Assembly: GCA_003159795.1 (NCBI GenBank) | Contig: PLPK01000011.1 | Coordinates: 34,064-98,063, forward strand | DNA length: 64,000 bases | Direction: 5' to 3' | Origin: Acidimicrobiaceae bacterium | GTDB lineage: Bacteria; Actinomycetota; Acidimicrobiia; Acidimicrobiales; Bog-793 | Part shown: one piece after another, positions 1 to 64,000 of the stretch | Layout: every line of letters begins with the position of its first letter | Numbering within the stretch: the stretch's first letter is position 1 | Program-made: the position numbers and the translations under genes | The notes under the pieces: model-generated | Told to the model about the DNA's origin: nothing | The model's input: the letters and a program-made list of their open reading frames with translations, nothing else | Databases searched by the model: none

Positions 1-30
1 GAGCGCCGAGTTCTGCTGCGCGCACATCGG

Positions 31-1047
31 CTACCTCCCGCCGAGCAGCTCGGCGGCCGACCGGGCGAGGTAGGTGAGAATGAAATCGGCGCCCGCCCGC
101 TTGATGGCGGTGAGCGTCTCGATGGTCGCCGCGTCCCGGTCGACCACGCCGAGGGCGGCCGCGGCGGCGAGCATCGCGTACTCCCCGCTCACGTGGTACG
201 CCGCCACCGGCACGTCGACCGAGCGCTTCACCGCGGCCAGCACGTCGAGGTAGTGCAGGGCGGGCTTCACCATCACGATGTCGGCCCCCTCGCCAAGGTC
301 CAGGCGCACCTCGGCGAGCGCCTCCCGGCCGTTAGCGGGATCCTGCTGGTAGTCGCGGCGGTTCCCGCCGCCGGCGATCTCCACGTCGACCGCCTCACGG
401 AACGGCCCGTAGAAGGCGGAGGCGTATTTCGCCGCGTAGGCGAGGATCGCCGTGTCGGGGTACCCCGCCCCATCGAGGGCCGCGCGGATGGCCGCGACTT
501 GCCCGTCCATCATCCCGGACGGCGCGACGAGGTCGGCGCCGGCCTCGGCCTGGGCCACGGCCACCTCCCCGTAGCGCGCGATCGTCGCGTCGTTGTCGAC
601 CCGGCCACGGGAGTCGAGGACGCCGCAGTGGCCGTGATCGGTGTACTCGTCGAGGCAGCAGTCGGCGATGAGGACGAGATCGTCCCCGACGGCGTCCCGC
701 ACCGCCCGCAGGGCGACCTGGACGATCCCGGCGGGGTCGGAGGCACCCGTGCCGACGGCGTCCTTCGCCAGCGGGACCCCGAACAGGACGAGCGCCGGGA
801 CACCGAGCCCGGAAAGCTCCCGGGCCTCGGCGACGAGCGATCCCACCGTGTGCTGGACGACGCCTGGGAGGGAGGCGATCGCCACGGGGGCGTCGATGCC
901 CTCCCGGACGAACACGGGCGCGACGAGGTCGTCGACGACGACGTGGGTCTCGGCGACGAGCCGGCGTAGCGCCGGCGTCCGCCGGAGCCGGCGGAGCCGG
1001 CGGTCCGGGAACCCCGCCGTCGCGAACACCTCGTGGCGCTCCGGCAT
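31..1047 (-). CDS. hemB: porphobilinogen synthase (delta-aminolevulinate dehydratase)
   Basis: ALAD-like throughout, including the active-site Lys context IVMVKPALHYLDV. I chose the ATG at 1047 (MPERHEV...) because the longer ORF to 1185 overlaps the upstream hemC/D gene with Arg/Pro-rich junk. It is the last gene of the hem operon. Confidence 0.9.
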   Translation of the reverse strand: MPERHEVFATAGFPDRRLRRLRRTPALRRLVAETHVVVDDLVAPVFVREGIDAPVAIASLPGVVQHTVGSLVAEARELSGLGVPALVLFGVPLAKDAVGTGASDPAGIVQVALRAVRDAVGDDLVLIADCCLDEYTDHGHCGVLDSRGRVDNDATIARYGEVAVAQAEAGADLVAPSGMMDGQVAAIRAALDGAGYPDTAILAYAAKYASAFYGPFREAVDVEIAGGGNRRDYQQDPANGREALAEVRLDLGEGADIVMVKPALHYLDVLAAVKRSVDVPVAAYHVSGEYAMLAAAAALGVVDRDAATIETLTAIKRAGADFILTYLARSAAELLGGR

Positions 1048-1057
1048 CACGGCGAGC

Positions 1058-2767
1058 CTACGACGCCGCCCGGCCGCCGGCCTCGGGCCGCGGGTGCGCG
1101 ACGGCCCACCCGACGAGGGCGTCGACGAGCCCGCCGAGCGAGTGGACACCGGCCTCGACCGTGAGCGCCATGCCCGCGGCACCAAGCGTCGCCGAGGTCA
1201 CCGGCCCGATCGACACGACGACCGGCGGGATGTCGCCCGGGGCGACGAGGCGCCGGTAGCCGTCAACCGTCGACGACGAGGTGAACACCACCGCGTCGGC
1301 CCCCCGGGACGCCTCGAGCGCCGCCGGGGGCGGCACCGCCGGGACCGTCCGGTACGCCTCGACGACCTCGACCTCCCAGCCGAGTCCGCGCAGCCCCTCG
1401 GGCAGGATCTCGCGCGCCACCGCCGCCCGGGGCAGCAGCACCCGCCCGCCGGCGGGTGCCGGCGGGAACCGGGCGACGAGCGCCTCGGCGACATAACAGT
1501 CGGGCACGAGATCGACATCGAACCCCCGGTCGCGCAGGGCCTCCGCCGTGCCGGCACCGATCGCCGCGACACTCACGGCCCCGAGGGCCCCCGGATCGGG
1601 GATCTCGGCCACGAGGCGCGCGACCGCGTTGGCCGAGGTGAACACCACCCAGTCGAAACCGGCGACCTCGCGCGCCGCGGCGCGTAGCGCCTCACCCCCG
1701 TCGGACGGATCCTCGATGCTGATCGTCGCCAGCTCCACGACCTCGGCCCCCTGGGCGGCGAGCGCCGCCACCAGGGGAGGCGCCTGGGCGGCGGGCCGGG
1801 TGACGACCACGCGCCAGCCCGACAGCGGCAGGCCCGGCTTGGGGGCCGTGGCCAATCCGCCGTCGAACGGCGCACCGAGGGACCGGCCCCCTTCGTCGTC
1901 GAGAAGGTGATCGGCGAGCGCGGTGCCAACCTCGACGGGATCGTCGCCGGTCAGCGCCCGGCGGACGAGCACGTGGCCGTCCTCGCGGGCGAGGAACCCG
2001 TCGAGCGTCACGGGCCCCGTGACCGAATCGCAGGTCGCGTGGGCACCCACCGGCGCGTCGCAGCCGACGCCGAGGCGGGCGAGAAAGGCGCGCTCGGCGG
2101 CGACCGCCCGGGCGACCAGCGCGTCGTCGATCACCGAGACGAGCCCGATCGTCGCGGCATCATCCTCCCGGCAGCGCAGGCCGATCGCGCCCTGGCCGAC
2201 CTGGGGGAGCATCACCGCCGTCGGCAGGATCTCGGCCGCCCGGCCGAGGAGCCCCAGGCGTTCGAGCGCCGCCACGGCGACGACGACGGCCCCGCCCGGC
2301 GGCACCCGGCCAAGGCGCGTCGCGATCGAGCCGCGCAGCTCGGCGAAGCACAGGTCCGGGCGCAACCAGGCCAGCTGGGCACGCCGCCGGGCGGCGCCCG
2401 TCGCGACGACCGCCCCGGGAGCGAGCCGCGCCAGCGTCCGGCCGACGAGGGCGTCGCGCACGTCGAGACGCTCCGGTGTCGCGACGAGCACGAGCCCCGC
2501 CGGCGGGGCAGACGACGGGAGGTCCTTCAGGGAATGGACGGCGACGTCGGCGCGGCCGGCGAGCACCGCCTGCTCGATCTCGGCGACGAACGCCCCCGAT
2601 CCCCCGAGCGAGTGGATGGCGGCGTCCGGGCGCAGGTCGCCGCCGGACTCGACAACGACGAGCTCCGTCGGCAGGCCGGCGTGCACCGCCGCCAGGCGGG
2701 CCTGGACCCGGCGAGCCTGCTCGAGGGCGAGCGGGCTGCCCCGCGTGGCAAGCCGCAGCACCCTCAC
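1058..2767 (-). CDS. hemC: fused hydroxymethylbilane synthase / uroporphyrinogen-III synthase (HemC-HemD)
   Basis: The N-terminal ~310 aa carry the HemC signature (LATRGSPLALEQA...). The C-terminal ~250 aa look like HemD (WRVVVTRPAAQAPPLVAALAAQGAEVVELATI...VVFTSANAV...VVFTSSSTV). It is one uninterrupted frame with a GTG start at 2767. Confidence 0.85.
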   Translation of the reverse strand: MRVLRLATRGSPLALEQARRVQARLAAVHAGLPTELVVVESGGDLRPDAAIHSLGGSGAFVAEIEQAVLAGRADVAVHSLKDLPSSAPPAGLVLVATPERLDVRDALVGRTLARLAPGAVVATGAARRRAQLAWLRPDLCFAELRGSIATRLGRVPPGGAVVVAVAALERLGLLGRAAEILPTAVMLPQVGQGAIGLRCREDDAATIGLVSVIDDALVARAVAAERAFLARLGVGCDAPVGAHATCDSVTGPVTLDGFLAREDGHVLVRRALTGDDPVEVGTALADHLLDDEGGRSLGAPFDGGLATAPKPGLPLSGWRVVVTRPAAQAPPLVAALAAQGAEVVELATISIEDPSDGGEALRAAAREVAGFDWVVFTSANAVARLVAEIPDPGALGAVSVAAIGAGTAEALRDRGFDVDLVPDCYVAEALVARFPPAPAGGRVLLPRAAVAREILPEGLRGLGWEVEVVEAYRTVPAVPPPAALEASRGADAVVFTSSSTVDGYRRLVAPGDIPPVVVSIGPVTSATLGAAGMALTVEAGVHSLGGLVDALVGWAVAHPRPEAGGRAAS

Positions 2768-2819
2768 GACAGGCCCCCGGCGGGCACCCGCGAACCCGCG
2801 GAGCCCTGACGCACGGTCA

Positions 2820-4082
2820 CTACAGGCCGAACAGCGCGCGCAGCGCCTCGGCGAGACGTTCGCCGCGGGGAGAACCGGCCGCCCGCTTCACCTGGACGGT
2901 CGGCTCGTGGACGAGCTTGGCGACGATCCGGCGCGTCGCCGACTCGACTGCGGCCCGTTCGTCCTCGCCGAGGCGTGCCAGCACGGAGCCGATGCGCGCC
3001 AGCTCACCGGCGCGGATCTGCTCGGCGTGACTGTGCAGCGCGGCGATGACCGGGGCCGCCGCCCGGCCCCGGGCGGCGAGGAAGTAACGGCCGAGCTCCT
3101 CGTCGATAATCCCCCGGACGCGGTCGATCTCGGCCCGCCTCGTCGCCATCGAGCGCTCGGCGAGGGCGCGCAGGTCGTCGACGTCGCGCAGCGTGACGTC
3201 GGGCAACGACGCCACGGCGGGATCCACGTCGCGGGGCACGGCGACATCGACGATGAGGAGGGGCCGGGGCGGGGACTTCGCGCGAGCCCGGTCGAGGTCC
3301 TCCGGCCCGAGCAGGATCCCGGGCGCGGCCGTCGCCGAGAACAGCACGTCGGCGTCGGCGAGCATCGAATTCAGCTCGCTGAGCGCGGCGCCGCGTCCGT
3401 GGTGCGCGCCTGCCAGTGCCCCCGCCTTGCGGCGGTCGCGGCTCACGACGACCAGATCAGCTAAGTCGCCCGCCCCCGCGAGGGCGTCGACGATCTCCTC
3501 GCCCACCTCGCCCGCCCCGACGACGACGACATTGCGGCCGGCGAGCGACCCCCCGAGCTGGCCGGTAGCGAGCGCCACGGCGACGTGGGCGAGCGAGGTG
3601 ACGCCTCGGGCGATCCCCGTCTCGGCCCGGGCCCGCCTGCCGACCCCGACGGCGTGGCGGAACAGACCGTCGAGCACGGGGCCCGCGGCCCCCGCGTGGT
3701 GGGCGACCTCGTGGGCGGCGCGCACCTGCCGGAGGATCTCGCCCTCGCCGAGGACGGGCGAGTCGATTCCCGACGCCACCTCGAACACGTGCCGCACGGC
3801 GGACCCATCGTGGCTGACGACGAGCGACCCGGCGAGGCCCGCCGGGTCGTCGAGCCGTTCGCCCAGGAAGCGGTGGATGTCGGCGACGCCATCGTGGAAC
3901 CGCTCGGCGACGGCATAGACCTCGGTGCGCATGCACGTCGACAGGACGACCGCCTCGGACAGGTGCGGGCTGTCGCCCAGCCCGGCGAGCGCCTTGGGCA
4001 GCTCCTCGGCGGAGAACGCCAGGCGTTCCAGCACCTCGAGTGGCGCGTCCCGCTCGTGGAGACCGACCACGACGACCGGCAC
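2820..4082 (-). CDS. hemA: glutamyl-tRNA reductase
   Basis: HemA-like N-terminus (PVVVVGLHERDAPLEVLERLAF), a Rossmann segment (VVVVGAGEVGE) and a C-terminal dimerisation helix. I preferred the GTG at 4082, which sits about 7 nt after GAGGAG. The ORF is open up to 4148. Confidence 0.85.
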   Translation of the reverse strand: MPVVVVGLHERDAPLEVLERLAFSAEELPKALAGLGDSPHLSEAVVLSTCMRTEVYAVAERFHDGVADIHRFLGERLDDPAGLAGSLVVSHDGSAVRHVFEVASGIDSPVLGEGEILRQVRAAHEVAHHAGAAGPVLDGLFRHAVGVGRRARAETGIARGVTSLAHVAVALATGQLGGSLAGRNVVVVGAGEVGEEIVDALAGAGDLADLVVVSRDRRKAGALAGAHHGRGAALSELNSMLADADVLFSATAAPGILLGPEDLDRARAKSPPRPLLIVDVAVPRDVDPAVASLPDVTLRDVDDLRALAERSMATRRAEIDRVRGIIDEELGRYFLAARGRAAAPVIAALHSHAEQIRAGELARIGSVLARLGEDERAAVESATRRIVAKLVHEPTVQVKRAAGSPRGERLAEALRALFGL

Positions 4083-4173
4083 ACTCACCTCCTCGTCCAA
4101 GGGCCCCGTCCCGGGGCGACCGCGGCGGCCGGCCCGTGGCTCTGGCACGCTCCGCCCGGTTGTCGCCCCGACT

Positions 4174-4923
4174 CTACGAGCTGATTTCGATGGTGGCGGT
4201 CCCGGCCTCGCCCTTGGCCTCGGGAACCACGGCGCCGCCGGCGGGGCGGGAATGGTAGAAGGCGAGCACCTGGAGCTCGGCGGCGAGGTCGACCTGACGG
4301 ACGGTCACGCCCGCCGGGAGCGCCAGCACGACCGGTGCGAAGTTGAGGATCGAGTGCACCCCGGCGGCAACGAGGTTCTCTGCGACCGACTGGCTCGCAC
4401 TCGCGGGGGTCGTGATCACGCCGATCCGCACCTTCTCGCGCACACACGCTTCGGGAAGCCGTTCCGCGTGCTCAACGACGATCCCGTCGCGCATCGTGCC
4501 GACCACCGCCGGGTCGACGTCGGCGAGCACGGCGACCCGGAACCCGCCCGAACGGAAGCCGCGCGAATGGATGAGCGCCTGCCCGAGATTGCCGATGCCG
4601 ACGATCGCAACCGGCCAGTCCAGGTCGAGCGCCAAGGCCCCGTCGACCCGGGCGAGCAGGTGGGGCACCTCGTAGCCGGTCCCGCGCGTCCCGTAGGTCC
4701 CGAAACGCGACAGGTCACGGCGCAGCGTCGCCGGGTTCACACCGACGACCCCGGCGAGCTCGGACGACGACACGTGCGTGATGCCGCGCTCGACCATCAC
4801 CGAGAGCGCCCGGTGGTAGAGCGGCAGGCGCGCGACGGTCGGCCCGGGAATCCGCCTGCGCGAGCGCGCGCTTTCGTCCCTCAGCACCTGATGCACGCTA
4901 ACGACGAGTCGCGCCCTCGACAA
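4174..4923 (-). CDS. rex: redox-sensing transcriptional repressor Rex
   Basis: Winged-helix N-terminus (TVARLPLYHRAL...SSSELAGVVGVNPATLRRDLS) followed by an NADH Rossmann domain (VAIVGIGNLGQAL). It lies directly upstream of hemA on the same strand, the arrangement known for Streptomyces rex-hem operons. Confidence 0.85.
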   Translation of the reverse strand: MSRARLVVSVHQVLRDESARSRRRIPGPTVARLPLYHRALSVMVERGITHVSSSELAGVVGVNPATLRRDLSRFGTYGTRGTGYEVPHLLARVDGALALDLDWPVAIVGIGNLGQALIHSRGFRSGGFRVAVLADVDPAVVGTMRDGIVVEHAERLPEACVREKVRIGVITTPASASQSVAENLVAAGVHSILNFAPVVLALPAGVTVRQVDLAAELQVLAFYHSRPAGGAVVPEAKGEAGTATIEISS

Positions 4924-5108
4924 CGCTCGGCGACCCGGCCCGGCCCGCGTCCGTCCCCGGGCGCATGGTCGGCGCGCCGCCTGGTGAGGCGGGCGGGGCG
5001 GACCGGTGTGCCAACGCTCACGCGCCTGCCACCAGGTTCCGATCTCATCAGGTTGCTCGCCGAGCCGGGCGGAATCGCCGCCCGGTCAGCACTGCGTGCA
5101 GATCGCGC

Positions 5109-5312
5109 CTAGCCCGCCTCGGTGAACCGTGCGGCGAGGTAGCCGTCGACGTCCTCTTCCCGCAACCGGTAGGACTTGCCGACGCGCACTGCGGGCAGCT
5201 GCCCGGAACTAATGAGCCGGTAGACAGTCATGTTCGAGATGCGCAGCATCTGCGCGACCTCACCGACCGTGAGGAATTGTGACCTCGTGTATTGGATGGA
5301 CAGCTCAATCAC
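5109..5312 (-). CDS. excisionase-family helix-turn-helix DNA-binding protein (Rv0500A-like)
   Basis: FLTVGEVAQMLRISNMTVYRLISSGQLPAVRVGKSYRL is a typical MerR/excisionase-type HTH. Its position next to proC is conserved in actinobacteria. I preferred the GTG at 5312 behind GGAGAGGG. The ORF is open to 5393. Confidence 0.75.
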   Translation of the reverse strand: MIELSIQYTRSQFLTVGEVAQMLRISNMTVYRLISSGQLPAVRVGKSYRLREEDVDGYLAARFTEAG

Positions 5313-5401
5313 CCCTCTCCGCCGACACGACTGTAGGCCAGCGGGGCTCCTGTGGAAAGAGGGGAAATGGATTTCGTCGTGCCCCACCCTCACCTGGGCT
5401 T

Positions 5402-6211
5402 TTATCGCGCCCCGGGTTGCGCACCCCCGAGCTCACCTGCCCGGACGACCGCCGCGGCGACGGCCTCGACGATCGTGCGCCTGACCCCGCGCGCCTCGAG
5501 CACGTTGATCGCCGCCTCGGTCGATCCCCCGGGGGAGGTGACCTCGGCACGCAGCACGTCGGCCGGTCGCCCAGTCTCGAGGATCATCCGCGCCGCCCCG
5601 TACAGCGTCTGGTCGACGAGGAGCCGCGCGGTGCCGGAGTCGAGCCCGGCGGCGGCACCGGCCGCGATGAGCGCCTCGGCGAGGTAGTAGAGGTAGGCGG
5701 GGCCGCACCCGCAGACGCCCGTGGCGGCGTCGACCAGCGCCTCGGGCAGCCGGACGACGGTGCCGACGGCCGCCAGGATCCCCTCAGCCCAGACGAGATC
5801 AGCCTCGGTCGTGCGCGGACCCCCGGCGATGACCGAGACGCCTGCGCCGAGCTGCACCGGGGTGTTCGGCATCGCCCGTACCACGGCGACCTCCCCGCCG
5901 AGCCACTCGTCGAGGCTTCCGGTCGTGATCCCGGCGGCGATCGACAGGGCGTGCCGGAAGCCGAGACCAGCGAGGCGGCGGCAGACCGCCTCGGTGTCGT
6001 ACGGCTTCACCGCCAGTAGCACCCCGTCGGCTGCAACCGGCTCCTCGGCGACGACCACCCCCGCGAAGCGCGCTCGCAGGGCGTCACGCGCCGCCGCGAC
6101 ACGCTCGGCCACGGCGATCTCGTCCGGCTCAGCCCACCCGCCGGCGACCAGACCGGCGAGGAGGGCCGAGCCCATCCGACCTCCCCCCACGACACACAGC
6201 CGGACGCTCAC
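5402..6211 (-). CDS. proC: pyrroline-5-carboxylate reductase
   Basis: N-terminal Rossmann segment VVGGGRMGSALLAGL and a P5CR C-terminal dimerisation domain (TSPGGSTEAAINVLE). Confidence 0.9.
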   Translation of the reverse strand: MSVRLCVVGGGRMGSALLAGLVAGGWAEPDEIAVAERVAAARDALRARFAGVVVAEEPVAADGVLLAVKPYDTEAVCRRLAGLGFRHALSIAAGITTGSLDEWLGGEVAVVRAMPNTPVQLGAGVSVIAGGPRTTEADLVWAEGILAAVGTVVRLPEALVDAATGVCGCGPAYLYYLAEALIAAGAAAGLDSGTARLLVDQTLYGAARMILETGRPADVLRAEVTSPGGSTEAAINVLEARGVRRTIVEAVAAAVVRAGELGGAQPGAR

Positions 6212-6223
6212 GGTGGCCCGACC

Positions 6224-7480
6224 TCAACCGCACTCGACGAGGGTGCGCGCCGTCAGGTCGTTGTAGAGGCGGCGCAGGCGGGCCGCGGCGGTCGACCAGG
6301 TGTAGGCCTGCGCGCGGCGCACCGCCGCCTCGCCGAGGCGCCGGCCGAGCTCCAGCGAGGAGACGATGGCGGCGACGTGGCCGGCGAAGACCTCGACGCC
6401 GCCGCTCTCGACGAGAAAACCCGTCTCGCCGTGACCGACAAGGGTGGTGAGGCCCCCGACGGCGGAGGCGACGACGGGCGTGCCGCAAGCAGCGGCCTCG
6501 AGCGCGACGAGGCCGAAGGACTCCGACCGGCTCGGCACGAGACAGACGTCCGCCGCCCGGTAGTACGTCGAGAGCCGCTCGTGCGGCTGCGGTGGGACGA
6601 AGGCGACCCTCTCCTCCAGGCCGAGCTCGGCGACGAGCGCCCGCAGCTTCGCGACCTCGTCGTCACCGGCGACGCCGCTCGGACCGCCGACGACTGCGAG
6701 ACGCGCGCCCTCGACGCCGAGGCGGTCGAGGGACGCCAGCACACGGACCGCGACGTCGCACCCCTTGAGCGGCTGGATGCGGCCGACAAACAAGAGCAAC
6801 GGGTCGCGGCCGATGATCCCGAGCGCCCGGCGGGCCAGCCACTTGTCGCCGGGAGCGAAGAAGGCGTGATCGACGCCGGGGGCGACGATCTCGACACGGG
6901 ACGCATCCGCCCCGTAGAGCTCGACAAGCTGGTCGAGCTCCACCGAGCAGGAGGCGAGGATCGCGTCGGAGCACCCGATGACCTCCGCCTCGGCGCGGGC
7001 CCGCCGGCCGGGATCGGTCTCGTCGAGTTCCTCGGGGCTCGCCTCGGCCTTCACCCGGTCGAGCGTGTGGAACGTCGAGACGAGGGGGATGCCGAGCCGG
7101 TGCTTCAGGGCATGGCCCGCGATCCCCGACAGCCAGTAGTTGGCGTGGATCGCGTCGGTCCGGGGCGCGCCGAGGAGCTCGGACCGGGCCATCCGGTCGG
7201 CGACCGCCTCGGTGAACTCGCCGACGAGCCCGTACAGCAGTCCCTTGGCCACCGGCCGGCGCGGACCCGCCTCGACGTGATGCACGGTCAACCCCGGTTC
7301 GACCTCGACGAGGGACGGCAGGTCATCGGACCAGGCCCGCGTGTAGACGTCGCACTCGACACCCGCCCGGGCGAGCGACGCGGACAGCTCGCGCACGTAG
7401 ACGTTCATCCCACCGCCGTCGCCGCTGCCGGGTTGGGCGAGGGGCGAGGTGTGCATCGAGAGCATGGCGAGCTTGTGCAT
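6224..7480 (-). CDS. mshA: GT4 glycosyltransferase, D-inositol-3-phosphate glycosyltransferase-like (mycothiol MshA)
   Basis: The N-terminus MLSMHTSPLAQPGSGDGGGMNVYVRELS matches the characteristic MshA HTSPLxQPGxGDxGGMNVY signature. The C-terminal half is a GT1/GT4 domain (PSRSESFGLVALEAAACGTPVVA). Confidence 0.8.
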   Translation of the reverse strand: MHKLAMLSMHTSPLAQPGSGDGGGMNVYVRELSASLARAGVECDVYTRAWSDDLPSLVEVEPGLTVHHVEAGPRRPVAKGLLYGLVGEFTEAVADRMARSELLGAPRTDAIHANYWLSGIAGHALKHRLGIPLVSTFHTLDRVKAEASPEELDETDPGRRARAEAEVIGCSDAILASCSVELDQLVELYGADASRVEIVAPGVDHAFFAPGDKWLARRALGIIGRDPLLLFVGRIQPLKGCDVAVRVLASLDRLGVEGARLAVVGGPSGVAGDDEVAKLRALVAELGLEERVAFVPPQPHERLSTYYRAADVCLVPSRSESFGLVALEAAACGTPVVASAVGGLTTLVGHGETGFLVESGGVEVFAGHVAAIVSSLELGRRLGEAAVRRAQAYTWSTAAARLRRLYNDLTARTLVECG

Positions 7481-7526
7481 TCATGCCCAGCGTAACGGTA
7501 CGGTCCCCGCCGGTCGCACCACCCCC

Positions 7527-7895
7527 TCAGCCGACGGGGCCGGCCCGGTCGCGGGGCGCGTACCGGTGGCGCACCACGCCGACGAGGAGCTCGCGGGGCA
7601 CCGCCCCGAAGTGCCGGCTGTCCCGGCTGGCGCCGGGGTTGTCGCCGGCGACGACGATCCCGTCCGGCACGACCTCGACGACGCGTTTCACGATGAACTG
7701 GCCCGGATCCTCGGGATCGACCAGCACAACAAGGTCCCCGGGCGCGGCCCGACGCGTCCGGCTGACCCGGCAGCGGTCGCCGTCGGCGAGGGTTGGCAGC
7801 ATGCTCGGGCCGGCGACGACGACGCGGGCCGGGACGTGGGCAAGGCGCGCGCCCGCGGCGAGGAGCGCCCGACGACGACGACGCAGCGTGCCCAC
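7527..7895 (-). CDS. sodX: S26-family signal-peptidase-like Ni-SOD maturation protease
   Basis: It carries the catalytic Ser motif GPSMLPTL and GDNPGASRDSRHFG. It is small (122 aa) and divergent from sodN, as expected for SodX. Confidence 0.75.
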   Translation of the reverse strand: MGTLRRRRRALLAAGARLAHVPARVVVAGPSMLPTLADGDRCRVSRTRRAAPGDLVVLVDPEDPGQFIVKRVVEVVPDGIVVAGDNPGASRDSRHFGAVPRELLVGVVRHRYAPRDRAGPVG

Positions 7896-7975
7896 CTCGT
7901 TAGTGTTGTTCGCGCCGGCGGCGCCGGCTTCTGCCTTTGCGGCGGGAATTGGACCTCGATCGAAGGAGTCGTGGC

Positions 7976-8395
7976 ATGTCGCTCACCTCAGTACTGTTCT
8001 CGCTCGCCGACCGGATTGCGCCACCGCGCACGGCGCATGCCCACTGCGACCTGCCCTGCGGCATCTACGACCCCGCGCAGGCCCGCATCGAGGCCGAGTC
8101 GGTGAAGGCCTGCATGGAGAAGTTCAACGCCTCCGACGACCCCGTGTTCCGCCAGCGCGCCATCATGATCAAAGAAGAGCGGGCCGAGCTCGTGAAGCAC
8201 CACCTCTGGGTGCTGTGGACCGACTACTTCAAGCCCGAGCACGCCGAACGCTTCCCCGAGCTGCACGAGCTGGTCTGGACGACGACCAAGGCCGCCGGCG
8301 AGTCGAAAAAGACGTGCGACGTCGCTGTCGCCGACAAGCTGCTCGCGGGCATCGCCGAGATCGACCGGATCTTCAAGGAGACGAAGAAGGCCTGA
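7976..8395 (+). CDS. sodN: nickel superoxide dismutase precursor
   Basis: The Ni-hook HCDLPCGIYDP follows a short pro-peptide (MSLTSVLFSLADRIAPPRTAHA). The ATG at 7976 is preceded by GAAGGAG. The track ORF begins earlier, at 7937. Confidence 0.92.
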   Translation: MSLTSVLFSLADRIAPPRTAHAHCDLPCGIYDPAQARIEAESVKACMEKFNASDDPVFRQRAIMIKEERAELVKHHLWVLWTDYFKPEHAERFPELHELVWTTTKAAGESKKTCDVAVADKLLAGIAEIDRIFKETKKA

Positions 8396-8414
8396 GCCCC
8401 TGGCGGGGGCGCGC

Positions 8415-8672
8415 TCAGTCCGGCGCGCCGTGCGCCCCGCAGCTCCGCTCCGTCGGCATGGCCGCCAGCCATTCCGGCGCGATCGGTGAACCGCAGAGCT
8501 CACAGGTCGAGTACGTGCCGTCCTCGAGGCGCTCGATCGCCCGCTCGATCGCGTGCAGCTCGTCCTCGGCCCTGGCCAGAAGGGAGCGCACCTCGTCGAG
8601 GGCCGCGTCTGGCGAGGCCGACGAGGTCTCCCCCGCCACCACAGCCCCCGACGGCCCGGCCTTCGACGCCAT
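8415..8672 (-). CDS. TraR/DksA-family zinc-finger protein
   Basis: A coiled-coil N-terminus is followed by LEDGTYSTCELCGSPIAPEWLAAMPTERSC, the DksA/TraR C4-type finger layout. The second Cys pair looks degenerate (C...H). Confidence 0.6.
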   Translation of the reverse strand: MASKAGPSGAVVAGETSSASPDAALDEVRSLLARAEDELHAIERAIERLEDGTYSTCELCGSPIAPEWLAAMPTERSCGAHGAPD

Positions 8673-8859
8673 CTAGCGCCCGCTGCTCGCCACGTCCGCG
8701 CGCGCCCGCTGCCCGTGCATGGCCGGAGCGTAGCGGACCACCCGGTCGGGAGAGGGCGACCTGCCAGCGGGCTCGCCGCACCCGCGGCGTGCGGCGGCTC
8801 AGCGCCGCCGATCGCGAGCCAGCGCCGGTAGCCTTCCCGGATGACCAATCGCGCGGCCG

Positions 8860-9606
8860 ATGACCACTAGCGCGCCCCCGTTCGTCGCCGACGGCATCGA
8901 GCCGGGGATCGCCCGCGTGCTCGTCGTCGCCGCGCACCCGGACGATGCCGACTTCGGCTCCGCGGGGTCCGTCGCGCTCTGGACCGACGCCGGCATCGAT
9001 GTTTCGTACTGCATCGTCACCGACGGGGACGCAGGAGGGTCGGACCGTTCGATCCCGCGTTCCGCGCTGGCCGGGATTCGCCGAGACGAGCAGCGTGCCG
9101 CCGCCGCCGTCGTCGGCGTCCACGACGTGCGCTTCCTCGGCTACCCCGACGGCGCCCTCGTCGCATCGGGTGAACTGCGACGCGACATCTGCCGTGCCGT
9201 GCGCTCCCTCCGCCCCGATCGCGTCGTCTGCCAGTCCCCGGAGCGGAACTGGGACGCGATCGGTGCGTCCCACCCGGACCACCTCGCGGCGGGCGAGGCC
9301 ACCGTCTGCGCCTTTTATCCCGACGCACGCAACCCCTTCGCGCATCCCGAGCTCCTCGCCGAGGGGCTCGAACCGCACACCGTCCGGGAGCTCTGGATCT
9401 GCGCCCATCCGGAACCGAACCGCGCCGTGGACGTCACCGGCTCCTTTGACCGCAAGATCGCGGCGTTGCGCAGCCACGTGAGCCAGGTCGGCCAGGGCGA
9501 GTGGCTCGCCGACCGCGTCGGGAGCTGGCTCGACGCGGGGGCCCGCCGCGCCGGGCTCCCACCGGGGCACCTGGCGGAACTCTTCCGGGTCGTCACCGCT
9601 CCCTGA
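8860..9606 (+). CDS. PIG-L (LmbE-like) family deacetylase
   Basis: VLVVAAHPDDADFGSAGSV...IVTDGDAGG is the PIG-L/LmbE metal-binding signature. I cannot tell from sequence alone whether it is MshB/Mca. Confidence 0.8.
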   Translation: MTTSAPPFVADGIEPGIARVLVVAAHPDDADFGSAGSVALWTDAGIDVSYCIVTDGDAGGSDRSIPRSALAGIRRDEQRAAAAVVGVHDVRFLGYPDGALVASGELRRDICRAVRSLRPDRVVCQSPERNWDAIGASHPDHLAAGEATVCAFYPDARNPFAHPELLAEGLEPHTVRELWICAHPEPNRAVDVTGSFDRKIAALRSHVSQVGQGEWLADRVGSWLDAGARRAGLPPGHLAELFRVVTAP

Positions 9607-9736
9607 GCGAGCCGCGACCGGCCACGACGACCCTCCCGGGCGAGTGAGACCGGGGTCGTGCCGCCGTACGCGGTGTCCCGGCCGGCGGGCCCCAGGCGAG
9701 CGATCCGGTCCACGCGACCGGTTCGCCGGCCCCGCG

Positions 9737-10630
9737 CTAGTTGAAGTGGATGAGCATCGCCGAGCCGAAGACCACGCAGTACACGGCGAACGGCGTGAGC
9801 GTCCGGGTCGTGAACCAGCGCGTGAGGAAGCGCACCGAGATCCAGGCGGCGACGCCCGCACAGGCCGCCGCCGCGAGCGTCTGGCCCCGGACCCCGTCGC
9901 CCGTCGCCCCGAGCAGGTCCGGCAGCTTGTATACGCCCGCGGCGAGGATGATCGGCGTGGCGAGCAGGAACGAGAAGCGCGCCGCGTCCTCGTGGTTGAG
10001 ACCGCGCGCGAGTCCGGCCACCATCGTGATCCCGGAGCGGCTGATCCCGGCCACGAGTGCACACACCTGCGCGACTCCGACGACGAAGCCCTCTTTCATG
10101 TTGAGCGTCGCGAGCGCGCGATCGGGCCGACGCGGGCCGGGTTCCGCCCCGGCGGCGACGGCGGGCGCCGACGTCGGCACGGTGCGTCTCCGCCGCAGCA
10201 GCTCGCCCGTCGCGAGGAGGAAGCCGTTCACGACGAGGAATGCCGACGCCGGGATGGGCTTGGAGAACAGCACCCGCAGCGGATGTTCGAGCACGATCCC
10301 GGTGATCCCGGCCGGAATCGTCGCGACCACGAGCAACCAGCCGAGACGCTCCGTCGGCGTCGTGATCGTCCGGCGCCGCGTCGAACCGACGAGCGCGCCG
10401 ACGATCTTCACCCAGTCCCTGCGGAAGTACACGACGAGACCAATCGCCGTGCCGACGTGGAGGCCGACGAGGAAGGCCAGCCAGAACGACTCCGAGGCCG
10501 ACTGGGCCGCGACGACGTTGTGCCAGCCGAACAGCGCCGGGAAGATGACGGTGTGCCCGAGACTCGAGACCGGGAAGAGCTCACTGACGCCCTGCAGGAC
10601 CCCGAGGATTATCGCCTGCCAGTAGTGCAT
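9737..10630 (-). CDS. uppP: undecaprenyl-diphosphate phosphatase
   Basis: It has the BacA/UppP motif GVLQGVSELFPVSSLGH and polytopic membrane character. I preferred the ATG at 10630 (MHYWQAI...). The ORF is open to 10708. Confidence 0.88.
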   Translation of the reverse strand: MHYWQAIILGVLQGVSELFPVSSLGHTVIFPALFGWHNVVAAQSASESFWLAFLVGLHVGTAIGLVVYFRRDWVKIVGALVGSTRRRTITTPTERLGWLLVVATIPAGITGIVLEHPLRVLFSKPIPASAFLVVNGFLLATGELLRRRRTVPTSAPAVAAGAEPGPRRPDRALATLNMKEGFVVGVAQVCALVAGISRSGITMVAGLARGLNHEDAARFSFLLATPIILAAGVYKLPDLLGATGDGVRGQTLAAAACAGVAAWISVRFLTRWFTTRTLTPFAVYCVVFGSAMLIHFN

Positions 10631-10930
10631 CTGCCCGGCGTGCGAATGGGAGACGTGGGCCGCCGTGGACAGCCACGGACTCACGACCGACACCGCCCGG
10701 ACGTTCATCGCGCCGTCCCGCTCACGCTGTCGCGAGGCGCGGTCCCTCGGCCGTGCCCGCCACCTTCACCCGGCCCCACAGCACTCCACCGGGCGCCTGG
10801 TCCCCGCCGGGCTCCTGCGTGACCGATCGCCCGCGCTGGCGATCCTCCCACTTCCCTCTCCTTCGTTCGTCGGCCCGACGGATGCTACGACGTCGCGGCC
10901 CGCCCGCGCCGGGAGCACGGACCGCGCCGG

Positions 10931-10967
10931 AGAAACCAAAGAGCCCGCCGGCTAAGCCGGCGGGCTC
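10931..10967 (-). terminator. intrinsic terminator downstream of cspA
   Basis: A perfect 12-bp stem, GAGCCCGCCGGC-TAA-GCCGGCGGGCTC (10941-10967), is followed on the minus strand by CUUUGGUUUCU. It starts 23 nt after the cspA stop. Confidence 0.6.
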
Positions 10968-10989
10968 CTTAACGCGACTTCTGAAAGGT

Positions 10990-11190
10990 CTAGACCACCC
11001 GTACGTTCTGGGCTTCCTCACCTTTGCGGCCCGGAACGACGTCGAACTCGACGCGCTGGCCCTCCTCGAGGGACTTGTAGCCGGATCCCTGGATGCTTGA
11101 GTAGTGAACGAACACGTCGTCACCCTGCTCACGCGAGATGAAGCCATATCCCTTTTCGGAGTTGAAGAACTTAACGGTTCCAGTTGCCAA
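10990..11190 (-). CDS. cspA: cold-shock protein (CSD family)
   Basis: [32 protein letters not shown] contains the RNP1/RNP2 motifs. It is 66 aa and has an apparent TTG start. Confidence 0.92.
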
Positions 11191-11324
11191 TTCGGATTCT
11201 CTCTCTCAACAGCGCGCGCGGTCCTTCTGACCTCGTGCTGGTACCAGCCTACGGGAGAATCGTCGCCTCCCTGGCAAAGTGACGATGTGCACCTCCACCT
11301 GGGGTAACGCGGCACCGTCCGTCA

Positions 11325-11760
11325 TCACGTGGCGCGCGGCACGATGGGCACGACCCGCGGGGACCAGCGCGCGTTCGTGGCCCATCCGAGCTGTTCGAGC
11401 GCGCGGATGAACCGCGCCGACAAGTCGATCTGTCCCCGGGGAGCGCCGTAGCGCACCCACGCCAGATGCGCGTGACGCGTGTTGTGCCACGAGTCCCCGA
11501 ACGACACCAACGCAAACACGCGCTGGTTGCGGCTCTCGTCTCCCGTGTCGAACGGTCTCCTGCCGAAGGCATGACACAACGAGTTGGCTCTCCAGGTGAC
11601 GTGGTGCAGAGCGCCATGCGGACGAGCCTGCCCCAGACGAGTGCGACGAGGGCGACGGCGATCAGGCGCTCCCCGCTCCAAAACCCGTCGGGTCCGAGCG
11701 GTGCGTCCGACGGCTCGGGAGGGAAGAGAAGGCCCTGCGGGCGGGCAGGTCACCCGGCGA
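11325..11760 (-). pseudogene. truncated, frameshifted acyl-CoA (stearoyl-CoA-type) desaturase remnant
   Basis: LHHVTWRANSLCHAFGRRPFDTGDESRN...FGDSWHNTRHAHLAW...GQIDLSARFIRALEQLGWA parallels the C-terminal ~100 aa of membrane acyl-CoA desaturases. The third His box HNNHH has become HNTRH. The preceding TM segment (FWSGERLIAVALVALVWGRLVR) is in another frame. The N-terminal two thirds are absent. Confidence 0.55.
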
Positions 11761-11861
11761 TGCGACCGGCGGCGCCCGGGAACAGCGGTCGGGTCCAGCG
11801 CGAGGCCCACGCCCGATAGCTACAGTCACGCGGTCCAAGCAGATCATCGAGGGAGAGACCG

Positions 11862-12068
11862 ATGCACGCCGTCGGAATGTTCGCTGCAGTCCTTGCAACG
11901 CTCAGCAAGCACCACCTAGCCGGGATCGTCGGCATCATCATCGGCGCGCTGCTGGTGATCGTCGGCGGCATCCGTGTCGCGATGCGCACCTCGCGCGCGA
12001 TCATCGTGCCCATCGTCGGACTCGTCATTGTCGTCGGCGCGATCCTCGTCTACGCCAAGGTCTACTGA
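11862..12068 (+). CDS. small two-TM membrane protein (hypothetical)
   Basis: 68 aa with two hydrophobic spans (GIVGIIIGALLVIVGGI and IIVPIVGLVIVVGAILVY). The ATG is preceded by GGGAGAG. I recognise no family. Confidence 0.5.
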   Translation: MHAVGMFAAVLATLSKHHLAGIVGIIIGALLVIVGGIRVAMRTSRAIIVPIVGLVIVVGAILVYAKVY

Positions 12069-12195
12069 GCACACCGCCGCCCCGGGATCGAACCCCCGGG
12101 GGCGATCCCGGTTGTCGCGGGTCGCCCCACGGGACGACGGCGCGCCCCGGGTCGCGCTGGTGCCACCGCAGACGGGCTCCCGCCCGGTGTCATGT

Positions 12196-13392
12196 TCAGG
12201 CCCGCGTGCAGAGGCCGACCTTCTTCGCGGCAAGCACGTAACTGACGGCCGCGACGAGCTGCGATTTCGATAGTTCGCCACCGGCGACGGCCTCGACGAT
12301 GCCGTGCACGACCCCATTGGTCGTCGCGTCGATGCTCCCGCCGGACGCCTGGTAGAGAAGCAGGTCGGCCCCGGCACGGAGTGCCGCCACAGCGGCTTGG
12401 GGCAGCGTCAGCCCGGTCGCGGCGATCGCCCCGGCGGTGAGCGAATCGGTGACGATCAGCCCCCTGAAATGGAGGCGTCCCCGCAGCAACGACGTCTCGA
12501 CGACCGACGAAAGGCTCGCCGGCTGCGCCGTGAGACCTGGGATGCTCGCGTTGGCGACCATCACGGCGCCGAACCCCGAGTTGATCGCGTCGACGAACGG
12601 GACGAGCCCGGTCTTCTCGAGGCGGCCCCAGGCGATCGTCGTGGCCGGGCCGACATCGGTGTTCTGGCTCACGCCGCCGAGGCCGGGGAAGTGCTTCACC
12701 ACCGCGATCACCCCGGCGTGCTCTAACCCCGCCGCGAAGGCGAGACCGTCTCTGGCCGCGACGGCGACGTTCGCGCTGAACGACCGGGTCCCGTCGGGGT
12801 CCCGGTCGTTCGGCCCGACTCCCCCATCGACGTCGAGGACGGGTGCGAGGTCCATCGTCACGCCCGCGGCGAGCATGCGCCGGCCGACCTGCGTCGCCAG
12901 CGCCTCGATCTGGGCGGGGGTCATCGTCGCGCCCATCGTGCGCGGTGCGGGGATCCGCCCGACGAGGTTCGCCATCCGCTGCACCAGACCGCCTTCCTCG
13001 TCGGTCATGACGAGCGGCTTCACGCCTCTGGGGGCGCGCAGCTCGAGCGTGGCGAGCTGGCTGCCGAAGTCAAACGGCGCGACGGACCCGAACAGGATGA
13101 CCCCGCCGATGCCGATCGAGACCTCGTGCGTGACCGAAGAGACGTCGTCCTCCTCGGTCGCCACGGCCAGCGTCTGGGCCGCGAGGCGGGAGGTGCTCCA
13201 GGTGGCGAGCTTGTTCGCGTTCGAACACGACCGAGGGAACCGCCTTCCCGACCCGGCCGGGGCGGCACCCTGAGCCGCGGACGGAAACCCGATCGCCACG
13301 AGCCCCGCGGCTGTCGCGACGGCGAGCGCCAGAAGGCCCAGTGATGATCGGCGGTGTGGTGGTGTCTGAACACGGTGATCCTCGCTTGTCAC
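12196..13392 (-). CDS. glycoside hydrolase family 3 (NagZ/LpqI-like beta-N-acetylhexosaminidase), secreted
   Basis: GH3 N-domain motifs are present (VMTDEEGGLVQR, VVKHFPGLGGVSQNTD) together with an N-terminal signal-like hydrophobic segment. Confidence 0.85.
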   Translation of the reverse strand: MTSEDHRVQTPPHRRSSLGLLALAVATAAGLVAIGFPSAAQGAAPAGSGRRFPRSCSNANKLATWSTSRLAAQTLAVATEEDDVSSVTHEVSIGIGGVILFGSVAPFDFGSQLATLELRAPRGVKPLVMTDEEGGLVQRMANLVGRIPAPRTMGATMTPAQIEALATQVGRRMLAAGVTMDLAPVLDVDGGVGPNDRDPDGTRSFSANVAVAARDGLAFAAGLEHAGVIAVVKHFPGLGGVSQNTDVGPATTIAWGRLEKTGLVPFVDAINSGFGAVMVANASIPGLTAQPASLSSVVETSLLRGRLHFRGLIVTDSLTAGAIAATGLTLPQAAVAALRAGADLLLYQASGGSIDATTNGVVHGIVEAVAGGELSKSQLVAAVSYVLAAKKVGLCTRA

Positions 13393-13537
13393 CCACGACG
13401 GGGCAAGTCACGCCGCCCCGAGACAAATTGACGGTTCGGCCCCGCAGGGCCATATCATCGGTTGCGAGCGCGCGATGCGAGATCTGGAGCGGCACGCGAG
13501 AATCGGTATTGACCGGCCGACTTGAAAGGACCCGACC

Positions 13538-13657
13538 ATGGCGGACAAGTCACCGAAGAAGCCGAGCTCGAAAAAACCGGGACGGAGCGTGAAGGAGAAG
13601 CGCGCCGCGAAGAAGTCGAAGGAAGCCTCGAAGTCGGCTGCGGGGCACGTCGGCTGA
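13538..13657 (+). CDS. candidate 39-aa lysine-rich small protein (not in the ORF track)
   Basis: The ATG at 13538 lies 7 nt after GAAAGGA and encodes MADKSPKKPSSKKPGRSVKEKRAAKKSKEASKSAAGHVG, ending at TGA 13655-13657. It sits in an otherwise empty intergenic region. No family assigned. Confidence 0.35.
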   Translation: MADKSPKKPSSKKPGRSVKEKRAAKKSKEASKSAAGHVG

Positions 13658-13886
13658 ACCCTTCCTTGGCAGTCTGCTGAGGAGGCGGTACCCTTCGCCC
13701 ACGGGTCCCGAGGCGGGTGGGGCTGCCGCGTCCTCCACCGAGCGGGCTGGAAGCGACGCCGGTCGTCGCCTCCCTCGCGGTCCGGTCCGGATCGCTCTCG
13801 CCTCTTTGCTGGACGCCGGCGGGTCGCGCCTGGGCGTGGTCCGACGGGTCGGGGACGCGCCGGGATCTCGTTTGGCCCGAATTGAA

Positions 13887-13910
13887 AACGTGTGCGAACA
13901 TTCACACGTT
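13887..13910. promoter_or_regulatory. candidate operator palindrome upstream of the ABC importer
   Basis: AACGTGTG-N8-CACACGTT is a perfect 8-bp inverted repeat in a locally AT-richer stretch, about 95 nt upstream of the SBP start. Confidence 0.35.
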
Positions 13911-14003
13911 GCGTATCTGCAGGTCACACCGTGAGGATCTTCAGCACGCCAACGAGCCTCGATTTCCGTCGGGGTTGGCCATATCTCATATGAAGGGGGA
14001 TTG

Positions 14004-15626
14004 ATGCAACGAGACAGACGACTGACCCGATCCACCCTCGGCCGCTTGGCGGGCGTGGCGATCGGCGTTGCGCTGATCGTTCCGGCCATGGCCTGGGCGA
14101 ACACGAGCGGGGCCACGACACGGGCTGGGCACAAGGCTCCTCCGAACGTGACGGTGACCCTGGGAACGACCGACCGCATCGTGTCCTTGGACCCGGCCGG
14201 CTCCTACGACCTGCCATCGTGGACGGTCATCTACAACGTCTACCAGACGCTCCTCAAGTACATCCCGGGCACGACGACGATCGTCTCTGACGCCGGGAGC
14301 TGCGCCTGGAAGGGAACGGGTGCCACCACCTACGTCTGCACCATGAAACCGGGCCAGTTCTTCTCGAATGGCGACAAGGTGACGGCTGCCGACGTGGCGT
14401 ATTCGTTTGACCGGATCAACAAGATCGCGGCCTCGACCGGTCCCGAGAGCCTCATCGCCCCGATGAAGAGCGTGAGCTACGCGGGCAGCAAGGTCACGTT
14501 CAAGCTCAAGAGCGCCGACGCGACCTGGCCAGACGTGCTCACGACGGGTGCCGGAGCCATCGTCGATAAGAAGGTCTACCCGTTCAAGTCGCTGCAACCT
14601 TCGGCGGCGGGGAACATCATCGGATCCGGCCCGTACTACCTCGCGTCCTACACGCCGAACCAGTACGCCGTGTTCAAGCCGAACTCGCACTACGGCGGGA
14701 ACGACGTCCTGCATAACAGCGAGTTCATCGTCCGCTACGAAGAGACCGGTACGACGCTCGTCTCGGACCTCCAGTCCAAGGCAGTCGACATCGCCTACCG
14801 GGAGCTGAGCCCGACGGAGATCGTCGCCCTCGAGAATTCCAAGAGCATCACGGTCATCCAGGGCAAGGGGATCGAGATCAGGTACATCGTCTTCAACCTG
14901 AAGTCGCAGCCAGGCACGACCGTCAAACAGAAGACGGCCATCCGCCAGGCGGTCTCGTACCTCATCAACCGCGTGGACATCGCGAAGAACATCTACAAGG
15001 GGACGGTCAAGCCGCTGTACTCGATCATCCCTGACGCGCTCCCGGGCCACATCAACTCGTTCAAGAGCGTGTACGGCTCTTCCCCGAACGTCGCGAAGGC
15101 CAAGGCCGTCCTCAAGGCGGCGAGTGTGAAGACCCCGGTGCCGTTCACGCTCTGGTACGACGGCACTGACCACTACGGGGACCAGGACCTCGCGACCGAG
15201 CTCCAGCGCCAGATCGACACCGGCGGCCTGTTCAAGGTGTCGCTGAACACGGCCGCGTGGGCGACGTACGTCGCGGCGGGGACGACCAACCAGTACGGGG
15301 TGTCCTTGTTCGGATGGTTCCCGGACTACCCGGACGCCGACGACTACACGGGCCCGTTCTACCTGTGCGACGCCGAGTGGATGGTCAACCACTACTGCAA
15401 CACGAAGGTCAACACTGACATCAAGCAGGAAGAGGCCTCCACGGTCCAGTCCGTCCGGGACACGGCGTTTGGCAAGCTCCAGACGCTGACGGCCAAGGAC
15501 GCGCCCCTCATCCCGCTCTGGCAGGGCGGCCAGGTCGCCGGGGAGATCAACGGCGTGACCGGCGTCAAGTCGACGCTCGACGCGTCGTACACGTTCCGCT
15601 TCTGGCTGATCGGCATGAAGTCCTAG
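14004..15626 (+). CDS. ABC transporter substrate-binding protein, family 5 (peptide/nickel type)
   Basis: It has a signal peptide (AGVAIGVALIVPAMAWA) and an SBP_bac_5-like body (LDPAGSYD..., YNVYQTLLKY, GSGPYYLASY). GAAGGGGGA precedes the ATG at 14004. A TTG at 14001 is also possible. Confidence 0.9.
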   Translation: MQRDRRLTRSTLGRLAGVAIGVALIVPAMAWANTSGATTRAGHKAPPNVTVTLGTTDRIVSLDPAGSYDLPSWTVIYNVYQTLLKYIPGTTTIVSDAGSCAWKGTGATTYVCTMKPGQFFSNGDKVTAADVAYSFDRINKIAASTGPESLIAPMKSVSYAGSKVTFKLKSADATWPDVLTTGAGAIVDKKVYPFKSLQPSAAGNIIGSGPYYLASYTPNQYAVFKPNSHYGGNDVLHNSEFIVRYEETGTTLVSDLQSKAVDIAYRELSPTEIVALENSKSITVIQGKGIEIRYIVFNLKSQPGTTVKQKTAIRQAVSYLINRVDIAKNIYKGTVKPLYSIIPDALPGHINSFKSVYGSSPNVAKAKAVLKAASVKTPVPFTLWYDGTDHYGDQDLATELQRQIDTGGLFKVSLNTAAWATYVAAGTTNQYGVSLFGWFPDYPDADDYTGPFYLCDAEWMVNHYCNTKVNTDIKQEEASTVQSVRDTAFGKLQTLTAKDAPLIPLWQGGQVAGEINGVTGVKSTLDASYTFRFWLIGMKS

Positions 15627-15643
15627 AAGTAGAAACCGGATAA

Positions 15644-15682
15644 CCCAAAGGAGGCCGGGCGCGACGCCCGGCCTCCTTTGGG
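15644..15682 (+). terminator. strong intercistronic stem-loop between the SBP and permease genes
   Basis: CCCAAAGGAGGCCGGGCG-CGA-CGCCCGGCCTCCTTTGGG forms an 18-bp stem with no U-tract. It may be a partial terminator or an mRNA stabiliser, as is often seen after SBP genes. Confidence 0.4.
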
Positions 15683-15708
15683 ACTCGGATCCGAAAGGAA
15701 CTCCCAGG

Positions 15709-16737
15709 TTGTCATCGTCGACGGGCTCGCTGCGCCGCTACATCCTCACGCGGCTCGTGCTCGTACTACCGATGGTCCTCATCCTGTTGACACTCGTCTT
15801 CATGCTGATGAGAGTCGCTCCGGGGAACCCGATCCTCGCGGCGCTCGGCGGCCACCTCTCCCCGGCCCAGCTCGCCGCGCGGGAACGCGCCGCCGGCTAC
15901 GACAAACCCCTCATCGTCCAGTACTTCGAGTACCTGCGACAGGTGTTCACGGGCAACCTCGGAACGACGATCACCGACCACCGGGCGGTCACGCAGATCA
16001 TCGCCCAGAACGGCGCCGCCACCCTCGAGCTCACCTCGGCGGCGATGGTCGTCGCCATCGTCGTCGGCATCCCCCTCGGCATGCTCGCCGGCCGGATGCG
16101 CGACACCTGGGTCGACGCCTCGGCGAGGATCTTCGGCATCGTGATCTACGCCGCGCCGGTCTTCTTCCTCGGGCTGCTCGCGCAGCTGCTCTTCGGTCAC
16201 ATCCTGAACTGGCTGCCGACCTCGAGCGAGGCGAGCGTCATCGTCCAGGCAACGCTCACGCCGCACACGAACATCCCGATCATCGACGCGATGATCGACG
16301 GGCAGTGGGGGGACCTGCCTGACCTCTTCGCCCACCTCATCCTGCCGGCCTGCACGCTCGGACTCGTGATCTCGGGAGTCGTGCTCCGGCTCGTGCGCGT
16401 CAACGTCATCCAGACGATGAAGGGCGACTACATCGAAGCCGCCCGCGCCCGCGGGCTGAAGGAGCGCTCGGTCGTCGTACGCCACGCCTTCCGCAACGCG
16501 CTCGTGCCCATTATCACGGTGACGGGCCTCCAGGCGGCGCTCCTGCTCTCGGGAGCGGTCCTCACCGAGGAGACTTTCAACTGGCCGGGCATCGGCAGCG
16601 AGCTCATCTACTACCTCGACGCCCGCGACTACATCGCGGTCCAGGGGATCATCACGGTCTTCGCTCTCGCGGTGGTCGCGATCAGCCTGATCATCGACCT
16701 CTTGAACGCGTGGATCGACCCGCGGGTGCGCTACTGA
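15709..16737 (+). CDS. ABC transporter permease (DppB/OppB-like)
   Basis: A polytopic BPD_transp_1-type permease with the typical DppB start (ILTRLVLVLPMVLILLTLVFMLMRVAPGNP) and EAA-loop region (YIEAARARGLKERSVVVRHAFRNAL). Confidence 0.9.
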   Translation: MSSSTGSLRRYILTRLVLVLPMVLILLTLVFMLMRVAPGNPILAALGGHLSPAQLAARERAAGYDKPLIVQYFEYLRQVFTGNLGTTITDHRAVTQIIAQNGAATLELTSAAMVVAIVVGIPLGMLAGRMRDTWVDASARIFGIVIYAAPVFFLGLLAQLLFGHILNWLPTSSEASVIVQATLTPHTNIPIIDAMIDGQWGDLPDLFAHLILPACTLGLVISGVVLRLVRVNVIQTMKGDYIEAARARGLKERSVVVRHAFRNALVPIITVTGLQAALLLSGAVLTEETFNWPGIGSELIYYLDARDYIAVQGIITVFALAVVAISLIIDLLNAWIDPRVRY

Positions 16738-18782
16738 TGGCGATGACGACGCCGGGCACCGTGACCACACGGCCGATCGTGGACGAGCCACGCGAAAACA
16801 GCGCCGGGCGGATGCGCGGGATCCACCACGCGATCGCCCCGTTGCTCGCCAGCCGGGGCCTGCCACGCTGGATCTTTTTGTCGGGCGCCGCCATCACGCT
16901 GCTCTTCGTGGTGCTCGCCGTCTTCGCGCCGCAGATCGCTCCCTACGGGTTCAACCAGTTCGTGGCGCACGGGGTCCGCTTCCCCCAGCAGGCCGCGCCG
17001 TCGGCGACGCACTGGATGGGCACGACGGTCGTCTCCGAGGACGTCTACTCCCGCGTCATCTGGGGGGCGCGCACCTCGATCGAGGTCGTCATGCTCGCCC
17101 TCGTGTTCAGCGTCGCGATCGGCGTGCCGATGGGGCTCGTCTCCGGCTACTTCGGGGGATGGCTGGACCGAGTCCTCGTCCTGTTCAACGACTCCATCTT
17201 CGCCTTCCCGTACCTGCTCCTCGCGATCGTCATCGCGTTCCTCCTGCAGAACTCCGTCGGGGGGGGCGTCTTCACCGCTGCGATCGCGATCACGGTCGTC
17301 TACATCCCGCAGTACTTCCGCGTCGTCCGCAACAGCGTGCTCTCGGTGCGCGAGGAGTCGTACGTGGAGGCGGGCCGCGCCCTCGGCGCCCGGCCGCGCA
17401 CGGTCATCCGACGGTACGTGTTCGCCAACGTCATCCAGTCGGTCCCGGTCGTCGCCTCGCTCAACGCCGCCGACGCGATCCTCACGCTCGCCGGGCTCTC
17501 GTTCCTCGGCATCGGCATGGACCCCTCGGCCGCCGCCGAATGGGGCTACGACATCTCGCGCGGCATCGCGGACGCCCAGGCCGGCTTCTGGTGGACCGGG
17601 CTGTTCCCGGGGCTCGCCATCATCCTGCTGGTCACGGGCCTGACCCTCGTCGGCGAGGGGCTGAACGACAACTACAACCCGCTGATGCGACGGCGGAACC
17701 ACCGCAGCTACGCGATGCCCGGCGGGCAGCGCGCGGCGACGACGACCGCGGTCGTCGCCGCCAACCCGGTCGTGCGGGTCCGCGACCTGCGCGTTTGGTA
17801 CGGGACCGACCGCGGCCCCGTGCGCGCCGTCGACGGCGTGAGCTTCGAAATCGCTGAGCGGGAGACACTCGGCCTCGTCGGCGAGTCCGGGTGCGGCAAG
17901 TCGACACTCGGACGCGGGATCCTCGGACTGCTCCCGTCGGGTGCGACGCGGGACGGTGTCGTCGACTTCGCGGGGCGCAACCTCGTCGAGACATCCCAGG
18001 CCGAGATGCGCAAGCTCCGGGGTCCCCAAATCGGGCTCGTCTTCCAGGAACCGATGACCCGCCTCGACCCGCTCATGCGGATCTCGGACCACTTCGCCGA
18101 GGCGCTGCGCACGCACGAGCCGAACATCTCCGACGAGGAGGTGCGGCGCCGCTCCCTCGAGGCCCTGGGAGGCGTCGGCATACCCCCGACGCGCTTCCGC
18201 AACTACCCCTACGAGTTCTCGGGCGGCATGCGGCAGCGGATCATGATCGCGCTCGCCCTCGTGTTCCGCCCGAAGTTCGTGATCGCCGACGAGCCGACGA
18301 CCGCCCTCGACGTGCTCGTCGAGGCACAGATCCTGTCGATCATCGCCGACCTGAAGCAGAACTTCGACACCTCCCTGCTCCTCATCACGCACAACCTCGG
18401 CATCGTCGCCGAGTCGTGCGACCGCGTCGCGGTGATGTACGCGGGCCGCATCGTCGAACAGGGGGCGGTCGAGGACATCTTCAGCCGCCCGGAACACCCG
18501 TACACCCAGGAGCTGATGCGGTCGACGATCTCACTGTCGACCCGTGAGCTCCACTTCATCCCCGGCGCGCCGCCCGACCTCGTCGAGCCGCCGTCGGGTT
18601 GCCGCTTCCACCCGCGCTGCCCCTCGGCGATGCAGATCTGCCGCGATTCTGAGCCGTTCGGCACGGAGGTGCGCCCGGGCCACCTCGCCGAGTGCTGGCT
18701 CCGCGCACCGTCCGGAGCCGTGCCAGACGAGGGACGAGTGCCGCTGGAACGAGAGGAGATCGGCGTTGCCGACGAAGCCTGA
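16737..18782 (+). CDS. fused ABC permease (DppC-like) / ATP-binding protein (DppD-like)
   Basis: The N-terminal half is a permease (YVEAGRALGARPRTVIRRYVFANV). The C-terminal half is an NBD with Walker A GESGCGKST, signature FSGGMRQR, Walker B FVIADEPTTALD and a C-terminal Cys motif CRFHPRCPSAMQIC...C. Its start overlaps the previous stop (ATGA at 16735-16739). Confidence 0.88.
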   Translation: MAMTTPGTVTTRPIVDEPRENSAGRMRGIHHAIAPLLASRGLPRWIFLSGAAITLLFVVLAVFAPQIAPYGFNQFVAHGVRFPQQAAPSATHWMGTTVVSEDVYSRVIWGARTSIEVVMLALVFSVAIGVPMGLVSGYFGGWLDRVLVLFNDSIFAFPYLLLAIVIAFLLQNSVGGGVFTAAIAITVVYIPQYFRVVRNSVLSVREESYVEAGRALGARPRTVIRRYVFANVIQSVPVVASLNAADAILTLAGLSFLGIGMDPSAAAEWGYDISRGIADAQAGFWWTGLFPGLAIILLVTGLTLVGEGLNDNYNPLMRRRNHRSYAMPGGQRAATTTAVVAANPVVRVRDLRVWYGTDRGPVRAVDGVSFEIAERETLGLVGESGCGKSTLGRGILGLLPSGATRDGVVDFAGRNLVETSQAEMRKLRGPQIGLVFQEPMTRLDPLMRISDHFAEALRTHEPNISDEEVRRRSLEALGGVGIPPTRFRNYPYEFSGGMRQRIMIALALVFRPKFVIADEPTTALDVLVEAQILSIIADLKQNFDTSLLLITHNLGIVAESCDRVAVMYAGRIVEQGAVEDIFSRPEHPYTQELMRSTISLSTRELHFIPGAPPDLVEPPSGCRFHPRCPSAMQICRDSEPFGTEVRPGHLAECWLRAPSGAVPDEGRVPLEREEIGVADEA

Positions 18783-20073
18783 CCTCTCGCACGCCCCGGT
18801 CCTTCTCGAAGTCGCCGACGTGAAGGTCCACTTCCCGCTGCGCGGCAACTTCCTCCAGCGGATGCTCGGTCACGACACCGGTTCGGTCAAGGCCGTCGAC
18901 GGCGTCAGCTTCCAGCTGCACCGCGGCGAGGTTCTCGGGCTCGTCGGCGAGTCCGGCAGCGGCAAGACGACGCTGTCGCGGGCGGTGCTCTCGCTGGTGA
19001 ACGTCACCGACGGGTCGATCTCGCTCGACGGCGAGAAGATCTCCGGACTGTCAGAGCGGCACTTCCGTCCGTTACGCAAGCGGATGCAGCTCATCTTCCA
19101 GGACCCGCACGCGTCGCTCAACCCGGCGATGACCATTCTCGACGCGGTCGGGCACCCCCTTCGCATCCACGGCATCGCTCGCGACGACCGCCAGGTGAAA
19201 AAGCTCGTCGGCGAGGCGCTCGAACGCGTCGGCCTCGTGCCGGTCGACCGCTTCCTGCGCAAGTACCCGTCCGACCTCTCCGGCGGCCAGAAGCAGCGCG
19301 CCGTCCTCGCCCGGGCGATCATCCTCGGCCCCGAGCTCGTCATCGCCGACGAGCCGGTCTCGATGCTCGACATGAGCGTGCGGGCCAAGGTCCTCCAGCT
19401 CATGGACGGCCTGAAGAGCGACCTCGGACTCACCTATCTCTACGTGACCCACGACCTCGCGACGGCGCGCTACTTCTGCGACCGCATCGCGATCATGTAC
19501 CTCGGGCGGATTGTCGAGATCGGCTCGGCCGCCGACGTCTATGCCCATCCGCGCCACCCCTACACGAAGGCACTCCTCGAGGCGATCCCGGAGCCGGACC
19601 CCCGCCACCACGTGCCACGCGATCTCCCCCGGGGCGAGGTGCCCGACGCCGCCGTCCCGCCACTTGGCTGCTCGTTCCACCCGCGCTGCCCGCGGGCCTT
19701 CGCCGCGTGCGGCTGGGAGAGCCGCGACCTGCGCGCCCTGCTCGAGGATCGCTGGGCGAAGCTCGGCCCCGCCGAGTTCGCGCGCGAGCGGGCGATCATC
19801 GGGAGTCTCGACGGGCTCGACGTGCCGAGTTCGGAGGCGTTCCTGCCCTGCGCTCCGGGGAGCAACGCGGCCGGGGTCGCCGCCCTCCTCGAGGAGCACC
19901 GGCAGGCGAGTCCCGACGAACCGTTCTGGCGCGGCATCGCCGCGACCGAGGAGCGCCCGGGCGGCGTCGACATCCGTTTCCATGCCGCCACCGATCCGAG
20001 ACTCCACCCCGTCGGCGACGACGACCCGCGGGTCGAGGTCGCCTGCCACCTCTACGAAACCGAGCCCGGGTAG
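18766..20073 (+). CDS. ABC transporter ATP-binding protein (DppF/OppF-like) with a ~110-aa C-terminal insertion
   Basis: Walker A GESGSGKTT, signature LSGGQKQR and Walker B LVIADEPVSMLD are present. I preferred the TTG at 18766 behind GAGAGGAG. The upstream part of the track ORF (from 18544) is out-of-frame overlap with the previous gene. Confidence 0.85.
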   Translation: MPTKPDLSHAPVLLEVADVKVHFPLRGNFLQRMLGHDTGSVKAVDGVSFQLHRGEVLGLVGESGSGKTTLSRAVLSLVNVTDGSISLDGEKISGLSERHFRPLRKRMQLIFQDPHASLNPAMTILDAVGHPLRIHGIARDDRQVKKLVGEALERVGLVPVDRFLRKYPSDLSGGQKQRAVLARAIILGPELVIADEPVSMLDMSVRAKVLQLMDGLKSDLGLTYLYVTHDLATARYFCDRIAIMYLGRIVEIGSAADVYAHPRHPYTKALLEAIPEPDPRHHVPRDLPRGEVPDAAVPPLGCSFHPRCPRAFAACGWESRDLRALLEDRWAKLGPAEFARERAIIGSLDGLDVPSSEAFLPCAPGSNAAGVAALLEEHRQASPDEPFWRGIAATEERPGGVDIRFHAATDPRLHPVGDDDPRVEVACHLYETEPG

Positions 20074-20192
20074 GCCAGAGGAGCGTTGACCACATCGTTG
20101 CCTGGAGACCCGGGCGCGACACCACCCTGGGACGGCACGCCTGTGCGGCCAGCGCTGGAACGACGGCCCGCGCGTCGCCCCGTAGGGGCGGT

Positions 20193-21191
20193 TCAGGCGC
20201 CGGCCGCGAGGATGAGCGCCGCGGCCGCACGCAGGCAGTCGGCCGTGGCGCGCATCGACCGCTCCTCCCCGAACCGCTCGAAAAGGTCGATGACCGGCAC
20301 CGGTGAGAGACGGACGGCCTCCGGGTCCGCCTGACCGGCAACCACGACGGCGCGGACACCGGCCCGCGCCGCCTCGGCAAGGACCCCGCCGACAACCTTG
20401 CCCGCGAACGAGGTGCGGTCGAGGCGACCCTCCGCCGTGACGACGAGGTCCACCGCTGCGACCCGCGACGGCAGATCGACGTGCCCGGCCACGAACTCGA
20501 AGCCGGGCGTGAGGCGCGCCCCCGCTGCCCACAGACCGCCGGCCAGGCCGCCGGCCGCCCCGGTGCCGACGACCGTCGAGACGTCGGCCCCGAACCTCTC
20601 CCGCAGCACCTCGGCCTGCGCCGCCAGACGTCGCTCGAGCCGTGCCACCGTCACCGCGTCGGCACCCTTCTGCGGCGCGAAGACGCGGGCGGCATCGAGG
20701 AAGCCGACGCTCACGTCGGTGGCGGCCACGATCTCGCAATCCGGTTGGAACGGGACGAACCCGTCGAGCGCCTCGAGGGCGCCGGCCCCGCCGTCGGTGG
20801 TCACCGAACCCCCCAGTCCGACACTGACGTGACCGGCGCCGTCGAGCAGGGCCTCGGCGACCAGCTCGCCGACCCCGAAGGTCGTCGCCGACTCCGCCCG
20901 CGCGGGATCCAGGTCGAGACCGGGCAGGTGGCCGATCACGAGTGCCGATTCGATGACCGCCCGTCCGGCCTCCAGGTGCCACGGTGCCACCACCGGCGCG
21001 CCGTAGGCATTCCGCACGTTGCTCGCCCGGTTCGCACCTCCCAGCGCATCGAGGAACCCCTCGCCTCCATCCGAGAGCGGCAGACAGACCACCTGCGCGC
21101 CGGCCGCGACAAGCCCGTCCGCCAGAGCCCGGGCCGCGGCCTTCGCGCTAAGCGTGCCGCGCAGCTTGTCGGGCGCGCACAGCACGCGCAC
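20193..21191 (-). CDS. glxK: glycerate kinase
   Basis: MRVLCAPDKLRGTLSA..., PLSDGGEGF, GGSVTTDGGAGALEAL and TAEGRLDRTSFAGKV match the GlxK family layout. Confidence 0.85.
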   Translation of the reverse strand: MRVLCAPDKLRGTLSAKAAARALADGLVAAGAQVVCLPLSDGGEGFLDALGGANRASNVRNAYGAPVVAPWHLEAGRAVIESALVIGHLPGLDLDPARAESATTFGVGELVAEALLDGAGHVSVGLGGSVTTDGGAGALEALDGFVPFQPDCEIVAATDVSVGFLDAARVFAPQKGADAVTVARLERRLAAQAEVLRERFGADVSTVVGTGAAGGLAGGLWAAGARLTPGFEFVAGHVDLPSRVAAVDLVVTAEGRLDRTSFAGKVVGGVLAEAARAGVRAVVVAGQADPEAVRLSPVPVIDLFERFGEERSMRATADCLRAAAALILAAGA

Positions 21192-21196
21192 GCCGG

Positions 21197-22132
21197 TCAG
21201 GCTCCCGCGAGCGCGGCGGCCACGCCGCTCGTCGCCATCAGGGCGATGCGGCGCCTCGTCGCGAGCGTGGCGCTGCCGATGTGCGGGAGGAGCACGGCGA
21301 ACGGCGCGCGCAGAAGGGCCGCCGACACCCGCGGCTCGTCCGAGTACACGTCGATGCCGGCCGCGAAGATCTGTCCACGCTCGAGCGCGTCGGCCAGAGC
21401 GGCCTCGTCGACGATGGCGCCCCGGGCCGTGTTCACGAGCACGGAGTCCGGACGGAGCAACGCCAGCTCCCGTGCCCCGATCAGGTGACGGGTCGAGTCC
21501 GTGAGTGGGACGTGCAGGCTCACGATGTCGCTGCGCACGAGCAGGTCGTCAAGGCTCTTCACGAAGCCGGGCTCGCCTGTGTCACGGTGTGACCAGTGCA
21601 ATACGGTCATGTCGAACCCGCCGGCGCGCCGGGCGACGGCCCGGGCGATCTGTCCGTAGCCCACGAGTCCGAGCGTCGCGCCGTAAACGTCGCGACCCAG
21701 ATAGTCGAGCAGGCCCCAGCCCCGCCAGTTTCCCGCCCGCAAGTCACGCTCGGCGTCCGCACAGCGCCTGCTCGCCGTGAGGATCAGGGCGAAAGCGAGG
21801 TCCGCGGTGGTTTCGTCGAGGGCACCCGGTGTGTTGATCACCTGCACCCCCGCGCCGCGAGCCGCGTCGGTGTCGATGTTGTCGAGACCGACTGCCACGT
21901 TGCCGATGACCCGCAGTCGCGGTGCCGCGGCGATCACTTCGGCGTCGATGCGATCGCTCAGCACGCAAACGATGCCGTCGACATCAGCGACAGCTTGAAC
22001 CAGTTCCGGGTGACTGTGCGGCGAATCGTCGTCCCAGGTCCTGACGATGTGCGCCGCGAGAGGGTCGAGCGCGCCAGCGGGCAGGCGCCGGGTCACCAGC
22101 ACTGTGGCCATGATCACTAACTCCCTTGTCAA
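21197..22132 (-). CDS. D-isomer-specific 2-hydroxyacid dehydrogenase (glyoxylate/hydroxypyruvate reductase-like)
   Basis: It has the NAD-binding LGLVGYGQIARAVARR and catalytic-region NTARGAIVDEAAL...DVY..EP motifs. Its stop lies 5 nt upstream of glxK. The start could instead be the internal ATG at 22111. Confidence 0.85.
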   Translation of the reverse strand: MTRELVIMATVLVTRRLPAGALDPLAAHIVRTWDDDSPHSHPELVQAVADVDGIVCVLSDRIDAEVIAAAPRLRVIGNVAVGLDNIDTDAARGAGVQVINTPGALDETTADLAFALILTASRRCADAERDLRAGNWRGWGLLDYLGRDVYGATLGLVGYGQIARAVARRAGGFDMTVLHWSHRDTGEPGFVKSLDDLLVRSDIVSLHVPLTDSTRHLIGARELALLRPDSVLVNTARGAIVDEAALADALERGQIFAAGIDVYSDEPRVSAALLRAPFAVLLPHIGSATLATRRRIALMATSGVAAALAGA

Positions 22133-22308
22133 CTATCATGCAGGGATCAAGTCTCGCACCGCTAAGTCCGACGGTTTCTCGCGGCGAATCCGGTGGTCAT
22201 GCGAGCCGGCCCCGATGGTGGGCGACCGGAGAATGTCGGACCAGGCCGACGTCGGGTGGTGCCACCCGGAGGGAGGGCGTCGCCAGGGAGCACTGCGGCA
22301 CGCCGTGA

Positions 22309-22333
22309 CCTCGGGCGAGAACCATACCCGAGG
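22309..22333 (-). terminator. stem-loop just downstream of the GS-like gene
   Basis: On the minus strand, CCTCGGG-tatggttctcg-CCCGAGG forms a 7-bp stem starting 13 nt after the stop. There is no U-tract. Confidence 0.3.
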
Positions 22334-22345
22334 CACATCGGTGCT

Positions 22346-23611
22346 CTAGGCCTCGTTGAGGTACCGCTCTAGCTCCCAGGCCGTCACCTGAGAGCGGTAG
22401 GCCTGGGCCTCGGCCCGTCTCCCATCGACCATCCTCGTCAGCAACTGGGCGTCGAACGCGTCGACCAGGATGTCGTCGTCGAGGAGCGCGTCCAAGGCCT
22501 GGTCCAGGACGCGGGGAAGCAGTTGGGTCGGGATCTTGGCCACAGTCGTGGGGTCGTACCCCCCCATGTCCTCATCGAAAGCCGGGCCTGGGTCGAGCCC
22601 CCGGGCCAGCCCGTCCGCCGCCGTGACCAGGAGGCCACCGAGCAGCAAGTAGGGGTTGGCGGCTGGGTCAGCCAGACGGAACTCGATGCTCGGCCGTTGC
22701 TCCACGGAAGAACCCACCCGTACCACGGCGTTGCGGCTCTGGTGGCCCCAGACAACTGCGCCCGGTGCCTCGGGGCCGTCGTGCAAACGCTGGTACGAGT
22801 TGACGTTCGGGGCGGCCAAGGCGGTGAGAGCGCGGGCATGGAAAAGCTGACCGCCGACGAAGGCCTTCCCGTCCGCGTCGAGTTGCCAAGCGTCGTCGAA
22901 CAGCTGGCCGGTCACGTGCTGGTGGAGGTGAAGGCCCGACCCGGGCTGGCCGGCGAGGGGCCTGGCCATGAAGGTGACGACCACGCCTCGTTCCTCAGCG
23001 ACCTGGCGCAGGAGGCCCTTTGCGAGCACCAATGCGTCAGCCAGCGCCACAGGAGGCATGGCCCCGAGGTCTATCTCGTACTGTCCCGGCCCCGCCTCGA
23101 GGTGGGCACTGACGACCTTGACGCCGAACTCGCTGAGCAGGTCGGCCGTCGCTGTCGTCACCTCGGTCCCCGTCCCCGCCAGGTCGCCAAAGTACCCCCC
23201 GCTGTCGATCGGAGCGCCGGTGCGGTCGAGCAGGTAGAACTCAAGCTCGGCGGCGACTTCGAAGCGCTCGGCGAGCTCGCCGGTCTGGGAGATGATCTCC
23301 GCAAGCGCAGCCCTCGGGTCGGCCAGCCACGGCGAGCCATCCCGCGTCGTGACCGTGCATACAGCCCGGACCTCGCCGCCGACCGTCACGAAGGTGGAGG
23401 GGTCTGGCTTGAGGAGCATGTCGATCTCGATGTGGCGGCTGCGGCCTTCGATCGCCGACCCGTCGAAGGGGACACCGGAACCGATGGCTTCCTGGAGACG
23501 GTTGGCCGGCAACAGCACTGCGTGCGAACCGCCGAAGACATCGACGAAGATGAGGCGGGCCCATCCCGATGCAGGCATTCTCACCGGCTCGGGTAGATCG
23601 GGCTTGGCCAT
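22346..23611 (-). CDS. glutamine synthetase family protein (GlnA-like gamma-glutamyl ligase)
   Basis: All GS core motifs are intact: AAELEFYLL, AHLEAGPGQYEI, GSGLHLHQHV, NSYQRL, EFRLADPAANPYLL. I chose the ATG at 23611 because it overlaps the kinase stop (TGATG). The longer ORF to 23689 would run into the kinase gene. Confidence 0.85.
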   Translation of the reverse strand: MAKPDLPEPVRMPASGWARLIFVDVFGGSHAVLLPANRLQEAIGSGVPFDGSAIEGRSRHIEIDMLLKPDPSTFVTVGGEVRAVCTVTTRDGSPWLADPRAALAEIISQTGELAERFEVAAELEFYLLDRTGAPIDSGGYFGDLAGTGTEVTTATADLLSEFGVKVVSAHLEAGPGQYEIDLGAMPPVALADALVLAKGLLRQVAEERGVVVTFMARPLAGQPGSGLHLHQHVTGQLFDDAWQLDADGKAFVGGQLFHARALTALAAPNVNSYQRLHDGPEAPGAVVWGHQSRNAVVRVGSSVEQRPSIEFRLADPAANPYLLLGGLLVTAADGLARGLDPGPAFDEDMGGYDPTTVAKIPTQLLPRVLDQALDALLDDDILVDAFDAQLLTRMVDGRRAEAQAYRSQVTAWELERYLNEA

Positions 23612-24591
23612 CACAGGACGGCCGACACGATCAGTACCAAGGCAACGACTGCGATGAACCCCAGCGCTATCAGCCCCGCGTAAGCCCACAACCGCTTGGT
23701 CGAGCCGGCGGCTGCCATGCCTCCGATGGCCGGCTCGGGCGACAAGTCATAACGCTGTGGGTCGAGCGAGTCCAAATGGTCGAGGTCGTCCAATATTTCA
23801 GTTGTCAACTGGTAACGGCTCCCTGGCATTCGGCGCATGGCGTGCAATACGACGGCTTCCAGCGCAGGAGGCACGTCATGACGGGTCTTGCGGACCGGTT
23901 TGGGCTTGCCCTGCAGGTGCCCGGCCATCACGGCCATCGCATTGTCCCCGCGGAAAGGCGTCTCCCCGGTCAGGATTTCGTACATGATAACTCCCCAGGA
24001 ATATATGTCGCTCCGGGCGTCGCCCCGCTCTCCTTGGACCTGTTCCGGGCTCATATAGTCCGGCGTACCGAGGCTCTCCGAGAGGTGCTTCCAGGTCAGC
24101 CGCCTGGCGCCGTCGAGGCGTGCCGTGCCGAAGTCCGAGATCTTGAGGCGCCCGTTCGTGCCGACAAGCACGTTCTCCGGTTTGAGGTCTCGGTGCACGA
24201 TCCCCTGGCTGTGGAGATAGGTCAGCGCTTCGACCAGTTGGCGGCCCCAGTCAACGGCCTGGTCTACGTCGACACGCTGGCCATGAGCCCGCGTGCGCAG
24301 GGACTCGCCTTCGAAGTACTCGAGGACGAGGTACGGCTCCGTGCGGCTCTCACCGGCGTCGACACCGCGCTGCACCCCGGGGTGGTCGAGGCGCCTCGCG
24401 ACTTGAGCCTCTCTCTGGTAGCGGCTGAACAGGCTTGGATCGGCGAACAGCCCGGGGGTGGGCATCTTGAGCACCACCGTGGCGCCGGTACGGGTATCGG
24501 TAGCCTTGTATGTCTCGGCGTAGGCGCCAATCCCCAGCAGCTCTACGATCTCGTAGCGGTCCACGACCTGACCGGGTTGGAAGCGGGCCAT
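23611..24591 (-). CDS. Hanks-type Ser/Thr protein kinase with a C-terminal TM anchor
   Basis: GIGAYAETYKA, VVLKMP, HRDLKPENVLV, DFGTA and TPDYMSPEQ are present, followed by a short linker and the TM segment WAYAGLIALGFIAVVALVLIVSAVL at the extreme C-terminus. The ATG at 24591 lies 2 nt after the PP2C stop. Confidence 0.88.
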   Translation of the reverse strand: MARFQPGQVVDRYEIVELLGIGAYAETYKATDTRTGATVVLKMPTPGLFADPSLFSRYQREAQVARRLDHPGVQRGVDAGESRTEPYLVLEYFEGESLRTRAHGQRVDVDQAVDWGRQLVEALTYLHSQGIVHRDLKPENVLVGTNGRLKISDFGTARLDGARRLTWKHLSESLGTPDYMSPEQVQGERGDARSDIYSWGVIMYEILTGETPFRGDNAMAVMAGHLQGKPKPVRKTRHDVPPALEAVVLHAMRRMPGSRYQLTTEILDDLDHLDSLDPQRYDLSPEPAIGGMAAAGSTKRLWAYAGLIALGFIAVVALVLIVSAVL

Positions 24592-24593
24592 CG

Positions 24594-25595
24594 TCAACCT
24601 CGCCGGAAGAGCGACCGGCGGGCGCCAGCGGCCGGGACCGTGCGGTCCGTCGTCACCTTGACAACGATGACGGTGACGTTATCAGGTGCCCCGGCAACGA
24701 TCGCCAGGTCGACCAGCTGCTCGGCGGCGTCTACGACCGTCGGAACACGCGGCGTCCCCACCGCGCTGGCACGTGCGGCGATCTCATGGCTGGCTACGAG
24801 ATCCCACAGCCCGTCAGAGCACAGCACGAACACGTCACCCGCTTCGGTGCCCGCCTTGACGATGTCGACCTGCACCGTCGGTTCGGTGCCGACCACCCGC
24901 ATCAGCTGCGAACGACCGGGGTGTTTGGCGGCCTGCTCCGGGCTGAGCAGGCCCATCCGTAGCATCTCACCCACCCTCGAGTGGTCCGCTGTCAGCTGCG
25001 TGCAAGAACCACGCCTCACCAGGTAGCAGCGGCTGTCGCCCACGTGGGCGATGACGGCTTCGCGCCCGGCCAACGTCAGTGCGGTGAGGGTCGCAGCCAT
25101 GCCTCGCTGCTTCCGTTCGAGAGCGGCATCGAAGACAGCCAGATTCGCCGCCCTTGCGGCCGCCCTCATCGCCTGGGGCGGCGGAGCTGGGTTGGGCGCC
25201 GTCCAGCTGGTCAACGCTGCTTCGACGGCGGAGCGGCTTGCCACCTCCCCTGCTGCATGGCCCCCGAGCCCGTCGCACACGACGAACAGCGGCCCGCGGT
25301 CCCACGCGTCGTCTGGCGTAGTCGGCGCGAACACCCCGGCAAAGTCCTCGTTGTGGGGCCTCACGTCGCCGGGCTCGGAGCACAGTGCCCACCCGAACTT
25401 GCCCAGCAGCCCATGTCCTCGAAGCGGGCCGTTGCCCGACGACTGCCCGGCCTCGGGAGCGAGCGGGAGCTCACTTTCGCTCATCGAGAGGCCCGGGCCC
25501 GGTGGCTGTTGCACTCGAGGGGCGTCCGGGGGCGGGTAGCCTGCCGAGGCGTGACGAAGCGTCGCCAGAGACAGCGCCGCCCGGGCGGTCGCCAA
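24594..25595 (-). CDS. PP2C-family Ser/Thr phosphatase
   Basis: NEDFAGVF, FVVCDGLGGHAAGEVAS, AHVGDSRCYL and VLCSDGLWD are PPM/PP2C motifs. The start may instead be the ATG at 25484 (MSESELPL...). Confidence 0.85.
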   Translation of the reverse strand: MATARAALSLATLRHASAGYPPPDAPRVQQPPGPGLSMSESELPLAPEAGQSSGNGPLRGHGLLGKFGWALCSEPGDVRPHNEDFAGVFAPTTPDDAWDRGPLFVVCDGLGGHAAGEVASRSAVEAALTSWTAPNPAPPPQAMRAAARAANLAVFDAALERKQRGMAATLTALTLAGREAVIAHVGDSRCYLVRRGSCTQLTADHSRVGEMLRMGLLSPEQAAKHPGRSQLMRVVGTEPTVQVDIVKAGTEAGDVFVLCSDGLWDLVASHEIAARASAVGTPRVPTVVDAAEQLVDLAIVAGAPDNVTVIVVKVTTDRTVPAAGARRSLFRRG

Positions 25596-25712
25596 CCCGC
25601 CACTTCAGGCCGGGGGGCAGAGGCAACGCCTTCGAACAGTCCCCGGAAACGAGGCTTCGACCCCGAGCAGCCGTTCCAAGTGGGCCGCAGGCCCTCTTCT
25701 CCTCCGCTGCTC

Positions 25713-25877
25713 ATGGTGGTCGGGTTGATGTGGGTCGCTGCCGGGGTCATCGCGCTGTTCTTGATGACGGCCAACTGGAGGTTCGTCCCAGCGGTTGCCT
25801 TTGCGGGGGTTGGGCTGTACTTCGTGCGGGGCGCCAGCGCCACGATCCTGCGCCGCGAGCGTCGCTCGCAACACTGA
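25713..25877 (+). CDS. candidate 54-aa two-TM membrane protein
   Basis: MVVGLMWVAAGVIALFLMTANWRFVPAVAFAGVGLYFVRGASATILRRERRSQH has two hydrophobic spans. It forms the tail of a longer, otherwise implausible track ORF and is divergent from the PP2C operon. The call is weak. Confidence 0.35.
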   Translation: MVVGLMWVAAGVIALFLMTANWRFVPAVAFAGVGLYFVRGASATILRRERRSQH

Positions 25878-25912
25878 ACCTGCTGGCCCTGACGCCCCTT
25901 CACGTCGACAGC

Positions 25913-27466
25913 TCAGCTTGCGGCGAGCGAACGCCGTGCCCGCTCCCTGACGATCGTCTGGGCATGCCGCTTGTGGGGGTTGGCGACGACCCAGATGACC
26001 CCGATGATGGCCCAGAGGACAACGACCCCGATGGCCTTGTAGGCGTCGCCCGGCGTCGTGCCGGACCCGGTGACGGCTATGTACAGGACGCCAAGCATCT
26101 CGAACACGTTCAAGACCAGCCCTAGCCCCGGGATCGCGATGTGCTTGACCAGGTGCCGATCGTGACGGCTGGCAAAGGCCACCAGGGCAATGCCGCAAGT
26201 CGCCCCATAGACGATGAACGTCCCGAGGTTGGAAGCCAGCGTGATCTGGGTCAGGTTGTCGACCTGGTAGGGGTTGCACCCGAAGACCCCGAAGGCAGCC
26301 GACACGATTGTGAGCACGAGCACGCCGCCGTACGGGCTGGCGAAGCGGCCGTGGAGCAGGCCCAGCACGGCGGGCATCTCCTTGTCCTTCGACATGGCGT
26401 AGGTGATGCGAACAGCGGTGTTGAGACTGGCAAGGGCGGTGCCGACCAGCGCCAGCAGGACCGTGAAGGCAACCAGGATGGCGAGCGTCTGCCCCGTGTT
26501 GCCTAGGTAGTGGTTGCCGACGGTCTTGATCATGTCGCCTATGGGCGCCGCGTCCTGACCGGCCGCCGCGTACCCGTTGCCCGCTGCGGTAGTAAGGGAG
26601 GCGCCGCCGATGGCAAGGTTGGCCGAGAAGTACTCGAACAGGTAGCACACCCCACCCTGAATCAGGAGGCTGATCAGCACGCCGCGCTTGATGTCCCGGT
26701 GCGGGTTGACGGCCTCCGACCCGAGCGCAGTGACCGATTCGAACCCGACCAGCAACAAGATGGCAATGGTCGACTGGTACAGCATGTCGATGACGCTGTG
26801 GGGGATGATGACGTGTACCGCACTGGCTCGCTCGAAGCCGCCGACTGCCTGGCCGTGGGCTATCCGGAACCAGATGAACAGCACGCTTACGAGCAACAAA
26901 CAGGTGATCTGGATCACGTTGATCGCGATGGAAGTCATGGTCGACCCGTTGATGCCCCGGTAGGAGATATAGCCCACCAACGCGGCAAACAGGATGGCCA
27001 CGATGGCGAGGGGGACGTAGGTCAACGTGTGGTGAAAGATGGCAGAGTACAGGTAGCCGAACAGCGTCGCCGTGTATGCCACCATGATCCCGGGATAGAT
27101 CCAGTAGTAAAGGTGGCTTATCCAGCCCACGCTCATCTTGGCCAAGCGAGCGTACCGCTGGTGCTCCGGGCGCTCCTTGTCCAAAAAAGCGGCCTCTGCG
27201 AAGTAGTAGCTGGAGCCGGTGCCAGCGTCAGGGTAGATCCTGGCCAGTTCCGCGTAGCTGTAGGCCGTCAGCATGGCCAAGATCAAGGCAAGAAATAGGC
27301 CGGCCCACATCCCGTCCGCCGTTGACGAGCCATGTCGCGACAACGCGGCCTGGGTCTGGAACGTCGTCCACAAGAAGGCGCCCGGCGCGATCAATGCCAT
27401 GGCGTTGACGGTTACCCCCGTCAACGTCAGACTTCGTCGCATTTCGCCCGCGCTGGTATCAGCCAT
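25913..27466 (-). CDS. APC-superfamily amino acid/polyamine permease
   Basis: About 12 TM segments with a typical APC N-terminus (SLTLTGVTVNAMALIAPGAFLW). I preferred the ATG at 27466 behind GAGAGGAG. The track ORF starts at 27484. Confidence 0.88.
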   Translation of the reverse strand: MADTSAGEMRRSLTLTGVTVNAMALIAPGAFLWTTFQTQAALSRHGSSTADGMWAGLFLALILAMLTAYSYAELARIYPDAGTGSSYYFAEAAFLDKERPEHQRYARLAKMSVGWISHLYYWIYPGIMVAYTATLFGYLYSAIFHHTLTYVPLAIVAILFAALVGYISYRGINGSTMTSIAINVIQITCLLLVSVLFIWFRIAHGQAVGGFERASAVHVIIPHSVIDMLYQSTIAILLLVGFESVTALGSEAVNPHRDIKRGVLISLLIQGGVCYLFEYFSANLAIGGASLTTAAGNGYAAAGQDAAPIGDMIKTVGNHYLGNTGQTLAILVAFTVLLALVGTALASLNTAVRITYAMSKDKEMPAVLGLLHGRFASPYGGVLVLTIVSAAFGVFGCNPYQVDNLTQITLASNLGTFIVYGATCGIALVAFASRHDRHLVKHIAIPGLGLVLNVFEMLGVLYIAVTGSGTTPGDAYKAIGVVVLWAIIGVIWVVANPHKRHAQTIVRERARRSLAAS

Positions 27467-27981
27467 GCACTGTGCTCCTCTCATTATCGGTCGTCAGTGG
27501 TGCCCCAGGCCCATGTGGGCACCCGTTGCGCTTGAAGTGAAGGTAAACCTGCCGCGTTTCCCCGCCATATCTGAAATGTGAAATCAGCGTTACTTAGGCC
27601 ATGGCTAGCGCGAGGTCAGGTTTCCCTAATCACTACTTGGAGGACGCGTTCGCGGCGCTGTGCAGTTTCTGTCCGGCGCCGCGAGGCAGGTCAACCACTC
27701 AGCAGAAGCCTTTGGCTTTGGGGCCGCCCTCCCCCTCCGGCTGTCTTTACCTCTCGTACTGGCCCTGCCGCCCGTGGTCGTACGCCACGTCCGGGCGGCG
27801 CTCCGGCGGCCCGGCCGGTCGGGCGGCAGTCGCGGTCCCGGCGGGGTACGTGGCGTCTATCAGGGCGGGCCTGTGCTGCGCGTTCGTCTTCGTTGTCTTC
27901 GTGGAGAGCATGGGGGCCGAGGTCGCCGGCGAGGTTCTCCAGGCGGGTGACAAGGCCGATGCCACTTGAGCTGGTCTTATC

Positions 27982-27996
27982 TGGCTGGCGGGGGAG
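27982..27996. repeat. left copy of the 15-bp direct repeat (orphan tRNA-Gln 3' fragment)
   Basis: TGGCTGGCGGGGGAG is identical to 29273-29287. The flanking bases differ on both sides in both copies, so the repeat is exactly 15 bp. Confidence 0.85.
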
Positions 27997-29272
27997 TGCG
28001 TGATTTCAGGACATAAGCGACAACGACGCCGCTGATGTGTCAAGACATCGGAGACAGTGACGAAGGGGGTCTCCGGTGGACAAGGGACGTTTCCTCATCG
28101 AGCGCCACCTGAAGGAGGGGACGCCGATCGCCGAGCTGGCGGCGGCCAACGGCATGCACCGGAGCTGGCTCTACAAGCTCCTCGCCCGCTACGAGGCCGA
28201 AGGTGAGCCCGGGCTCGTCCCCCGCTCGCGCCGCCCGCACCGCTCGCCTGCTCGGATCTCCGACCTGTTCGAAGACGAGATCGTGCGGCTGAGAAAGTCC
28301 CTCGCGGACGCCGGGTGGGACGCCGGCGCCGAGACGATCCACGAGCACCTGGCCCAGCGCCACTGCCAGGTCCCGTCGGTTTCCACCATCTGGCGGGTAC
28401 TCCGGGCCCGGGGCTTTGTCACCCCCCAGCCCCACAAGCGCCCCCGGAACTCCTACGTCCGCTTCGCCGCCGAGCTCCCCAATGAGTGCTGGCAGATTGA
28501 CACCACCCACGTCCGCCTGGCCGACGGGAGCGACGTCGAGATCCTCAACGTGATCGACGACCACTCCCGCCTCTGCGTCGGGGCCCGGGCCCGCAGCGTC
28601 TACACCGCGGCCGAGGTGGTGGCGGTGTTCTCGCACTCGATCGGCCGATTCGGCGCCCCGGCGGCCGTCCTCTCGGACAACGGGGCCATCTTCACCGCCG
28701 CCTACCGCTTCGGGGTGGGAGCCCTGGAGGCCGAGCTCGCCTCGTTGGGCGTCGACTTCAAACACTCCCGGCCCTATCACCCCCAGACCTGCGGGAAGGT
28801 CGAGCGGTTCCACCAGACCATGAAGAAGTACCTGCACCGCCAGGCCGCTCCGGGATCGCTGCGCACCCTCCAAGCCCAGATCGACCGGTTTGTCGAGTAC
28901 TACAACACCACCCGCCCGCACCGCTCGCTGGGGCGACGCACCCCCGCTGAGGTGTTCTCCGCCCGGGCCAAGGCCCATCCCCGGCTGCCCCCGGGGCCGG
29001 GCGACCACCGCCTCCGTCACGACCGGGTCGATCCGGGGGGCAAGCTCACCCTGCGCCACAACGGGCGGCTCCACCACATTGGGGTCGGGCGGGACGATGC
29101 CGGCGAGGCCGTCGCCATCTTCGTTTCCGGGCGCGAGGTGCGAATTGTCAGCGAAGAAGGCGAACTGATCCGCCAATTCGAGCTGGACCCTCGCGGGACT
29201 ACCAGCCGATGAGCTGAACCAGGTGTCTACTATGTCTCGCGACATCGTCTCCGATGTCTCGCGACAGGACAA
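27997..29272 (+). mobile_element. IS481-family insertion sequence (1276 bp) flanked by a 15-bp target duplication
   Basis: It holds a single DDE transposase. Subterminal motifs GACAT-N4-GAC(A/G) occur twice at each end in inverted orientation (28010-28022, 28044-28056; reverse complement at 29224-29236, 29246-29258). The outer copies lie 13-14 nt from the direct repeats. Confidence 0.8.
28076..29212 (+). CDS. IS481-family DDE transposase (rve integrase core)
   Basis: N-terminal HTH (GTPIAELAAANGMHRSWLYKLLARY), then ECWQIDTTHV, VIDDHSR, VLSDNGAIF and RPYHPQTCGKVERFHQTMKK, the DD(35)E catalytic core. GTG start behind AAGGGGG. Confidence 0.9.
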   Translation: MDKGRFLIERHLKEGTPIAELAAANGMHRSWLYKLLARYEAEGEPGLVPRSRRPHRSPARISDLFEDEIVRLRKSLADAGWDAGAETIHEHLAQRHCQVPSVSTIWRVLRARGFVTPQPHKRPRNSYVRFAAELPNECWQIDTTHVRLADGSDVEILNVIDDHSRLCVGARARSVYTAAEVVAVFSHSIGRFGAPAAVLSDNGAIFTAAYRFGVGALEAELASLGVDFKHSRPYHPQTCGKVERFHQTMKKYLHRQAAPGSLRTLQAQIDRFVEYYNTTRPHRSLGRRTPAEVFSARAKAHPRLPPGPGDHRLRHDRVDPGGKLTLRHNGRLHHIGVGRDDAGEAVAIFVSGREVRIVSEEGELIRQFELDPRGTTSR

Positions 29273-29287
29273 TGGCTGGCGGGGGAG
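29273..29287. repeat. right copy of the 15-bp direct repeat (functional 3' end of tRNA-Gln)
   Basis: Identical to 27982-27996. It corresponds to tRNA positions from the T-stem 3' strand through CCA. Confidence 0.85.
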
Positions 29288-29348
29288 GACTCGAACCTCC
29301 AACCTCCTGATCCAAAGTCAGGCGTTCTGCCTCTTGAACTACCCGCCA
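29273..29348 (-). tRNA. tRNA-Gln (anticodon UUG), CCA encoded
   Basis: Hand-folded cloverleaf: acceptor TGGCGGG/CCCGCCA, D arm GTTC-aagaggca-GAAC, anticodon arm CCTGA-CTTTGGA-TCAGG (U33-UUG-G37), T arm GGAGG-TTCGAGT-CCTCC, discriminator G, CCA. Total 76 nt. Confidence 0.9.
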
Positions 29349-29436
29349 CCGAACCACGTAACTCCGACGCTGGTAACCACGCTGAGCACACCTGATCCGC
29401 GCGTCAGCGGGTCTCCAGCCTCGCGCAGACGATCAC

Positions 29437-29748
29437 CTACGCGAGCAATTTCAACTGAGCGACCGACGGAAGGAAGTGGAACTTCTCCATCAACATCGCC
29501 TCGCCGTCGCCGCCCCCGGCGCAGTCGTCCGCCGAACGGATCGTCGAGCGGCCCGAGATCTGCCAGGTGAGATGCTCACTCGCCTCGCTCGCGGATTTCG
29601 GGACGGTGACCTTCACCGACGCGATGCCGACCGAGGGCCCGCCTCGCGGGCCGCTCGCCGCGTTCTCCGCTTCGGCGATCGAGATGGAGGCCGGTTCGGC
29701 CGTGCTCGCGCTGCCAGGATCGCTCGATCCCACCGGCGAGAACTTCAC
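29437..29748 (-). CDS. hypothetical protein (103 aa)
   Basis: A GTG-start ORF with consistently G/C-ending codons and beta-strand-like segments (VKVTVPK, HLTWQISGRS, MLMEKFHF). I recognise no family. It lies between bS22 (divergent) and tRNA-Gln. Confidence 0.4.
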   Translation of the reverse strand: MKFSPVGSSDPGSASTAEPASISIAEAENAASGPRGGPSVGIASVKVTVPKSASEASEHLTWQISGRSTIRSADDCAGGGDGEAMLMEKFHFLPSVAQLKLLA

Positions 29749-29989
29749 GGATACCTGGAAAGCGACATAACCCTCGCGAAGGGGGTCATGCCGACAACCA
29801 GCCGCCGCACCGTTCCCGGGTGGGCCGGAACCACACGGCGTGCGGCGAGGATGCCCACTTGCTCAGACCGGGCGCGACGAGCGCGGCCGCGCGCGGACCG
29901 GCTCCTTCGGTGACCATTGGGCCTCCGGGCCGGTGCTGTCGCCGGTCGTGGAAACTGTTCGGTCTCCATCAGCTAACGTCGGCGAAGCC

Positions 29990-30085
29990 ATGGGATCTCT
30001 GATCAAGAAGCGCCGCAAGCGCATGCGCAAGAAGAAGCACAAGAAGATGCTGAAGCGCACGCGTTGGCAGCGTCGCGGCAAGTAG
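29990..30085 (+). CDS. actinobacterial small ribosomal protein bS22
   Basis: [31 protein letters not shown] (31 aa) closely resembles the mycobacterial bS22 sequence as I recall it ([25 protein letters not shown]...). It is the terminal part of track ORF 29840..30085. Confidence 0.8.
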   Translation: [31 protein letters not shown]

Positions 30086-30150
30086 CCAGACTCACCACCC
30101 GCGTCGAGATACACCGCCGGTCCGGCCATCGCGGCTCGGGTCGCGTGGCT

Positions 30151-30948
30151 TCAGGCGGCGGCGTGAGCGACCTCGACGACCGCGCGCAGCCCCTCGGAGA
30201 CGATCGCGGCCGAGAGTGAGTTCGCCATCGCCGAGGCGCCGCGTGGGTCGCACTCCAGGAACCACGTCGCCCCGCTCCCGGCGAGCGTCGGCCGTCGTCC
30301 GGCCAGTTCCGCGAACAGGTCCCGGAACCGGCCGAGCCGCGGCTCGACGACGAGCGCCGCCCTCTCAAGGTCGTTCCGCGAGGCCCCCCGCTCCGGCGCG
30401 CCGACCTCGTCGAAGGCCTTGTAGACGGCCGCGGTCGGCACGCCGAACGACGGCGTGAAGAGCAGGACCGTCATCTCGACCGGCGCGAGCGCCTGCACGA
30501 TCTCGCCGACGCCCCGCACGATGGCGTGACCACCCGACAGGCAGAACGGGACGTCGGCACCGAGCCGCGACGCGAGCATGGGATCCCCGACGCCCGCCCA
30601 GCGAAGCGTCGCGGCGGCGTCCGCCGAACCGCCCCCGAGACCCGCCCCCGGCGGAATCCGCTTCATGAGGCGCACGTGCGCCGTTCGTCCCGCGAGCTCG
30701 AGAGCCCGGACGACGAGGTTCTCCCGGGTGGGCACGTCAAGGAGCACCGGCTCGGCGGCTCCCAGTCCGACCCAGCCGATCTGGTCGACGATCTCGAGAC
30801 CGTCTCCCTCGCTGAACTCGAGCTCGTCGGCGAAATCAAGCGCGACCATCTCCGCCTCGATGAGGTGGTAGCCGTCGTCGCGTCGCCCGGTGACGCGAAA
30901 CGACCGGGTCAGCTTGGCGGGCGCGAGCGATCGATCGACTTCTGGCAT
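30151..30948 (-). CDS. ispE: 4-diphosphocytidyl-2-C-methyl-D-erythritol kinase
   Basis: APAKLTRSFRVTGRRDDGYHLIE and the GHMP motif PPGAGLGGGSADAAA are present. I used the ATG at 30948. The 439-aa track ORF upstream of it is Arg-rich overlap with rsmA. Confidence 0.88.
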   Translation of the reverse strand: MPEVDRSLAPAKLTRSFRVTGRRDDGYHLIEAEMVALDFADELEFSEGDGLEIVDQIGWVGLGAAEPVLLDVPTRENLVVRALELAGRTAHVRLMKRIPPGAGLGGGSADAAATLRWAGVGDPMLASRLGADVPFCLSGGHAIVRGVGEIVQALAPVEMTVLLFTPSFGVPTAAVYKAFDEVGAPERGASRNDLERAALVVEPRLGRFRDLFAELAGRRPTLAGSGATWFLECDPRGASAMANSLSAAIVSEGLRAVVEVAHAAA

Positions 30949-31778
30949 GCCGCCAGCTTGCCCCACGCCACGACATCGAGCTGCTCGGCGCGCAGTCGTG
31001 CGTCGACACCTGCGGCATCGAACGCCGCGGGGACGACAAGCCCGGCGAGCGAACGGCGGAGCATCTTCCGCCGGCCACCGAAACCGGCCCGCACGAGCGC
31101 GTCGATCTCGGCGTAGCTCGCGAGATCCACAGGGACCGCGGGCTGCGGACGCCTGTCGATCGCGACGAGGACAGAGTCGACTCTCGGGCGCGGATGGAAG
31201 ACGGCGGGGGGCACGCGCCCGACGACGCGAGCCGTCGCGAAGTAGGCGACGCGGACCGTCACGGCACCATAGGTGCGGTTGCCGGGCGGGGCAGCGAAGC
31301 GCGCGCCCACTTCGGCCTGGACCATGACGAGCATGCGAGCGATGGCGGGCACGTCCTTCAGCAATCCCACGACGAGCGGCGTCGCCACGTTGTACGGCAG
31401 GTTCGCGACGAGAACCCAGCCGGGGGCGGGTCGTTCGCCGGTCGCCAGGATCTCGTCCCAGTCGCAACACAGCGCGTCGGCCTCGACGACGCGGACCGTG
31501 TCCGGGACGAGCGAGCCCAGCTCGGCGACGAGCCGGTGATCGATCTCGACGGCGGTCACCTGCGCCCCGGTCCCGGCGAGGGCACAGGTCAGCGCGCCGA
31601 GTCCCGCCCCCACCTCGACGACCCGGTCTCCCGTGGCCACCCCGGCGAGGCGCGCGATCCGCTCGACGGTGTTGGGATCGACGACGAAGTTCTGTCCGAG
31701 GGCCTTCTTCGGGTTGATGTTCCGCGCGTCGAGCAACGCGCGCAGCTCACGCCGTCCGAGCGGTCGTCGCCCGGCCAT
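30909..31778 (-). CDS. rsmA: 16S rRNA (adenine1518/1519-N6)-dimethyltransferase
   Basis: KALGQNFVVDPN, VVEVGAGLGALT and NLPYNVATP are KsgA signatures. Confidence 0.9.
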   Translation of the reverse strand: MAGRRPLGRRELRALLDARNINPKKALGQNFVVDPNTVERIARLAGVATGDRVVEVGAGLGALTCALAGTGAQVTAVEIDHRLVAELGSLVPDTVRVVEADALCCDWDEILATGERPAPGWVLVANLPYNVATPLVVGLLKDVPAIARMLVMVQAEVGARFAAPPGNRTYGAVTVRVAYFATARVVGRVPPAVFHPRPRVDSVLVAIDRRPQPAVPVDLASYAEIDALVRAGFGGRRKMLRRSLAGLVVPAAFDAAGVDARLRAEQLDVVAWGKLAACQKSIDRSRPPS

Positions 31779-31781
31779 GGC

Positions 31782-32612
31782 TCAGGCGCCGAGCAAGAAG
31801 ACAGCCGACACGTTGGCGTTCGTCGCCGCCGCGAGGTCCTCGGGGGGTTCGCCGCGCACCTCGGCGAGCGCGGCGCCGACGAGCGTGACGTAGGCCGGCT
31901 CGTTCGGCTTGCCGCGATGCGGGGCCGGCGCGAGAAAGGGTGCGTCCGTCTCGACGAGCAGGCGGTCCGCCGGGCACGCGGCGGCCGCCTCCCGGATGCC
32001 GTCCGCGTTCTTGAATGTGACGATCCCGCTGAACGAAAGGTAGGCGCCGAGATCGAGGCAGCGACGCGCCTCGGCCGCTCCCCCGGTGAAGCAGTGGATG
32101 ACCGTCCGCTCCGGCGGGCCACACGAGCCGAGGATCTCGAATGTGTCGTCCCACGCGTCGCGCGTGTGGACGACGAGGGCGAGGCCGTGCTGTTTGGCGA
32201 GCAAGATCTGCGCGGCGAAGGCCTCGCGCTGGGCATCGCGCGGCGAGTGTTCGTAGTGGTAGTCGAGCCCGCACTCGCCGATTGCGACCACTGTCCCCGG
32301 TGGCTTCCGTCCCGGCACGCCCCCGAGCCGTCCCACGAGGTCGGTGATCGCCGCGACGCCGTGGGACGCCTCGTGCGGGTGTAGGCCGACCGCCGCCCAC
32401 ACCGCGACGCCAGCGCGTGGCCCCACCTCGCTGCGGGCGAGCTCGACCGCCTGGCGGGACTCCTCCTCGGCCGTCCCGATGCAAACGAGCCGGTCGACGC
32501 CAGCGGCGGCGGCGCGACGGATCACCGCCTCCGCGCCGCCGGGGTCGTCGAGGTAGGCGTCCTGGATGTGGCAGTGGCTGTCGGTCCAGCGGAGAGGCGA
32601 CCCGGCGCTCAT
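31782..32612 (-). CDS. tatD: TatD-family metal-dependent DNase/hydrolase
   Basis: WTDSHCHI, AVGLHPHEA, GECGLDYHY, VVHTRDA and ETDAPFLAP are present. The ATG at 32612 overlaps the metG stop (ATGA). Confidence 0.88.
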   Translation of the reverse strand: MSAGSPLRWTDSHCHIQDAYLDDPGGAEAVIRRAAAAGVDRLVCIGTAEEESRQAVELARSEVGPRAGVAVWAAVGLHPHEASHGVAAITDLVGRLGGVPGRKPPGTVVAIGECGLDYHYEHSPRDAQREAFAAQILLAKQHGLALVVHTRDAWDDTFEILGSCGPPERTVIHCFTGGAAEARRCLDLGAYLSFSGIVTFKNADGIREAAAACPADRLLVETDAPFLAPAPHRGKPNEPAYVTLVGAALAEVRGEPPEDLAAATNANVSAVFLLGA

Positions 32613-34213
32613 CTGCCCGCGCCCCCAGCGGGCGCGCCGGCCAGTGGCCGCCGCGGGAACAGCGGCGCCGCCTTTTCGACGGGTCGGCCCCCGGGGTACC
32701 CGCCCCAACCAAGGGCCCCGCCACTCGCCGAGGCGACGCCAGGCGCGGCGGCCTCACCGTCGAGGCCGAGCCGGCGCCAGATCACCTGCGAGGCAGCCGG
32801 GATCGCCGGCGAGGCGAGGATCGCGACGATGCGGAGCACCTCGAGCGCGTCGCCGAGGATGCCGTCGACCTCGTCACCCGGGGGCAGCTTCCAGGGCTCG
32901 CGCTGCTCGAGCTCGACGTTCGCCTCGTGGATGAGCCGCCACGCCGCCTCGAGGGCCCCGTGCGGATCCGACCGGGACCAGGCCTCGCGTGCCGCCTCGA
33001 CGGTCGCCGCGGCGAGAAGCGCCAACCGGTTACCTTCCCCGCCCGCACGCGGGGCGGGTCCGACGCCGCCGCACTTCGAGCCGACGACGGCGGTCACCCG
33101 CTGCAGGAGATTCCCCAGGTTGTTGGCGAGGTCGGCGTTGTAGCGGCCGACGAGCCCCTCGTAGGTGATGTCGCCGTCGAGGCCGAGCACGACGTCCCGG
33201 AGCAGGTGATAGCGCAGGGCATCCACGCCGACGTCGGCACCGAGCGCGACCGGGTCGATCTGGTTCGCCCTCGACTTCGCCATCTTCTCGCCCCCGACGA
33301 GGAGCCAGCCGTGGGCGATGACCTGGTGCGGCGGATCGATGCCGGCCGCCATGCACATCGCCGGCCACCACACGCAGTGGAACCGCACGATCTCCTTCGC
33401 CATCAGGTGGTGCACCGCTGGCCACCACGTGGCGAAGCGCGCCTCGTCCTCGCCGTAGCCGATCGCCGTGACGTAGTTGACGAGCGCGTCGAACCAGACG
33501 TAGATGACGTGCGCGTCGTCCCAAGGCACCGGGATGCCCCAGTCGAATGCCGTCCTCGAGATCGAGATGTCCTCGAGCCCGCCCTTGATGATGCCGAGCG
33601 CCTCGTTGCGGCGCGATTCCGGGATGACCGCCTCCGGCGCCGACGCGTACCAGTCCAGCAGCCGCTGAGTGAAACGGGACAGCTCGAAGAAGTAGTTCTC
33701 CTCGGTCAGCCACTCGACGGGCTTCTCGTGGACCGGGCAGCACTCGCCCGGGGCGAGCTCCTCGGCGGCGTAGTACGCCTCGCAGGCGACGCAGTACCAA
33801 CCGGCGTAATCGCCCTTGTGGATGAACCCGTTGTCGTAGATCGCCTGAACGAAGCGCTGCACCGCCTTCGTGTGACGCGGCTCGGTCGTGCGGATGAAGT
33901 CGTCGTTCGAGATGTCGAGGCTCCGCCAGGCCCCCTCGAACTGACCGGCCATCCGGTCGACCCAGTCCTGCGGGTCCATTCCTTGCGACTCGGCGGCACG
34001 GGCGATCTTCAGGCCGTGCTCGTCGACGCCGGTGAGGAAGAACACATCGTCGCCGACGAGCCGGTGCCAGCGCGCGAGGGCGTCGGCGACGATCGTTGTG
34101 TAGGCGGTCCCGAGGTGGGGGGGGTCCGTGACGTAGTAGATGGGCGTCGTGACGAAGAACCGGCCGGGCACGTCGCCAGCGTACCGGCCGGGCGCGGGAC
34201 GGCCGGAAGACAA
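32609..34213 (-). CDS. metG: methionine--tRNA ligase
   Basis: FFVTTPIYYVTDPPHLGTAYT (HIGH-type), the KMSKS-type motif GGEKMAKSRAN, and the anticodon-binding C-terminal domain. Confidence 0.92.
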   Translation of the reverse strand: MSSGRPAPGRYAGDVPGRFFVTTPIYYVTDPPHLGTAYTTIVADALARWHRLVGDDVFFLTGVDEHGLKIARAAESQGMDPQDWVDRMAGQFEGAWRSLDISNDDFIRTTEPRHTKAVQRFVQAIYDNGFIHKGDYAGWYCVACEAYYAAEELAPGECCPVHEKPVEWLTEENYFFELSRFTQRLLDWYASAPEAVIPESRRNEALGIIKGGLEDISISRTAFDWGIPVPWDDAHVIYVWFDALVNYVTAIGYGEDEARFATWWPAVHHLMAKEIVRFHCVWWPAMCMAAGIDPPHQVIAHGWLLVGGEKMAKSRANQIDPVALGADVGVDALRYHLLRDVVLGLDGDITYEGLVGRYNADLANNLGNLLQRVTAVVGSKCGGVGPAPRAGGEGNRLALLAAATVEAAREAWSRSDPHGALEAAWRLIHEANVELEQREPWKLPPGDEVDGILGDALEVLRIVAILASPAIPAASQVIWRRLGLDGEAAAPGVASASGGALGWGGYPGGRPVEKAAPLFPRRPLAGAPAGGAGR

Positions 34214-34231
34214 GGCTTCGGCCGCGAGGGT

Positions 34232-35116
34232 TCAGCCGCCCGTCTGCCCTGGCCCGGCGGCCCCGCGCAGCCCGAGTGCCGCCTCGTAGGCGACGCGGTG
34301 GGCGATGCCGAGCAGTTCCTCGACAGCGGTGGTCGCGTCGCGCAGGTCAATGCCGGCGGTGACGAGCCGGAGGATCGCCTCGCGGGCCTCGGCGGACGTC
34401 GGTCGTGAGCGAGCGGGCGCCCCGTCGACGACGAGGACGTGCTCGCCGCGCGGCTCCTTTTCGGCCGCTCTCTCGCACGCCTCGTCGACGCGGCCGCGCC
34501 ACACCTCCTCGTGGAGCTTGGTGAGCTCGCGCGCGACGACGACGCGCCGCTCGCCCCCGCAGGCGTCGCGGAGGTCCGCGAGCGTCTTGGCGACACGGTT
34601 CGGCGCCTCGAAGACGACCGAGGGACACGGCGCGGCGGCGACCTCCGCCAGGCGGCCGCGGCGCTCGGTCCCCTTGCGCGGCAGGAACCCCTCGAAACGG
34701 AAGCGGCTCACGTCGAGACCGCTCACGGCAAGGGCGACGAGCGCCGCCGACGGTCCCGGCACGACCGTGACATCGAATCCGGCCTCCACCACAGCGGCGA
34801 CGAGACGCCCGCCGGGGTCGGAGATGACGGGCGTCCCGGCGTCGGAGACGAGGGCGACCTGCGTCCCCGCGGCGATGAGATCGAGGACGGTGCCGACCTG
34901 TTCGACCTCGTTGTGGGCGTGCAGGGCAAGGAGCCGGTGCGCCCGCACGCCGGCATGCTCGAGCAGCCTCCCGGTATGGCGCGTGTCCTCGCAGCAGATG
35001 ACGCCGGCCGTCGCGAGTGCCTCGGTCGCGCGGGGGGACAGGTCCGCCAGGTTGCCGATCGGCGTCGCGACGACGACGAGCGCACCCGGTGGCTCCCGGC
35101 GCGCCGACGCCGTCAC
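34232..35116 (-). CDS. rsmI: 16S rRNA (cytidine1402-2'-O)-methyltransferase
   Basis: LVVVATPIGNLADLSPRATEALATAGVICCEDTRHTGRLL is the RsmI signature. I preferred the GTG at 35116 because it overlaps the stop of the upstream small ORF (GTGA). The ATG at 35155 is the alternative. Confidence 0.88.
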   Translation of the reverse strand: MTASARREPPGALVVVATPIGNLADLSPRATEALATAGVICCEDTRHTGRLLEHAGVRAHRLLALHAHNEVEQVGTVLDLIAAGTQVALVSDAGTPVISDPGGRLVAAVVEAGFDVTVVPGPSAALVALAVSGLDVSRFRFEGFLPRKGTERRGRLAEVAAAPCPSVVFEAPNRVAKTLADLRDACGGERRVVVARELTKLHEEVWRGRVDEACERAAEKEPRGEHVLVVDGAPARSRPTSAEAREAILRLVTAGIDLRDATTAVEELLGIAHRVAYEAALGLRGAAGPGQTGG

Positions 35117-35441
35117 GCTCGTGGCTCCAGGGTGTCCCCCACCACGAGCCGGCATCTCTCGAACGCCCCCGGCACGGCCTCGAGCACGGATCGGGTCCGC
35201 CAGCGGGGGCGGCCGTCCCGGTAGGCCCGGAGCCTCGCGATGCCGATCACCACCCGCGAGCGGTCGAAGGGGGCAAGGCCGATCCGGAACCGCACCCTCA
35301 AGGTGTGGACCCCCCGGCACGGCTCGATAAGAGGTCCCCGTCGAGCCCCTTGTGAGCGCGCAGGCCGATCCCGTGACGCACCGGTGACCGGGCGAGCTCG
35401 ACGCACGAGGGCACGTCATCCCGCCGCCACAGCCAGGCCAT
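35113..35441 (-). pseudogene. small ORF (~110 aa if repaired) interrupted by a 1-nt frameshift in a homopolymer, coupled to rsmI
   Basis: The ATG at 35441 lies 4 nt after GGGAGG and opens a 47-codon frame that stops at 35298. A second frame with equally high GC3 runs from the C6 run (G6 on the coding strand) at 35310-35315 to TGA 35113-35115, which overlaps the rsmI GTG. One extra G would fuse the two frames. I recognise no family. Confidence 0.4.
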
Positions 35442-35520
35442 CCCGACCTCCCACCATCCAGGTCCGCGCTGGTAAACGGTAGCCGGGCACCGGTCACCCT
35501 TCCGCCCTCCCGAGCGGCGG

Positions 35521-36597
35521 TCAGACGTTGAAACGGATCTCGAGCGTGTCTCCGTCCTGGACCTCGTAGTCCTTCCCCTCGAGGCGGATCTTCCCGGCCG
35601 CCTTCGCCGCCGACCACGAGCCGATCTCGAGGAGCTCGTCCCAGCGGATCACCTCGGCGCGGATGAATCCGCGCTGGAGGTCGGAGTGGATCACGCCGGC
35701 GCACTCGGGTGCCCGGGCGCCCTTGCGGAACGTCCAGGCCCGCGACTCCTTGTCCCCGGTCGTGAGGAAGGTCCAGCGCCCGATCGTGTCGAAGAGCGCC
35801 CGCGCGACCCGCGGCAACGCGCCCTCGCCCAGCCCCAGGCCGACGAGGAGCTCGGTCCGCTCCTCGGGCTCAAGCGCGCGGGCCTCCGCCTCCAGCTCGA
35901 CGCTCACGCCGAGCACCGTCGCGTGCACGCCGAGCTCGGCGGCGACCGGCGCGAGCACCTCCCCAGCCCCGGCGACCTCGTCCTCGCCGAGGTTGACGAC
36001 GCAGAAGAAGGGCTTGTTCGTGAGCAGGAACAGCGGCACGAGCGCGGCCTTCTGCTCGGCCGAGAGCGCCGAGCGGTACAGCGGCACGCCCGACGAGAGG
36101 ATGGCCTGTGCGGCCTCCATGGCGGGCAGCACGCCGGCGACGGCGGGGTTCGTCCGGGCCGCCTTCTGCTGCCTCACCAGCTGGCCCTCCAGCGAGGCGA
36201 GGTCGGCGAGGACGAGTTCCAGCTCGAGCACGCCGAGCGCGGCAAGGGGGTCGCTCTCGCCCGGCACCGCGTCGTCGGCGAAGCTGCGCAGGACGAAGCA
36301 GAGCGCGTCGACCTCGCGGATCCCTGCCAGGAACCGGTTCCCGAGACCCTCGCCGTGCTCGGCACCGGCGACCAACCCGGCGATGTCGACCACCTCGACC
36401 GTCGCCTCGACGACTTTGCGACTGGCGCTCATCGCGGCCAGCGCGGCGAGCCGCGAGTCGGCGACGTGGGCGACGCCTACCGCCGTCTCCGTCGTCGTGA
36501 ACGGGTGGGGTGCCACGGGCACGTTCGCACCGGTCAGGGCGTTGAAAAGCGACGACTTGCCGGAGTTCGGCAAACCGACGAGGCCGATGCGTTCCAC
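35521..36597 (-). CDS. ychF: redox-regulated ATPase YchF
   Basis: GLVGLPNSGKSSLFNALT (G1), a TGS-like C-terminus (FIRAEVIRWDELL) and an Obg-family layout. GTG start. Confidence 0.92.
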   Translation of the reverse strand: MERIGLVGLPNSGKSSLFNALTGANVPVAPHPFTTTETAVGVAHVADSRLAALAAMSASRKVVEATVEVVDIAGLVAGAEHGEGLGNRFLAGIREVDALCFVLRSFADDAVPGESDPLAALGVLELELVLADLASLEGQLVRQQKAARTNPAVAGVLPAMEAAQAILSSGVPLYRSALSAEQKAALVPLFLLTNKPFFCVVNLGEDEVAGAGEVLAPVAAELGVHATVLGVSVELEAEARALEPEERTELLVGLGLGEGALPRVARALFDTIGRWTFLTTGDKESRAWTFRKGARAPECAGVIHSDLQRGFIRAEVIRWDELLEIGSWSAAKAAGKIRLEGKDYEVQDGDTLEIRFNV

Positions 36598-36641
36598 AGA
36601 CGTCGAGGCTACTCGCGGGCCTCAGCTACACTGCCGGGGCC

Positions 36642-36725
36642 ATGTCAAAGAAGACGAACAAGCGGAAGCTGCGGAAGAGAAAGAAAGCGAATCACGGCAA
36701 GAAGCCGAACTGCGGTCACGGCTGA
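36642..36725 (+). CDS. candidate actinobacterial large-subunit micro-protein bL37 (27 aa; not in the ORF track)
   Basis: MSKKTNKRKLRKRKKANHGKKPNCGHG. The KANHGKKPN core matches my recollection of mycobacterial bL37 (...KANHGKRPN.). The ATG follows a TANNNT -10-like hexamer (TACACT, 36627-36632) by 9 nt, which suggests a leaderless or near-leaderless mRNA. Confidence 0.6.
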   Translation: MSKKTNKRKLRKRKKANHGKKPNCGHG

Positions 36726-37630
36726 CACCGCTCTGCCCGGTTCGTCTGCCCCTGACTCCTAGCTGATCCCCCCGGCGGGCGCCACGCGACACCGAGTCGG
36801 GTGAGCACCTCGACGAGCACGCTCGGGCGGTCGCTCATGATCCCGTCGACGCCGAGTCCACAGAGCCGCTCCATCTCCCCCGGCTCGTCGATCGTCCAGA
36901 CGTGCACCGCGAGGCCGAGCGCGTGCGCGGCCTCGACGAAGCGCGCACTGACGAGCTCGACGCCGAGGAAGCTCGGTGGAACCTGGATGGCGGCGTGCCT
37001 GCCGAGCGACGGGTCCGGTTGCTCACCACGCGCCACGGCCTGGACGAAGCCGACGATGGCGTTCTGACCGAGCGACGTCGCGACGTGTGGCGCGCACTGC
37101 GAGAACCGCTCGATCGCCGCATCAAGGAATGACGCCACGATGACGTCGTCTCGTCGGTGGTGCGCGGCGAGCGTTCGCGCCAGCGCCTCCTCGTAGGGCT
37201 CGACGGCGGGCGCCGTCTGCTTGATGTCGAGGTTCACGACGGTGCCGGCGGTCATCTCAAGCACGTCGTCGAGCGCCGCCACCGCGAACCGCCGGTCGGC
37301 GGGCGCCCTGCCGCGGAAGGCGTACTGCTCGGCGGGACGGCCGCGCACCGTGGCCTCGCCGGGAACGAACCAGTAGGCGTTGTCGAGGCGACTGATCTCC
37401 TCCCGCGTGGTCTTGGCGATCGCCCCCGAGCCGTTCGTCGTCCGGTCGAGCGTCGGATCGTGGCCGACGACGAGCTCGCCGTCGGCCGTGGCGTGGACGT
37501 CGAGCTCGATCCCCGTCGCCCCCAGGGAAAGGGCCCGCTCGATCGCCCAGAGCGTCGAGGACGGCCCCTCCTTCTCGCCAGCCTGGTGGGCGAAGGCGAG
37601 CACGCGCCGCTCGAGCCACGGGTTCGCCAC
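36716..37630 (-). CDS. glycerophosphodiester phosphodiesterase
   Basis: The GDPD motif region is present: FAHQAGEKEGPSSTLWAIERALSLGATGIELDVHATADGELVVGHDPTLDRTTNGSG. Its 3' end overlaps the bL37-like ORF by 10 nt (convergent). Confidence 0.85.
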   Translation of the reverse strand: MANPWLERRVLAFAHQAGEKEGPSSTLWAIERALSLGATGIELDVHATADGELVVGHDPTLDRTTNGSGAIAKTTREEISRLDNAYWFVPGEATVRGRPAEQYAFRGRAPADRRFAVAALDDVLEMTAGTVVNLDIKQTAPAVEPYEEALARTLAAHHRRDDVIVASFLDAAIERFSQCAPHVATSLGQNAIVGFVQAVARGEQPDPSLGRHAAIQVPPSFLGVELVSARFVEAAHALGLAVHVWTIDEPGEMERLCGLGVDGIMSDRPSVLVEVLTRLGVAWRPPGGSARSQGQTNRAERCQP

Positions 37631-37807
37631 GCCTGAGTTCTAGCCGGTGCGCCGTCTGGCGGTGCGGCCGGCATCCGCCTCGAACCATCCCGCGACGATC
37701 TGGGGCTCGACGCGCATCCGGCGCCGCACGCGATGCTGTCCTTCGTCGAGACTGGTCCGGCCGGACCGGAACGGGTCCGGGTTCAGGCACTCGGAACGGA
37801 GGACGCT

Positions 37808-38425
37808 GTGGCACTGCACGTCGTCGACCACCCGCTGGCACACTCGCTGCTCACCGCGCTGCGGGACAAATCGACGCCCCCGCCGCTTTTCCGCGTCCTT
37901 TCCAAGCGGCTCGCGCTCGTGATCTGCGTCGAGGCGACGCGATCGCTCGCCACGGAACGCGTCGAGGTCGAGACACCGATACGGGCGACGGCCGGGCAGC
38001 GCCTCGCCTCGACCTTCGTCGCCGTGCCCATCCTGCGCGCCGGACTGGGCATGCTCGAGGCGATCACCGAACTCATCCCCGAGGTCCTGGTCGGCTACAT
38101 CGGGCTCGAACGCGATCATGCGACCTTCGAGCCGTCGCTGTACTACTCCAAGCTCCCCCCGCTGCAGGGACGGACCGTGCTGCTGCTCGACCCGATGCTC
38201 GCGACCGGGGGCTCAGCGGCGGCGGCGGCCACGGCGCTCTTCGGGGCCGGGGCCGAGAGCGTGTCGCTGATCTCGGTCGTCTCCGCTCCCGAAGGGGTCC
38301 GCCACCTCGAGAGCGCGCACCCCTCCGTCGAGATCTACACCGCCGCCCTCGACGAGGGGCTGAACGACCACGCGTACATCGTCCCGGGCCTCGGCGACTT
38401 CGGCGACCGGCTCTTCGGCACGTAA
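37808..38425 (+). CDS. upp: uracil phosphoribosyltransferase
   Basis: HVVDHPLAHSLLTALRD and the PRPP loop LLLDPMLATGGSAAAA are present. I preferred the GTG at 37808, 5 nt after GGAGGA. The track ORF begins at 37733. Confidence 0.88.
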   Translation: MALHVVDHPLAHSLLTALRDKSTPPPLFRVLSKRLALVICVEATRSLATERVEVETPIRATAGQRLASTFVAVPILRAGLGMLEAITELIPEVLVGYIGLERDHATFEPSLYYSKLPPLQGRTVLLLDPMLATGGSAAAAATALFGAGAESVSLISVVSAPEGVRHLESAHPSVEIYTAALDEGLNDHAYIVPGLGDFGDRLFGT

Positions 38426-38822
38426 GGGAGGCAAGCTGACCGGCCGCGAGACGTGCCGGGCCAGCGGACGGGCCGGCGCGAAGGGGCACACTGGGGCCAC
38501 CGCCTTTCACGGCCCCGGCGCCCGACCGGTCTCCTGAAGGTTTCGGTCCCCGGCGGCCATGTAGTGGGTGATGAGCACCACCGCGGGTCGCCGATACCTG
38601 ATCCGCCCGACGTGTCGCAGCGCACCACCCGGTTCGAGGCGATCGACGACGCGCAGCACCGCGCGATCTCGGGCCACCTGCGCCGTCGGGTCGCCGGTGA
38701 CGACGCTGCCGACGTCCTCGCCGCACTCATCGGTGGCGCCACAGCCCGTCGCGGCCACCTCTGGAAATCCCGGCCCACACGATTCGCGAGACGGTAGCGT
38801 CGCGCGCCATGGAAGGGCCCCG

Positions 38823-39644
38823 ATGACGCTCGACCCGTACGACCTCGCCGAATGGGGGGCGGAGGTGCTCACCCACAGGCTCGGCCGGGAGCCGCACGTT
38901 GCCGCGGTGGTCCTCGGCTCGGGCTGGCAGCGCGCCGCCGATGAGCTCGGGACGACGAAAATCGAGATGCCGACCCAGGAGCTCCCGGCGTTCTCGCAAC
39001 CGACGGTCACCGGCCACAAGGGCCTGATCCGCTCGGTCGACATCGGCGGGCGACGCGTCCTCGTGCTGCTCGGCCGGGTCCACCTCTACGAGGGGCGCTC
39101 CGCCGCCGAGGTCGTCCACCCGGTGCGCGTCGCCGTGCTCGCCGGCTGCCCGGTCGTCGTCCTCACGAACGCAGCCGGCGGGATCGACCCCGCGATGAGC
39201 CCGCGCCAGACGGTGCTCATCCGTGACCAGATCAACCTGACCGGCACCTCGCCGCTCGCCGGGCCACCGCCGCCCCGCCAGTACGCCCCGCGCTTCGTCG
39301 ACTGCACGGGGCTGTACCCGGCGGAACTGCGTGACCTCGCCCGCGAGATCGACCCCTCGCTCACCGAGGGCGTCTACGCCGGCCTCGCCGGGCCCCAGTA
39401 CGAAACGCCTGCCGAGATCGCGATGCTCGCGCGTGCCGGAGCCCAGCTCGTCGGGATGTCGACGGCGCTCGAGGCGCTCGCGGCCAAGCACCTCGGCGCC
39501 AGGGTGCTCGGCGTCTCGCTCGTCACGAACCACGCCGCTGGCGTCGCCCACGGGCCGATCGACCACACCGAGGTGCTCGAGGCGGGCGCCGCCGCCACCC
39601 CGGGGCTCGCCCGCCTGATCGCCGGGTTCGTCGCACGGCTGTGA
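38823..39644 (+). CDS. punA: purine nucleoside phosphorylase (trimeric PunA type)
   Basis: VVLGSGWQ, PTVTGHKGLI, LLGRVHLYEG, VVLTNAAGGI and VGMSTALEAL are present. I used the ATG at 38823 behind GGAAGGG. The track ORF starts at 38568 with Ser/Thr/Arg-rich junk. Confidence 0.88.
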   Translation: MTLDPYDLAEWGAEVLTHRLGREPHVAAVVLGSGWQRAADELGTTKIEMPTQELPAFSQPTVTGHKGLIRSVDIGGRRVLVLLGRVHLYEGRSAAEVVHPVRVAVLAGCPVVVLTNAAGGIDPAMSPRQTVLIRDQINLTGTSPLAGPPPPRQYAPRFVDCTGLYPAELRDLAREIDPSLTEGVYAGLAGPQYETPAEIAMLARAGAQLVGMSTALEALAAKHLGARVLGVSLVTNHAAGVAHGPIDHTEVLEAGAAATPGLARLIAGFVARL

Positions 39645-41365
39645 CCGCCCCGACCGACGGCGGCGGAACGCCGCCGCCGATCCCTTCCCACCTCGCTGCC
39701 ACGGTCGGGGCCTGGATCGCCCGCGACCCCGATCCGGCGACGCGCGCCGAGCTCGAGGGGCTCCTCGCGGCGGGAGACGAGGCCGAGTTGCACGCCCGCT
39801 TCGACCACCCTCTCGGGTTCGGCACCGCCGGCCTGCGCGGCGAGCTCGGAGCCGGTCCCGGCCGGATGAACCGGGCTGTCGTGCGGCAAACGACGGCGGG
39901 GGTCGCCGCCTGGATCGCCCAGCGGGGTGACGCGGCCCGCGAGGCGGGCCTCGTCGTCGGCTACGACGCCCGCCACGGATCGGCCACGTTCGCCGCCGAC
40001 ACGGCCGCCGTCGCCGCGGGGGCCGGCGTGCGGACCTTCCTCCTCGGGCGGCCGCTCCCCACGCCGATCACCGCCTTCGCGGTGCGCCACCTCGGCGCGG
40101 CCGCCGGCGTCATGATCACCGCGAGCCACAACCCGGCAGCCGACAACGGCTACAAGGCCTACGCCGCCGACGGGGCGCAGGTCATCCCACCCGACGACCG
40201 GCAGATCGCCACGCTCGCCGCCGAACTCGGCCCGCCGGCGGAGACGCAACCGCCGCCCGGCGCGCGCGCCGGAGTCGAGAACCTCGACGACGCCGCGCTG
40301 CTCACGGCCTACACGGAGTCGGTGACCCGCGTCCTCGACCCTGACGGTCCCCGCGCGCTGCGCGCCGTGTACACCCCGCTTCACGGTGTCGGCGGGGCCG
40401 TCCTGCCGGACCTCCTCGTGGCCGCGGGCTTCGATCCCCCCGTGCCCGTCCGCGACCAGGCCGAACCCGATCCGGACTTCCCGACCGTCGCCTTCCCGAA
40501 TCCCGAGGAGCCCGGCGCCCTCGATCTCGCCCTCGCCGAGGCGCGCCAGGTCGCGGCCGACCTGGTGCTCGCGAACGATCCCGATGCCGACCGCCTGGCG
40601 GTCGCCTTCGCCGACGGGGCCGGGCGGTTCCGGATGCTCACCGGGGACGAGCTCGGCGCCCTCCTCGCCGACTACCTGCTGTCGCGGACCGGGGGGGGCG
40701 ACCGCCTCGTCGCGACGACGGTCGTCTCGTCGTCGCTGCTCTCCTCGCTCGCCGCCGAGGCGGGCGTCGACTACGCGGAGACGCTCACCGGCTTCAAGTG
40801 GATCGCCCGGGCGGCTGCCTCGCGGCCCGGTCGCCACCTCCTTATCGGCTACGAAGAGGCCCTCGGCTACGCCGTGACCGAGGCGGTCGCCGACAAGGAC
40901 GGGCTGTCGGCGGCCCTCGTCGCCGCCGAGCTCGCCGCGGTCGAGAAGGCGGCCGGCCGCACCCTCGGCGATCGCCTCGACGACGTGGCCTCGCGCCTCG
41001 GCGTCCACCTGACCGCGCAGCTCTCGCTGCGAGGACGGGACGAGGGGGCGATCGCCCGGTTCGCGGCGGTGATGGTGCGCCTGCGCCGCCGCCCGCCCGC
41101 CGAGCTCGCCGGCCTCGCCGTGACCGAGGTCGTCGACTACCTCGCGGGCGACCGTGGTCTCCCGCCGGCGGACATGCTCGCCTGGCACCTCGGACGGGCG
41201 GCCCGGGTCGTCGTCCGCCCGAGCGGGACCGAACCGAAGCTCAAGGCCTACCTCGAGGTCGTGACCGGGCCGCCCGGCCGGAGCGCGCTCGCCACGGCGC
41301 GAGACCGTGCCGGCAGGATGCTCGCCGAGTTGCGTCGGGCCGTCAGCGAGCTGCTGGCGGGTTAG
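39641..41365 (+). CDS. alpha-D-phosphohexomutase family protein (phosphopentomutase/phosphomannomutase-like)
   Basis: It has the active-site motif ITASHNPAADNGYKAY and a four-domain PGM/PMM layout. The GTG start overlaps the punA stop (GTGA). The salvage context favours a ribose-1-P/5-P mutase role (inference). Confidence 0.88.
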   Translation: MTAPTDGGGTPPPIPSHLAATVGAWIARDPDPATRAELEGLLAAGDEAELHARFDHPLGFGTAGLRGELGAGPGRMNRAVVRQTTAGVAAWIAQRGDAAREAGLVVGYDARHGSATFAADTAAVAAGAGVRTFLLGRPLPTPITAFAVRHLGAAAGVMITASHNPAADNGYKAYAADGAQVIPPDDRQIATLAAELGPPAETQPPPGARAGVENLDDAALLTAYTESVTRVLDPDGPRALRAVYTPLHGVGGAVLPDLLVAAGFDPPVPVRDQAEPDPDFPTVAFPNPEEPGALDLALAEARQVAADLVLANDPDADRLAVAFADGAGRFRMLTGDELGALLADYLLSRTGGGDRLVATTVVSSSLLSSLAAEAGVDYAETLTGFKWIARAAASRPGRHLLIGYEEALGYAVTEAVADKDGLSAALVAAELAAVEKAAGRTLGDRLDDVASRLGVHLTAQLSLRGRDEGAIARFAAVMVRLRRRPPAELAGLAVTEVVDYLAGDRGLPPADMLAWHLGRAARVVVRPSGTEPKLKAYLEVVTGPPGRSALATARDRAGRMLAELRRAVSELLAG

Positions 41366-41377
41366 CGCCGCCCGGGT

Positions 41378-42502
41378 TCAGCTCCGGCCGTCGGGCTCCC
41401 CGGACTCGCCGAGCAGCTTCGCGAAGCCGGGCTTGATCATCGTCTCGATGATGACGAGCCGGTCGTCGAAGGGGTAGAAGGCGCTCTTCATCGCGTTGAT
41501 CGCCAGCCAGCTGAGTGTGTCCCACCCCCACCCGAAGACGGCGGCGCACGCCGCCAGCTCCGAGGAGAGCGTCAACCCGCTCATCAGGCGGTTGTCGGTG
41601 TTGACCGTCACCCGGAAGCGCAGCTCGCGCAGCAACCCGATCGGGTGGTCGGCGAGCTCGGCGACGACGCCGGTGTGCACGTTCGAGGTCGGGCAGAGCT
41701 CCAGGGGCACACGGGTGTCGCGGATGTAGTTCGCGAGACGGCCGAGCGTCACCTCCCCGTCGGCGCCGACCGTGATGTCGTCGACGATCCGCACCCCGTG
41801 GCCAAGGCGCTCGGCGTTGCACCACTGGAGCGCCTGCCAGATCGACGGCAGGCCGAACGCCTCCCCGGCGTGCAGGGTCGCGTGGAAGTTCTCCCGCTGC
41901 ACGAGCTGGAAGGCGTCGAGGTGTTGGGTCGGCGGGTACCCCGCCTCGGCCCCCGCGACGTCGAACCCGGCGACGCCGGCGTCGCGATAGCGCACGGCGA
42001 GCTCGGCGATCTCAAGCGAGCGCGCCGCGGTCCGCATCGCCGTGAGGAGCGCCCGCACGACGATCGGCCGGCCCGCCTGCGCGGCGGCGGCCATGCCGGC
42101 CCGGAAACCGGCGAGGACGGACTCCACGACCTCGACGAGCTCAAGCCCGCCCGCGGTGTGCAGCTCGGGCGCGAACCGGACCTCGGCGTAGACGACGCCG
42201 TCGGCGGCGAGGTCCTCGACGCACTCGAAGGCGACCCGCTCGAGCGCCACGGGGTGCTGAAGGACGGCCACGGTGTGCGTGAAGCCCTCGAGGAAACGGA
42301 CGAGATCCCGGCGGGGGGCGGTGACAGCGAACCAACGGGCGAGCTCGTCCGGGTCGGCCGTCGGCAGGCCCTGGTAGCCGCACTGCGCGGCGAGCTCGAC
42401 GAGCGTCGCCGGACGGAGCCCCCCGTCGAGATGGTCGTGCAGCAGGACCTTCGGGGACTGGAGGATCTCTTCCGGCGTGGGCACCTTGTCTGGCATCGCC
42501 AA
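41378..42502 (-). CDS. add: adenosine deaminase
   Basis: [16 protein letters not shown] and NTDNRLMSG are adenosine deaminase signatures. Confidence 0.9.
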
Positions 42503-42597
42503 AGGCTAGTAGGCGACCAGGCCGTCACGACCTCCGGATCTTCTGCACCTCAGGGCCGCCGCGCGGCGGCGACGGGAACGGCCGCGCGGGCCGGCCG

Positions 42598-43893
42598 TCA
42601 GGTAAGCCGCGCCCGCACCAACGGCGCGGGGTCGGGCGGCGACCCGGCAATCGCGAAGGCGCCGGCGAGCGCCTCGCGGGCCCGCCCGATCCGCTCGGCG
42701 CTGTCGCCGTGCAGCTCGAGGACCGGCTGCCCGGCCGTGACCGCCTCGCCGGGCTTGGCGCGACAGATCACCCCCGCCGACGCGCTGACCGGGTCCTCCT
42801 TGCGGGCGCGGCCGGCGCCGAGCCGCCACGACGCCACCCCGACGGCGCGGGCGTCGAGGCGGGCGAGGAACCCCGCCCGGTCGGCGACGATCTCCTCGGT
42901 CAGCGTCGAGCGCGCGAGGGGCGCATCGGGATCGCCCCCCTGGGCCTCGACCATCGCCCGAAACCGCGCCAGCGCCGAGCCGTCCGCCAGCGCGGCCGCC
43001 GGGTCGGCGTCGCCGAGACCGGCGAGATCGAGCATCTCCCGCGCGAGCGCGAGGGTCACCTCGACGAGGTCGGCCGGCCCTTCCCCGGAGAGGACCTCGA
43101 TCGACTCGGCGACCTCGAGGGCGTTGCCGACGGCACGACCGAGCGGCGCCTCCATCGCGGTCACCAGAGCGGTGACGGCGAGGCCGTGGTCGTGGCCCAG
43201 GTCGACCATCGTCCGCGCGAGCTTCGTCGCCCGGTCCATCCCGGTCATGAAGGCGCCGGAGCCGACCTTCACGTCGAGGACGAGGGCGGCGGTGCCCTCG
43301 GCGATCTTTTTCGACATGATCGATGCCGCGATGAGCGGGATCGACTCGACCGTCCCCGTCACGTCGCGCAGCACGTAGAGCTTGCGGTCGGCCGGCGCGA
43401 GATCCCCTCCGGCGGCGCAGATCACGCAGCCGACGGTCTCGAGCTGGCCCCGGATCTCGTCGGCCGACAGCTCGGAGCGCCAGCCCGGGATCGCCTCGAG
43501 CTTGTCGAGCGTGCCGCCGGTGTGCCCGAGCCCCCGCCCGGACAGCTGCGGGACGGCGGCACCGCACGCTGCGACAAGCGGCGCGAGCACGAGCGAGACC
43601 TTGTCCCCGACACCACCGGTCGAGTGCTTGTCGACGGTCGGGCGGGTGAGCCCGGCGAGGTCCATCCTCCCGCCCGAGGCGATCATCGCGCCGGTCCAGG
43701 TCGCCAGCTCCTCAGGCGACAGGCCCTGGAAGTACACCGCCATGAGCAGCGCCGCGAGCTGCTCGTCGGGCAGTGCCCCGCGGGCGTAGGCGTCGATCAG
43801 CCAGTCGATCTCGCCATCCGCGAGCGACTGCCCGTCGCGCTTCGCGCGGATGAGGTCGACTACGTCGAAGACAGGGTCGTCCCTAGTCGCCAC
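42598..43893 (-). CDS. deoA: thymidine (pyrimidine-nucleoside) phosphorylase
   Basis: FDVVDLIRAKRDGQ and VDKHSTGGVGDKVSLVLAP are present. I preferred the GTG at 43893, which overlaps the cdd 3' end by 11 nt. The track ORF runs to 44004. Confidence 0.9.
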   Translation of the reverse strand: MATRDDPVFDVVDLIRAKRDGQSLADGEIDWLIDAYARGALPDEQLAALLMAVYFQGLSPEELATWTGAMIASGGRMDLAGLTRPTVDKHSTGGVGDKVSLVLAPLVAACGAAVPQLSGRGLGHTGGTLDKLEAIPGWRSELSADEIRGQLETVGCVICAAGGDLAPADRKLYVLRDVTGTVESIPLIAASIMSKKIAEGTAALVLDVKVGSGAFMTGMDRATKLARTMVDLGHDHGLAVTALVTAMEAPLGRAVGNALEVAESIEVLSGEGPADLVEVTLALAREMLDLAGLGDADPAAALADGSALARFRAMVEAQGGDPDAPLARSTLTEEIVADRAGFLARLDARAVGVASWRLGAGRARKEDPVSASAGVICRAKPGEAVTAGQPVLELHGDSAERIGRAREALAGAFAIAGSPPDPAPLVRARLT

Positions 43894-44311
43894 GTGCCGT
43901 GTGGGTCGAGGGCACGTCCTCTGGGCCCCTCCAGGCGTCAGGCAGCAGGTCCCGCAGCAGGATCGGCGCCGACGCCTCGCCCTGGTCGAACAGCAGCCCG
44001 ACACTGCCGTGCTCGACGAGGAGCTGGCGGCAGCGCCCGCAGGGCGCGAGCGGCCGGCCGTCGCGGGCGACGACGCTCACGGCAATGAGATCCGCCTCTC
44101 CCGCGGCGGTGACGCTCGAGACGAGGCCGCACTCGGCGCAGAGCGTCAGGCCGTAGGAGGCGTTCTCCACATTGCAGCCGACGTAGATCCTGCCGGACGA
44201 GGTGAGCCCCGCGGCACCGACGTGCAGCCCCGAGTAGGGCGCGTAGGCGTTCTGTGCCGCCTGCACCGCCCGGGCACGCAGCTCGTTCCAGTCGATTGCG
44301 ATCCTCGCCAT
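43883..44311 (-). CDS. cdd: cytidine deaminase
   Basis: The zinc motifs CAECGLV and PCGRCRQLL are present. I preferred the ATG at 44311, 9 nt after GGAGGAG. The ORF is open to 44329. Confidence 0.9.
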   Translation of the reverse strand: MARIAIDWNELRARAVQAAQNAYAPYSGLHVGAAGLTSSGRIYVGCNVENASYGLTLCAECGLVSSVTAAGEADLIAVSVVARDGRPLAPCGRCRQLLVEHGSVGLLFDQGEASAPILLRDLLPDAWRGPEDVPSTHTARGD

Positions 44312-44497
44312 CCTGTGGCGCTCCTCCAACGGAACCCCCTCCCGTTGGGGGCGGACGCTACACCTCCGGGAGCGGGAAGGTTGCGGCCGGTCGCCAATTC
44401 CGCCTCGGGAACCACCAGCCCATGCCCTCGCCTCCGGTCCCCGTTCGCCGCCGAGGTGGTCGCGGCACCCGGCGCCCGCACCCGGCGCTATGGCCCC

Positions 44498-45790
44498 CTA
44501 CTGCGGGCGGTACGGCTTGCCGTCGTTGGCGGGCGGGCGGACCCTGCCGACGAGGCCGGAGACGACGGCGATCGTGATGAGATACGGCGCCATGACCAGG
44601 ATGTTCGGGTTGATCGGCACGTTGAGAACCGAGAGCGTCGCCTGGAGGGAGTTCGCGAACCCGAACAGCAGTGCCGCCAGCAGCCCCCCGTAGGGGCGCC
44701 AGCGGCCGAAGATCATCGCCGCGAGGGCGACGAAGCCGAGGCCCGCGGTCATGTCCGACGAGAACTCGCCGGTGGAACCGATCGTGAAGGCGGCCCCGCC
44801 GATCCCGGCGATGACGCCGCCCCAGATGACGTTGCGGTACCGCACGGTCAGCACGTGGATGCCGACGGTCTCGGCGGCCTCGGGGTGCTCGCCGACCGCC
44901 CGCAGCCGCAGGCCCCAGCGGGTCCGGAAGAGTCCCGTCGTGAGCACGACGAGGAGGACGATCGCGAGGTAGACGAAGATGTTCTGGTCGAAGACGTCCG
45001 GGCCGATGATCGGGATCTTGTCGAGGAGCGGGATCGCGATCGGCGAGAACGTCGGTCCCGAGTTCAGCGTGTTCTGGTACGGGACGAGGAGCGTGTCGGT
45101 GAGGTAGTTCGTCAGCCCGAGCGCGAAGGCGTTGATGACGATGCCGACGATGATCTGGTCAGCGGAGTAACGCAGCGACAGGAAGGCAAGCAGCCCGCCG
45201 AGCAGGCCACCCGCGAGCGCCCCGCAGGCCAGCCCGAGCCAGAGATCCCCCGAGGCACTGGCGATGATCTCGGCGATGAAGGCTCCCATGAGGAACTGCC
45301 CCTCGATCGCGACGTTGATGACGCCCGAGCGCTCGCACATCACCCCGGACATCGATCCGAAGATGATCGGGATCGCCGAGATCAGCGTCGCGCCGATCAT
45401 GCCGGCGAGGTCGAGCAGGTTGTTACGCGCCGCCCAGGCGAGGAACGACCAGAGGAACAGGACGACACCGAGGCTGAAGATGACGAAGGTGCCCCGGGTC
45501 CGACGACGGACGATGAGAAGGAGGCCGAGCGCCGCGCAGACGACGGCCATCACGACCGAGGTCTCGCGCACGGGGAAGTGGAGCGGCGCGAGGTACCACG
45601 CCGTCGAGAACGGCGAGGTGAGCCGGAAAGTCGTCTCGGCACCGGCCGACACGCCCAGGCCGAAGGTCAACAGCATCAGCACTGAGGCGAGAACGAGGAA
45701 GATCCCCATCCCCCGGCGCCGCCCGGCGGAGACGATGCGCGCCTCCGAGGCCACGGCCGGCTTCCCGCCAAGAATCGCGACGGCGGTCAC
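44498..45790 (-). CDS. ABC transporter permease (BMP/nucleoside importer, second TMD)
   Basis: A polytopic BPD_transp_2-type permease, in an operon with the BMP lipoprotein and a double-NBD ATPase. Confidence 0.85.
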   Translation of the reverse strand: MTAVAILGGKPAVASEARIVSAGRRRGMGIFLVLASVLMLLTFGLGVSAGAETTFRLTSPFSTAWYLAPLHFPVRETSVVMAVVCAALGLLLIVRRRTRGTFVIFSLGVVLFLWSFLAWAARNNLLDLAGMIGATLISAIPIIFGSMSGVMCERSGVINVAIEGQFLMGAFIAEIIASASGDLWLGLACGALAGGLLGGLLAFLSLRYSADQIIVGIVINAFALGLTNYLTDTLLVPYQNTLNSGPTFSPIAIPLLDKIPIIGPDVFDQNIFVYLAIVLLVVLTTGLFRTRWGLRLRAVGEHPEAAETVGIHVLTVRYRNVIWGGVIAGIGGAAFTIGSTGEFSSDMTAGLGFVALAAMIFGRWRPYGGLLAALLFGFANSLQATLSVLNVPINPNILVMAPYLITIAVVSGLVGRVRPPANDGKPYRPQ

Positions 45791-45836
45791 GGCCGTGCTC
45801 CCCGCCCGCCCCAGCGGCCAGCGGCCCGCCGCCCGC

Positions 45837-47123
45837 TCACGCCGCCCAGCCCCTCGTCAGAAGACCCTGGCCGACGTTCATGCCCCGCAACCGGTAGACC
45901 TCGTTGACGAGGCCGGGCGTGGCGACGAAGAACACAATGATCGCCTGGATGACCGAGGCGAGGTCGAGCGGGATCCCGGTCGACGCCTGCATGTAGCGCC
46001 CACCGACGTTCAGCGCGGCGAACAGCAGCGAGCCGAGCACGATGCCGATCGGGCGGTTCCGGCCCAGCAGCGCGACGGTGATGCAGTCGAAGCCGACAGT
46101 CCCGCCGTATCCCGCGGAGAGGAAGTAGTCCGACCCGCAGAGCGAGATCATCCCCGCCAGGCCCGCCAGGCCGCCCGAGATCACGAGCACGAGGATCGTC
46201 GCCCGGCGAACGTTGATCCCCGCGACCTTCGCCGCGTCCTGGTTCGCACCGACCACCCGGAAGCCGAAGCCGAGGGTGCCTCGCCGCAGCAACCAGGAGA
46301 CACCGAGCGCACAGGCGATGGCGATGAACACCCCCACGTTCACCCTCAGGTTCTGGCCGAAGATGTGGGGGAGCTCCGCGGACCCGAAGATCGTCCTGCC
46401 GACCGCGTTCGCCTGGTGCGGCTGCTGGAACGGCTGGGTCGTGAGCGCGAGGACTAACAGGTTCAGGAAGACGTAGTTGAGCATGATCGTGACGATCACC
46501 TCGTGCGCCCCGGTGCGCGCCTTCAAGAAACCCGGGATGAACCCCGCCACGGCGCCACCGGCGAACCCCGCGAGGATGCACAGCGGCACATGGATGATCG
46601 CCGGCGGGTCAATCTCGAAGCCCACGTAGCTCGCCGCCATCGCCCCGGCGATCAGCTGACCCTGCCCGCCGATGTTGAACATGCCGGTGCGGAAGCCGAG
46701 CCCGACGGCGAGTCCCGCGACGCAGAGCGGCGAGGCGTAGAGCAGCGTCTCGCTGAGCGGCGTGAGTGCCTGGCCCCAGCCGTGTCCCGTCGCGATGGCG
46801 TGGCCGATGACGAACGGGTCGCCGAGCGAGCCGGTGAACAGGTCGCGGTAGGCATCGCCGACCGTGAAGAACGTCACGCTCACCGTCGTGCCTGGGTGGC
46901 TGAAAAGAAGCGACCAGGCGTGGAGAACGTTCGCCTGGGTGGCGATGATGAGGACCGCGCCGACAAACAGGCCGCTGAAGATGGCGAGCGCCGTCACCAT
47001 GACGACGTTCGCCTCGACCATCCAGTGGAAGAAGCGGCTCCAACCCCGCGGAGCGTTCGCCTTGACAGGCGACGTGCTGGCCGGGGGTGCGGCCGCGGGG
47101 ACGGTGAATCCGGTGTCGCTCAC
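45837..47123 (-). CDS. ABC transporter permease (BMP/nucleoside importer, first TMD)
   Basis: A polytopic permease. Its start overlaps the ATPase stop by 4 nt. Confidence 0.85.
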   Translation of the reverse strand: MSDTGFTVPAAAPPASTSPVKANAPRGWSRFFHWMVEANVVMVTALAIFSGLFVGAVLIIATQANVLHAWSLLFSHPGTTVSVTFFTVGDAYRDLFTGSLGDPFVIGHAIATGHGWGQALTPLSETLLYASPLCVAGLAVGLGFRTGMFNIGGQGQLIAGAMAASYVGFEIDPPAIIHVPLCILAGFAGGAVAGFIPGFLKARTGAHEVIVTIMLNYVFLNLLVLALTTQPFQQPHQANAVGRTIFGSAELPHIFGQNLRVNVGVFIAIACALGVSWLLRRGTLGFGFRVVGANQDAAKVAGINVRRATILVLVISGGLAGLAGMISLCGSDYFLSAGYGGTVGFDCITVALLGRNRPIGIVLGSLLFAALNVGGRYMQASTGIPLDLASVIQAIIVFFVATPGLVNEVYRLRGMNVGQGLLTRGWAA

Positions 47124-48664
47124 TGCCCCGTCTCCACCCCGGTCTGCGACGACGCCGCGCCGTCACCGGTGACACCCGCCATCAAAAGCCCGATCCGCTC
47201 GCGCCCGACGGAGGGGCCGACGACGTCCATGATGGCGCCGCGGTAGATGACGGCGATCCGGTCGCCGAGGGCGAGCACCTCGTCGAGTTCCGAGGAGATG
47301 ATGACGACGGCCGCGCCACGGTCTCGCACCTCAACGATCCGTCGGTGAACGTACTCAATCGAGCCGACGTCGAGACCGCGGGTCGGCTGCGCCGCGACAA
47401 GCAGCGTCGTCTGCCGCGACAGCTCGCGGGCGACGATCACTTTCTGCTGGTTGCCACCCGACAACGTGGAGACGAGGACGTCGACGGAGCCCGCCCGGAT
47501 GTCGAAGTCGCTCATCCTCTCCTTCCCGCTGCACGCGACCTCGCGGAGGTTGCGCGCGCCGAGGCGCGCGTGGGGGGCGACGTCGAAGACGTCGAGGATG
47601 AGGTTGTCGGCGATCGTCATCGAGGTGACGAGGCCGTCGCGGATCCGGTCCTCGGGCACGTGGGCGATCCCGGCGCGCAGCCGCGCCTTCGGGGTCGCGC
47701 GTGTGATGTCCCGACCGAGGAGCGTGATCCGGCCCGCAGCCACCTCGATCAGGCCGCAGAGCGCCTCCTCGATCTCGGTCTGCCCGTTCCCCTGGACACC
47801 CGCGAGAGCGAGGATCTCCCCTCCGCGCACCTCGAAACTGACGTGGTCGACGACGGTCAGCCCACGTGCGTCCTCGACTGTCAGGTCCTCCACCGCGAGG
47901 ACCACTTCACCGGGCCGGGCCGGCTCCTTGTGAACCACGAGCTCGACCGACCGGCCGACCATCATCGAGGCGAGCTCGGACTCCGTCGTCGCCTGGGAGG
48001 TCGTCGTGCCGATCACCGCGCCGGCCCGCATGACGGTGATCCGATCGGCGACGGCGAGCACCTCCTTCAGCTTGTGCGTGATGAAAAGGATCGAGCGCCC
48101 CGACACCACGAGCGACCGCATGATCGCGAAGAGCGCCTCGGTCTCGTTGGGGGTTAGCACCGACGTGGGCTCGTCGAGGATGAGAAGCTGCGCGTCACGC
48201 GAGAGCGCCTTCAGGATCTCGACACGCTGCTGGACGCCGACGGGCAGGTCCTCGACGAGCGCATCCGGGTCGACCTCGAGGCCGAACTCCTGCGAGATCC
48301 GGTGGATGTCGGCCCTCGCCCGGCGTCGGTCGAGCAGACCGAAATGGCGGGTTGGCTCAAAGCCCAGCACGACGTTCTCCGCCACGGTGAACACCGGCAC
48401 GAGCATGAAGTGCTGGTGAACCATGCCGATGCCGTGGCGGACCGCGGCACCCGGGTCGGGGAAGTGGACGACCTCGCCGTCGAGCGCGATGTCGCCCGAG
48501 TCCGGGTGCATCAGCCCGAAAAGGACGTTCATGAGTGTCGTCTTGCCCGCGCCGTTCTCACCCAGGAGCGCGTGGATCTCACCGGGTTCGACCGTGAGGT
48601 CGACGTGGTCGTCTGCTACGAGGGATCCGAAGGTCTTCGTGATCCCCGACAACTCAAGCTTCAC
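47120..48664 (-). CDS. ABC transporter ATP-binding protein with two NBDs (sugar/nucleoside type)
   Basis: Walker A GENGAGKTT and Walker B LLILDEPTSVL in NBD1, plus LSGGNQQKV in NBD2. Confidence 0.9.
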   Translation of the reverse strand: MKLELSGITKTFGSLVADDHVDLTVEPGEIHALLGENGAGKTTLMNVLFGLMHPDSGDIALDGEVVHFPDPGAAVRHGIGMVHQHFMLVPVFTVAENVVLGFEPTRHFGLLDRRRARADIHRISQEFGLEVDPDALVEDLPVGVQQRVEILKALSRDAQLLILDEPTSVLTPNETEALFAIMRSLVVSGRSILFITHKLKEVLAVADRITVMRAGAVIGTTTSQATTESELASMMVGRSVELVVHKEPARPGEVVLAVEDLTVEDARGLTVVDHVSFEVRGGEILALAGVQGNGQTEIEEALCGLIEVAAGRITLLGRDITRATPKARLRAGIAHVPEDRIRDGLVTSMTIADNLILDVFDVAPHARLGARNLREVACSGKERMSDFDIRAGSVDVLVSTLSGGNQQKVIVARELSRQTTLLVAAQPTRGLDVGSIEYVHRRIVEVRDRGAAVVIISSELDEVLALGDRIAVIYRGAIMDVVGPSVGRERIGLLMAGVTGDGAASSQTGVETGQ

Positions 48665-48796
48665 GGCTACCTCGACCTTGCGACAGGCCGCCGGGCCCCC
48701 CTGGCCCGGCCGCCTGTCCGAGATGTCGTCAACTCTCCCGGTCCGTCACGGTCCGGGCCCGGGGACCCGGACCCGGACCGTGACCCGGGAAGCCGG

Positions 48797-49963
48797 CTAG
48801 CTGGCCGGGTAGGAGTCCGGGTCGATCGAGATCGTCCCCGCCTCGACCATCGACTTGATCTGGTTGAGCCCGTTCTGCAGGGCCTTCGGGATCACCTTGG
48901 CGAATTTGTGGTACGGCGACAGCGCGACGCCACCGTTCTTCAGCGTCCCGAAGTAGTTGCCGCCGTGGAACTTGCCGTGCACCGCCGAGAGCGCGGCGTT
49001 CTCCACCGATTTCACGATCCCCTTCGTCACGCTGGTGAGGAAGATGCTGCAGTCGCTCGGAACCGAGACGCAGCCGTCCGTGTCGACCCACTCCATCGTG
49101 ACGCCGTGGCCGTAGGCCTTCACCCCAGCCGCCGCACCGAGTCCGACCGAGCCCGCGACCGGGAAGATGACGTCGGCGCCGCGCTGGATGAGCGCCGACG
49201 CGTCGGTTCTGCCCGCCGCCTGGTTCGTGAACGAGTTGGTGAACGTGCCGGTCCCGTCGAAGCTGCCCTTGGGCCGGTTCTTCTTCGGGGTCCAACCGAG
49301 GGCGACGACGTGCTTGTGGTCGACCTTGTCGAAGTAGCGGACGCCGGCGACCCAGCCGTCCATGTAGATCGTGACGGTCGGGATGTCCTCACCACCAAAC
49401 GTGCCGACATAGCCGGTCGTGCTCATCGCGGCGGCGAGGAACCCTCCGAGGAAGGCGTCCTGGTTCGTGTCGTAGAGCAGCGAGTCGATGTTCTTGATCG
49501 GCGGCGAGTAGCTGTAGTCGACGATCGCGAAGTCCTGGTGCGGGTGGGCTTTCGCCGCGTTCTCGGTATCGGTTCCCATCAGGAAGCCGACCGTGATGAT
49601 GATGCCGCAGTGCAACCCGATGAACGTCTTGATGTTCGGCTCGTAGTCGCTCGCCGAGGTCGACGACAGGTACTGGATCCTCATCGACGGGTCCACAACC
49701 TTGGCATCCTCGAGGCCCTTCCAAGCCGAAGCGTTGAAGGAACGGTCGTTGATCCCACCGGTGTCGGTCACCTCGCAGGCGAGGAACGAGCCCTTGTGGC
49801 TCACCACCGCGGCCGCACGGTGGCGCGCCGTCGCGGTTGCCGAGGCGGCCCCGGTCGAGGCCACGCCCGCGACGAGTGCCAGCGCCGATAGGACGACAAG
49901 TGCCCGAACTCCCGGCATCCGCCGTTGACGAATCACGGGATCACTTAGACCATGAGAAACCAT
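48797..49963 (-). CDS. BMP-family (PnrA-like) nucleoside-binding protein, secreted
   Basis: BMP-family body (VTDTGGINDRSFNASAWKGLEDA..., FPVAGSVGLGAA) and a signal peptide (RALVVLSALALVAGVAS). I preferred the ATG at 49963, 5 nt after AAGGAGGG. The track ORF runs to 50152. Confidence 0.88.
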   Translation of the reverse strand: MVSHGLSDPVIRQRRMPGVRALVVLSALALVAGVASTGAASATATARHRAAAVVSHKGSFLACEVTDTGGINDRSFNASAWKGLEDAKVVDPSMRIQYLSSTSASDYEPNIKTFIGLHCGIIITVGFLMGTDTENAAKAHPHQDFAIVDYSYSPPIKNIDSLLYDTNQDAFLGGFLAAAMSTTGYVGTFGGEDIPTVTIYMDGWVAGVRYFDKVDHKHVVALGWTPKKNRPKGSFDGTGTFTNSFTNQAAGRTDASALIQRGADVIFPVAGSVGLGAAAGVKAYGHGVTMEWVDTDGCVSVPSDCSIFLTSVTKGIVKSVENAALSAVHGKFHGGNYFGTLKNGGVALSPYHKFAKVIPKALQNGLNQIKSMVEAGTISIDPDSYPAS

Positions 49964-50141
49964 TGGCCCTCCTTGAACTGGGTTCACATCGGCTGCGGTT
50001 GGCCGCGACTGATGGGCGTTCACCCGCCCGGGGGCCCTGTGACACCCGGACCGCAGCTGGTCGCCCCATCGCTGATACCGAACCGCTCTGCCCCTTGACG
50101 GGGGCGACGCTACCACCGCCCCGGCGCCGTGACCGGGGGAG

Positions 50142-50822
50142 ATGACGCACAAATCGGCCGCCCGCCCCGGGATCCCCGCGGCAAAGCGGCTGGCGCAGAT
50201 AGCCTCTGACTTGGTGATCGATCACATCCTCCTCGACGTCATCGGGGCGATCCGCGAGGCCCTTGAGGGGGCGCTCTTGGAGCAGCAGGCCGTCGAGGAG
50301 CGGTTCCAGATCGACGTCTTCCTCGGCGACGTCGCCTTCGAGACCTCGTTCTCGCTCCCGGGCGAGCAGAACCCCCCGCGGGTCCGCGCCGACCTCGGCC
50401 TCGAGTGGCCGACCTGGAGCCAGAGCGCCTACCGCTCGTGGTCGATCGGGGAGCCGACCTCGGAGCGCCCCGAGCTCGTGGTGGAGCTGACCCTGCGGCT
50501 CCAGCGCCTCGCCGCCGTCCCCGAACCGGCGGTTGTGCTCGCCGCCCTCGGCGAGAGCCGCCCCGAGATCGCCGGCGAGCCCCTGGAGCGCAGCGGCATC
50601 ACGGTCGAGCAGGCCTTCGACGCCGAGCCGGGCACGGCGACCTCGGCGATCGAGATCGCCTACCAGGGCACGTACAGGCTGAGCGAAACCGTCCTCGAGG
50701 AGCCCGAACGGCTGGACGGCCAGGTGGCGCCGCTCGCCCGCTGGATCGCCTCCGCTCTCGTGCGCCTCGCCGACCTCGAGCTGCCGTCGTCGCCGGTCGA
50801 CGACTCCGAGGCGAGCACGTAG
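50142..50822 (+). CDS. acidic hypothetical protein (226 aa)
   Basis: An uninterrupted frame with ordinary, non-Arg/Pro-biased composition and high GC3. I recognise no family. The start is uncertain because the SD abuts the ATG at 50142. Confidence 0.5.
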   Translation: MTHKSAARPGIPAAKRLAQIASDLVIDHILLDVIGAIREALEGALLEQQAVEERFQIDVFLGDVAFETSFSLPGEQNPPRVRADLGLEWPTWSQSAYRSWSIGEPTSERPELVVELTLRLQRLAAVPEPAVVLAALGESRPEIAGEPLERSGITVEQAFDAEPGTATSAIEIAYQGTYRLSETVLEEPERLDGQVAPLARWIASALVRLADLELPSSPVDDSEAST

Positions 50823-50834
50823 AGCCTGCCCGCC

Positions 50835-51890
50835 TCAGGCGACCCCCCGCGCCCGGGCGAGCTCGGCGAGGGACGACTCCGGCCGGGCACCGAGGTGGCT
50901 GATCACCTCGCTGGCCGCCAGCACGCCGAGACGCGCCGCCCCCTCGGGACCGTGGCCGTGGGTGACCCCGAAGCAGAATCCCGCCGCGAAGAGATCGCCG
51001 GCACCGGTCAGGTCGACGATCTGCCCGACCGGGTGGGCGGGCACCTCGACGGAGCCGTCGGCCAGCCCGAGCGCCACGCCCTTCTCGCCGAGGGTCACCG
51101 CCACGGTGAGCCCCGGACGGGAGGTCGCCTCGAGCGCGCGGGGAACGGCCCTTTGGCGGCTGAAAGCGAGGAGCTCGGCTTCGTTGGCGAACACGATGTC
51201 GACGGGTCCCGCGATGAGCCGCTCGAGGACGGGGCGGTGCCGCTCGACGAGGAGGGCGTCCGACAGCCCGAGGGCGATCGAGGCACCCCCGCCCCGGGCT
51301 GCGGTCACGAGCCGCTCGACGATCGCCGGCGCGTCGGGGAGGTCGAGAAGGTAGCCCTCGACGTAGACGAGCTGGGCGTCCCCCACGACCTCGGGGTCGA
51401 TCCCGGCCGAGTCGAGCCGGCCGCCGGCACCGAGGAAGGTCGCCATCGTCCGCTCGGCGTCCGGCGTGATGATCGCGGAGCACCGCCCCGTCGCCATCCC
51501 CGCACCTGAGGTGTCCGCCCGAAAGCGCTGCAGCACGGCGTGCACCCCGGCCGCCTCGAGGTCCGCCGCGAAGCGATCACCGAGGTCGTCGGTCGCCACC
51601 GCGCCGATGAAAGCCGGGTGTCCCCCAAGGGAGGCGACACCGACCGAGGTGTTCGTGGCCGTCCCGCCGGAGACCTGCCGACCCTCGCCGACGACCGCCC
51701 GGATCCTCTCGCTCGTCGCCCGGTCGACGAGCGTCATCGCGCCAAGCGGCAGCCCGAGTGACTCGATGACGGCTGCGGGAGCGAAGGCGAAGTGGTCCAC
51801 CAGGGCGTTGCCGACACAGACGACGTCGAAACGCTTGGAGGAATCGGGCAGGGGTGCTCCGCGCGAGCCACTCTCCCCTGTCACGCCCAA
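50835..51890 (-). CDS. PfkB-family carbohydrate/nucleoside kinase (adenosine kinase-like)
   Basis: FDVVCVGNALVDH at the N-terminus and the PfkB signature IVDLTGAGDLFAAGF near the C-terminus. Confidence 0.85.
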   Translation of the reverse strand: MGVTGESGSRGAPLPDSSKRFDVVCVGNALVDHFAFAPAAVIESLGLPLGAMTLVDRATSERIRAVVGEGRQVSGGTATNTSVGVASLGGHPAFIGAVATDDLGDRFAADLEAAGVHAVLQRFRADTSGAGMATGRCSAIITPDAERTMATFLGAGGRLDSAGIDPEVVGDAQLVYVEGYLLDLPDAPAIVERLVTAARGGGASIALGLSDALLVERHRPVLERLIAGPVDIVFANEAELLAFSRQRAVPRALEATSRPGLTVAVTLGEKGVALGLADGSVEVPAHPVGQIVDLTGAGDLFAAGFCFGVTHGHGPEGAARLGVLAASEVISHLGARPESSLAELARARGVA

Positions 51891-51959
51891 ACCCTACCGC
51901 CGGCGGGTTCGCCCGCCACCCGTGGAAGACATGCGAGCGTTGAGTAGCCTCGACGTGCT

Positions 51960-54575
51960 GTGACCACCATCATGAACCCGGCGAACTACCGCCTCCCCCG
52001 CCACGTCGTCCCCCGGCGCTACGACCTCGAACTCGTCCCGGACTTCGCCTCCCTTACCTTTGGGGGCACCGAGGCCGTCGAGCTTGAGGTGCTCGACGCG
52101 GCGGACGAGCTCATCTTGAACGCCAATGAACTCACGATCAGCGAGGCGACGATCACCCCGGGTTGGGCGACGGCTCGCGCGGCCGGCGAACCGACGCCGC
52201 TCGCTTTATCGCTCGAGGCCGGGACCGAGCGCGTGCGCTTCGCTCCCCCCGCCACCCTGCCACCCGGGCGCTACACCCTTGCCTGCCGGTTCGCCGGCAC
52301 GCTCAACGACCGGCTCGCTGGTTTCTACCGCAGCCGCTTCGTCGACGACGAGGGCCACGAGCACACGATCGCCACAACACAGTTCGAGGAGACGGACGCC
52401 CGCAAGGCCTTCCCGTGCTTCGACGAGCCGGACCTGAAGGCGGTCTTCGGCGTGACGCTCGTCGCCCCGCCGGGAATGCTCGCCGTCTCGAACGGTCCCG
52501 AGGTGTCCGTCGAGACGCTCGAGGACGGAGCCCACCGGGTCCGGTTCGCCGACACGATCCCGATGTCGACCTACCTCGTCGCCTTCATCGTCGGCCCCCT
52601 CGAGGCGACGACCCCGGTCGACGTCGACGGGACTGCGCTGCGGGTCGTCACCGTGCCCGGCAAGGGCCACCTCACGTCCATCGCCATCGAGGTCGCCTCG
52701 CACGCGCTGCGCTACTACCACCAGTACTTCGCGATCCCGTACCCCGGAGACAAGCTCGACCTCGTCGCGATCCCGGACTTCGCGAGCGGCGCGATGGAGA
52801 ACCTCGGCTGCGTCACTTTCCGCGAGGCCGAGCTCCTCGCCGACCCGGCCGACACGGCGAAGCCGGAGATGCACCGGATCGCCGAGGTCATCGAGCATGA
52901 ACTCGCTCACATGTGGTTCGGGGACCTCGTCACATTGCGGTGGTGGAACGGCGTCTGGCTGAACGAGGCGTTCGCGACCTTCATGGCACTGCGGTGCCAG
53001 GACGATTTCCACCCGGAATGGGAGTGTTTCGTCGCCTTCGCGCGCCTGCGGGAGTTCGCGCGTTTCGTCGACGGTCTGCCCTCGACCCGGGCGATCGAGT
53101 TCCCAGTCGTCACGCCCGAAGAGGCCGCGGCGATGTTCGACGTACCGATCACCTACATCAAGGGCCCGGCCGTCCTCTGGATGATCGAGCAGTACATCGG
53201 CCACGATCGGTTCCGCGACGGTGTGCGCCGCTACCTCACGGCGAACGCGTACGGCAACGCCGAGACGACCGACCTGTGGGACGCCCTCGAGGCGGAGAAC
53301 CCCGACGTGCCCCTGCGCGCCGTGATGGACTCCTGGGTCTTCCAGAGCGGCTACCCGATCGTCGCCGCGACCACGCCTTCGGCCGGGGGCGGCGCCGTCG
53401 AGCTCACCCAGGAGCGGTTCTCGTACCTCCCGGCCGGGGAGGGCACGGACCCCGCGACGAGGCCCCGCTGGCTCGTCCCGATCCTCGCCGCGCCCGTCGG
53501 CAACCGGAGCGAGGTCACCCGCCTGCTGCTCTCCGACACGCCATTGCGACTGGCGGGGGGCACCTCGCCGCTCCTCGTCAACGCCGGCGGCACCGGCTTT
53601 TACCGTGTCGGGCACGACGCGGCCCTGTGCGCTTTGCTGCTCGAGCACCTCGGGCAGCTCGACCCGATCGAACGCCTCGGGCTAGCCGGCGACCTGTGGG
53701 CCGCCGTGCTCGCCGGAGTGACGGGGCTCGGCGAGTTCCTCGCCTCCCTCGCCCACTTCGCCGGCGAGGACGACCCCTACATCTGGACGGTCCTGACGAC
53801 CGCACTGCGGACGATCGATCTCGTCGCGCCCCAAGAGGACCGAGCGCTCCTCGGCAGCCACACGAGGTCGCTGCTGGCGCCGGAGCTCGCCCGCCTCGGG
53901 TGGGAGCCGTCCCCCGGCGAGGGCGAAAAGGCCCCGGTCCTGCGGGCAACGCTCATCTCGGCGCTCGGCACCTTCGGCGAGGACGAGGGCGTGCTGGCAA
54001 GGGCCCGCGAGCTCTTCGCGGCCGACCAGTCCGGCACCCGGGAGCTCGACGCCGACATCGCCGGCGCGGTCCTCGCCACCGTCGCCTGGCACGCCCGGCG
54101 GGAGGACTTCGACGGGATCGTCGGCAGGAGTCGCCATCCCCGGTCCCCCCTCGACGAGCGCCGCTTCCGTGGCGCCCTCGCCTCCCTCACCGATCCCGGA
54201 TACGCCTCCGAGGTCCACGAGCTGTGCCGCGGGGAGATGCGCAGCCAGGACGCGCCGTACCTGCTCTCCGTCATGCTCGGCCAGCGCGCGATCGGGCCGG
54301 TGACCTGGGAGTTCATCTCGTCTAACTACGAGGAGCTCGCCGGGCGGTACCCGGAGAACTCGCTCTACCGGATGCTCGAGGGGATGGCGGGCCTCGCCGA
54401 GCTCGATGACGAGGGCCGGCCCGTCTACACCGGGGCCGTGCGCTCGTTCGTCGAAGCGACGTTCTCCGGCGGCCAGAAGCGGCTCCTCGACCAGACTGTC
54501 GAGCACCTCGAGGTGAACGTACGCCTCGCGACGACAGCCCGCACGACGTTGCGCGCGCTCCTGTCGCGCCCGTGA
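51960..54575 (+). CDS. pepN: aminopeptidase N (M1 family)
   Basis: GAMENLG exopeptidase motif, HELAHMWFGDLVT...WLNEAFA (HEXXH-18-E), and an ERAP1-like C-terminal domain. Confidence 0.92.
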   Translation: MTTIMNPANYRLPRHVVPRRYDLELVPDFASLTFGGTEAVELEVLDAADELILNANELTISEATITPGWATARAAGEPTPLALSLEAGTERVRFAPPATLPPGRYTLACRFAGTLNDRLAGFYRSRFVDDEGHEHTIATTQFEETDARKAFPCFDEPDLKAVFGVTLVAPPGMLAVSNGPEVSVETLEDGAHRVRFADTIPMSTYLVAFIVGPLEATTPVDVDGTALRVVTVPGKGHLTSIAIEVASHALRYYHQYFAIPYPGDKLDLVAIPDFASGAMENLGCVTFREAELLADPADTAKPEMHRIAEVIEHELAHMWFGDLVTLRWWNGVWLNEAFATFMALRCQDDFHPEWECFVAFARLREFARFVDGLPSTRAIEFPVVTPEEAAAMFDVPITYIKGPAVLWMIEQYIGHDRFRDGVRRYLTANAYGNAETTDLWDALEAENPDVPLRAVMDSWVFQSGYPIVAATTPSAGGGAVELTQERFSYLPAGEGTDPATRPRWLVPILAAPVGNRSEVTRLLLSDTPLRLAGGTSPLLVNAGGTGFYRVGHDAALCALLLEHLGQLDPIERLGLAGDLWAAVLAGVTGLGEFLASLAHFAGEDDPYIWTVLTTALRTIDLVAPQEDRALLGSHTRSLLAPELARLGWEPSPGEGEKAPVLRATLISALGTFGEDEGVLARARELFAADQSGTRELDADIAGAVLATVAWHARREDFDGIVGRSRHPRSPLDERRFRGALASLTDPGYASEVHELCRGEMRSQDAPYLLSVMLGQRAIGPVTWEFISSNYEELAGRYPENSLYRMLEGMAGLAELDDEGRPVYTGAVRSFVEATFSGGQKRLLDQTVEHLEVNVRLATTARTTLRALLSRP

Positions 54576-54582
54576 CGCATCG

Positions 54583-55227
54583 GTGAATCTCGGACTCGCG
54601 GCGGCGACCTTCGCCGTCGTGATCCCGGCGGAGCTGCCGGACAAGACCTTCATCTCCGCTGTCGTGCTCTCCTCGAGGCACCGGCCGCTCCCCGTGTGGC
54701 TCGGAGCGGCGACCGGCCTCGTCGCCCAGGCCGGCGTCGCCGTCGCCGCCGGCCGGCTCCTCGGGCTGGCACCGCACCGCGTCGTCGCCGCCATCGTCGC
54801 CGGGCTGTTCTTCGCCGGTGCCGCCTTCCTCTTTCTCGCCAAGGGCGCCGCCGTCGAGAGCCGCGGCGGCGAGATCGCCCGGGACGAGGAACGGCTCCTC
54901 ACGGCGGGCGACGACAACAGCCAGGCGGAGGTCCGGCCACACCGTCTTTCCGGGGCGCGGATCGCCGCCATCACCTTCGTGGTGGTCGCCCTCGCCGAGT
55001 TCGGCGACCTCACCCAGGTCGTGATCGCCAACCTCTCGGCGAGATCGCGAGACCCGCTCAGCGTGTTCTGCGGCGCGGCACTCGCCTTCGTCGTCGTGAG
55101 CGGCATCGGCGTCGCCGCCGGAAGGACGATCACGCGGGTGGTACCCCTCGACGCCGTCCGCAAGCTCTCCGCCCTGGTGCTCGTCGGCCTCGGCGTCTGG
55201 AGCGCCGTCGCGGCGGGCACGGGGTGA
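54583..55227 (+). CDS. UPF0016/GDT1 (TMEM165) family cation transporter
   Basis: Two copies of the family motif (ELPDKTFI and EFGDLTQV), each opening a three-TM half. GTG start 7 nt after the pepN stop. Confidence 0.8.
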   Translation: MNLGLAAATFAVVIPAELPDKTFISAVVLSSRHRPLPVWLGAATGLVAQAGVAVAAGRLLGLAPHRVVAAIVAGLFFAGAAFLFLAKGAAVESRGGEIARDEERLLTAGDDNSQAEVRPHRLSGARIAAITFVVVALAEFGDLTQVVIANLSARSRDPLSVFCGAALAFVVVSGIGVAAGRTITRVVPLDAVRKLSALVLVGLGVWSAVAAGTG

Positions 55228-55931
55228 CCGCCACCGATTTCCCCGCCGGCGGGCAGCCGCCGGACGGGCACGCCGAGCGGTCGGCGGCGCTGCTCGGCGC
55301 GGCGCTGACGACGAGGGGGTTCCTGCCCGACGACGAGGCGATGGCCTTGTACGCCGTCGCGGTCCGTGCGGCTGCGAGCGCTTGCGGACCCCTCGTGGAG
55401 ATCGGCGCCTATCTCGGCCGGTCGACGCTCTGTCTCGCCGCGGCCCTCGCCGCCGTCGACACAGCCGGTCCCGTCGTCTACAGCGTCGACCACCACCACG
55501 GGTCCGAGGAGATGCAGGCCGGTTGGCCCGATCACGACCCCTCGCTCGTCGACCCGGGAACCGGCCGGATGGATTCGCTGGCGGCCTGGCGCGAGGCGAT
55601 CGAACGGGCGGGGGCGGAGGATCTCGTCGTCGCGGTGGTCGGCGACTCGGCACGCGTCGCCGCCAACTGGTCGACTCGCGCCGCCCTCGTCTTCGTCGAC
55701 GGCGGCCACGGCGCCGTCCCCTGCTGGGCGGACTACCGGGGCTGGGCCCGCCACGTGGTGGTGGGGGGCTTCCTCGTCTTCCACGACGTTTTCGCCGATC
55801 CCACCCAGGGCGGGCGACCGCCCTACGAGTGCTACCTCGACGCCCTCGGCTCGGGCCGCTTCACCGAGGACGCCGCGGCGGGTTGGGGCAGCCTGCGGGT
55901 GCTCGTCCGCACATCGCTGCCGTGGGGCTGA
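55224..55931 (+). CDS. class I SAM-dependent methyltransferase (Methyltransf_24 / family-3 O-MT-like)
   Basis: LVEIGAYLGRSTLCLAAAL...LVFVDGGH...GGFLVFHDV is the typical layout. The GTG at 55224 overlaps the upstream stop (GTGA). It forms the tail of the implausible 411-aa track ORF 54696..55931. Confidence 0.75.
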   Translation: MTATDFPAGGQPPDGHAERSAALLGAALTTRGFLPDDEAMALYAVAVRAAASACGPLVEIGAYLGRSTLCLAAALAAVDTAGPVVYSVDHHHGSEEMQAGWPDHDPSLVDPGTGRMDSLAAWREAIERAGAEDLVVAVVGDSARVAANWSTRAALVFVDGGHGAVPCWADYRGWARHVVVGGFLVFHDVFADPTQGGRPPYECYLDALGSGRFTEDAAAGWGSLRVLVRTSLPWG

Positions 55932-55946
55932 GAGCCCGCCGACGCG

Positions 55947-56960
55947 TCAGCCCAGGGGGGTGAAGATGGCCGCGGCGGCGCCCCCGGCGAGCACGTCGGC
56001 CGCCAGCACGACCGCCGCCGCCGAGTACGTCGTGCGCTCGCCGGCGGGGAACTCGGACCGCTCCGGGTAGACGAGGCCCGTCCGGTACGAGCCGTCGTCG
56101 CTGCGCAGGTCGTCCGTCGTCGCCAGTAGCGCCCAGGCCTTTTCGCGCCAGCCGACCCGGGCGAGCGCGACGGCGCACTCGGCGGTCTCGGCCGTGGTCA
56201 CCCAGCGCCTGTCCGAGCGGCACAGCACCCCGCGGGTCGGCGGGACGAACTCCCGGCGGCGTTGCGCCAGGCGCTTCCGGGCGGCGTCGAGTCCGAGCAC
56301 CCCGGCGAGGGCCGGGTAGTACCAGTCCATCGCGAACTGCGAGTTGTCGGCGAAGAACGTCTCGCGCTCGGCGACGAGCCGGCCGACACGGGCGGCGGCG
56401 GCCTCCCACCCGGGGCGCTCGAGGCCGAGCGAGGCCGCGAGGCGGACGCCCGACGACAGGCTCTGGTAGATCGACGAGCTCGCCGCCAGGAGCGAGAACG
56501 CAGCGGGGCACCCACCGGGCTCGATGGACCACGGGATCGCGCCGCTCGGCGCCGTTGTCGCCACGACGAAGCCGAGGGCGCGCTCGACCACGGCGAACAT
56601 CTCCCCGGCGAAACCGGCGTCGCCCCCCGCCAGGAGGTACTCGAGGACACCGGTCGCGACGTAGGCGACGCCGTTCGTGTCGATGCGCCGCTCCTCGACG
56701 CATCCGTCACCCGAGTAGTAGGCGTGCCAACTCCCGTCGGCGCGCTGTGTGCAGGCGAGCCACTCGAGGGCCGCCTCCGCGGCGGCCAGCTCGCCCGCCG
56801 AGCACAGCGCCATTGCCGCCTCGACGTGGTTCCACGGGTCGGCGTGGCCGCCCGGGAACCACGGGATCATGCCGGAATCGAGCTGGGTCGCGAGGATCGT
56901 GGCAACAGTCGGCCCCACATCGACGAGGTCGACCGCCTCCTCGGCGAGCACGTCCGCCAT
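55947..56960 (-). CDS. alpha/alpha-toroid protein (prenyltransferase/terpene-cyclase-like repeats)
   Basis: It has DGSW/DGSY-type repeats (TQRADGSWHAYY, SDDGSYRTG) and a helical-repeat character. The ATG at 56960 overlaps the upstream methyltransferase stop (ATGA). The remainder of track ORF 55947..58013 is an out-of-frame extension. Confidence 0.7.
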   Translation of the reverse strand: MADVLAEEAVDLVDVGPTVATILATQLDSGMIPWFPGGHADPWNHVEAAMALCSAGELAAAEAALEWLACTQRADGSWHAYYSGDGCVEERRIDTNGVAYVATGVLEYLLAGGDAGFAGEMFAVVERALGFVVATTAPSGAIPWSIEPGGCPAAFSLLAASSSIYQSLSSGVRLAASLGLERPGWEAAAARVGRLVAERETFFADNSQFAMDWYYPALAGVLGLDAARKRLAQRRREFVPPTRGVLCRSDRRWVTTAETAECAVALARVGWREKAWALLATTDDLRSDDGSYRTGLVYPERSEFPAGERTTYSAAAVVLAADVLAGGAAAAIFTPLG

Positions 56961-57673
56961 CAGGCGGCCTTCTCGGCGTAGAGGACGAGGCTCTTGCCGA
57001 TGAGCGGGTTGAGCATCCGCTCGACGGCACGCGTCACAAAAGGACGCCGCGTGATGTCCCAGACGAGCAGACGGTGGTAGGCCGCGACGAGCGGATGTTC
57101 CTCGCGGTCCACGCCGATGGCGCAGCGCAGCAACCAGTACGGCGAGTGGAGGGCGTGGGCATGGTGCGATGCGACCACCACCAGACCGGCGTGCTCGCAC
57201 CGCCGGACGAGCTCGCGTTTGGCGTAGATGCGGACATGCCCGCCCTCGACCTCGTGGTAGGCGGCCGACAGTGCCCAGTTCGCCCGCTCGGGACCGGCGG
57301 CCGGGACGCTCAGTGCCGCCAGTCCACCGGGCCGCAGCACCCGCGCGACCTCGGCGATCGCCGCCTCGTCGTCGACGACGTGCTCGAGCACCTCCGAGGC
57401 GATCACCCGGTCGAAACTCGAGTCGGCGAACGGGAGACAGGTCAGGTCGCCGACCACGCCGCCTGAGCGCGTGCCCGGCGGCACCTCGCCGGCGCCGCGC
57501 ATCGCGCCCACCATGGCCCCGACGGCGTCGATCTCGGACCGTTGCGCGTCGAGCGAGACGACGTGGGCACCGGCCTTCAGGCAGGCGAAGGTGTGGCGCC
57601 CGTGCCCGCACCCCACGTCGAGCACGCACATCCCCGGGACGATCGCCGCCCGGCCGAGGTCGACGGTCAGCAC
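56960..57673 (-). CDS. class I SAM-dependent methyltransferase
   Basis: Motif I VLDVGCGHGRH, post-I VVSLD, and FDRVIASEVLEHV. The GTG start overlaps the GT4 gene's 3' end by 7 nt. Confidence 0.85.
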   Translation of the reverse strand: MLTVDLGRAAIVPGMCVLDVGCGHGRHTFACLKAGAHVVSLDAQRSEIDAVGAMVGAMRGAGEVPPGTRSGGVVGDLTCLPFADSSFDRVIASEVLEHVVDDEAAIAEVARVLRPGGLAALSVPAAGPERANWALSAAYHEVEGGHVRIYAKRELVRRCEHAGLVVVASHHAHALHSPYWLLRCAIGVDREEHPLVAAYHRLLVWDITRRPFVTRAVERMLNPLIGKSLVLYAEKAA

Positions 57674-58929
57674 CGCTGCTCCCCGATGCCGGCCCGGTAC
57701 TCCCCGGCGGTCGCCGCCGCGACTCGGTCCCAGCCGAAGCGGGCGAGCCCGGGCCCGTCGAGGATCCGGGCGACGGCGGCGGCGAGGGCGCCGGGGTCAC
57801 CCGGCGGGACGGCGAGCGCGGCGACGCCGTCGGGGCCGACGACCTCGGGCAGTGCGCCACCGGTCGTCGCGACGAGCGGCACGCCGCACGCCATCGCCTC
57901 GATGGCCGGGAGCGAGAAGCCCTCGTAGAGCGAAGGGACCACGGCGACGCAGGCCTCCGCATAGCGCTCGGCGAGACGGCGGTCGGGCTCGCCCCCGACG
58001 AAGCGCACCGCACTTTCCAGCCCGAAGCGCGCGATGGCCGCCGTCACCGGGCTCGCGCCACGGGGTTGCCCGACGACGACGAGGTGGGCGTCCTCGCGCT
58101 CGGTGCGGAGCTTGGCGAGCGCCTCGAGCAGGTAGACGAGCCCCTTGAGCGGCACGTCGGCGCTCGCTGTCGTCATGATCCGTCCCGGGACCCGGTGGAC
58201 GCCGGCGAACGGGCGCCAGCAGGCGGTGTCGACCCCGAGCGGGATGACGGCGATCCTGTCCGGCGCGACGCCCATCTCCTTGACGATGTCGCGCCGCGAG
58301 GACTCCGAGACGGTAATGACGCGCCCGAGCCGGCCCGCGACCCGGTTCTGCATCGCCGCGAACCCGTACCAGCGTCGCAGCGAGACGGCCCGCGCCGTTC
58401 CCCGCGCCGCCGCGAGGTCGAGTCGGCGGTCGATCGTGACGGGGTGATGGATCGAGGCGACGATCGGCCAGCCCTCGGCCTGCATGCGAAGCAGCCCCGT
58501 GCCGAGGCCCTGGTTGTCGTGCACGACGTCAAACTCATCCCGGCGCCCCGCGAGCGCCGCCCGCGCCCGCCACGAGAAGGTCCGCGGCTCGGCGAAGCCC
58601 CCGGTCCACATCGTCGCCAGCTCGAGGGCGTCGACGGCCGAGGTGATCTCACGGGCCCGCGGGCGGCGGAACGGGTCCGGCTCCCGGTACAGGTCCAGGC
58701 TCGCAACCGGCGTGAAGTCCACGCCCGCGTCGAGCTCCGGGTACGGCTGGCCAGCGAACACCGTCACGCGGTGGCCCGCCGCGACGAGGGCGCGCGAAAG
58801 GTGCCGTGTGTAGACCCCCTGCCCGCCACAGCGCGGGTTGCCCCGGTAGACAAGGAAGGCGACCCGCAGGGAACCGCTATCGGTGCCGGCGCGACCCGAC
58901 GCCCGTGCGGGTGGGTGGCCGGACGTCAC
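57667..58929 (-). CDS. GT4-family glycosyltransferase
   Basis: RVAFLVYRGNPRCGGQGVYTRHL at the N-terminus and a C-terminal GT1 domain (PSLYEGFSLPAIEAMACGVPLVAT). I preferred the GTG at 58929, 9 nt after GGGGGAGG. The ORF is open to 58971. Confidence 0.85.
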   Translation of the reverse strand: MTSGHPPARASGRAGTDSGSLRVAFLVYRGNPRCGGQGVYTRHLSRALVAAGHRVTVFAGQPYPELDAGVDFTPVASLDLYREPDPFRRPRAREITSAVDALELATMWTGGFAEPRTFSWRARAALAGRRDEFDVVHDNQGLGTGLLRMQAEGWPIVASIHHPVTIDRRLDLAAARGTARAVSLRRWYGFAAMQNRVAGRLGRVITVSESSRRDIVKEMGVAPDRIAVIPLGVDTACWRPFAGVHRVPGRIMTTASADVPLKGLVYLLEALAKLRTEREDAHLVVVGQPRGASPVTAAIARFGLESAVRFVGGEPDRRLAERYAEACVAVVPSLYEGFSLPAIEAMACGVPLVATTGGALPEVVGPDGVAALAVPPGDPGALAAAVARILDGPGLARFGWDRVAAATAGEYRAGIGEQRC

Positions 58930-58975
58930 CGGGCAAGCCTCCCCCGCCGGCGCTCGCCGGGCAACCGGCACGTCC

Positions 58976-60619
58976 TCAATGCTGACCGAGGCCGAGCTCG
59001 ACCGCCTTCACAACCAGGAGCCCGACCGCGATGGCGAGGTAGCCCCACATCGCCACCATCGTCGCCTTGCGTCCCCGCGAGAGCACCGGCGGGGCGAGCA
59101 GCGTCAGGAGAGGCATCCGCCAGTTCTCGCGCTGGGCCGGCGTCGGGGGCGGCTCGTCCGGGTACTCACGGCGGGAACGGACGCGCCAGCCGAGCACGGC
59201 GGCGACGAGCCCGCCCCCGACGAGCACGGCACCGAGGAGCGAGATGACGAACATCACGTTGATGTGCGGGAAGACGGTCGTCGTCATCAAGATGAGCGAG
59301 AGAGCGACGAGCACCGAGACAATCAGGCCGGCAACCACGTTCAGCCAGAGCTTGTTGACCCAGGGACCGAGCACCTCGCGGTCATTACAGAGCAGCACGA
59401 GGAAGACCGTCGCGCTCGGGAGCAGCACGCCCGCCAGCGCCTGGACCGCCATCGTGATGAGCCCGAGGGGGGCGCGCGGGATGAGCACGACCCCCGCGGC
59501 GACGAAGACGAGCGCCGAGTAGGTCGTGTAGAAGGCTTTCGCGTCGGCCACGCGGCGGTGCAGCGAGTGCTTCATCGAAAACATGTCGCCGACGGCGTAC
59601 GACGTCGCCAGGGTCACCGCCGCGGCGCCGATGATCGAGGCGTTGAGCAGCACGATCGAGAACAGTGTCCCGGCGCTGTTGCCGAGGTAGTGCTCGAGAC
59701 CCCGGGCGACCCCCGCGGCGTTCGTGAAGTGGCCCGCCAGCGGCGTGTGCCCGAAGGCGAAGGCCGCCGTGACGACGATGAGGGTCGCGGCGAAGACCGT
59801 GACGAGCGAGCCGAGGATGGTGTCAGTGCGCTCGTAGTTGATCCAGCGCGGCGTGATCCGCTTGTCGACGATGTTCGACTGCTGGAAGAACAGCTGCCAG
59901 GGCGCGACGGTCGTGCCGACGATGGCGATGATGAGCAGGATCGCCGTCGAGCTCACCCCGCCCCGCACTCCGGGGATGAGCAGCCCGTGGACGACCGGGC
60001 CGATGTGGGGGTGCGAGAAGACGACGAGCGGGATGACGAGGAAGTTCGCCACGACGAACAGCAGCATGAAACGTTCCCAGCGCCGGAAGCTCCCCGACGT
60101 CGTCATCGCCACGAGGCCGACCGCCGCGATCGGCACCGAGATGTACGGACTCACACCGAAGTAGCCGAGCGCCAGGCTGATCCCGATGAACTCGGTCACG
60201 ATGGTTAAGAAGTTGAGGACGAACAGGTCTCCGACCGAGAACGCCCCCCAGAACCGACCGAAGCGCTCGTTGATGAGGCGGGCGTGCCCGACGCCGGTCA
60301 CCGCGCCGAGCCGGACGACCATCTCCTGGTTGACGATGAGCACGGGGATGAGGAGCGGCAGGGTCCACAGCAGTGTGAGCCCGAAGTTCTGCCCGGCCTG
60401 CGCGTACGTCGCGACGCCACCAGCGTCGTTGTCGCCGACCATGACGATGAGGCCGGGACCGACGATCGCGGCCAGCGTGAGCAGGCGCGAGAGAACCGAC
60501 CGGCGTGCGCCGGTGTCACCGACACTGATCGTGCCGAGGGCACCCCGGATGTCTCCGATGTGCGCCTCGTCGAGGACGGCGGACCTGCCCTCTTCGTATG
60601 CATGGTCGCGACTGGCCAT
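58976..60619 (-). CDS. NRAMP-related transporter with NRMT-type (putative Mg2+) binding-site residues
   Basis: NRAMP fold. TM1 reads VGDNDAGGVATYAQAG where canonical MntH has DPGN. TM6 reads IVGTTVAPWQLFF where canonical has GATVMPH. The result is D/G/T/A instead of D/N/A/M. The ATG at 60619 lies 8 nt after GGGAGG. An M-box lies upstream. Confidence 0.85.
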   Translation of the reverse strand: MASRDHAYEEGRSAVLDEAHIGDIRGALGTISVGDTGARRSVLSRLLTLAAIVGPGLIVMVGDNDAGGVATYAQAGQNFGLTLLWTLPLLIPVLIVNQEMVVRLGAVTGVGHARLINERFGRFWGAFSVGDLFVLNFLTIVTEFIGISLALGYFGVSPYISVPIAAVGLVAMTTSGSFRRWERFMLLFVVANFLVIPLVVFSHPHIGPVVHGLLIPGVRGGVSSTAILLIIAIVGTTVAPWQLFFQQSNIVDKRITPRWINYERTDTILGSLVTVFAATLIVVTAAFAFGHTPLAGHFTNAAGVARGLEHYLGNSAGTLFSIVLLNASIIGAAAVTLATSYAVGDMFSMKHSLHRRVADAKAFYTTYSALVFVAAGVVLIPRAPLGLITMAVQALAGVLLPSATVFLVLLCNDREVLGPWVNKLWLNVVAGLIVSVLVALSLILMTTTVFPHINVMFVISLLGAVLVGGGLVAAVLGWRVRSRREYPDEPPPTPAQRENWRMPLLTLLAPPVLSRGRKATMVAMWGYLAIAVGLLVVKAVELGLGQH

Positions 60620-60858
60620 GCTCGATCGACCTCCCGCAGATTCGGGTTTGGCGGACGTTGCTTTCTGGTCGCGCACGTCCGCGGGCGGCCGGTCCGGATC
60701 ACCGAACCCTTCGGTTCACCTCGTCAGAGACGTGCGCCTTCTTCGTTCAGACGAACGTTTATCGGCGCTCAGGGGTTCTCCCTAGTCGTGCCCAAGCTCC
60801 AGTCGGCGTGGGTGGAGTCCGTTGGGCACGGACCGCCGCGGCGAACGCCCCGGCGCAC

Positions 60859-61016
60859 CCCTCTCGTCAGAGCTTTGGCGCCCGCCGCCGTAGGCCCGAG
60901 GGCCAGCCACTTCGGACGATCCCTTGTGCCGGGAAAGTCTGTCCTGACCCGGAGTGTCTTTCGACAGGTGGGGTCAGTGGCCTCTGTGCGACGAGCCGCC
61001 TCACCGAACGAGGTGC
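60859..61016 (-). promoter_or_regulatory. M-box (ykoK-type) Mg2+-sensing riboswitch aptamer
   Basis: The minus strand reads CUCGUUCGGUGAGGC...GUCGAAAGACACUCCGGGUCAGGACAG...CAAGGGAU...GCCAAAGCUCUGACGAG. These blocks parallel the conserved M-box blocks CGUUAGGUGAGGC, GUCCAAAGACGCUAAUGGGUCAACAG, AAGGUGAU and GCUAAAGCUCUACGA. P1 closes as CUCGU/ACGAG. The aptamer is about 158 nt and lies about 240 nt upstream of the transporter ATG. A TANNNT hexamer (TAACAT, 61033-61038) sits just upstream. Confidence 0.8.
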
Positions 61017-61125
61017 GACTGCTTGCACCGGGATGTTACCCGCGGGGCGCGGGGCGCTCCAGGGTTCGGACGGAACTCCCGGCGCCCCGTCCCGCCGCGC
61101 CGTGCGGCGGCCAAAGGGCTCGAGT

Positions 61126-62637
61126 TCAGTTGCTCGGGCAGACCTTGCCGGATGGCGGGACCTTGCCGGTCGTGAGGTACGAGTCGACGTAGCCGCGCAC
61201 GCACGAGCTGAAGAAGTACCCCGTGTGGCCCGAGCCAGTCCGGGTGAGCAGGACGGCGTTGTCGAGCTGTGCCGCGACGGCCTTCGCCCAGGCGTACGGC
61301 GTCGCGGGGTCGTCCGTCGAGCCGACGACGAGGATCGTCGGCGTGCCCGGGGCGTGGATCTCGTGGGGAGCCCCCTCAGCCGGGATCGGCCAGTAGGCGC
61401 AGGTGAGCGAGCCCCACGCCTCGGCCGCCCCGAAGTCGGGGGCGACCGCCGAGAGCCGCTTCGCCAGCGACTCGTAGAACGAGAGGTCGCGGACCGAGGG
61501 CGAGTCGACGCAGTTGATCGCGACGTTCGCCTCGTCCTCGTTCGAGAACTTGCCGTTCTGCTGGAGGCCCTCGTACTCGTAGGCGAGCGCGGCGAGGAGG
61601 TCACCTTTGTGCTGCAGACCCCGTTTGATCGCGAGACCGAGATACCCCCAGGCGCTCTTCGAGTACAGCGACGAGATGACGCCGAGCTGGGCGACCCCGA
61701 GCGTCACCGGCTGGACCCCGCCGTAGCGCGACTTGAAGTCGGCTTGGATCGTGTTGCCGGCGGCGAAGAACGCCATCAGCTTGTGGTACGCCGCTTGCGC
61801 CCCGCCTGGGAGCCGCTTGCGGCACGTCTTGTCGTGATCGCACCAGCCGAAGAAGGCGTGCAGGTCGCCTTCGAAACCGAGCGCCTGCTCGCGGTCCCCC
61901 GCCACGAGCGACAGCGCCGGGTCGACCGCGCCGTCGAGCACCATCGCGCCGATGTGGGTCGGGTACTTCGCCGCGTACATCTCGCCGATGAAGGTCCCGT
62001 AGGAGAACCCGAGGTAGTAGAGCTTGGACTGCCCGAGGTCGGCGCGCAGTTGGTCGAGGTCTTCGATCGTCGTCGCCGTGCCGACGTTCTCGAGCAGGAG
62101 GCGCGAGGTGTGCGCCAGACAGGCCGCGACGAACTGCTTCGCCAACTTGACGCCGGCCGCGATCTCGGCCGGCGTCGACGGCTGCGGGTTCTCCTGGGTC
62201 AGCGCGCGGACCTGGTTGGCGTTGACACAGGTGACGGGATCGCTCCGCTCGACACCGCGCGGGTCCCAGCTCACGAGGTTGAATTTGGCGCGCAGAGAAG
62301 GCGAGAACGCCGAGGCGCTCTGCTCAAGGAAGTCGACACCCGAAGCCCCCGGGCCGCCAGGGTTCGTGAACAGGTCACCGAGGGGCTTGGCGCTCGTCGA
62401 CGGGAGCATCACGACGGCGAGGTTGAGCTTGCCGAGCGAGGGCTTCGCGTAGTCGATGGGCACCGGGATCGAGGCACAACGGAAGTCCTTATGCCCGCGG
62501 CACGTCGTCCACTTGATGGCCGAGTTGATGGCCCGGGACGCGACCGGCGACGACGCCCCAACCGCGGAGACGCCGAGAACCGACGCCGATCCGGCGATGA
62601 AGAGCAGAACTGGAGCGAAGGTCCTCAACGCTCGCAT
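61126..62637 (-). CDS. secreted alpha/beta-hydrolase, tripeptidyl aminopeptidase (Tap/S33)-like
   Basis: Signal peptide (FAPVLLFIAGSASVLGVSA), nucleophile elbow GFSYGT, and a TAP-like C-terminal segment with GSGHTGY. Confidence 0.85.
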   Translation of the reverse strand: MRALRTFAPVLLFIAGSASVLGVSAVGASSPVASRAINSAIKWTTCRGHKDFRCASIPVPIDYAKPSLGKLNLAVVMLPSTSAKPLGDLFTNPGGPGASGVDFLEQSASAFSPSLRAKFNLVSWDPRGVERSDPVTCVNANQVRALTQENPQPSTPAEIAAGVKLAKQFVAACLAHTSRLLLENVGTATTIEDLDQLRADLGQSKLYYLGFSYGTFIGEMYAAKYPTHIGAMVLDGAVDPALSLVAGDREQALGFEGDLHAFFGWCDHDKTCRKRLPGGAQAAYHKLMAFFAAGNTIQADFKSRYGGVQPVTLGVAQLGVISSLYSKSAWGYLGLAIKRGLQHKGDLLAALAYEYEGLQQNGKFSNEDEANVAINCVDSPSVRDLSFYESLAKRLSAVAPDFGAAEAWGSLTCAYWPIPAEGAPHEIHAPGTPTILVVGSTDDPATPYAWAKAVAAQLDNAVLLTRTGSGHTGYFFSSCVRGYVDSYLTTGKVPPSGKVCPSN

Positions 62638-62715
62638 GAGCCACCTTGCCTGTCCGGGGGACGCCGGGCGCGTCCTTGGGTCACTGTAACGGTGAACCGC
62701 GCCGCGGACGGCCCG

Positions 62716-63975
62716 CTACTCCTCGGCCGTCGTCATCCCGAAGTCGCGCCGCCACCCCGTGGGGAGGAGCAACTCGAGCACGTCGTCCACGGTGACGACG
62801 CCGATCATGCGGTGGTCCTCGTCGACGACGGGTGCCGTCGAAAGGTTGAAGTCCGACATCTTGCGCACGATCGCGTGGATGTCCGCGTCGGCGCGCACCG
62901 TCACGGGGTCGCGCTCGGCGATCGAGGAGAGCTTGGCCTGGGGGGAGACCTTGAGCAGCCGCACGACCGAGACCGTCCCAGCGATCCGTCCTTCGGGGTC
63001 GGCCGTGTACACCATCGCGAGCGCCTCGGGGGCGATGTCGCTCCGGCGGATCGCCTCCAGCGCCTCGCCCGCGGTCGTCGTGGCGGCGAGTGAGAGGAAG
63101 TCCGGGTTCATCAACCCGCCGCCGGTCTCCGGGTTGTAGCTGAGCAGCCGGCGTACCTTGGCCTGCTGTCGAGCGGGAAGCGCCTCGAGGACAGCGAGGC
63201 GGCGGTCCTGATCGAGATCGTTGATGAGATCCGCCGCATCGTCAGGCGCCATCGTCGCGAGCACGCGGGCCGCTTCGGCGTCGGAACGGGACTCGAGGAA
63301 CTCCCGCTGGTGCTCGGGGTCGAGCTCCTCGAAGACGTCGGCCTCGAGCTCCCGATCGAGGCTCACCGCCTCGATGATCTCCTCGCCCTCCTCGTGGGAG
63401 GCCGCCTCGACGAGATCGGCGATCTGCGCCGGACGCAGGCGGGAGAGCTTGCGCAGCGGGATCCGCATCCGCGCCGTCGGCACGTGGGCGACGAATGGCT
63501 CGATGCTGCCCCAGTCGACGAGCGACTTCGTCCGGATCCGGCGGGCGAGGCGCCGCGGCATGAGACGCCGCATCACGCCCCGTCCCGAGGGGTCGACGCC
63601 GACCACCTGCCAGACCCCGTCGGTCTCGGCGAGCTCGATCTCGTTGGCGCGGATGAGGTGCGCGCCGACGACGTGGATGAGATGGCGCGCCTGGAGATCG
63701 CGGGCCAGCAGCAACTCGCCGGGCCGACGTTCGAAACGGCCGAGCTCAAGCGTCACCCCGATCAGCTGCACGAACCGCGGTCGCATCGATTCGATCCGGT
63801 CGATCGGGATGAACAGCTCCCGTCCGGCGACGCGGGCGACGAGTCCGGTGATCGGCGGGTGCGACTGTCCGGCGAGCCGGACGATCAGGTCCTCGACCCG
63901 CCCGATGCGTTCCCCCGCCGGGTCGAGGAGCGGGCTTCTGATGAGCGCCGAGAGGTGGAGGAACTCAGGGGACAT
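62716..63975 (-). CDS. PRC-barrel / MgtE N-terminal domain / tandem-CBS protein lacking the MgtE membrane domain
   Basis: The N-terminus is PRC-like (LLDPAGERIGRVEDLIV...GRELFIPIDRI). It is followed by MgtE_N-like acidic helices (EEIIEAVSLDRELEADVFEELDPEH..., APDDAADLINDLDQD) and then a CBS pair (ETGGGLMNPDF...VVDEDHRMIGVVTVDDVLELL). The protein ends about 20 aa later with no TM segments. Confidence 0.8.
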   Translation of the reverse strand: MSPEFLHLSALIRSPLLDPAGERIGRVEDLIVRLAGQSHPPITGLVARVAGRELFIPIDRIESMRPRFVQLIGVTLELGRFERRPGELLLARDLQARHLIHVVGAHLIRANEIELAETDGVWQVVGVDPSGRGVMRRLMPRRLARRIRTKSLVDWGSIEPFVAHVPTARMRIPLRKLSRLRPAQIADLVEAASHEEGEEIIEAVSLDRELEADVFEELDPEHQREFLESRSDAEAARVLATMAPDDAADLINDLDQDRRLAVLEALPARQQAKVRRLLSYNPETGGGLMNPDFLSLAATTTAGEALEAIRRSDIAPEALAMVYTADPEGRIAGTVSVVRLLKVSPQAKLSSIAERDPVTVRADADIHAIVRKMSDFNLSTAPVVDEDHRMIGVVTVDDVLELLLPTGWRRDFGMTTAEE

Positions 63976-64000
63976 CGGGGGTCGCAGCGGAAGACCAGCT

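Follow-up and report, generated by a model that had tools for sequence, protein, structure and literature searches.

Insertion sequences (IS) generally have the reputation of disrupting genes with little selectivity, and precise homing to tRNA genes is ascribed to tyrosine integrases, Tn7-like machines and casposons. The locus analysed here, part of a 64,000-nucleotide stretch of DNA (the window), raises the question of how an IS came to lie directly against the 3' end of an intact tRNA gene. The window contains two copies of the 15-mer TGGCTGGCGGGGGAG (27982-27996 and 29273-29287), and no third one was found when up to 2 mismatches were allowed. The repeat comprises, in reverse complement, the last 4 nt of a T-stem, the acceptor 3' strand, the discriminator G and CCA. 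At 29273-29287 it forms the functional 3' end of an intact tRNA-Gln(UUG) with encoded CCA on the minus strand (29273-29348), which was identified by ARAGORN (ttg) as well as by Rfam (tRNA, 67.9 bits). At 27982-27996 it is an orphan that corresponds to tRNA positions 62-76. These results agree with an earlier note on this DNA, which had described both copies and the match of the second one to the last 15 nt of the tRNA. The functional copy abuts GACTCGAACC (29288-29297), which reads T-stem/T-loop positions 52-61 in reverse complement and is the proposed recognition element. The orphan adjoins the original 3' trailer of the tRNA-Gln (GCCACTTGAGCTGGTCTTATC..., 27959-27981), 23 nt that the IS now parts from the gene.

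The 1276 bp between the two copies (27997-29272) correspond to one IS481-family element with a single ORF on the plus strand. Its 378-aa transposase (28076-29212, plus strand) scored 245.6 bits with NCBIfam NF033577 transpos_IS481 (cutoff 224) and 128 with the IS3 model, under the cutoff of the latter (160), and Pfam matches were to rve, rve_3, HTH and LZ_Tnp_IS481. Profile matches and single ORF thus bear out the earlier reading of the 1276 bp as encoding one DDE/rve transposase. The ORF is uninterrupted and spans the N-terminal HTH domains, the DDE core and a C-terminal six-strand beta domain (residues 306-375) without programmed frameshift, an absence that separates IS481 from IS3. Residues D142, D201, E243 and K250, assigned by motif position (WQxD, SDNG, GKVER), are invariant in an alignment with 25 homologues and correspond to the DDE triad and the K downstream of E. 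The core folds RNase H-like, and the whole protein (HTH, RNase H-like core and beta-barrel) is laid out as in IstA, TnsB, MuA and retroviral integrase. The C-terminal beta domain was considered as a special target-binding module and rejected: it has no Pfam match, and its layout is generic to the superfamily and not diagnostic.

About 80 nt on the left and 60 nt on the right of the element are non-coding. Two inverted copies of GACAT-N4-GAC had been described at each end; they are present, but it is more accurate to speak of a terminal and a subterminal unit at each end, both of which start with TGT/TGC and contain GACAT-N4-GAC. On the left, the terminal unit TGCGTGATTTCAGGACATAAGCGACA (27997-28022, plus strand; clade consensus TGtgngagTTCAGGACATAgGcnACa) is followed by the subterminal unit TGTGTCAAGACATCGGAGACA (28036-28056, plus strand), which is the inverted partner of the right-end units, 28036-28062 forming an inverted repeat with 29240-29266. 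The two right-end units (29224-29266, minus strand) include direct 20-mers (29225-29244 and 29247-29266) and jointly form a hairpin with 15-nt arms. GACAT-N4-GACR has 6 matches in the window (1.3 expected by chance), 4 of them in the IS ends, at 28010-28022 and 28044-28056 (plus strand) and at 29224-29236 and 29246-29258 (minus strand). The outer GACAT-N4-GAC copies stand 13 and 14 nt from the duplication, exactly as reported earlier.

The left boundary proposed at 27997 stands, whereas the right one, previously set at 29272, is by comparison with relatives at 29271 or 29272, a 1-nt uncertainty. The right terminus (29267-29272, plus strand) reads GGACA plus an extra A. Relatives place the end at ...GGACA (29271), and the A at 29272 matches neither the ends of the related elements L014 and L015 nor the target, since left flank and empty site have c there. 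The element therefore covers 1275 bp from TGC... to ...ACA, plus this unmatched A. Both ends have the clade consensus TGTG...; in the window copy they read TGCGTG... and ...GGACA(A), the left end being TGC and not TGT in its sublineage. Inverted repeats of the TGT...ACA type and a length of 1275-1276 bp (about 0.95-1.3 kb in the family) are those of IS481 elements. In the scanned region, tRNA was the sole RNA family detected with Rfam, with none in the IS, and a promoter and terminator scan gave no signal above chance.

Empty sites were found in about 10 related metagenome contigs, in which an identical tRNA-Gln is joined straight to the trailer that occupies 27959-27981 in the window. In contigs L114-L123 the sequence directly after the intact tRNA-Gln is 92-97% identical to the window trailer. 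The window tRNA-Gln is 100% identical over 80 nt to the uninterrupted genes of L114 and L118-L123, which confirms the view that the duplication rebuilt a full-length tRNA and left an orphan. In IS-free relatives the 15-mer occurs once only, inside the tRNA and contiguous with the flank, and the orphan has no separate counterpart. By this comparison the 15-mer is a true target-site duplication; a chance repeat is excluded because of the empty sites and of the recurrence in relatives described below. An exact 31-mer empty-site query (CTTATC, the 15-mer and GACTCGAACC) gave 0 matches in the metagenome contigs, and the empty sites were located instead by a search with the tRNA 3' 32-mer. Loci with permease orthologues (83-94% identical) were rejected as empty sites: synteny is lost beyond about 27603 and there is no tRNA. 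Among contigs with the exact transposase, the upstream permease or the downstream 103-aa ORF, no presence/absence polymorphism of the IS was seen; every contig that reaches the site carries the IS, and contig L110 stops precisely at the tRNA CCA, i.e. at the IS boundary. The window copy is single and fixed in each contig carrying it, and its present-day activity is putative.

The same arrangement recurs in relatives. Of the 80 relatives examined, most have a minus-strand tRNA that begins 64-139 nt past the transposase match, and 69 were assessable, having enough downstream sequence (transposases 42-95% identical, from Acidimicrobiia and other Actinomycetota). Instead of the short duplications at non-tRNA sites that the earlier note had considered for other copies, 58 of these 69 loci show the same tRNA position, the right end of the IS (...CACA) lying 15-17 bp from the T-loop motif GAnTYGAAC (15 nt at 28 loci, 16 at 29 and 17 at 1). 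The orientation is identical in all 58 junctions, with the transposase gene always converging on the tRNA, and the target genes decode 12 different amino acids. Both junctions could be read in 39 elements, in which the duplication is 15, 16 or 17 bp and varies in sequence with the local tRNA; it is perfect over 15 bp in 17 elements, 16 bp in 12 and 17 bp in 1, and the other 9 mismatch solely in the outermost 1-3 nt. Duplications of 2-15 bp, mostly 6, are known for IS481, so that the 15 bp of the window copy are at the upper limit, in agreement with the earlier note, and the 16- and (once) 17-bp duplications of relatives are slightly beyond this range, quoted from ISfinder (PMC10045372).

In 55 unique targets GA-N-T-Y-GAAC-C is invariant beside the duplication; part of this motif served as anchor of the junction search and its invariance is to that extent circular, but the anchor did not impose G and A at +0/+1 or C at +9. 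C74 and T60 were also considered as target determinants and are uninformative, being equally invariant in 10 tRNAs that are not directly beside a matched IS copy (several of these sit in tandem-IS loci). T-arms with GAACCTGCG adjoin one sublineage in 19 of 27 cases and the other in 2 of 31. The close relatives include a single clear non-tRNA site, L068, which is similar to a T-arm. IS copies were also seen beside 3' tRNA fragments without 5' half and promoter (L011, L015, L038, L046 and L126); these were rejected as proof of a minimal target, because later island integration could have split the halves.

At the DNA level the window IS is 94% identical to L012 and 88.5% to L014, which lie at tRNA-Leu and tRNA-Lys, and copies within one genome are 99.8-100% identical yet sit at different tRNAs. 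Multi-copy elements with 100% identity occur in L026-L028 and in L032-L034. Tandem IS arrays with 15-nt orphans between them, as well as stacked orphan fragments, indicate that the target site is reused. Stacked orphans bear 1-5-nt remnants of IS ends, which suggests occasional excision, unexpected under pure copy-out/paste-in transposition. Relatives at 34-35% identity are located elsewhere than at tRNA sites. One of them, 34% identical, has the same end architecture and a 15-bp duplication with no adjacent T-loop, showing that the specificity is not common to all IS481 elements with long duplications. Across the sequences compared, tRNA targeting is a clade-wide specificity and not a one-off, and the comparison establishes insertion, duplication, a fixed position and orientation, recent activity of the clade and reuse of sites.

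We consider it very probable that the window holds an intact IS481-family IS of a clade with a site- and orientation-specific target at tRNA 3' ends, the DNA of the T-arm being read by the transpososome. Direct protein-DNA readout of the T-arm is suggested by a conservation that is found in every tRNA gene anyway. In this model the transpososome would recognise the double-stranded DNA encoding the T-arm (GGTTCRANTC) and join one IS end between tRNA positions 61 and 62, the T-stem boundary. The other end would be joined 15-16 bp off, 3-4 nt past the discriminator, the cuts being staggered by 15-16 bp. Gap repair would then duplicate positions 62-76, with the copy left on the tRNA body rebuilding a complete gene and the other one remaining as an orphan across the IS. 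Repeat hits on one tRNA would be possible because the intact T-arm and 3' end are recreated, which would keep the same gene open to further insertion. Transposition may proceed by copy-out/paste-in through a circular intermediate, as in the related IS3 family (IS3/IS911). The unmatched A at 29272 and the alternation of 15- and 16-bp duplications fall outside the proposed mechanism.

The alternative that survives best, although we consider it improbable, is that the targeting is real but relies on a host factor or a structure of active tRNA genes (for instance the machinery of transcription or processing, an R-loop formed with the 3' end of the nascent or mature tRNA, or a T-arm cruciform) and not on the T-arm sequence. 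The target genes are highly transcribed, the 3' acceptor/T-stem strand is the part that is duplicated, the T-arm forms a short palindrome (a point also made for the casposon target), and sequence and structural signals are inseparable by conservation alone. However, the distance to the T-loop is nucleotide-precise with or without an encoded CCA, and the IS also lies beside promoterless 3' tRNA fragments (which may have been split after insertion). In addition, the T-arm-like non-tRNA site L068 and the lineage-specific T-stem preferences favour sequence readout. Far less likely is a choice of target guided by an RNA encoded in the non-coding ends of the IS, comparable to the bridge RNAs of IS110/IS1111. 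Nothing specific speaks for it beyond the length of these ends (about 80 nt left and 60 nt right). Against it, no Rfam family lies in the element, the ends are full of repeated GACAT-N4-GAC units typical of transposase binding sites, and a clade-conserved segment complementary to GGTTCGA was not seen; no DDE/rve transposase is known to be RNA-guided in the absence of accessory proteins. Random insertion with a long duplication, of which only harmless tRNA 3'-end insertions survive selection, is effectively refuted: the duplicated 3' end does render insertions neutral and the 34-35%-identical relatives do sit elsewhere, but selection cannot yield one nucleotide position and one orientation in 58 of 58 junctions at 12 tRNA types, and ordinary intergenic insertions are equally neutral, yet almost absent. 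Finally, the idea that a former tyrosine-integrase island at tRNA-Gln left 27982-27996 behind as an att remnant, with the IS landed between the att copies, could appeal to other integrative elements that use tRNA-Gln in relatives (44-49-nt partial 3' copies in L120, L123 and L124) and to the broken synteny left of 27959, but is refuted by the empty sites with their single copy contiguous with the trailer, by repeats that abut the IS termini exactly with no integrase or island between them, and by the 15-17-bp pattern that recurs with different sequences at about 40 other tRNA loci.

If T-arm readout by the IS481 transpososome is true, it would represent a new target-selection strategy for the IS481/IS3/retroviral-integrase superfamily, give a concrete function to the long (about 15 bp) IS481 duplications and provide a compact candidate for safe-harbour integration with a broad host range. 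It would also explain the IS copies, tandem IS arrays and stacks of 15-nt tRNA fragments that flank tRNA genes of Acidimicrobiia and other Actinomycetota, and why such tRNA loci act as recombination hot spots. The IS481 family and its long duplications were already known; an IS481 clade that targets many tRNA genes would be new, no description of such targeting having been found for a bacterial IS. The searchable literature (ISfinder and TnPedia being outside that search) gave no report of IS481 tRNA-gene targeting or of a fixed orientation to the host gene.

Within their own family, IS481 and IS1002 prefer a short NCTAGN-type site. The window IS is a typical member in its single-ORF DDE transposase, its length of about 1.3 kb and its TG(T/C)...ACA ends, and it shares a long duplication with ISMac4, ISA0963-1 and eukaryotic IS481EU elements, whereas most members have 6-bp duplications in place of the 15-17 bp of the window clade. 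Duplications of 15-16 bp are reported for ISMac4, ISA0963-1 and several IS481EU families, with 'no clue' as to the origin of long IS481 duplications (PMC10045372). Tyrosine-integrase islands and prophages at tRNA/tmRNA genes likewise have their conserved attachment site in the 3' part of a tRNA gene, which they rebuild while a direct repeat stays behind, but they act by site-specific recombination of attP with attB, depend on identity with one particular tRNA and produce no staggered-cut duplications. The window clade lacks an integrase, takes its repeat from the target and can use any tRNA; the only gene between the window repeats is that of the DDE transposase.

Tn7-like transposons with tRNA attachment sites (TnsD/TniQ- or CRISPR-guided) possess a DDE transposase, TnsB, of the same structural superfamily and, like the window clade, insert in one orientation downstream of conserved genes including tRNA genes. 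They employ several proteins, TnsA/B/C and a target selector, and their 5-bp duplications arise some way off the sequence that is recognised. In the window IS the 378-aa protein is the only gene product; set against the TnsB, TnsC, TniQ/TnsD and 5-bp duplication of Tn7-like elements, it has no accessory genes and a 15-bp duplication, the shared fold being the only similarity on these points. Among eukaryotic elements, Dada DNA transposons and the retrotransposons Ty3, TRE5-A and DGLT-A have DDE-type enzymes directed, as in the window clade, at multicopy tRNA genes as safe sites, and a similar 'safe harbour' rationale may apply to the bacterial IS. For Ty3 and TRE5 the guides are Pol III factors, upstream or downstream of the gene. 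Dada has fixed insertion positions within the tRNA gene (anticodon arm or A box), makes 6-7-bp duplications and disrupts the gene (PMC8869645), whereas the long duplication of the bacterial IS preserves it.

The closest analogue of the window IS target is that of the Family 2 casposon of Aciduliprofundum boonei, whose Cas1 casposase likewise uses a tRNA 3' end and has a target made up of a 15-bp duplication and the T-psi-C loop. This geometry is shared by the window clade, in which the duplication adjoins GAnTYGAAC. The enzyme is unrelated (Cas1, not DDE/RNase H), and the casposon is large and self-replicating and uses a single tRNA (Pro). Only 5 bp of its duplication lie in the tRNA, whereas that of the IS clade includes 12 nt of the tRNA and 3-4 nt beyond, at many tRNA species. 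Casposons are recognised by a Cas1-family casposase, a family B polymerase and terminal inverted repeats; the window element is a 1.3-kb IS with a single rve-type ORF. We lean, with some reserve, towards regarding the clade as the first recognised prokaryotic IS lineage with generic, nucleotide-precise and orientation-specific targeting of tRNA genes. One DDE protein, near-universal T-arm DNA and a 15-16-bp 'yardstick' would make any tRNA gene a self-regenerating, re-usable landing pad, in a geometry convergent on that of the Cas1 casposase.

The 15-mer TGGCTGGCGGGGGAG occurs at 27982-27996 and 29273-29287 and nowhere else in the window. The second copy lies in a tRNA-Gln(UUG) gene (29273-29348, minus strand; Rfam tRNA, 67.9 bits), which is the sole tRNA called by ARAGORN in the whole window. 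In tRNA sense it reads CTCC-CCCGCCA-G-CCA and so covers the final four bases of the T-stem, the 3' strand of the acceptor stem, the discriminator base and the encoded CCA. The sole long ORF in the 1276 bp between the copies (28076-29212) encodes a 378-aa transposase with HTH, LZ_Tnp_IS481, rve and rve_3 domains that scores 245.6 bits against the NCBIfam 'IS481 family transposase' profile (cutoff 224). Each end of the element carries two repeat units, one terminal and one subterminal, all with GACAT-N4-GACR (28010-28022, 28044-28056, 29224-29236 and 29246-29258), a motif matched 6 times in the entire window versus 1.3 expected; the top inverted repeat pairs 28036-28062 with 29240-29266. By all sequence-level criteria of the family, this is an ordinary-looking IS481 element. 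These data bear out what had been described from the sequence alone, namely the 15-mer at both sites with its second copy forming the tRNA-Gln(UUG) 3' end, the single DDE/rve transposase in the 1276 bp and the two inverted GACAT-N4-GAC(A/G) copies per end.

All 24 contigs read that carry an identical transposase are of the same lineage, and the 10 places listed are all at this tRNA-Gln locus wherever the flank is long enough to tell. Contigs reached through the flanking permease or a 103-aa ORF likewise showed this locus, one of them stopping exactly at the tRNA CCA, i.e. at the IS boundary. The predicted empty site gave no match in an exact-sequence search of metagenome contigs, while a search with the tRNA 3' 32-mer returned 12 metagenome loci. 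In 10 of these 12 (L114-L116, L118-L123 and L124, the last with a partial copy of the tRNA) the tRNA end ...GCCAGCCA is directly followed by GAT[AG][AC]GA[CT]CAGCTCAAG[TC]GGC..., the reverse complement of window 27959-27981, which in the window comes after the orphan, the 15-nt tRNA 3' fragment on the far side of the IS (27982-27996). By BLAST, window 27959/27961-27996 is contiguous with the tRNA end in the empty-site loci (89-97% identity), 29273-29352 matches L114-L116 and L118-L123 at 98.8-100% and, on the ispE side, 29922-30861 matches L114, L118, L120 and L123 at 73-95%. The window thus differs from the empty site by the IS and one additional copy of the 15-mer. The orphan therefore represents a target-site duplication; its reading as an att relic is ruled out by the empty sites, where a single 15-mer is contiguous with the trailer. 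The insertion thus struck the tRNA-Gln gene, as the earlier note had claimed.

Other features were noted around this locus. Degenerate 44-49-nt copies of the same tRNA-Gln 3' part are present at L120:4037-4080, L123:3128-3171 and L124:1217-1265, in L120 and L123 at 2.3 kb from the intact gene; these copies were probably left as att remnants by further integrative elements that use this tRNA. Window 27604-27958 (~355 bp), which separates the upstream region of the permease from the 23-nt tRNA trailer, had no homologue in permease-side (L099-L103) or tRNA-side relatives (L114-L123); gene callers place there a 122-aa ORF without Pfam match. Between tRNA-Gln and ispE, the plus-strand ORF 29840-30085 has a very basic C-terminal peptide, MGSLIKKRRKRMRKKKHKKMLKRTRWQRRGK, and a weak COX24_C match in precomputed annotation; it probably encodes bS22, a small ribosomal protein of actinobacteria.

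Across one genome per GTDB species, 80 loci with 43-95% identical transposases were recovered, mostly from Acidimicrobiia MAGs but also from Nocardioides, Terrabacter, Mycolicibacter and other Actinomycetota. At most of them ARAGORN called a minus-strand tRNA gene beginning 64-139 nt past the transposase match. Junctions were measured from the IS terminus ...ACA in the 69 loci with enough downstream sequence. In 58 of these, the terminus is 15 nt (28 loci), 16 nt (29) or 17 nt (1) away from GA-N-T-Y-GAAC, which represents T-loop/T-stem positions 53-61 in reverse complement, and the transposase gene converges on the tRNA in 58/58. The adjoining tRNAs decode Gln, Leu, Lys, Met, Val, Arg, Ser, Thr, Gly, Ala, Pro and Glu. 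Five kinds of exception account for the other 11 loci: tandem ISs, in which another IS comes after a 15-nt tRNA fragment (L023, L047); truncated elements (L054, L062, L074, L089), together with L035, whose degenerate right end nonetheless adjoins a tRNA-Ala T-loop; rearranged flanks (L031, L049); an odd case (L076); and L068, the only genuine non-tRNA site, with the T-arm-like flank caaccgaacgtgcgac. Judged from these junctions, tRNA insertion is the rule for this clade, which is abundant (8000 of 8000 scored candidate proteins at E <= 1e-20).

Both junctions could be read in 39 elements. The duplication is perfect in 30 (15 bp, n=17; 16 bp, n=12; 17 bp, n=1), and in the other 9 mismatches are confined to the outermost 1-3 positions. 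Its inner edge is constant at tRNA position 62 and its outer edge lies 3-4 nt past the discriminator, with or without encoded CCA. A complete tRNA is still called by ARAGORN beside the IS copies (48 distinct sequences), so the duplication preserves the gene. Lengths of 15 and 16 bp alternate even among 100%-identical IS copies. The elements measure 1263-1397 bp and, with termini set as TG...ACA, have the consensus ends TGtgngagTTCAGGACATAgGcnACa (left) and TGTGATGTCgCgnGACATCGGnaAC (right, reverse complement). The right boundary had been placed at 29272; by comparison with relatives, the terminus ...GGACA falls at 29271. The next base, the A at 29272, differs from the target (C in empty sites) and from the L014 and L015 ends, and neither the empty site nor the left flank has it. 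Such an unmatched A between terminus and duplication is found at 6 of the 9 imperfect junctions. It is seen at window 29272 and at the right junctions of L017, L019, L021, L034 and L060, and might be a base carried over from the donor flank.

Within a single MAG, IS copies with 99.8-100% identity sit at different tRNA genes (five copies in one genome, three in each of two), which indicates recent transposition. Because the T-arm and 3' end are regenerated intact, the site is reusable. Three tandem ISs with 15-nt fragments between them end at tRNA-Met in L047:1620-5595, where one spacer comes from tRNA-Arg, unlike the terminal tRNA; L051, L063 and L083 hold two tandem ISs and L023 is also tandem, the spacers being exactly 15 nt and tRNA-derived and the arrays ending at an intact tRNA. 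Stacks of two or three orphans directly left of the IS (L032:2795-2918, L033:2870-2918, L072:2845-2888) have 1-5 nt left over from IS ends (TGTCT, T, ACA) between the fragments. Such stacks resemble footprints of past cycles of insertion and loss or excision at one tRNA and suggest that excision also occurs, which would not be expected if transposition were purely copy-out/paste-in. The left orphan derives from another tRNA than the right-hand gene in L024, L030, L035, L050 and L013 (both junctions), indicating homologous recombination between IS copies and hence genome rearrangements anchored at tRNA genes.

More distant relatives delimit this behavior. On a 754-kb Arthrobacter replicon, an element of 42% identity has a 15-bp duplication, TGGTGCCCCGGGCGG, beside GAATTGAACC, inside a 32-nt tRNA 3' fragment. 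The 34%-identical IS481-type element of Mycolicibacterium alvei plasmid pJCM12272 (L128:1380-2780) has the same end architecture of repeated GACATCGGTGACA units and a 15-bp duplication, TCGCCAAGGCGGGAT, with no tRNA or T-loop adjoining its junction, and a 35%-identical Rhodococcus element is not at a tRNA. With tRNA sites down to 42% and none in the 34-35% relatives, tRNA targeting marks a subclade, with transposases at least about 42% identical to that of the window, within the long-duplication IS481 elements. The plasmid element may serve as an outgroup for mapping the origin of tRNA specificity.

The AlphaFold model of the transposase (mean pLDDT 71.5, moderate confidence only) predicts helix-turn-helix domains at the N terminus, a core of RNase H-like fold and, at 306-375, a C-terminal beta domain of six strands without Pfam match; its Foldseek neighbours include IstA, TnsB, MuA and retroviral integrases. 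D142, D201, E243 and K250 are invariant in the alignment and fit a DDE-K signature. We infer that the target is chosen by sequence readout of T-arm DNA, given the constant T-loop distance, the T-arm-like nature of the one off-target site (L068) and a lineage difference: GAACCTGCG T-arms adjoin the IS in 19/27 loci of the lineage below 52% identity versus 2/31 of the Acidimicrobiia lineage, a contrast to which host tRNA composition could contribute. A host factor or structure as the signal, instead of T-arm sequence, seems less probable. An RNA guide picking the target is unlikely, as no Rfam RNA other than tRNA was found and no conserved complementarity was seen. C74 and T60 are invariant in the targets but also in 10 tRNAs not directly beside a matched IS, and are thus uninformative. 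The Nocardioides/Terrabacter/mycobacteria lineage (L045-L088 right junctions) adjoins mainly tRNA-Pro, tRNA-Met and tRNA-Arg with the common T-arm GGTCGCAGGTTCRAATCC, which may reflect a lineage-specific extended target preference. Under sequence readout, the transpososome would contact T-arm DNA at one side only of the target, which would explain the single orientation, and the two strand transfers would then be made 15-16 bp apart. The related IS3 family transposes by copy-out/paste-in, and by analogy this IS may follow the same pathway.

Together, these comparisons support the earlier note's overall reading, an IS481 element in the tRNA-Gln 3' end whose duplication restores the tRNA, and extend it to the clade; its proposed survey of other flanks gave tRNA sites in 58/69 loci with 15-17-bp duplications, and its empty site was recovered with the tRNA 3' 32-mer. 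Duplications of 15-16 bp are known for ISMac4, ISA0963-1 and eukaryotic IS481EU, for which the authors had no clue as to the origin of the long duplications and do not mention tRNA (PMC10045372). A search confined to full-text papers gave no instance of an IS481-family or other single-protein bacterial IS that targets tRNA genes; within that literature, the highly precise, tRNA-regenerating specificity deduced here appears previously unreported. Tyrosine-integrase islands, Tn7-like elements and the Dada, Ty3 and TRE5 elements of eukaryotes likewise treat tRNA genes as safe harbours, but differ from this IS in enzyme, duplication length, effect on the gene or dependence on accessory factors. 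In function, the A. boonei casposon comes closest: its target geometry is the same, but its enzyme is unrelated.

Follow-up and report, generated by a model that had tools for sequence, protein, structure and literature searches.

A probable methylmannose polysaccharide gene cluster in an uncultured Acidimicrobiales bacterium

Genes and junctions at the locus

The window, i.e., the whole stretch of DNA analyzed, is 64,000 nt and comes from an uncultured Acidimicrobiales bacterium found in peat metagenomes. It contains a GT4 glycosyltransferase gene, a class I SAM methyltransferase gene, a gene for an alpha-alpha toroid protein and a gene for a second methyltransferase of the Methyltransf_24 type, all at the coordinates first described for them (Table 1). 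The first three are on one strand and the fourth converges on them. The stop codons of the toroid and Methyltransf_24 genes are separated by 15 bp (positions 55932–55946), which agrees with the gap given in the earlier note.

Table 1. Positions of the genes and the RNA element discussed in the text
Feature	Position	Strand	Match or remark
GDT1/UPF0016 cation transporter	54583-55227	+	PF01169, E 2.6e-35
Methyltransf_24 protein (MeT1-like, putative reducing-end 1-O-methyltransferase)	55224-55931	+	PF13578, E 4.9e-19
Toroid protein (MmpH-like (alpha/alpha)6 putative endo-alpha-(1->4)-mannosidase, Asn50/Tyr315 subtype)	55947-56960	-	7QSJ
Class I SAM methyltransferase (pMeT3-like, putative mannose 3-O-methyltransferase)	56960-57673	-	PF08241, E 6e-20; PF13489
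GT4 protein (ManT-like, predicted alpha-(1->4)-mannosyltransferase)	57667-58929	-	PF13439/PF00534
Nramp-related (NRMT-type) transporter	58976-60676	-	PF01566; directly upstream of ManT
M-box (Mg2+) riboswitch	60852-61019	-	RF00380; leader of the transporter gene

The three genes on the minus strand had been described as chained by overlapping stop and start codons. The 7-nt overlap of the first junction stands: the sequence GTGCTGA holds the GT4 stop and the methyltransferase start. The second junction had been given as ATGA and is in fact TGATG, where the methyltransferase stop and the toroid start share 1 nt; the genes are nevertheless coupled. The longest open reading frame of the GT4 gene begins with a GTG at position 58971. 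Its start is likely the GTG at 58929, which has a GGAGG 7 nt upstream. A scan for promoters and terminators gave no promoters and two terminator-like sites, compared with 1.2 expected. By inspection, none of the four proteins has a signal peptide or a membrane segment, and their product should therefore be cytoplasmic. No NCBIfam model reaches its cut-off for any of the four.

Relation of the four proteins to MMP enzymes

The resemblance to the methylmannose polysaccharide (MMP) clusters of mycobacteria that had been noted for this locus proves to be homology. The best PDB matches of three of the proteins are the M. hassiacum enzymes ManT (7QSG), MmpH (7QSJ) and MeT1 (6G7D), and the fourth protein has 51% identity to pMeT3. 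Compared with a Mycolicibacterium cluster (locus L085, reached via homologues of a 7QSJ fragment), the four proteins pair one-to-one at 44–51% identity over nearly their full lengths, with E values from 9e-59 to 7e-131. Published mycobacterial MMP clusters are M. hassiacum MHAS_04402-04405, M. smegmatis MSMEG_6481-6484 and M. avium MAV_2755-2758 (Maranha et al. 2023, PMC9883506).

The GT4 protein matches 7QSG with an E value of 3.4e-122, by far its best PDB match; the next chain is at 1.7e-20 and MshA at about 2e-15. Identity to the Mycolicibacterium ManT is 51% over 406 aa (BLASTP, E 7e-131). A calibration is provided by Streptomyces griseus, which makes an acetylated MMP and whose ManT is 53% identical to that of M. 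hassiacum; the GT4 protein, at 51%, lies at the same distance from mycobacterial ManT. Residues G15, H142, K240, D293, E313, G314, F315, L317 and E321 of ManT are all kept. These include K240, E313 and E321, which are important by mutagenesis, and D293, the guanine contact. The sole change among the ManT residues compared is at L291, a main-chain contact, which is Glu in the GT4 protein. There are also about 20–34 extra residues at the N-terminus relative to mycobacterial ManT.

The class I methyltransferase aligns with the Mycolicibacterium pMeT3 over 237 of 237 aa (51% identity, E 3e-88). The two share an MLTVD N-terminus and occupy the same slot between the ManT and MmpH genes. In mycobacteria too, pMeT3 (MSMEG_6483/MHAS_04403) is a putative MMP 3-O-methyltransferase. 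Natural MeT3-MmpH fusion proteins occur. One further candidate, P0388, appeared to be a ManT-MeT3-MmpH triple fusion but is an out-of-frame artefact with an Arg/Pro-rich sequence.

The best PDB methyltransferase for the class I protein is a D-glucose O-methyltransferase (6UV6), at only E 9e-11, and GT4 enzymes with SAM methyltransferases also build the 6-O-methylglucose lipopolysaccharide (MGLP). That the cluster represents an MGLP-type methylglucose pathway and not a methylmannose one is nonetheless highly improbable, as the ManT match is about 100 orders of magnitude above that of any other PDB GT4 and the match to pMeT3 is far stronger than that to 6UV6. MmpH and MeT1 are not known to have a counterpart among the MGLP genes.

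The Methyltransf_24 protein has M. hassiacum MeT1 (6G7D) as its sole PDB match (E 4.1e-55) and is 51% identical to the Mycolicibacterium MeT1. In an analysis of 63 family sequences, M. hassiacum included, it has 38 positions that are kept in at least 97% of the family, among them DHH.GSEE, DGGH and HDVF.

The toroid protein carries the repeats noted earlier, DGSW at residue 75 and DGSY at residue 289. Many of its homologues are named accordingly by NCBI, e.g., 'prenyltransferase/squalene oxidase repeat-containing protein', and some match PF13249, in line with the automatic annotation that had been anticipated. If it were a prenyltransferase or terpene cyclase, the cluster would make a glycosylated, methylated isoprenoid. 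The two motifs are QW-like and there are weak PDB matches to cyclases (E 0.0035–0.14), but the protein has no Pfam match at E<=0.01 and no DDxxD or DxDD motif. The match to 7QSJ is by far the best in the PDB (E 4.5e-74), and endomannosidase activity of this solved homologue has been proven by experiment. An AF2 model (pLDDT 93.8) has 7QSJ as its top Foldseek match, with a TM score of 0.92 and an rmsd of 1.5 Å; glycosidases and sugar epimerases score about 0.7, and terpene synthases, drimenyl diphosphate synthase among them, about 0.55. The comparison of glycoside hydrolase-like and prenyltransferase-like sites that the earlier note had proposed thus comes out on the hydrolase side, with the catalytic base kept. 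The isoprenoid reading is effectively refuted, and the chance that it is correct is negligible. A further, weak match in NCBIfam, to the 'oligosaccharide amylase' model TIGR01577 (E 1.4e-5), scores 23.9 bits, far below the cut-off of 820.7.

The toroid protein has the features of the MmpH family: the (alpha/alpha)6 barrel, the base Glu262 with Glu265, and the candidate acid Asp47 (E258, E261 and D41 in its own numbering). MmpH W49, N101, M215 and Y219 are kept as well. The Glu to Ala variant of MmpH (E262/E265) is inactive. Four subsite residues differ (D50 to N44, F102 to G97, T163 to A159 and W315 to Y312), so that cleavage could follow another pattern or act on another substrate. The first of these gives DPWNH in place of the mycobacterial DPWDH, and the mycobacterial Trp315 is at the -1 subsite. 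The protein consequently falls outside the mycobacterial-type subfamily, which is defined by Asp50 and Trp315. Asp and Trp occupy these positions in 120/120 mycobacterial homologues, whereas the Asn50/Tyr315 form is seen in 119/120 and 114/118 Acidimicrobiia-type homologues. Nonomuraea MmpH, which served as a proxy for that of Streptomyces in the comparison of position 50, likewise has Asn50 and Tyr315. The mycobacterial D50A variant retains about 29% activity, which indicates that Asp50 is not strictly essential and that an Asn need not change the reaction. Published mutagenesis left the choice of catalytic acid open; the Asn at position 50 in the non-mycobacterial homologues examined favors Asp47. 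Representatives at 50% identity were also sorted by regular expression, a crude procedure that left 77 of 150 unclassified. Few organism names are present among the cluster members; those seen are Thermodesulfobacteriota, Desulfovermiculus and Acidimicrobiales.

Synteny and flanking genes

Synteny was compared in the best 80 GTDB species loci, almost all labelled Acidimicrobiia and none from mycobacteria. Among these best 80 loci, all 79 that are testable have the MeT3 gene immediately upstream of the toroid gene, on its strand, and all 73 that are testable for the GT4 gene have it upstream of MeT3. The position of the Methyltransf_24 gene is more variable: in 43/80 loci it is convergent within 400 bp, in 18 it is likewise convergent but lies further downstream, and in three it has another place in the locus. 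The gene arrangement is not chance. Carrier lineages are from peat, soil, marine and sponge-associated sources and include Microthrix from activated sludge.

A relic state of the genes, decaying or silent, is very unlikely. All four frames are intact and full length, and GC3 in the ManT and pMeT3 frames (0.87–0.91) is within the range of neighboring genes (0.89–0.92). The identical toroid protein sequence is present on contigs in 39 blocks, with neighbors 85–100% identical in the four shown, and synteny is kept across the 80 species of the best 80 loci.

The cultured species Ilumatobacter nonamiensis has the ManT-MeT3-MmpH trio, followed by an acyltransferase gene at the place where MeT1 sits in the peat bacterium. 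In 10 of the best 80 loci, MeT1 is absent from a downstream flank of at least 1 kb. These two observations, with the Asn50/Tyr315 form of MmpH in place of the mycobacterial Asp/Trp and the two further subsite changes, would fit a system in which the same four families make a different polymer, e.g., a methylated mannan that differs in length, methylation or acylation, comparable to the acetylated MMP of Streptomyces, or one with a role other than the fatty-acyl-CoA buffering proposed for mycobacteria. This is considered unlikely, although it is given some weight. All donor-site residues of ManT are kept, the guanine contact included, conservation of MeT1 and pMeT3 equals that of ManT, the cluster in the window has no acyltransferase, and the residual activity of D50A argues that Asn50 need not alter the reaction.

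The Nramp-related transporter gene ends 46 nt before the GTG at 58929, and it is possibly co-transcribed with ManT. The best PDB match of the transporter is the 7QIA group (E 3.4e-61, compared with about 1e-14 for MntH). The M-box in its leader matches the Rfam model over the full length and scores 120 bits, where the gathering score is 44. The transporter-ManT layout is seen elsewhere only in the closest relative (L005), where an M-box is also present. On the other side, the GDT1 stop overlaps the MeT1 start (GTGA), and GDT1 is just upstream of MeT1 in L005, L006, L012, L062 and L083 as well. No GDP-mannose supply genes were found in the window, and no fatty-acid, GDP-mannose or MGLP genes are among the neighbors examined.

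A more speculative scheme, which we regard as doubtful, is that MMP-type polysaccharides are an old trait of the Actinomycetota as a whole, with the Asn50/Tyr315 MmpH as the common form, and that in the peat lineage ManT, pMeT3 and MmpH are read from the M-box together with the Nramp-related Mg2+ transporter, so that turnover would respond to Mg2+. If true, magnesium-linked regulation and a physiological role would be new for MMP.

Proposed pathway and comparison with known systems

The best explanation is that the four genes represent an orthologous copy of the gene cluster for MMP in an uncultured Acidimicrobiales bacterium, to which we assign a probability of roughly 0.75. The product is most likely an intracellular 3-O-methylmannose polysaccharide, as judged by analogy. 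MMP is a cytoplasmic chain in which 11–14 units of 3-O-methylmannose are joined by alpha-(1->4) linkages and the aglycon is 1-O-methyl, and ManT transfers mannose from GDP-Man onto alpha-(1->4)-oligomannosides that have 3 or more units. What the enzymes do here, which sugar and linkage the polymer has and what role it plays are inferred; at 44–51% identity the specificity of the four enzymes can drift. In the proposed pathway, ManT would extend alpha-(1->4)-oligomannosides with GDP-mannose as donor, pMeT3 would 3-O-methylate the added mannoses, and MeT1 would methylate the reducing-end 1-OH. MmpH would then cut the mature polymer internally to give oligomers that may serve as primers for new chains, a step that corresponds to the published 'partially conservative replication' model.

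The literature treats MMP as a mycobacterial polymer that has an acetylated counterpart in Streptomyces. It is proposed to act as a long-chain acyl-CoA buffer for the mycobacterial lipid envelope, possibly with a part in cold adaptation. The expectation that such a polymer is not yet reported for this lineage holds within the papers searched, none of which joins methylmannose or polymethylated polysaccharides with Acidimicrobiia or Microthrix. Maranha et al. 2023 (PMC9883506) have Acidimicrobiia-labelled homologues among the automatically collected alignment sequences of their supplement, and the main text carries no comment on them. IMG names at least one protein of the Asn50/Tyr315 subtype 'MMP endo-(1,4)-3-O-methyl-alpha-D-mannosidase'. 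The system is of a known kind; what the cluster extends, to a distant actinobacterial class, is the distribution of a polymer supposed to be mycobacterial. An intact syntenic cluster in at least 80 species-level loci implies a much wider occurrence of the polymer, or of a close variant, and also a function independent of mycolate biology. Hundreds of proteins annotated as 'prenyltransferase' or 'hypothetical protein' are probably endomannosidases. With I. nonamiensis as a cultured carrier, the MMP prediction is directly testable.

Of the known systems, the GH15 glucoamylases and glucodextranases and the GH125 exo-alpha-1,6-mannosidases (clan GH-L) have the (alpha/alpha)6 barrel and the inverting-type Glu base in common with the toroid protein, but only 10–16% identity and a TM score of about 0.7, compared with 0.92 for MmpH. 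MGLP, with the genes Rv3030-Rv3032, is likewise a polymethylated polysaccharide of the cytoplasm for which a GT4 enzyme works with SAM methyltransferases, but its sugar is a different one.

The acetylated MMP of S. griseus also belongs to a non-mycobacterial actinobacterium, whose homologous genes are similarly distant. Streptomyces is in the class Actinomycetes and its product is chemically known; the Streptomyces polymer is acetylated, and no acetyltransferase is visible in the Acidimicrobiales cluster. Nonomuraea gerenzanensis has all four genes, as does the Acidimicrobiales cluster. The mycobacterial MMP cluster differs in its host, Mycobacteriales as opposed to the class Acidimicrobiia, and the identity to it is just 44–51%. 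The flanks differ also, with cation transporters and an M-box riboswitch here and TetR and P450 genes in Mycolicibacterium. The ManT catalytic and donor-site residues, the MmpH fold, base and Asp47, and the MeT1 invariants are common to both, and the Mycolicibacterium cluster has the same order of GT4, methyltransferase and MmpH on one strand with a convergent MeT1, and the same 7-nt overlap between the GT4 and methyltransferase genes.

Gene layout and protein identity

The four genes lie at the coordinates claimed by the earlier note, in a 64-kb window with a G+C content of approximately 70% (see table). The longest open reading frame of the GT4 gene extends to position 58971, and a GGAGG sits 7 nt upstream of the GTG at 58929. 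The earlier note also described a chain of overlapping stop and start codons. Direct reading of the junctions shows the 7-nt overlap of the GT4 stop and the methyltransferase start (GTGCTGA), but the methyltransferase/toroid junction reads TGATG, with an overlap of 1 nt, instead of ATGA. The convergent stops of the toroid and Methyltransf_24 genes are indeed 15 bp apart, and both DGSW and DGSY are found in the toroid protein.

Features of the cluster and its flanks, with BLASTP comparison to the cluster in Mycolicibacterium locus L085
Feature	Position	Strand	Remarks	Identity	Aligned	E value
GDT1/UPF0016 cation transporter	54583-55227	+	stop overlaps MeT1 start at 55224 (GTGA)			
Methyltransf_24 protein (MeT1-like)	55224-55931	+		51%	203 aa	9e-59
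Toroid protein (MmpH-like)	55947-56960	-	337 aa, without Pfam match	44%	308 aa	1e-79
Class I SAM methyltransferase (pMeT3-like)	56960-57673	-		51%	237 aa (full length)	3e-88
GT4 glycosyltransferase (ManT-like)	57667-58929	-		51%	406 aa	7e-131
Nramp-family transporter	58976-60676	-	best PDB match 7QIA group E 3e-61 vs MntH 1e-14			
M-box (Mg2+) riboswitch, RF00380	60852-61019	-	full-length, 120 bits; ahead of Nramp-family gene			

Enzymes of the methylmannose polysaccharide (MMP) pathway of M. hassiacum are the top PDB matches of three of the proteins by very large margins. The toroid protein matches 7QSJ, "methylmannose polysaccharide hydrolase MmpH", at E 4.5e-74, with a cyclase second at E 0.0035. 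The GT4 protein matches 7QSG, which is ManT according to Maranha et al. (PMC9883506), at E 3.4e-122; the second match is at E 1.7e-20, and MshA/PimA are at 1e-15 to 1e-11. The sole PDB match of the Methyltransf_24 protein is to the MeT1 entries 6G7D/6G80/6H40 (E 4.1e-55). The class I methyltransferase has no MMP counterpart among its PDB matches (best 6UV6, E 9e-11), and the reference for this fourth protein was the Mycolicibacterium chromosome locus L085 (GCA_002762075.1). In this locus GT4, methyltransferase and MmpH genes are collinear with MeT1 convergent, and the GT4/methyltransferase overlap is likewise 7 nt. BLASTP pairs the proteins of the two clusters one to one. The proposed resemblance to ManT, MeT3, MeT1 and MmpH is thus borne out by both types of search.

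Residues described by Maranha et al. (PMC9883506) were transferred by mapping to the window proteins. ManT retains G15, H142, K240, D293, E313, G314, F315, L317 and E321; its sole difference among the mapped residues is at L291, a main-chain contact. Across 63 MeT1 sequences, that of M. hassiacum among them, 38 positions reach a conservation of at least 97%, e.g., DHH.GSEE, DGGH and HDVF.

Fold and catalytic residues of the toroid protein

The AlphaFold2 model of the toroid protein (pLDDT 93.8, pTM 0.92) superimposes on 7QSJ with a TM of 0.92 and an rmsd of 1.5 Å. The next-best structures are (alpha/alpha)6 glycosidases and sugar epimerases/isomerases at TM ~0.7, with terpene synthases at only ~0.55. 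On the question whether the protein is hydrolase-like or prenyltransferase-like, the model points to a glycoside hydrolase. A prenyltransferase or terpene cyclase was rejected on this low TM and on the lack of DDxxD and DxDD motifs in the sequence; NCBI names the homologues "prenyltransferase" or "hypothetical protein".

The window MmpH retains D47, W49, N101, M215, Y219, E262 and E265, and has the substitutions D50 to Asn, F102 to Gly, T163 to Ala and W315 to Tyr. The D47A and D50A variants have ~34% and ~29% residual activity and the Glu-to-Ala variant has none (PMC9883506). Asp47 may act as the general acid, judging from the sequences, with position 50 aiding sugar binding. Asn and Tyr at positions 50 and 315 are found in 119 of 120 nearest homologues, in 114/118 proteins matched by an Acidimicrobiia profile, and also in Nonomuraea gerenzanensis MmpH (HVDAWNH, with Tyr at 315), while Asp and Trp are present throughout the 120 nearest homologues of M. 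hassiacum MmpH. Among 50%-identity representatives with a readable motif, Asn is present in 55 vs Asp in 17. By sequence, the window protein is a member of the MmpH family that falls outside the mycobacterial subtype because of its Asn/Tyr state. Clustered at 50% identity, the family comprises 183 clusters at a cut-off of E<=1e-30 and 786 at E<=1e-10. In IMG, the label MMP endomannosidase has already been given to at least one Asn50-type protein.

Distribution and flanking genes

Metagenome contigs of ENA and JGI samples encode the exact toroid protein, and the 130.6-kb scaffold WOOD18-1_SAMN07125052 is the longest of them; the nearest named homologues are from "Acidimicrobiales bacterium" MAGs. 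In a scan with each GTDB species represented by a single genome, a relative was encoded in at least 595 stretches. The best 80 of these are almost throughout from Acidimicrobiia: Acidimicrobiaceae, Microthrixaceae including Ca. Microthrix, Ilumatobacteraceae, Iamiaceae, Aquihabitans, and the sponge-associated Ca. Poriferisocius and Poriferisodalis. Within these 80, MeT3 is directly upstream of MmpH in 79/79 testable loci and ManT upstream of MeT3 in 73/73. A convergent MeT1 lies within 400 bp in 43 loci and at a greater distance downstream in 18; in 3 it has another place in the locus, and in 10 it is missing from a flank of at least 1 kb. Two metagenomic proteins, P0244 (606 aa) and P0251 (590 aa), are natural MeT3-MmpH fusions with both domains full and differing linkers of 30–40 residues, which supports a functional coupling. 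A further candidate, P0388 (1005 aa), is apparently an artefact of an out-of-frame reading.

The closest locus among those listed, L005 from an Acidimicrobiaceae MAG, has the whole neighbourhood in common with the window at 73–91% amino-acid identity. The cultured species Ilumatobacter nonamiensis (strain YM16-303) has ManT-MeT3-MmpH at 47–51% identity. In its locus (GCA_000350145.1, L088:6036-7997), MmpH is followed on the same strand by an acyltransferase (PF01553) and an MFS transporter in place of a convergent MeT1, a hint of an acylated variant. About 2 kb further on, the contig stops. A complete, unannotated cluster is present in the 10.96 Mb region of NZ_LT559118.1, an 11.85-Mb Nonomuraea gerenzanensis replicon listed as a "plasmid" in PLSDB with 10 annotated features. 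Five loci with the same cluster (L019, L036, L037, L061 and L067; MmpH 47–50% identity) are in MAGs labelled Verrucomicrobiales, Acidobacteria/Acidobacteriota or Chthoniobacterales, as a result of either mis-binning or of transfer. Some more remote members of the family are assigned by name to Thermodesulfobacteriota and Desulfovermiculus.

Acidimicrobiia are a separate class within Actinomycetota, the window proteins have about the same distance to Mycolicibacterium (44–51% identity) as to Nonomuraea (41–54%), and GC3 in the reading frames of ManT and pMeT3 is inside the range of neighbouring genes. Taken together, these properties argue against a recent transfer from mycobacteria.

The Nramp-family transporter has NDAGG and TTVAPW instead of the canonical DPGN and MPH, which we take to be the mark of Nramp-related Mg2+ transporters, and it is probably one of these. 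The distance from its stop codon to the ManT start, which is on the same strand, is 46 nt; read-through from the Mg2+-controlled leader may therefore lead to co-transcription of the three MMP genes with the transporter. The riboswitch-transporter-ManT layout may also be a local accident, since among 11 loci tested it recurs only in L005. Mg2+ stimulates ManT activity approximately five-fold in vitro; a link to the M-box riboswitch is speculative. The arrangement of PepN, GDT1 and MeT1 is also present in L005, L006, L012, L062 and L083. A 419-aa protein encoded at 62716-63975 (-) has MgtE_N and CBS domains and no match to the MgtE membrane domain; its gene is the third Mg/cation-related gene in 10 kb.

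Elsewhere in the window, an IS481-type transposase gene (rve, LZ_Tnp_IS481; 28061-29212, +) adjoins tRNA-Gln(TTG) at 29273-29348 (-), and the stretch of lowest G+C (26-28 kb, 63%) borders this site. A nucleoside salvage and uptake block at 38565-51893 appears unrelated to the MMP genes. It encodes a purine nucleoside phosphorylase-like protein, adenosine deaminase, pyrimidine nucleoside phosphorylase, two permeases, an ABC ATPase, a Bmp/PnrA-type binding protein and a PfkB kinase.

Proposed cycle and known systems

In mycobacteria, ManT extends alpha-(1->4)-oligomannosides with a minimum length of 3 units, with GDP-mannose as donor, pMeT3 has a presumed role in 3-O-methylation, and MeT1 methylates free reducing ends. 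MmpH cleaves mature MMP to tetra/penta- and hepta/octa-mers that prime daughter chains. A deletion mutant of mmpH lacks MMP and grows more slowly at 15 °C. The window cluster would carry out the same cycle of elongation, methylation, cleavage and priming. This is the best-supported reading, because all four components are conserved together with the tested catalytic residues of ManT and the MmpH base, and secretion signals are not evident in the four proteins. The homology is demonstrated; the activities, the product and its role would follow by analogy.

In their main text, Maranha et al. deal with mycobacteria and eight related Actinomycetes and cite homologues of MmpH in Corynebacterium, Rhodococcus, Streptomyces and Nocardia; Acidimicrobiia do not occur there (PMC9883506). 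Their supplement has Acidimicrobiia-labelled and some proteobacteria-labelled homologues among automatically collected alignment sequences, including the list before the legend of Fig. S7 (MmpH ConSurf). Within the collection of papers searched, none links Acidimicrobiia or Microthrix to methylmannose or to polymethylated polysaccharides. The finding widens the range of the system to the class Acidimicrobiia as a whole and offers a testable organism. Streptomyces griseus, whose ManT is 53% identical to that of M. hassiacum and which produces an acetylated MMP, serves as a calibration for the window cluster.
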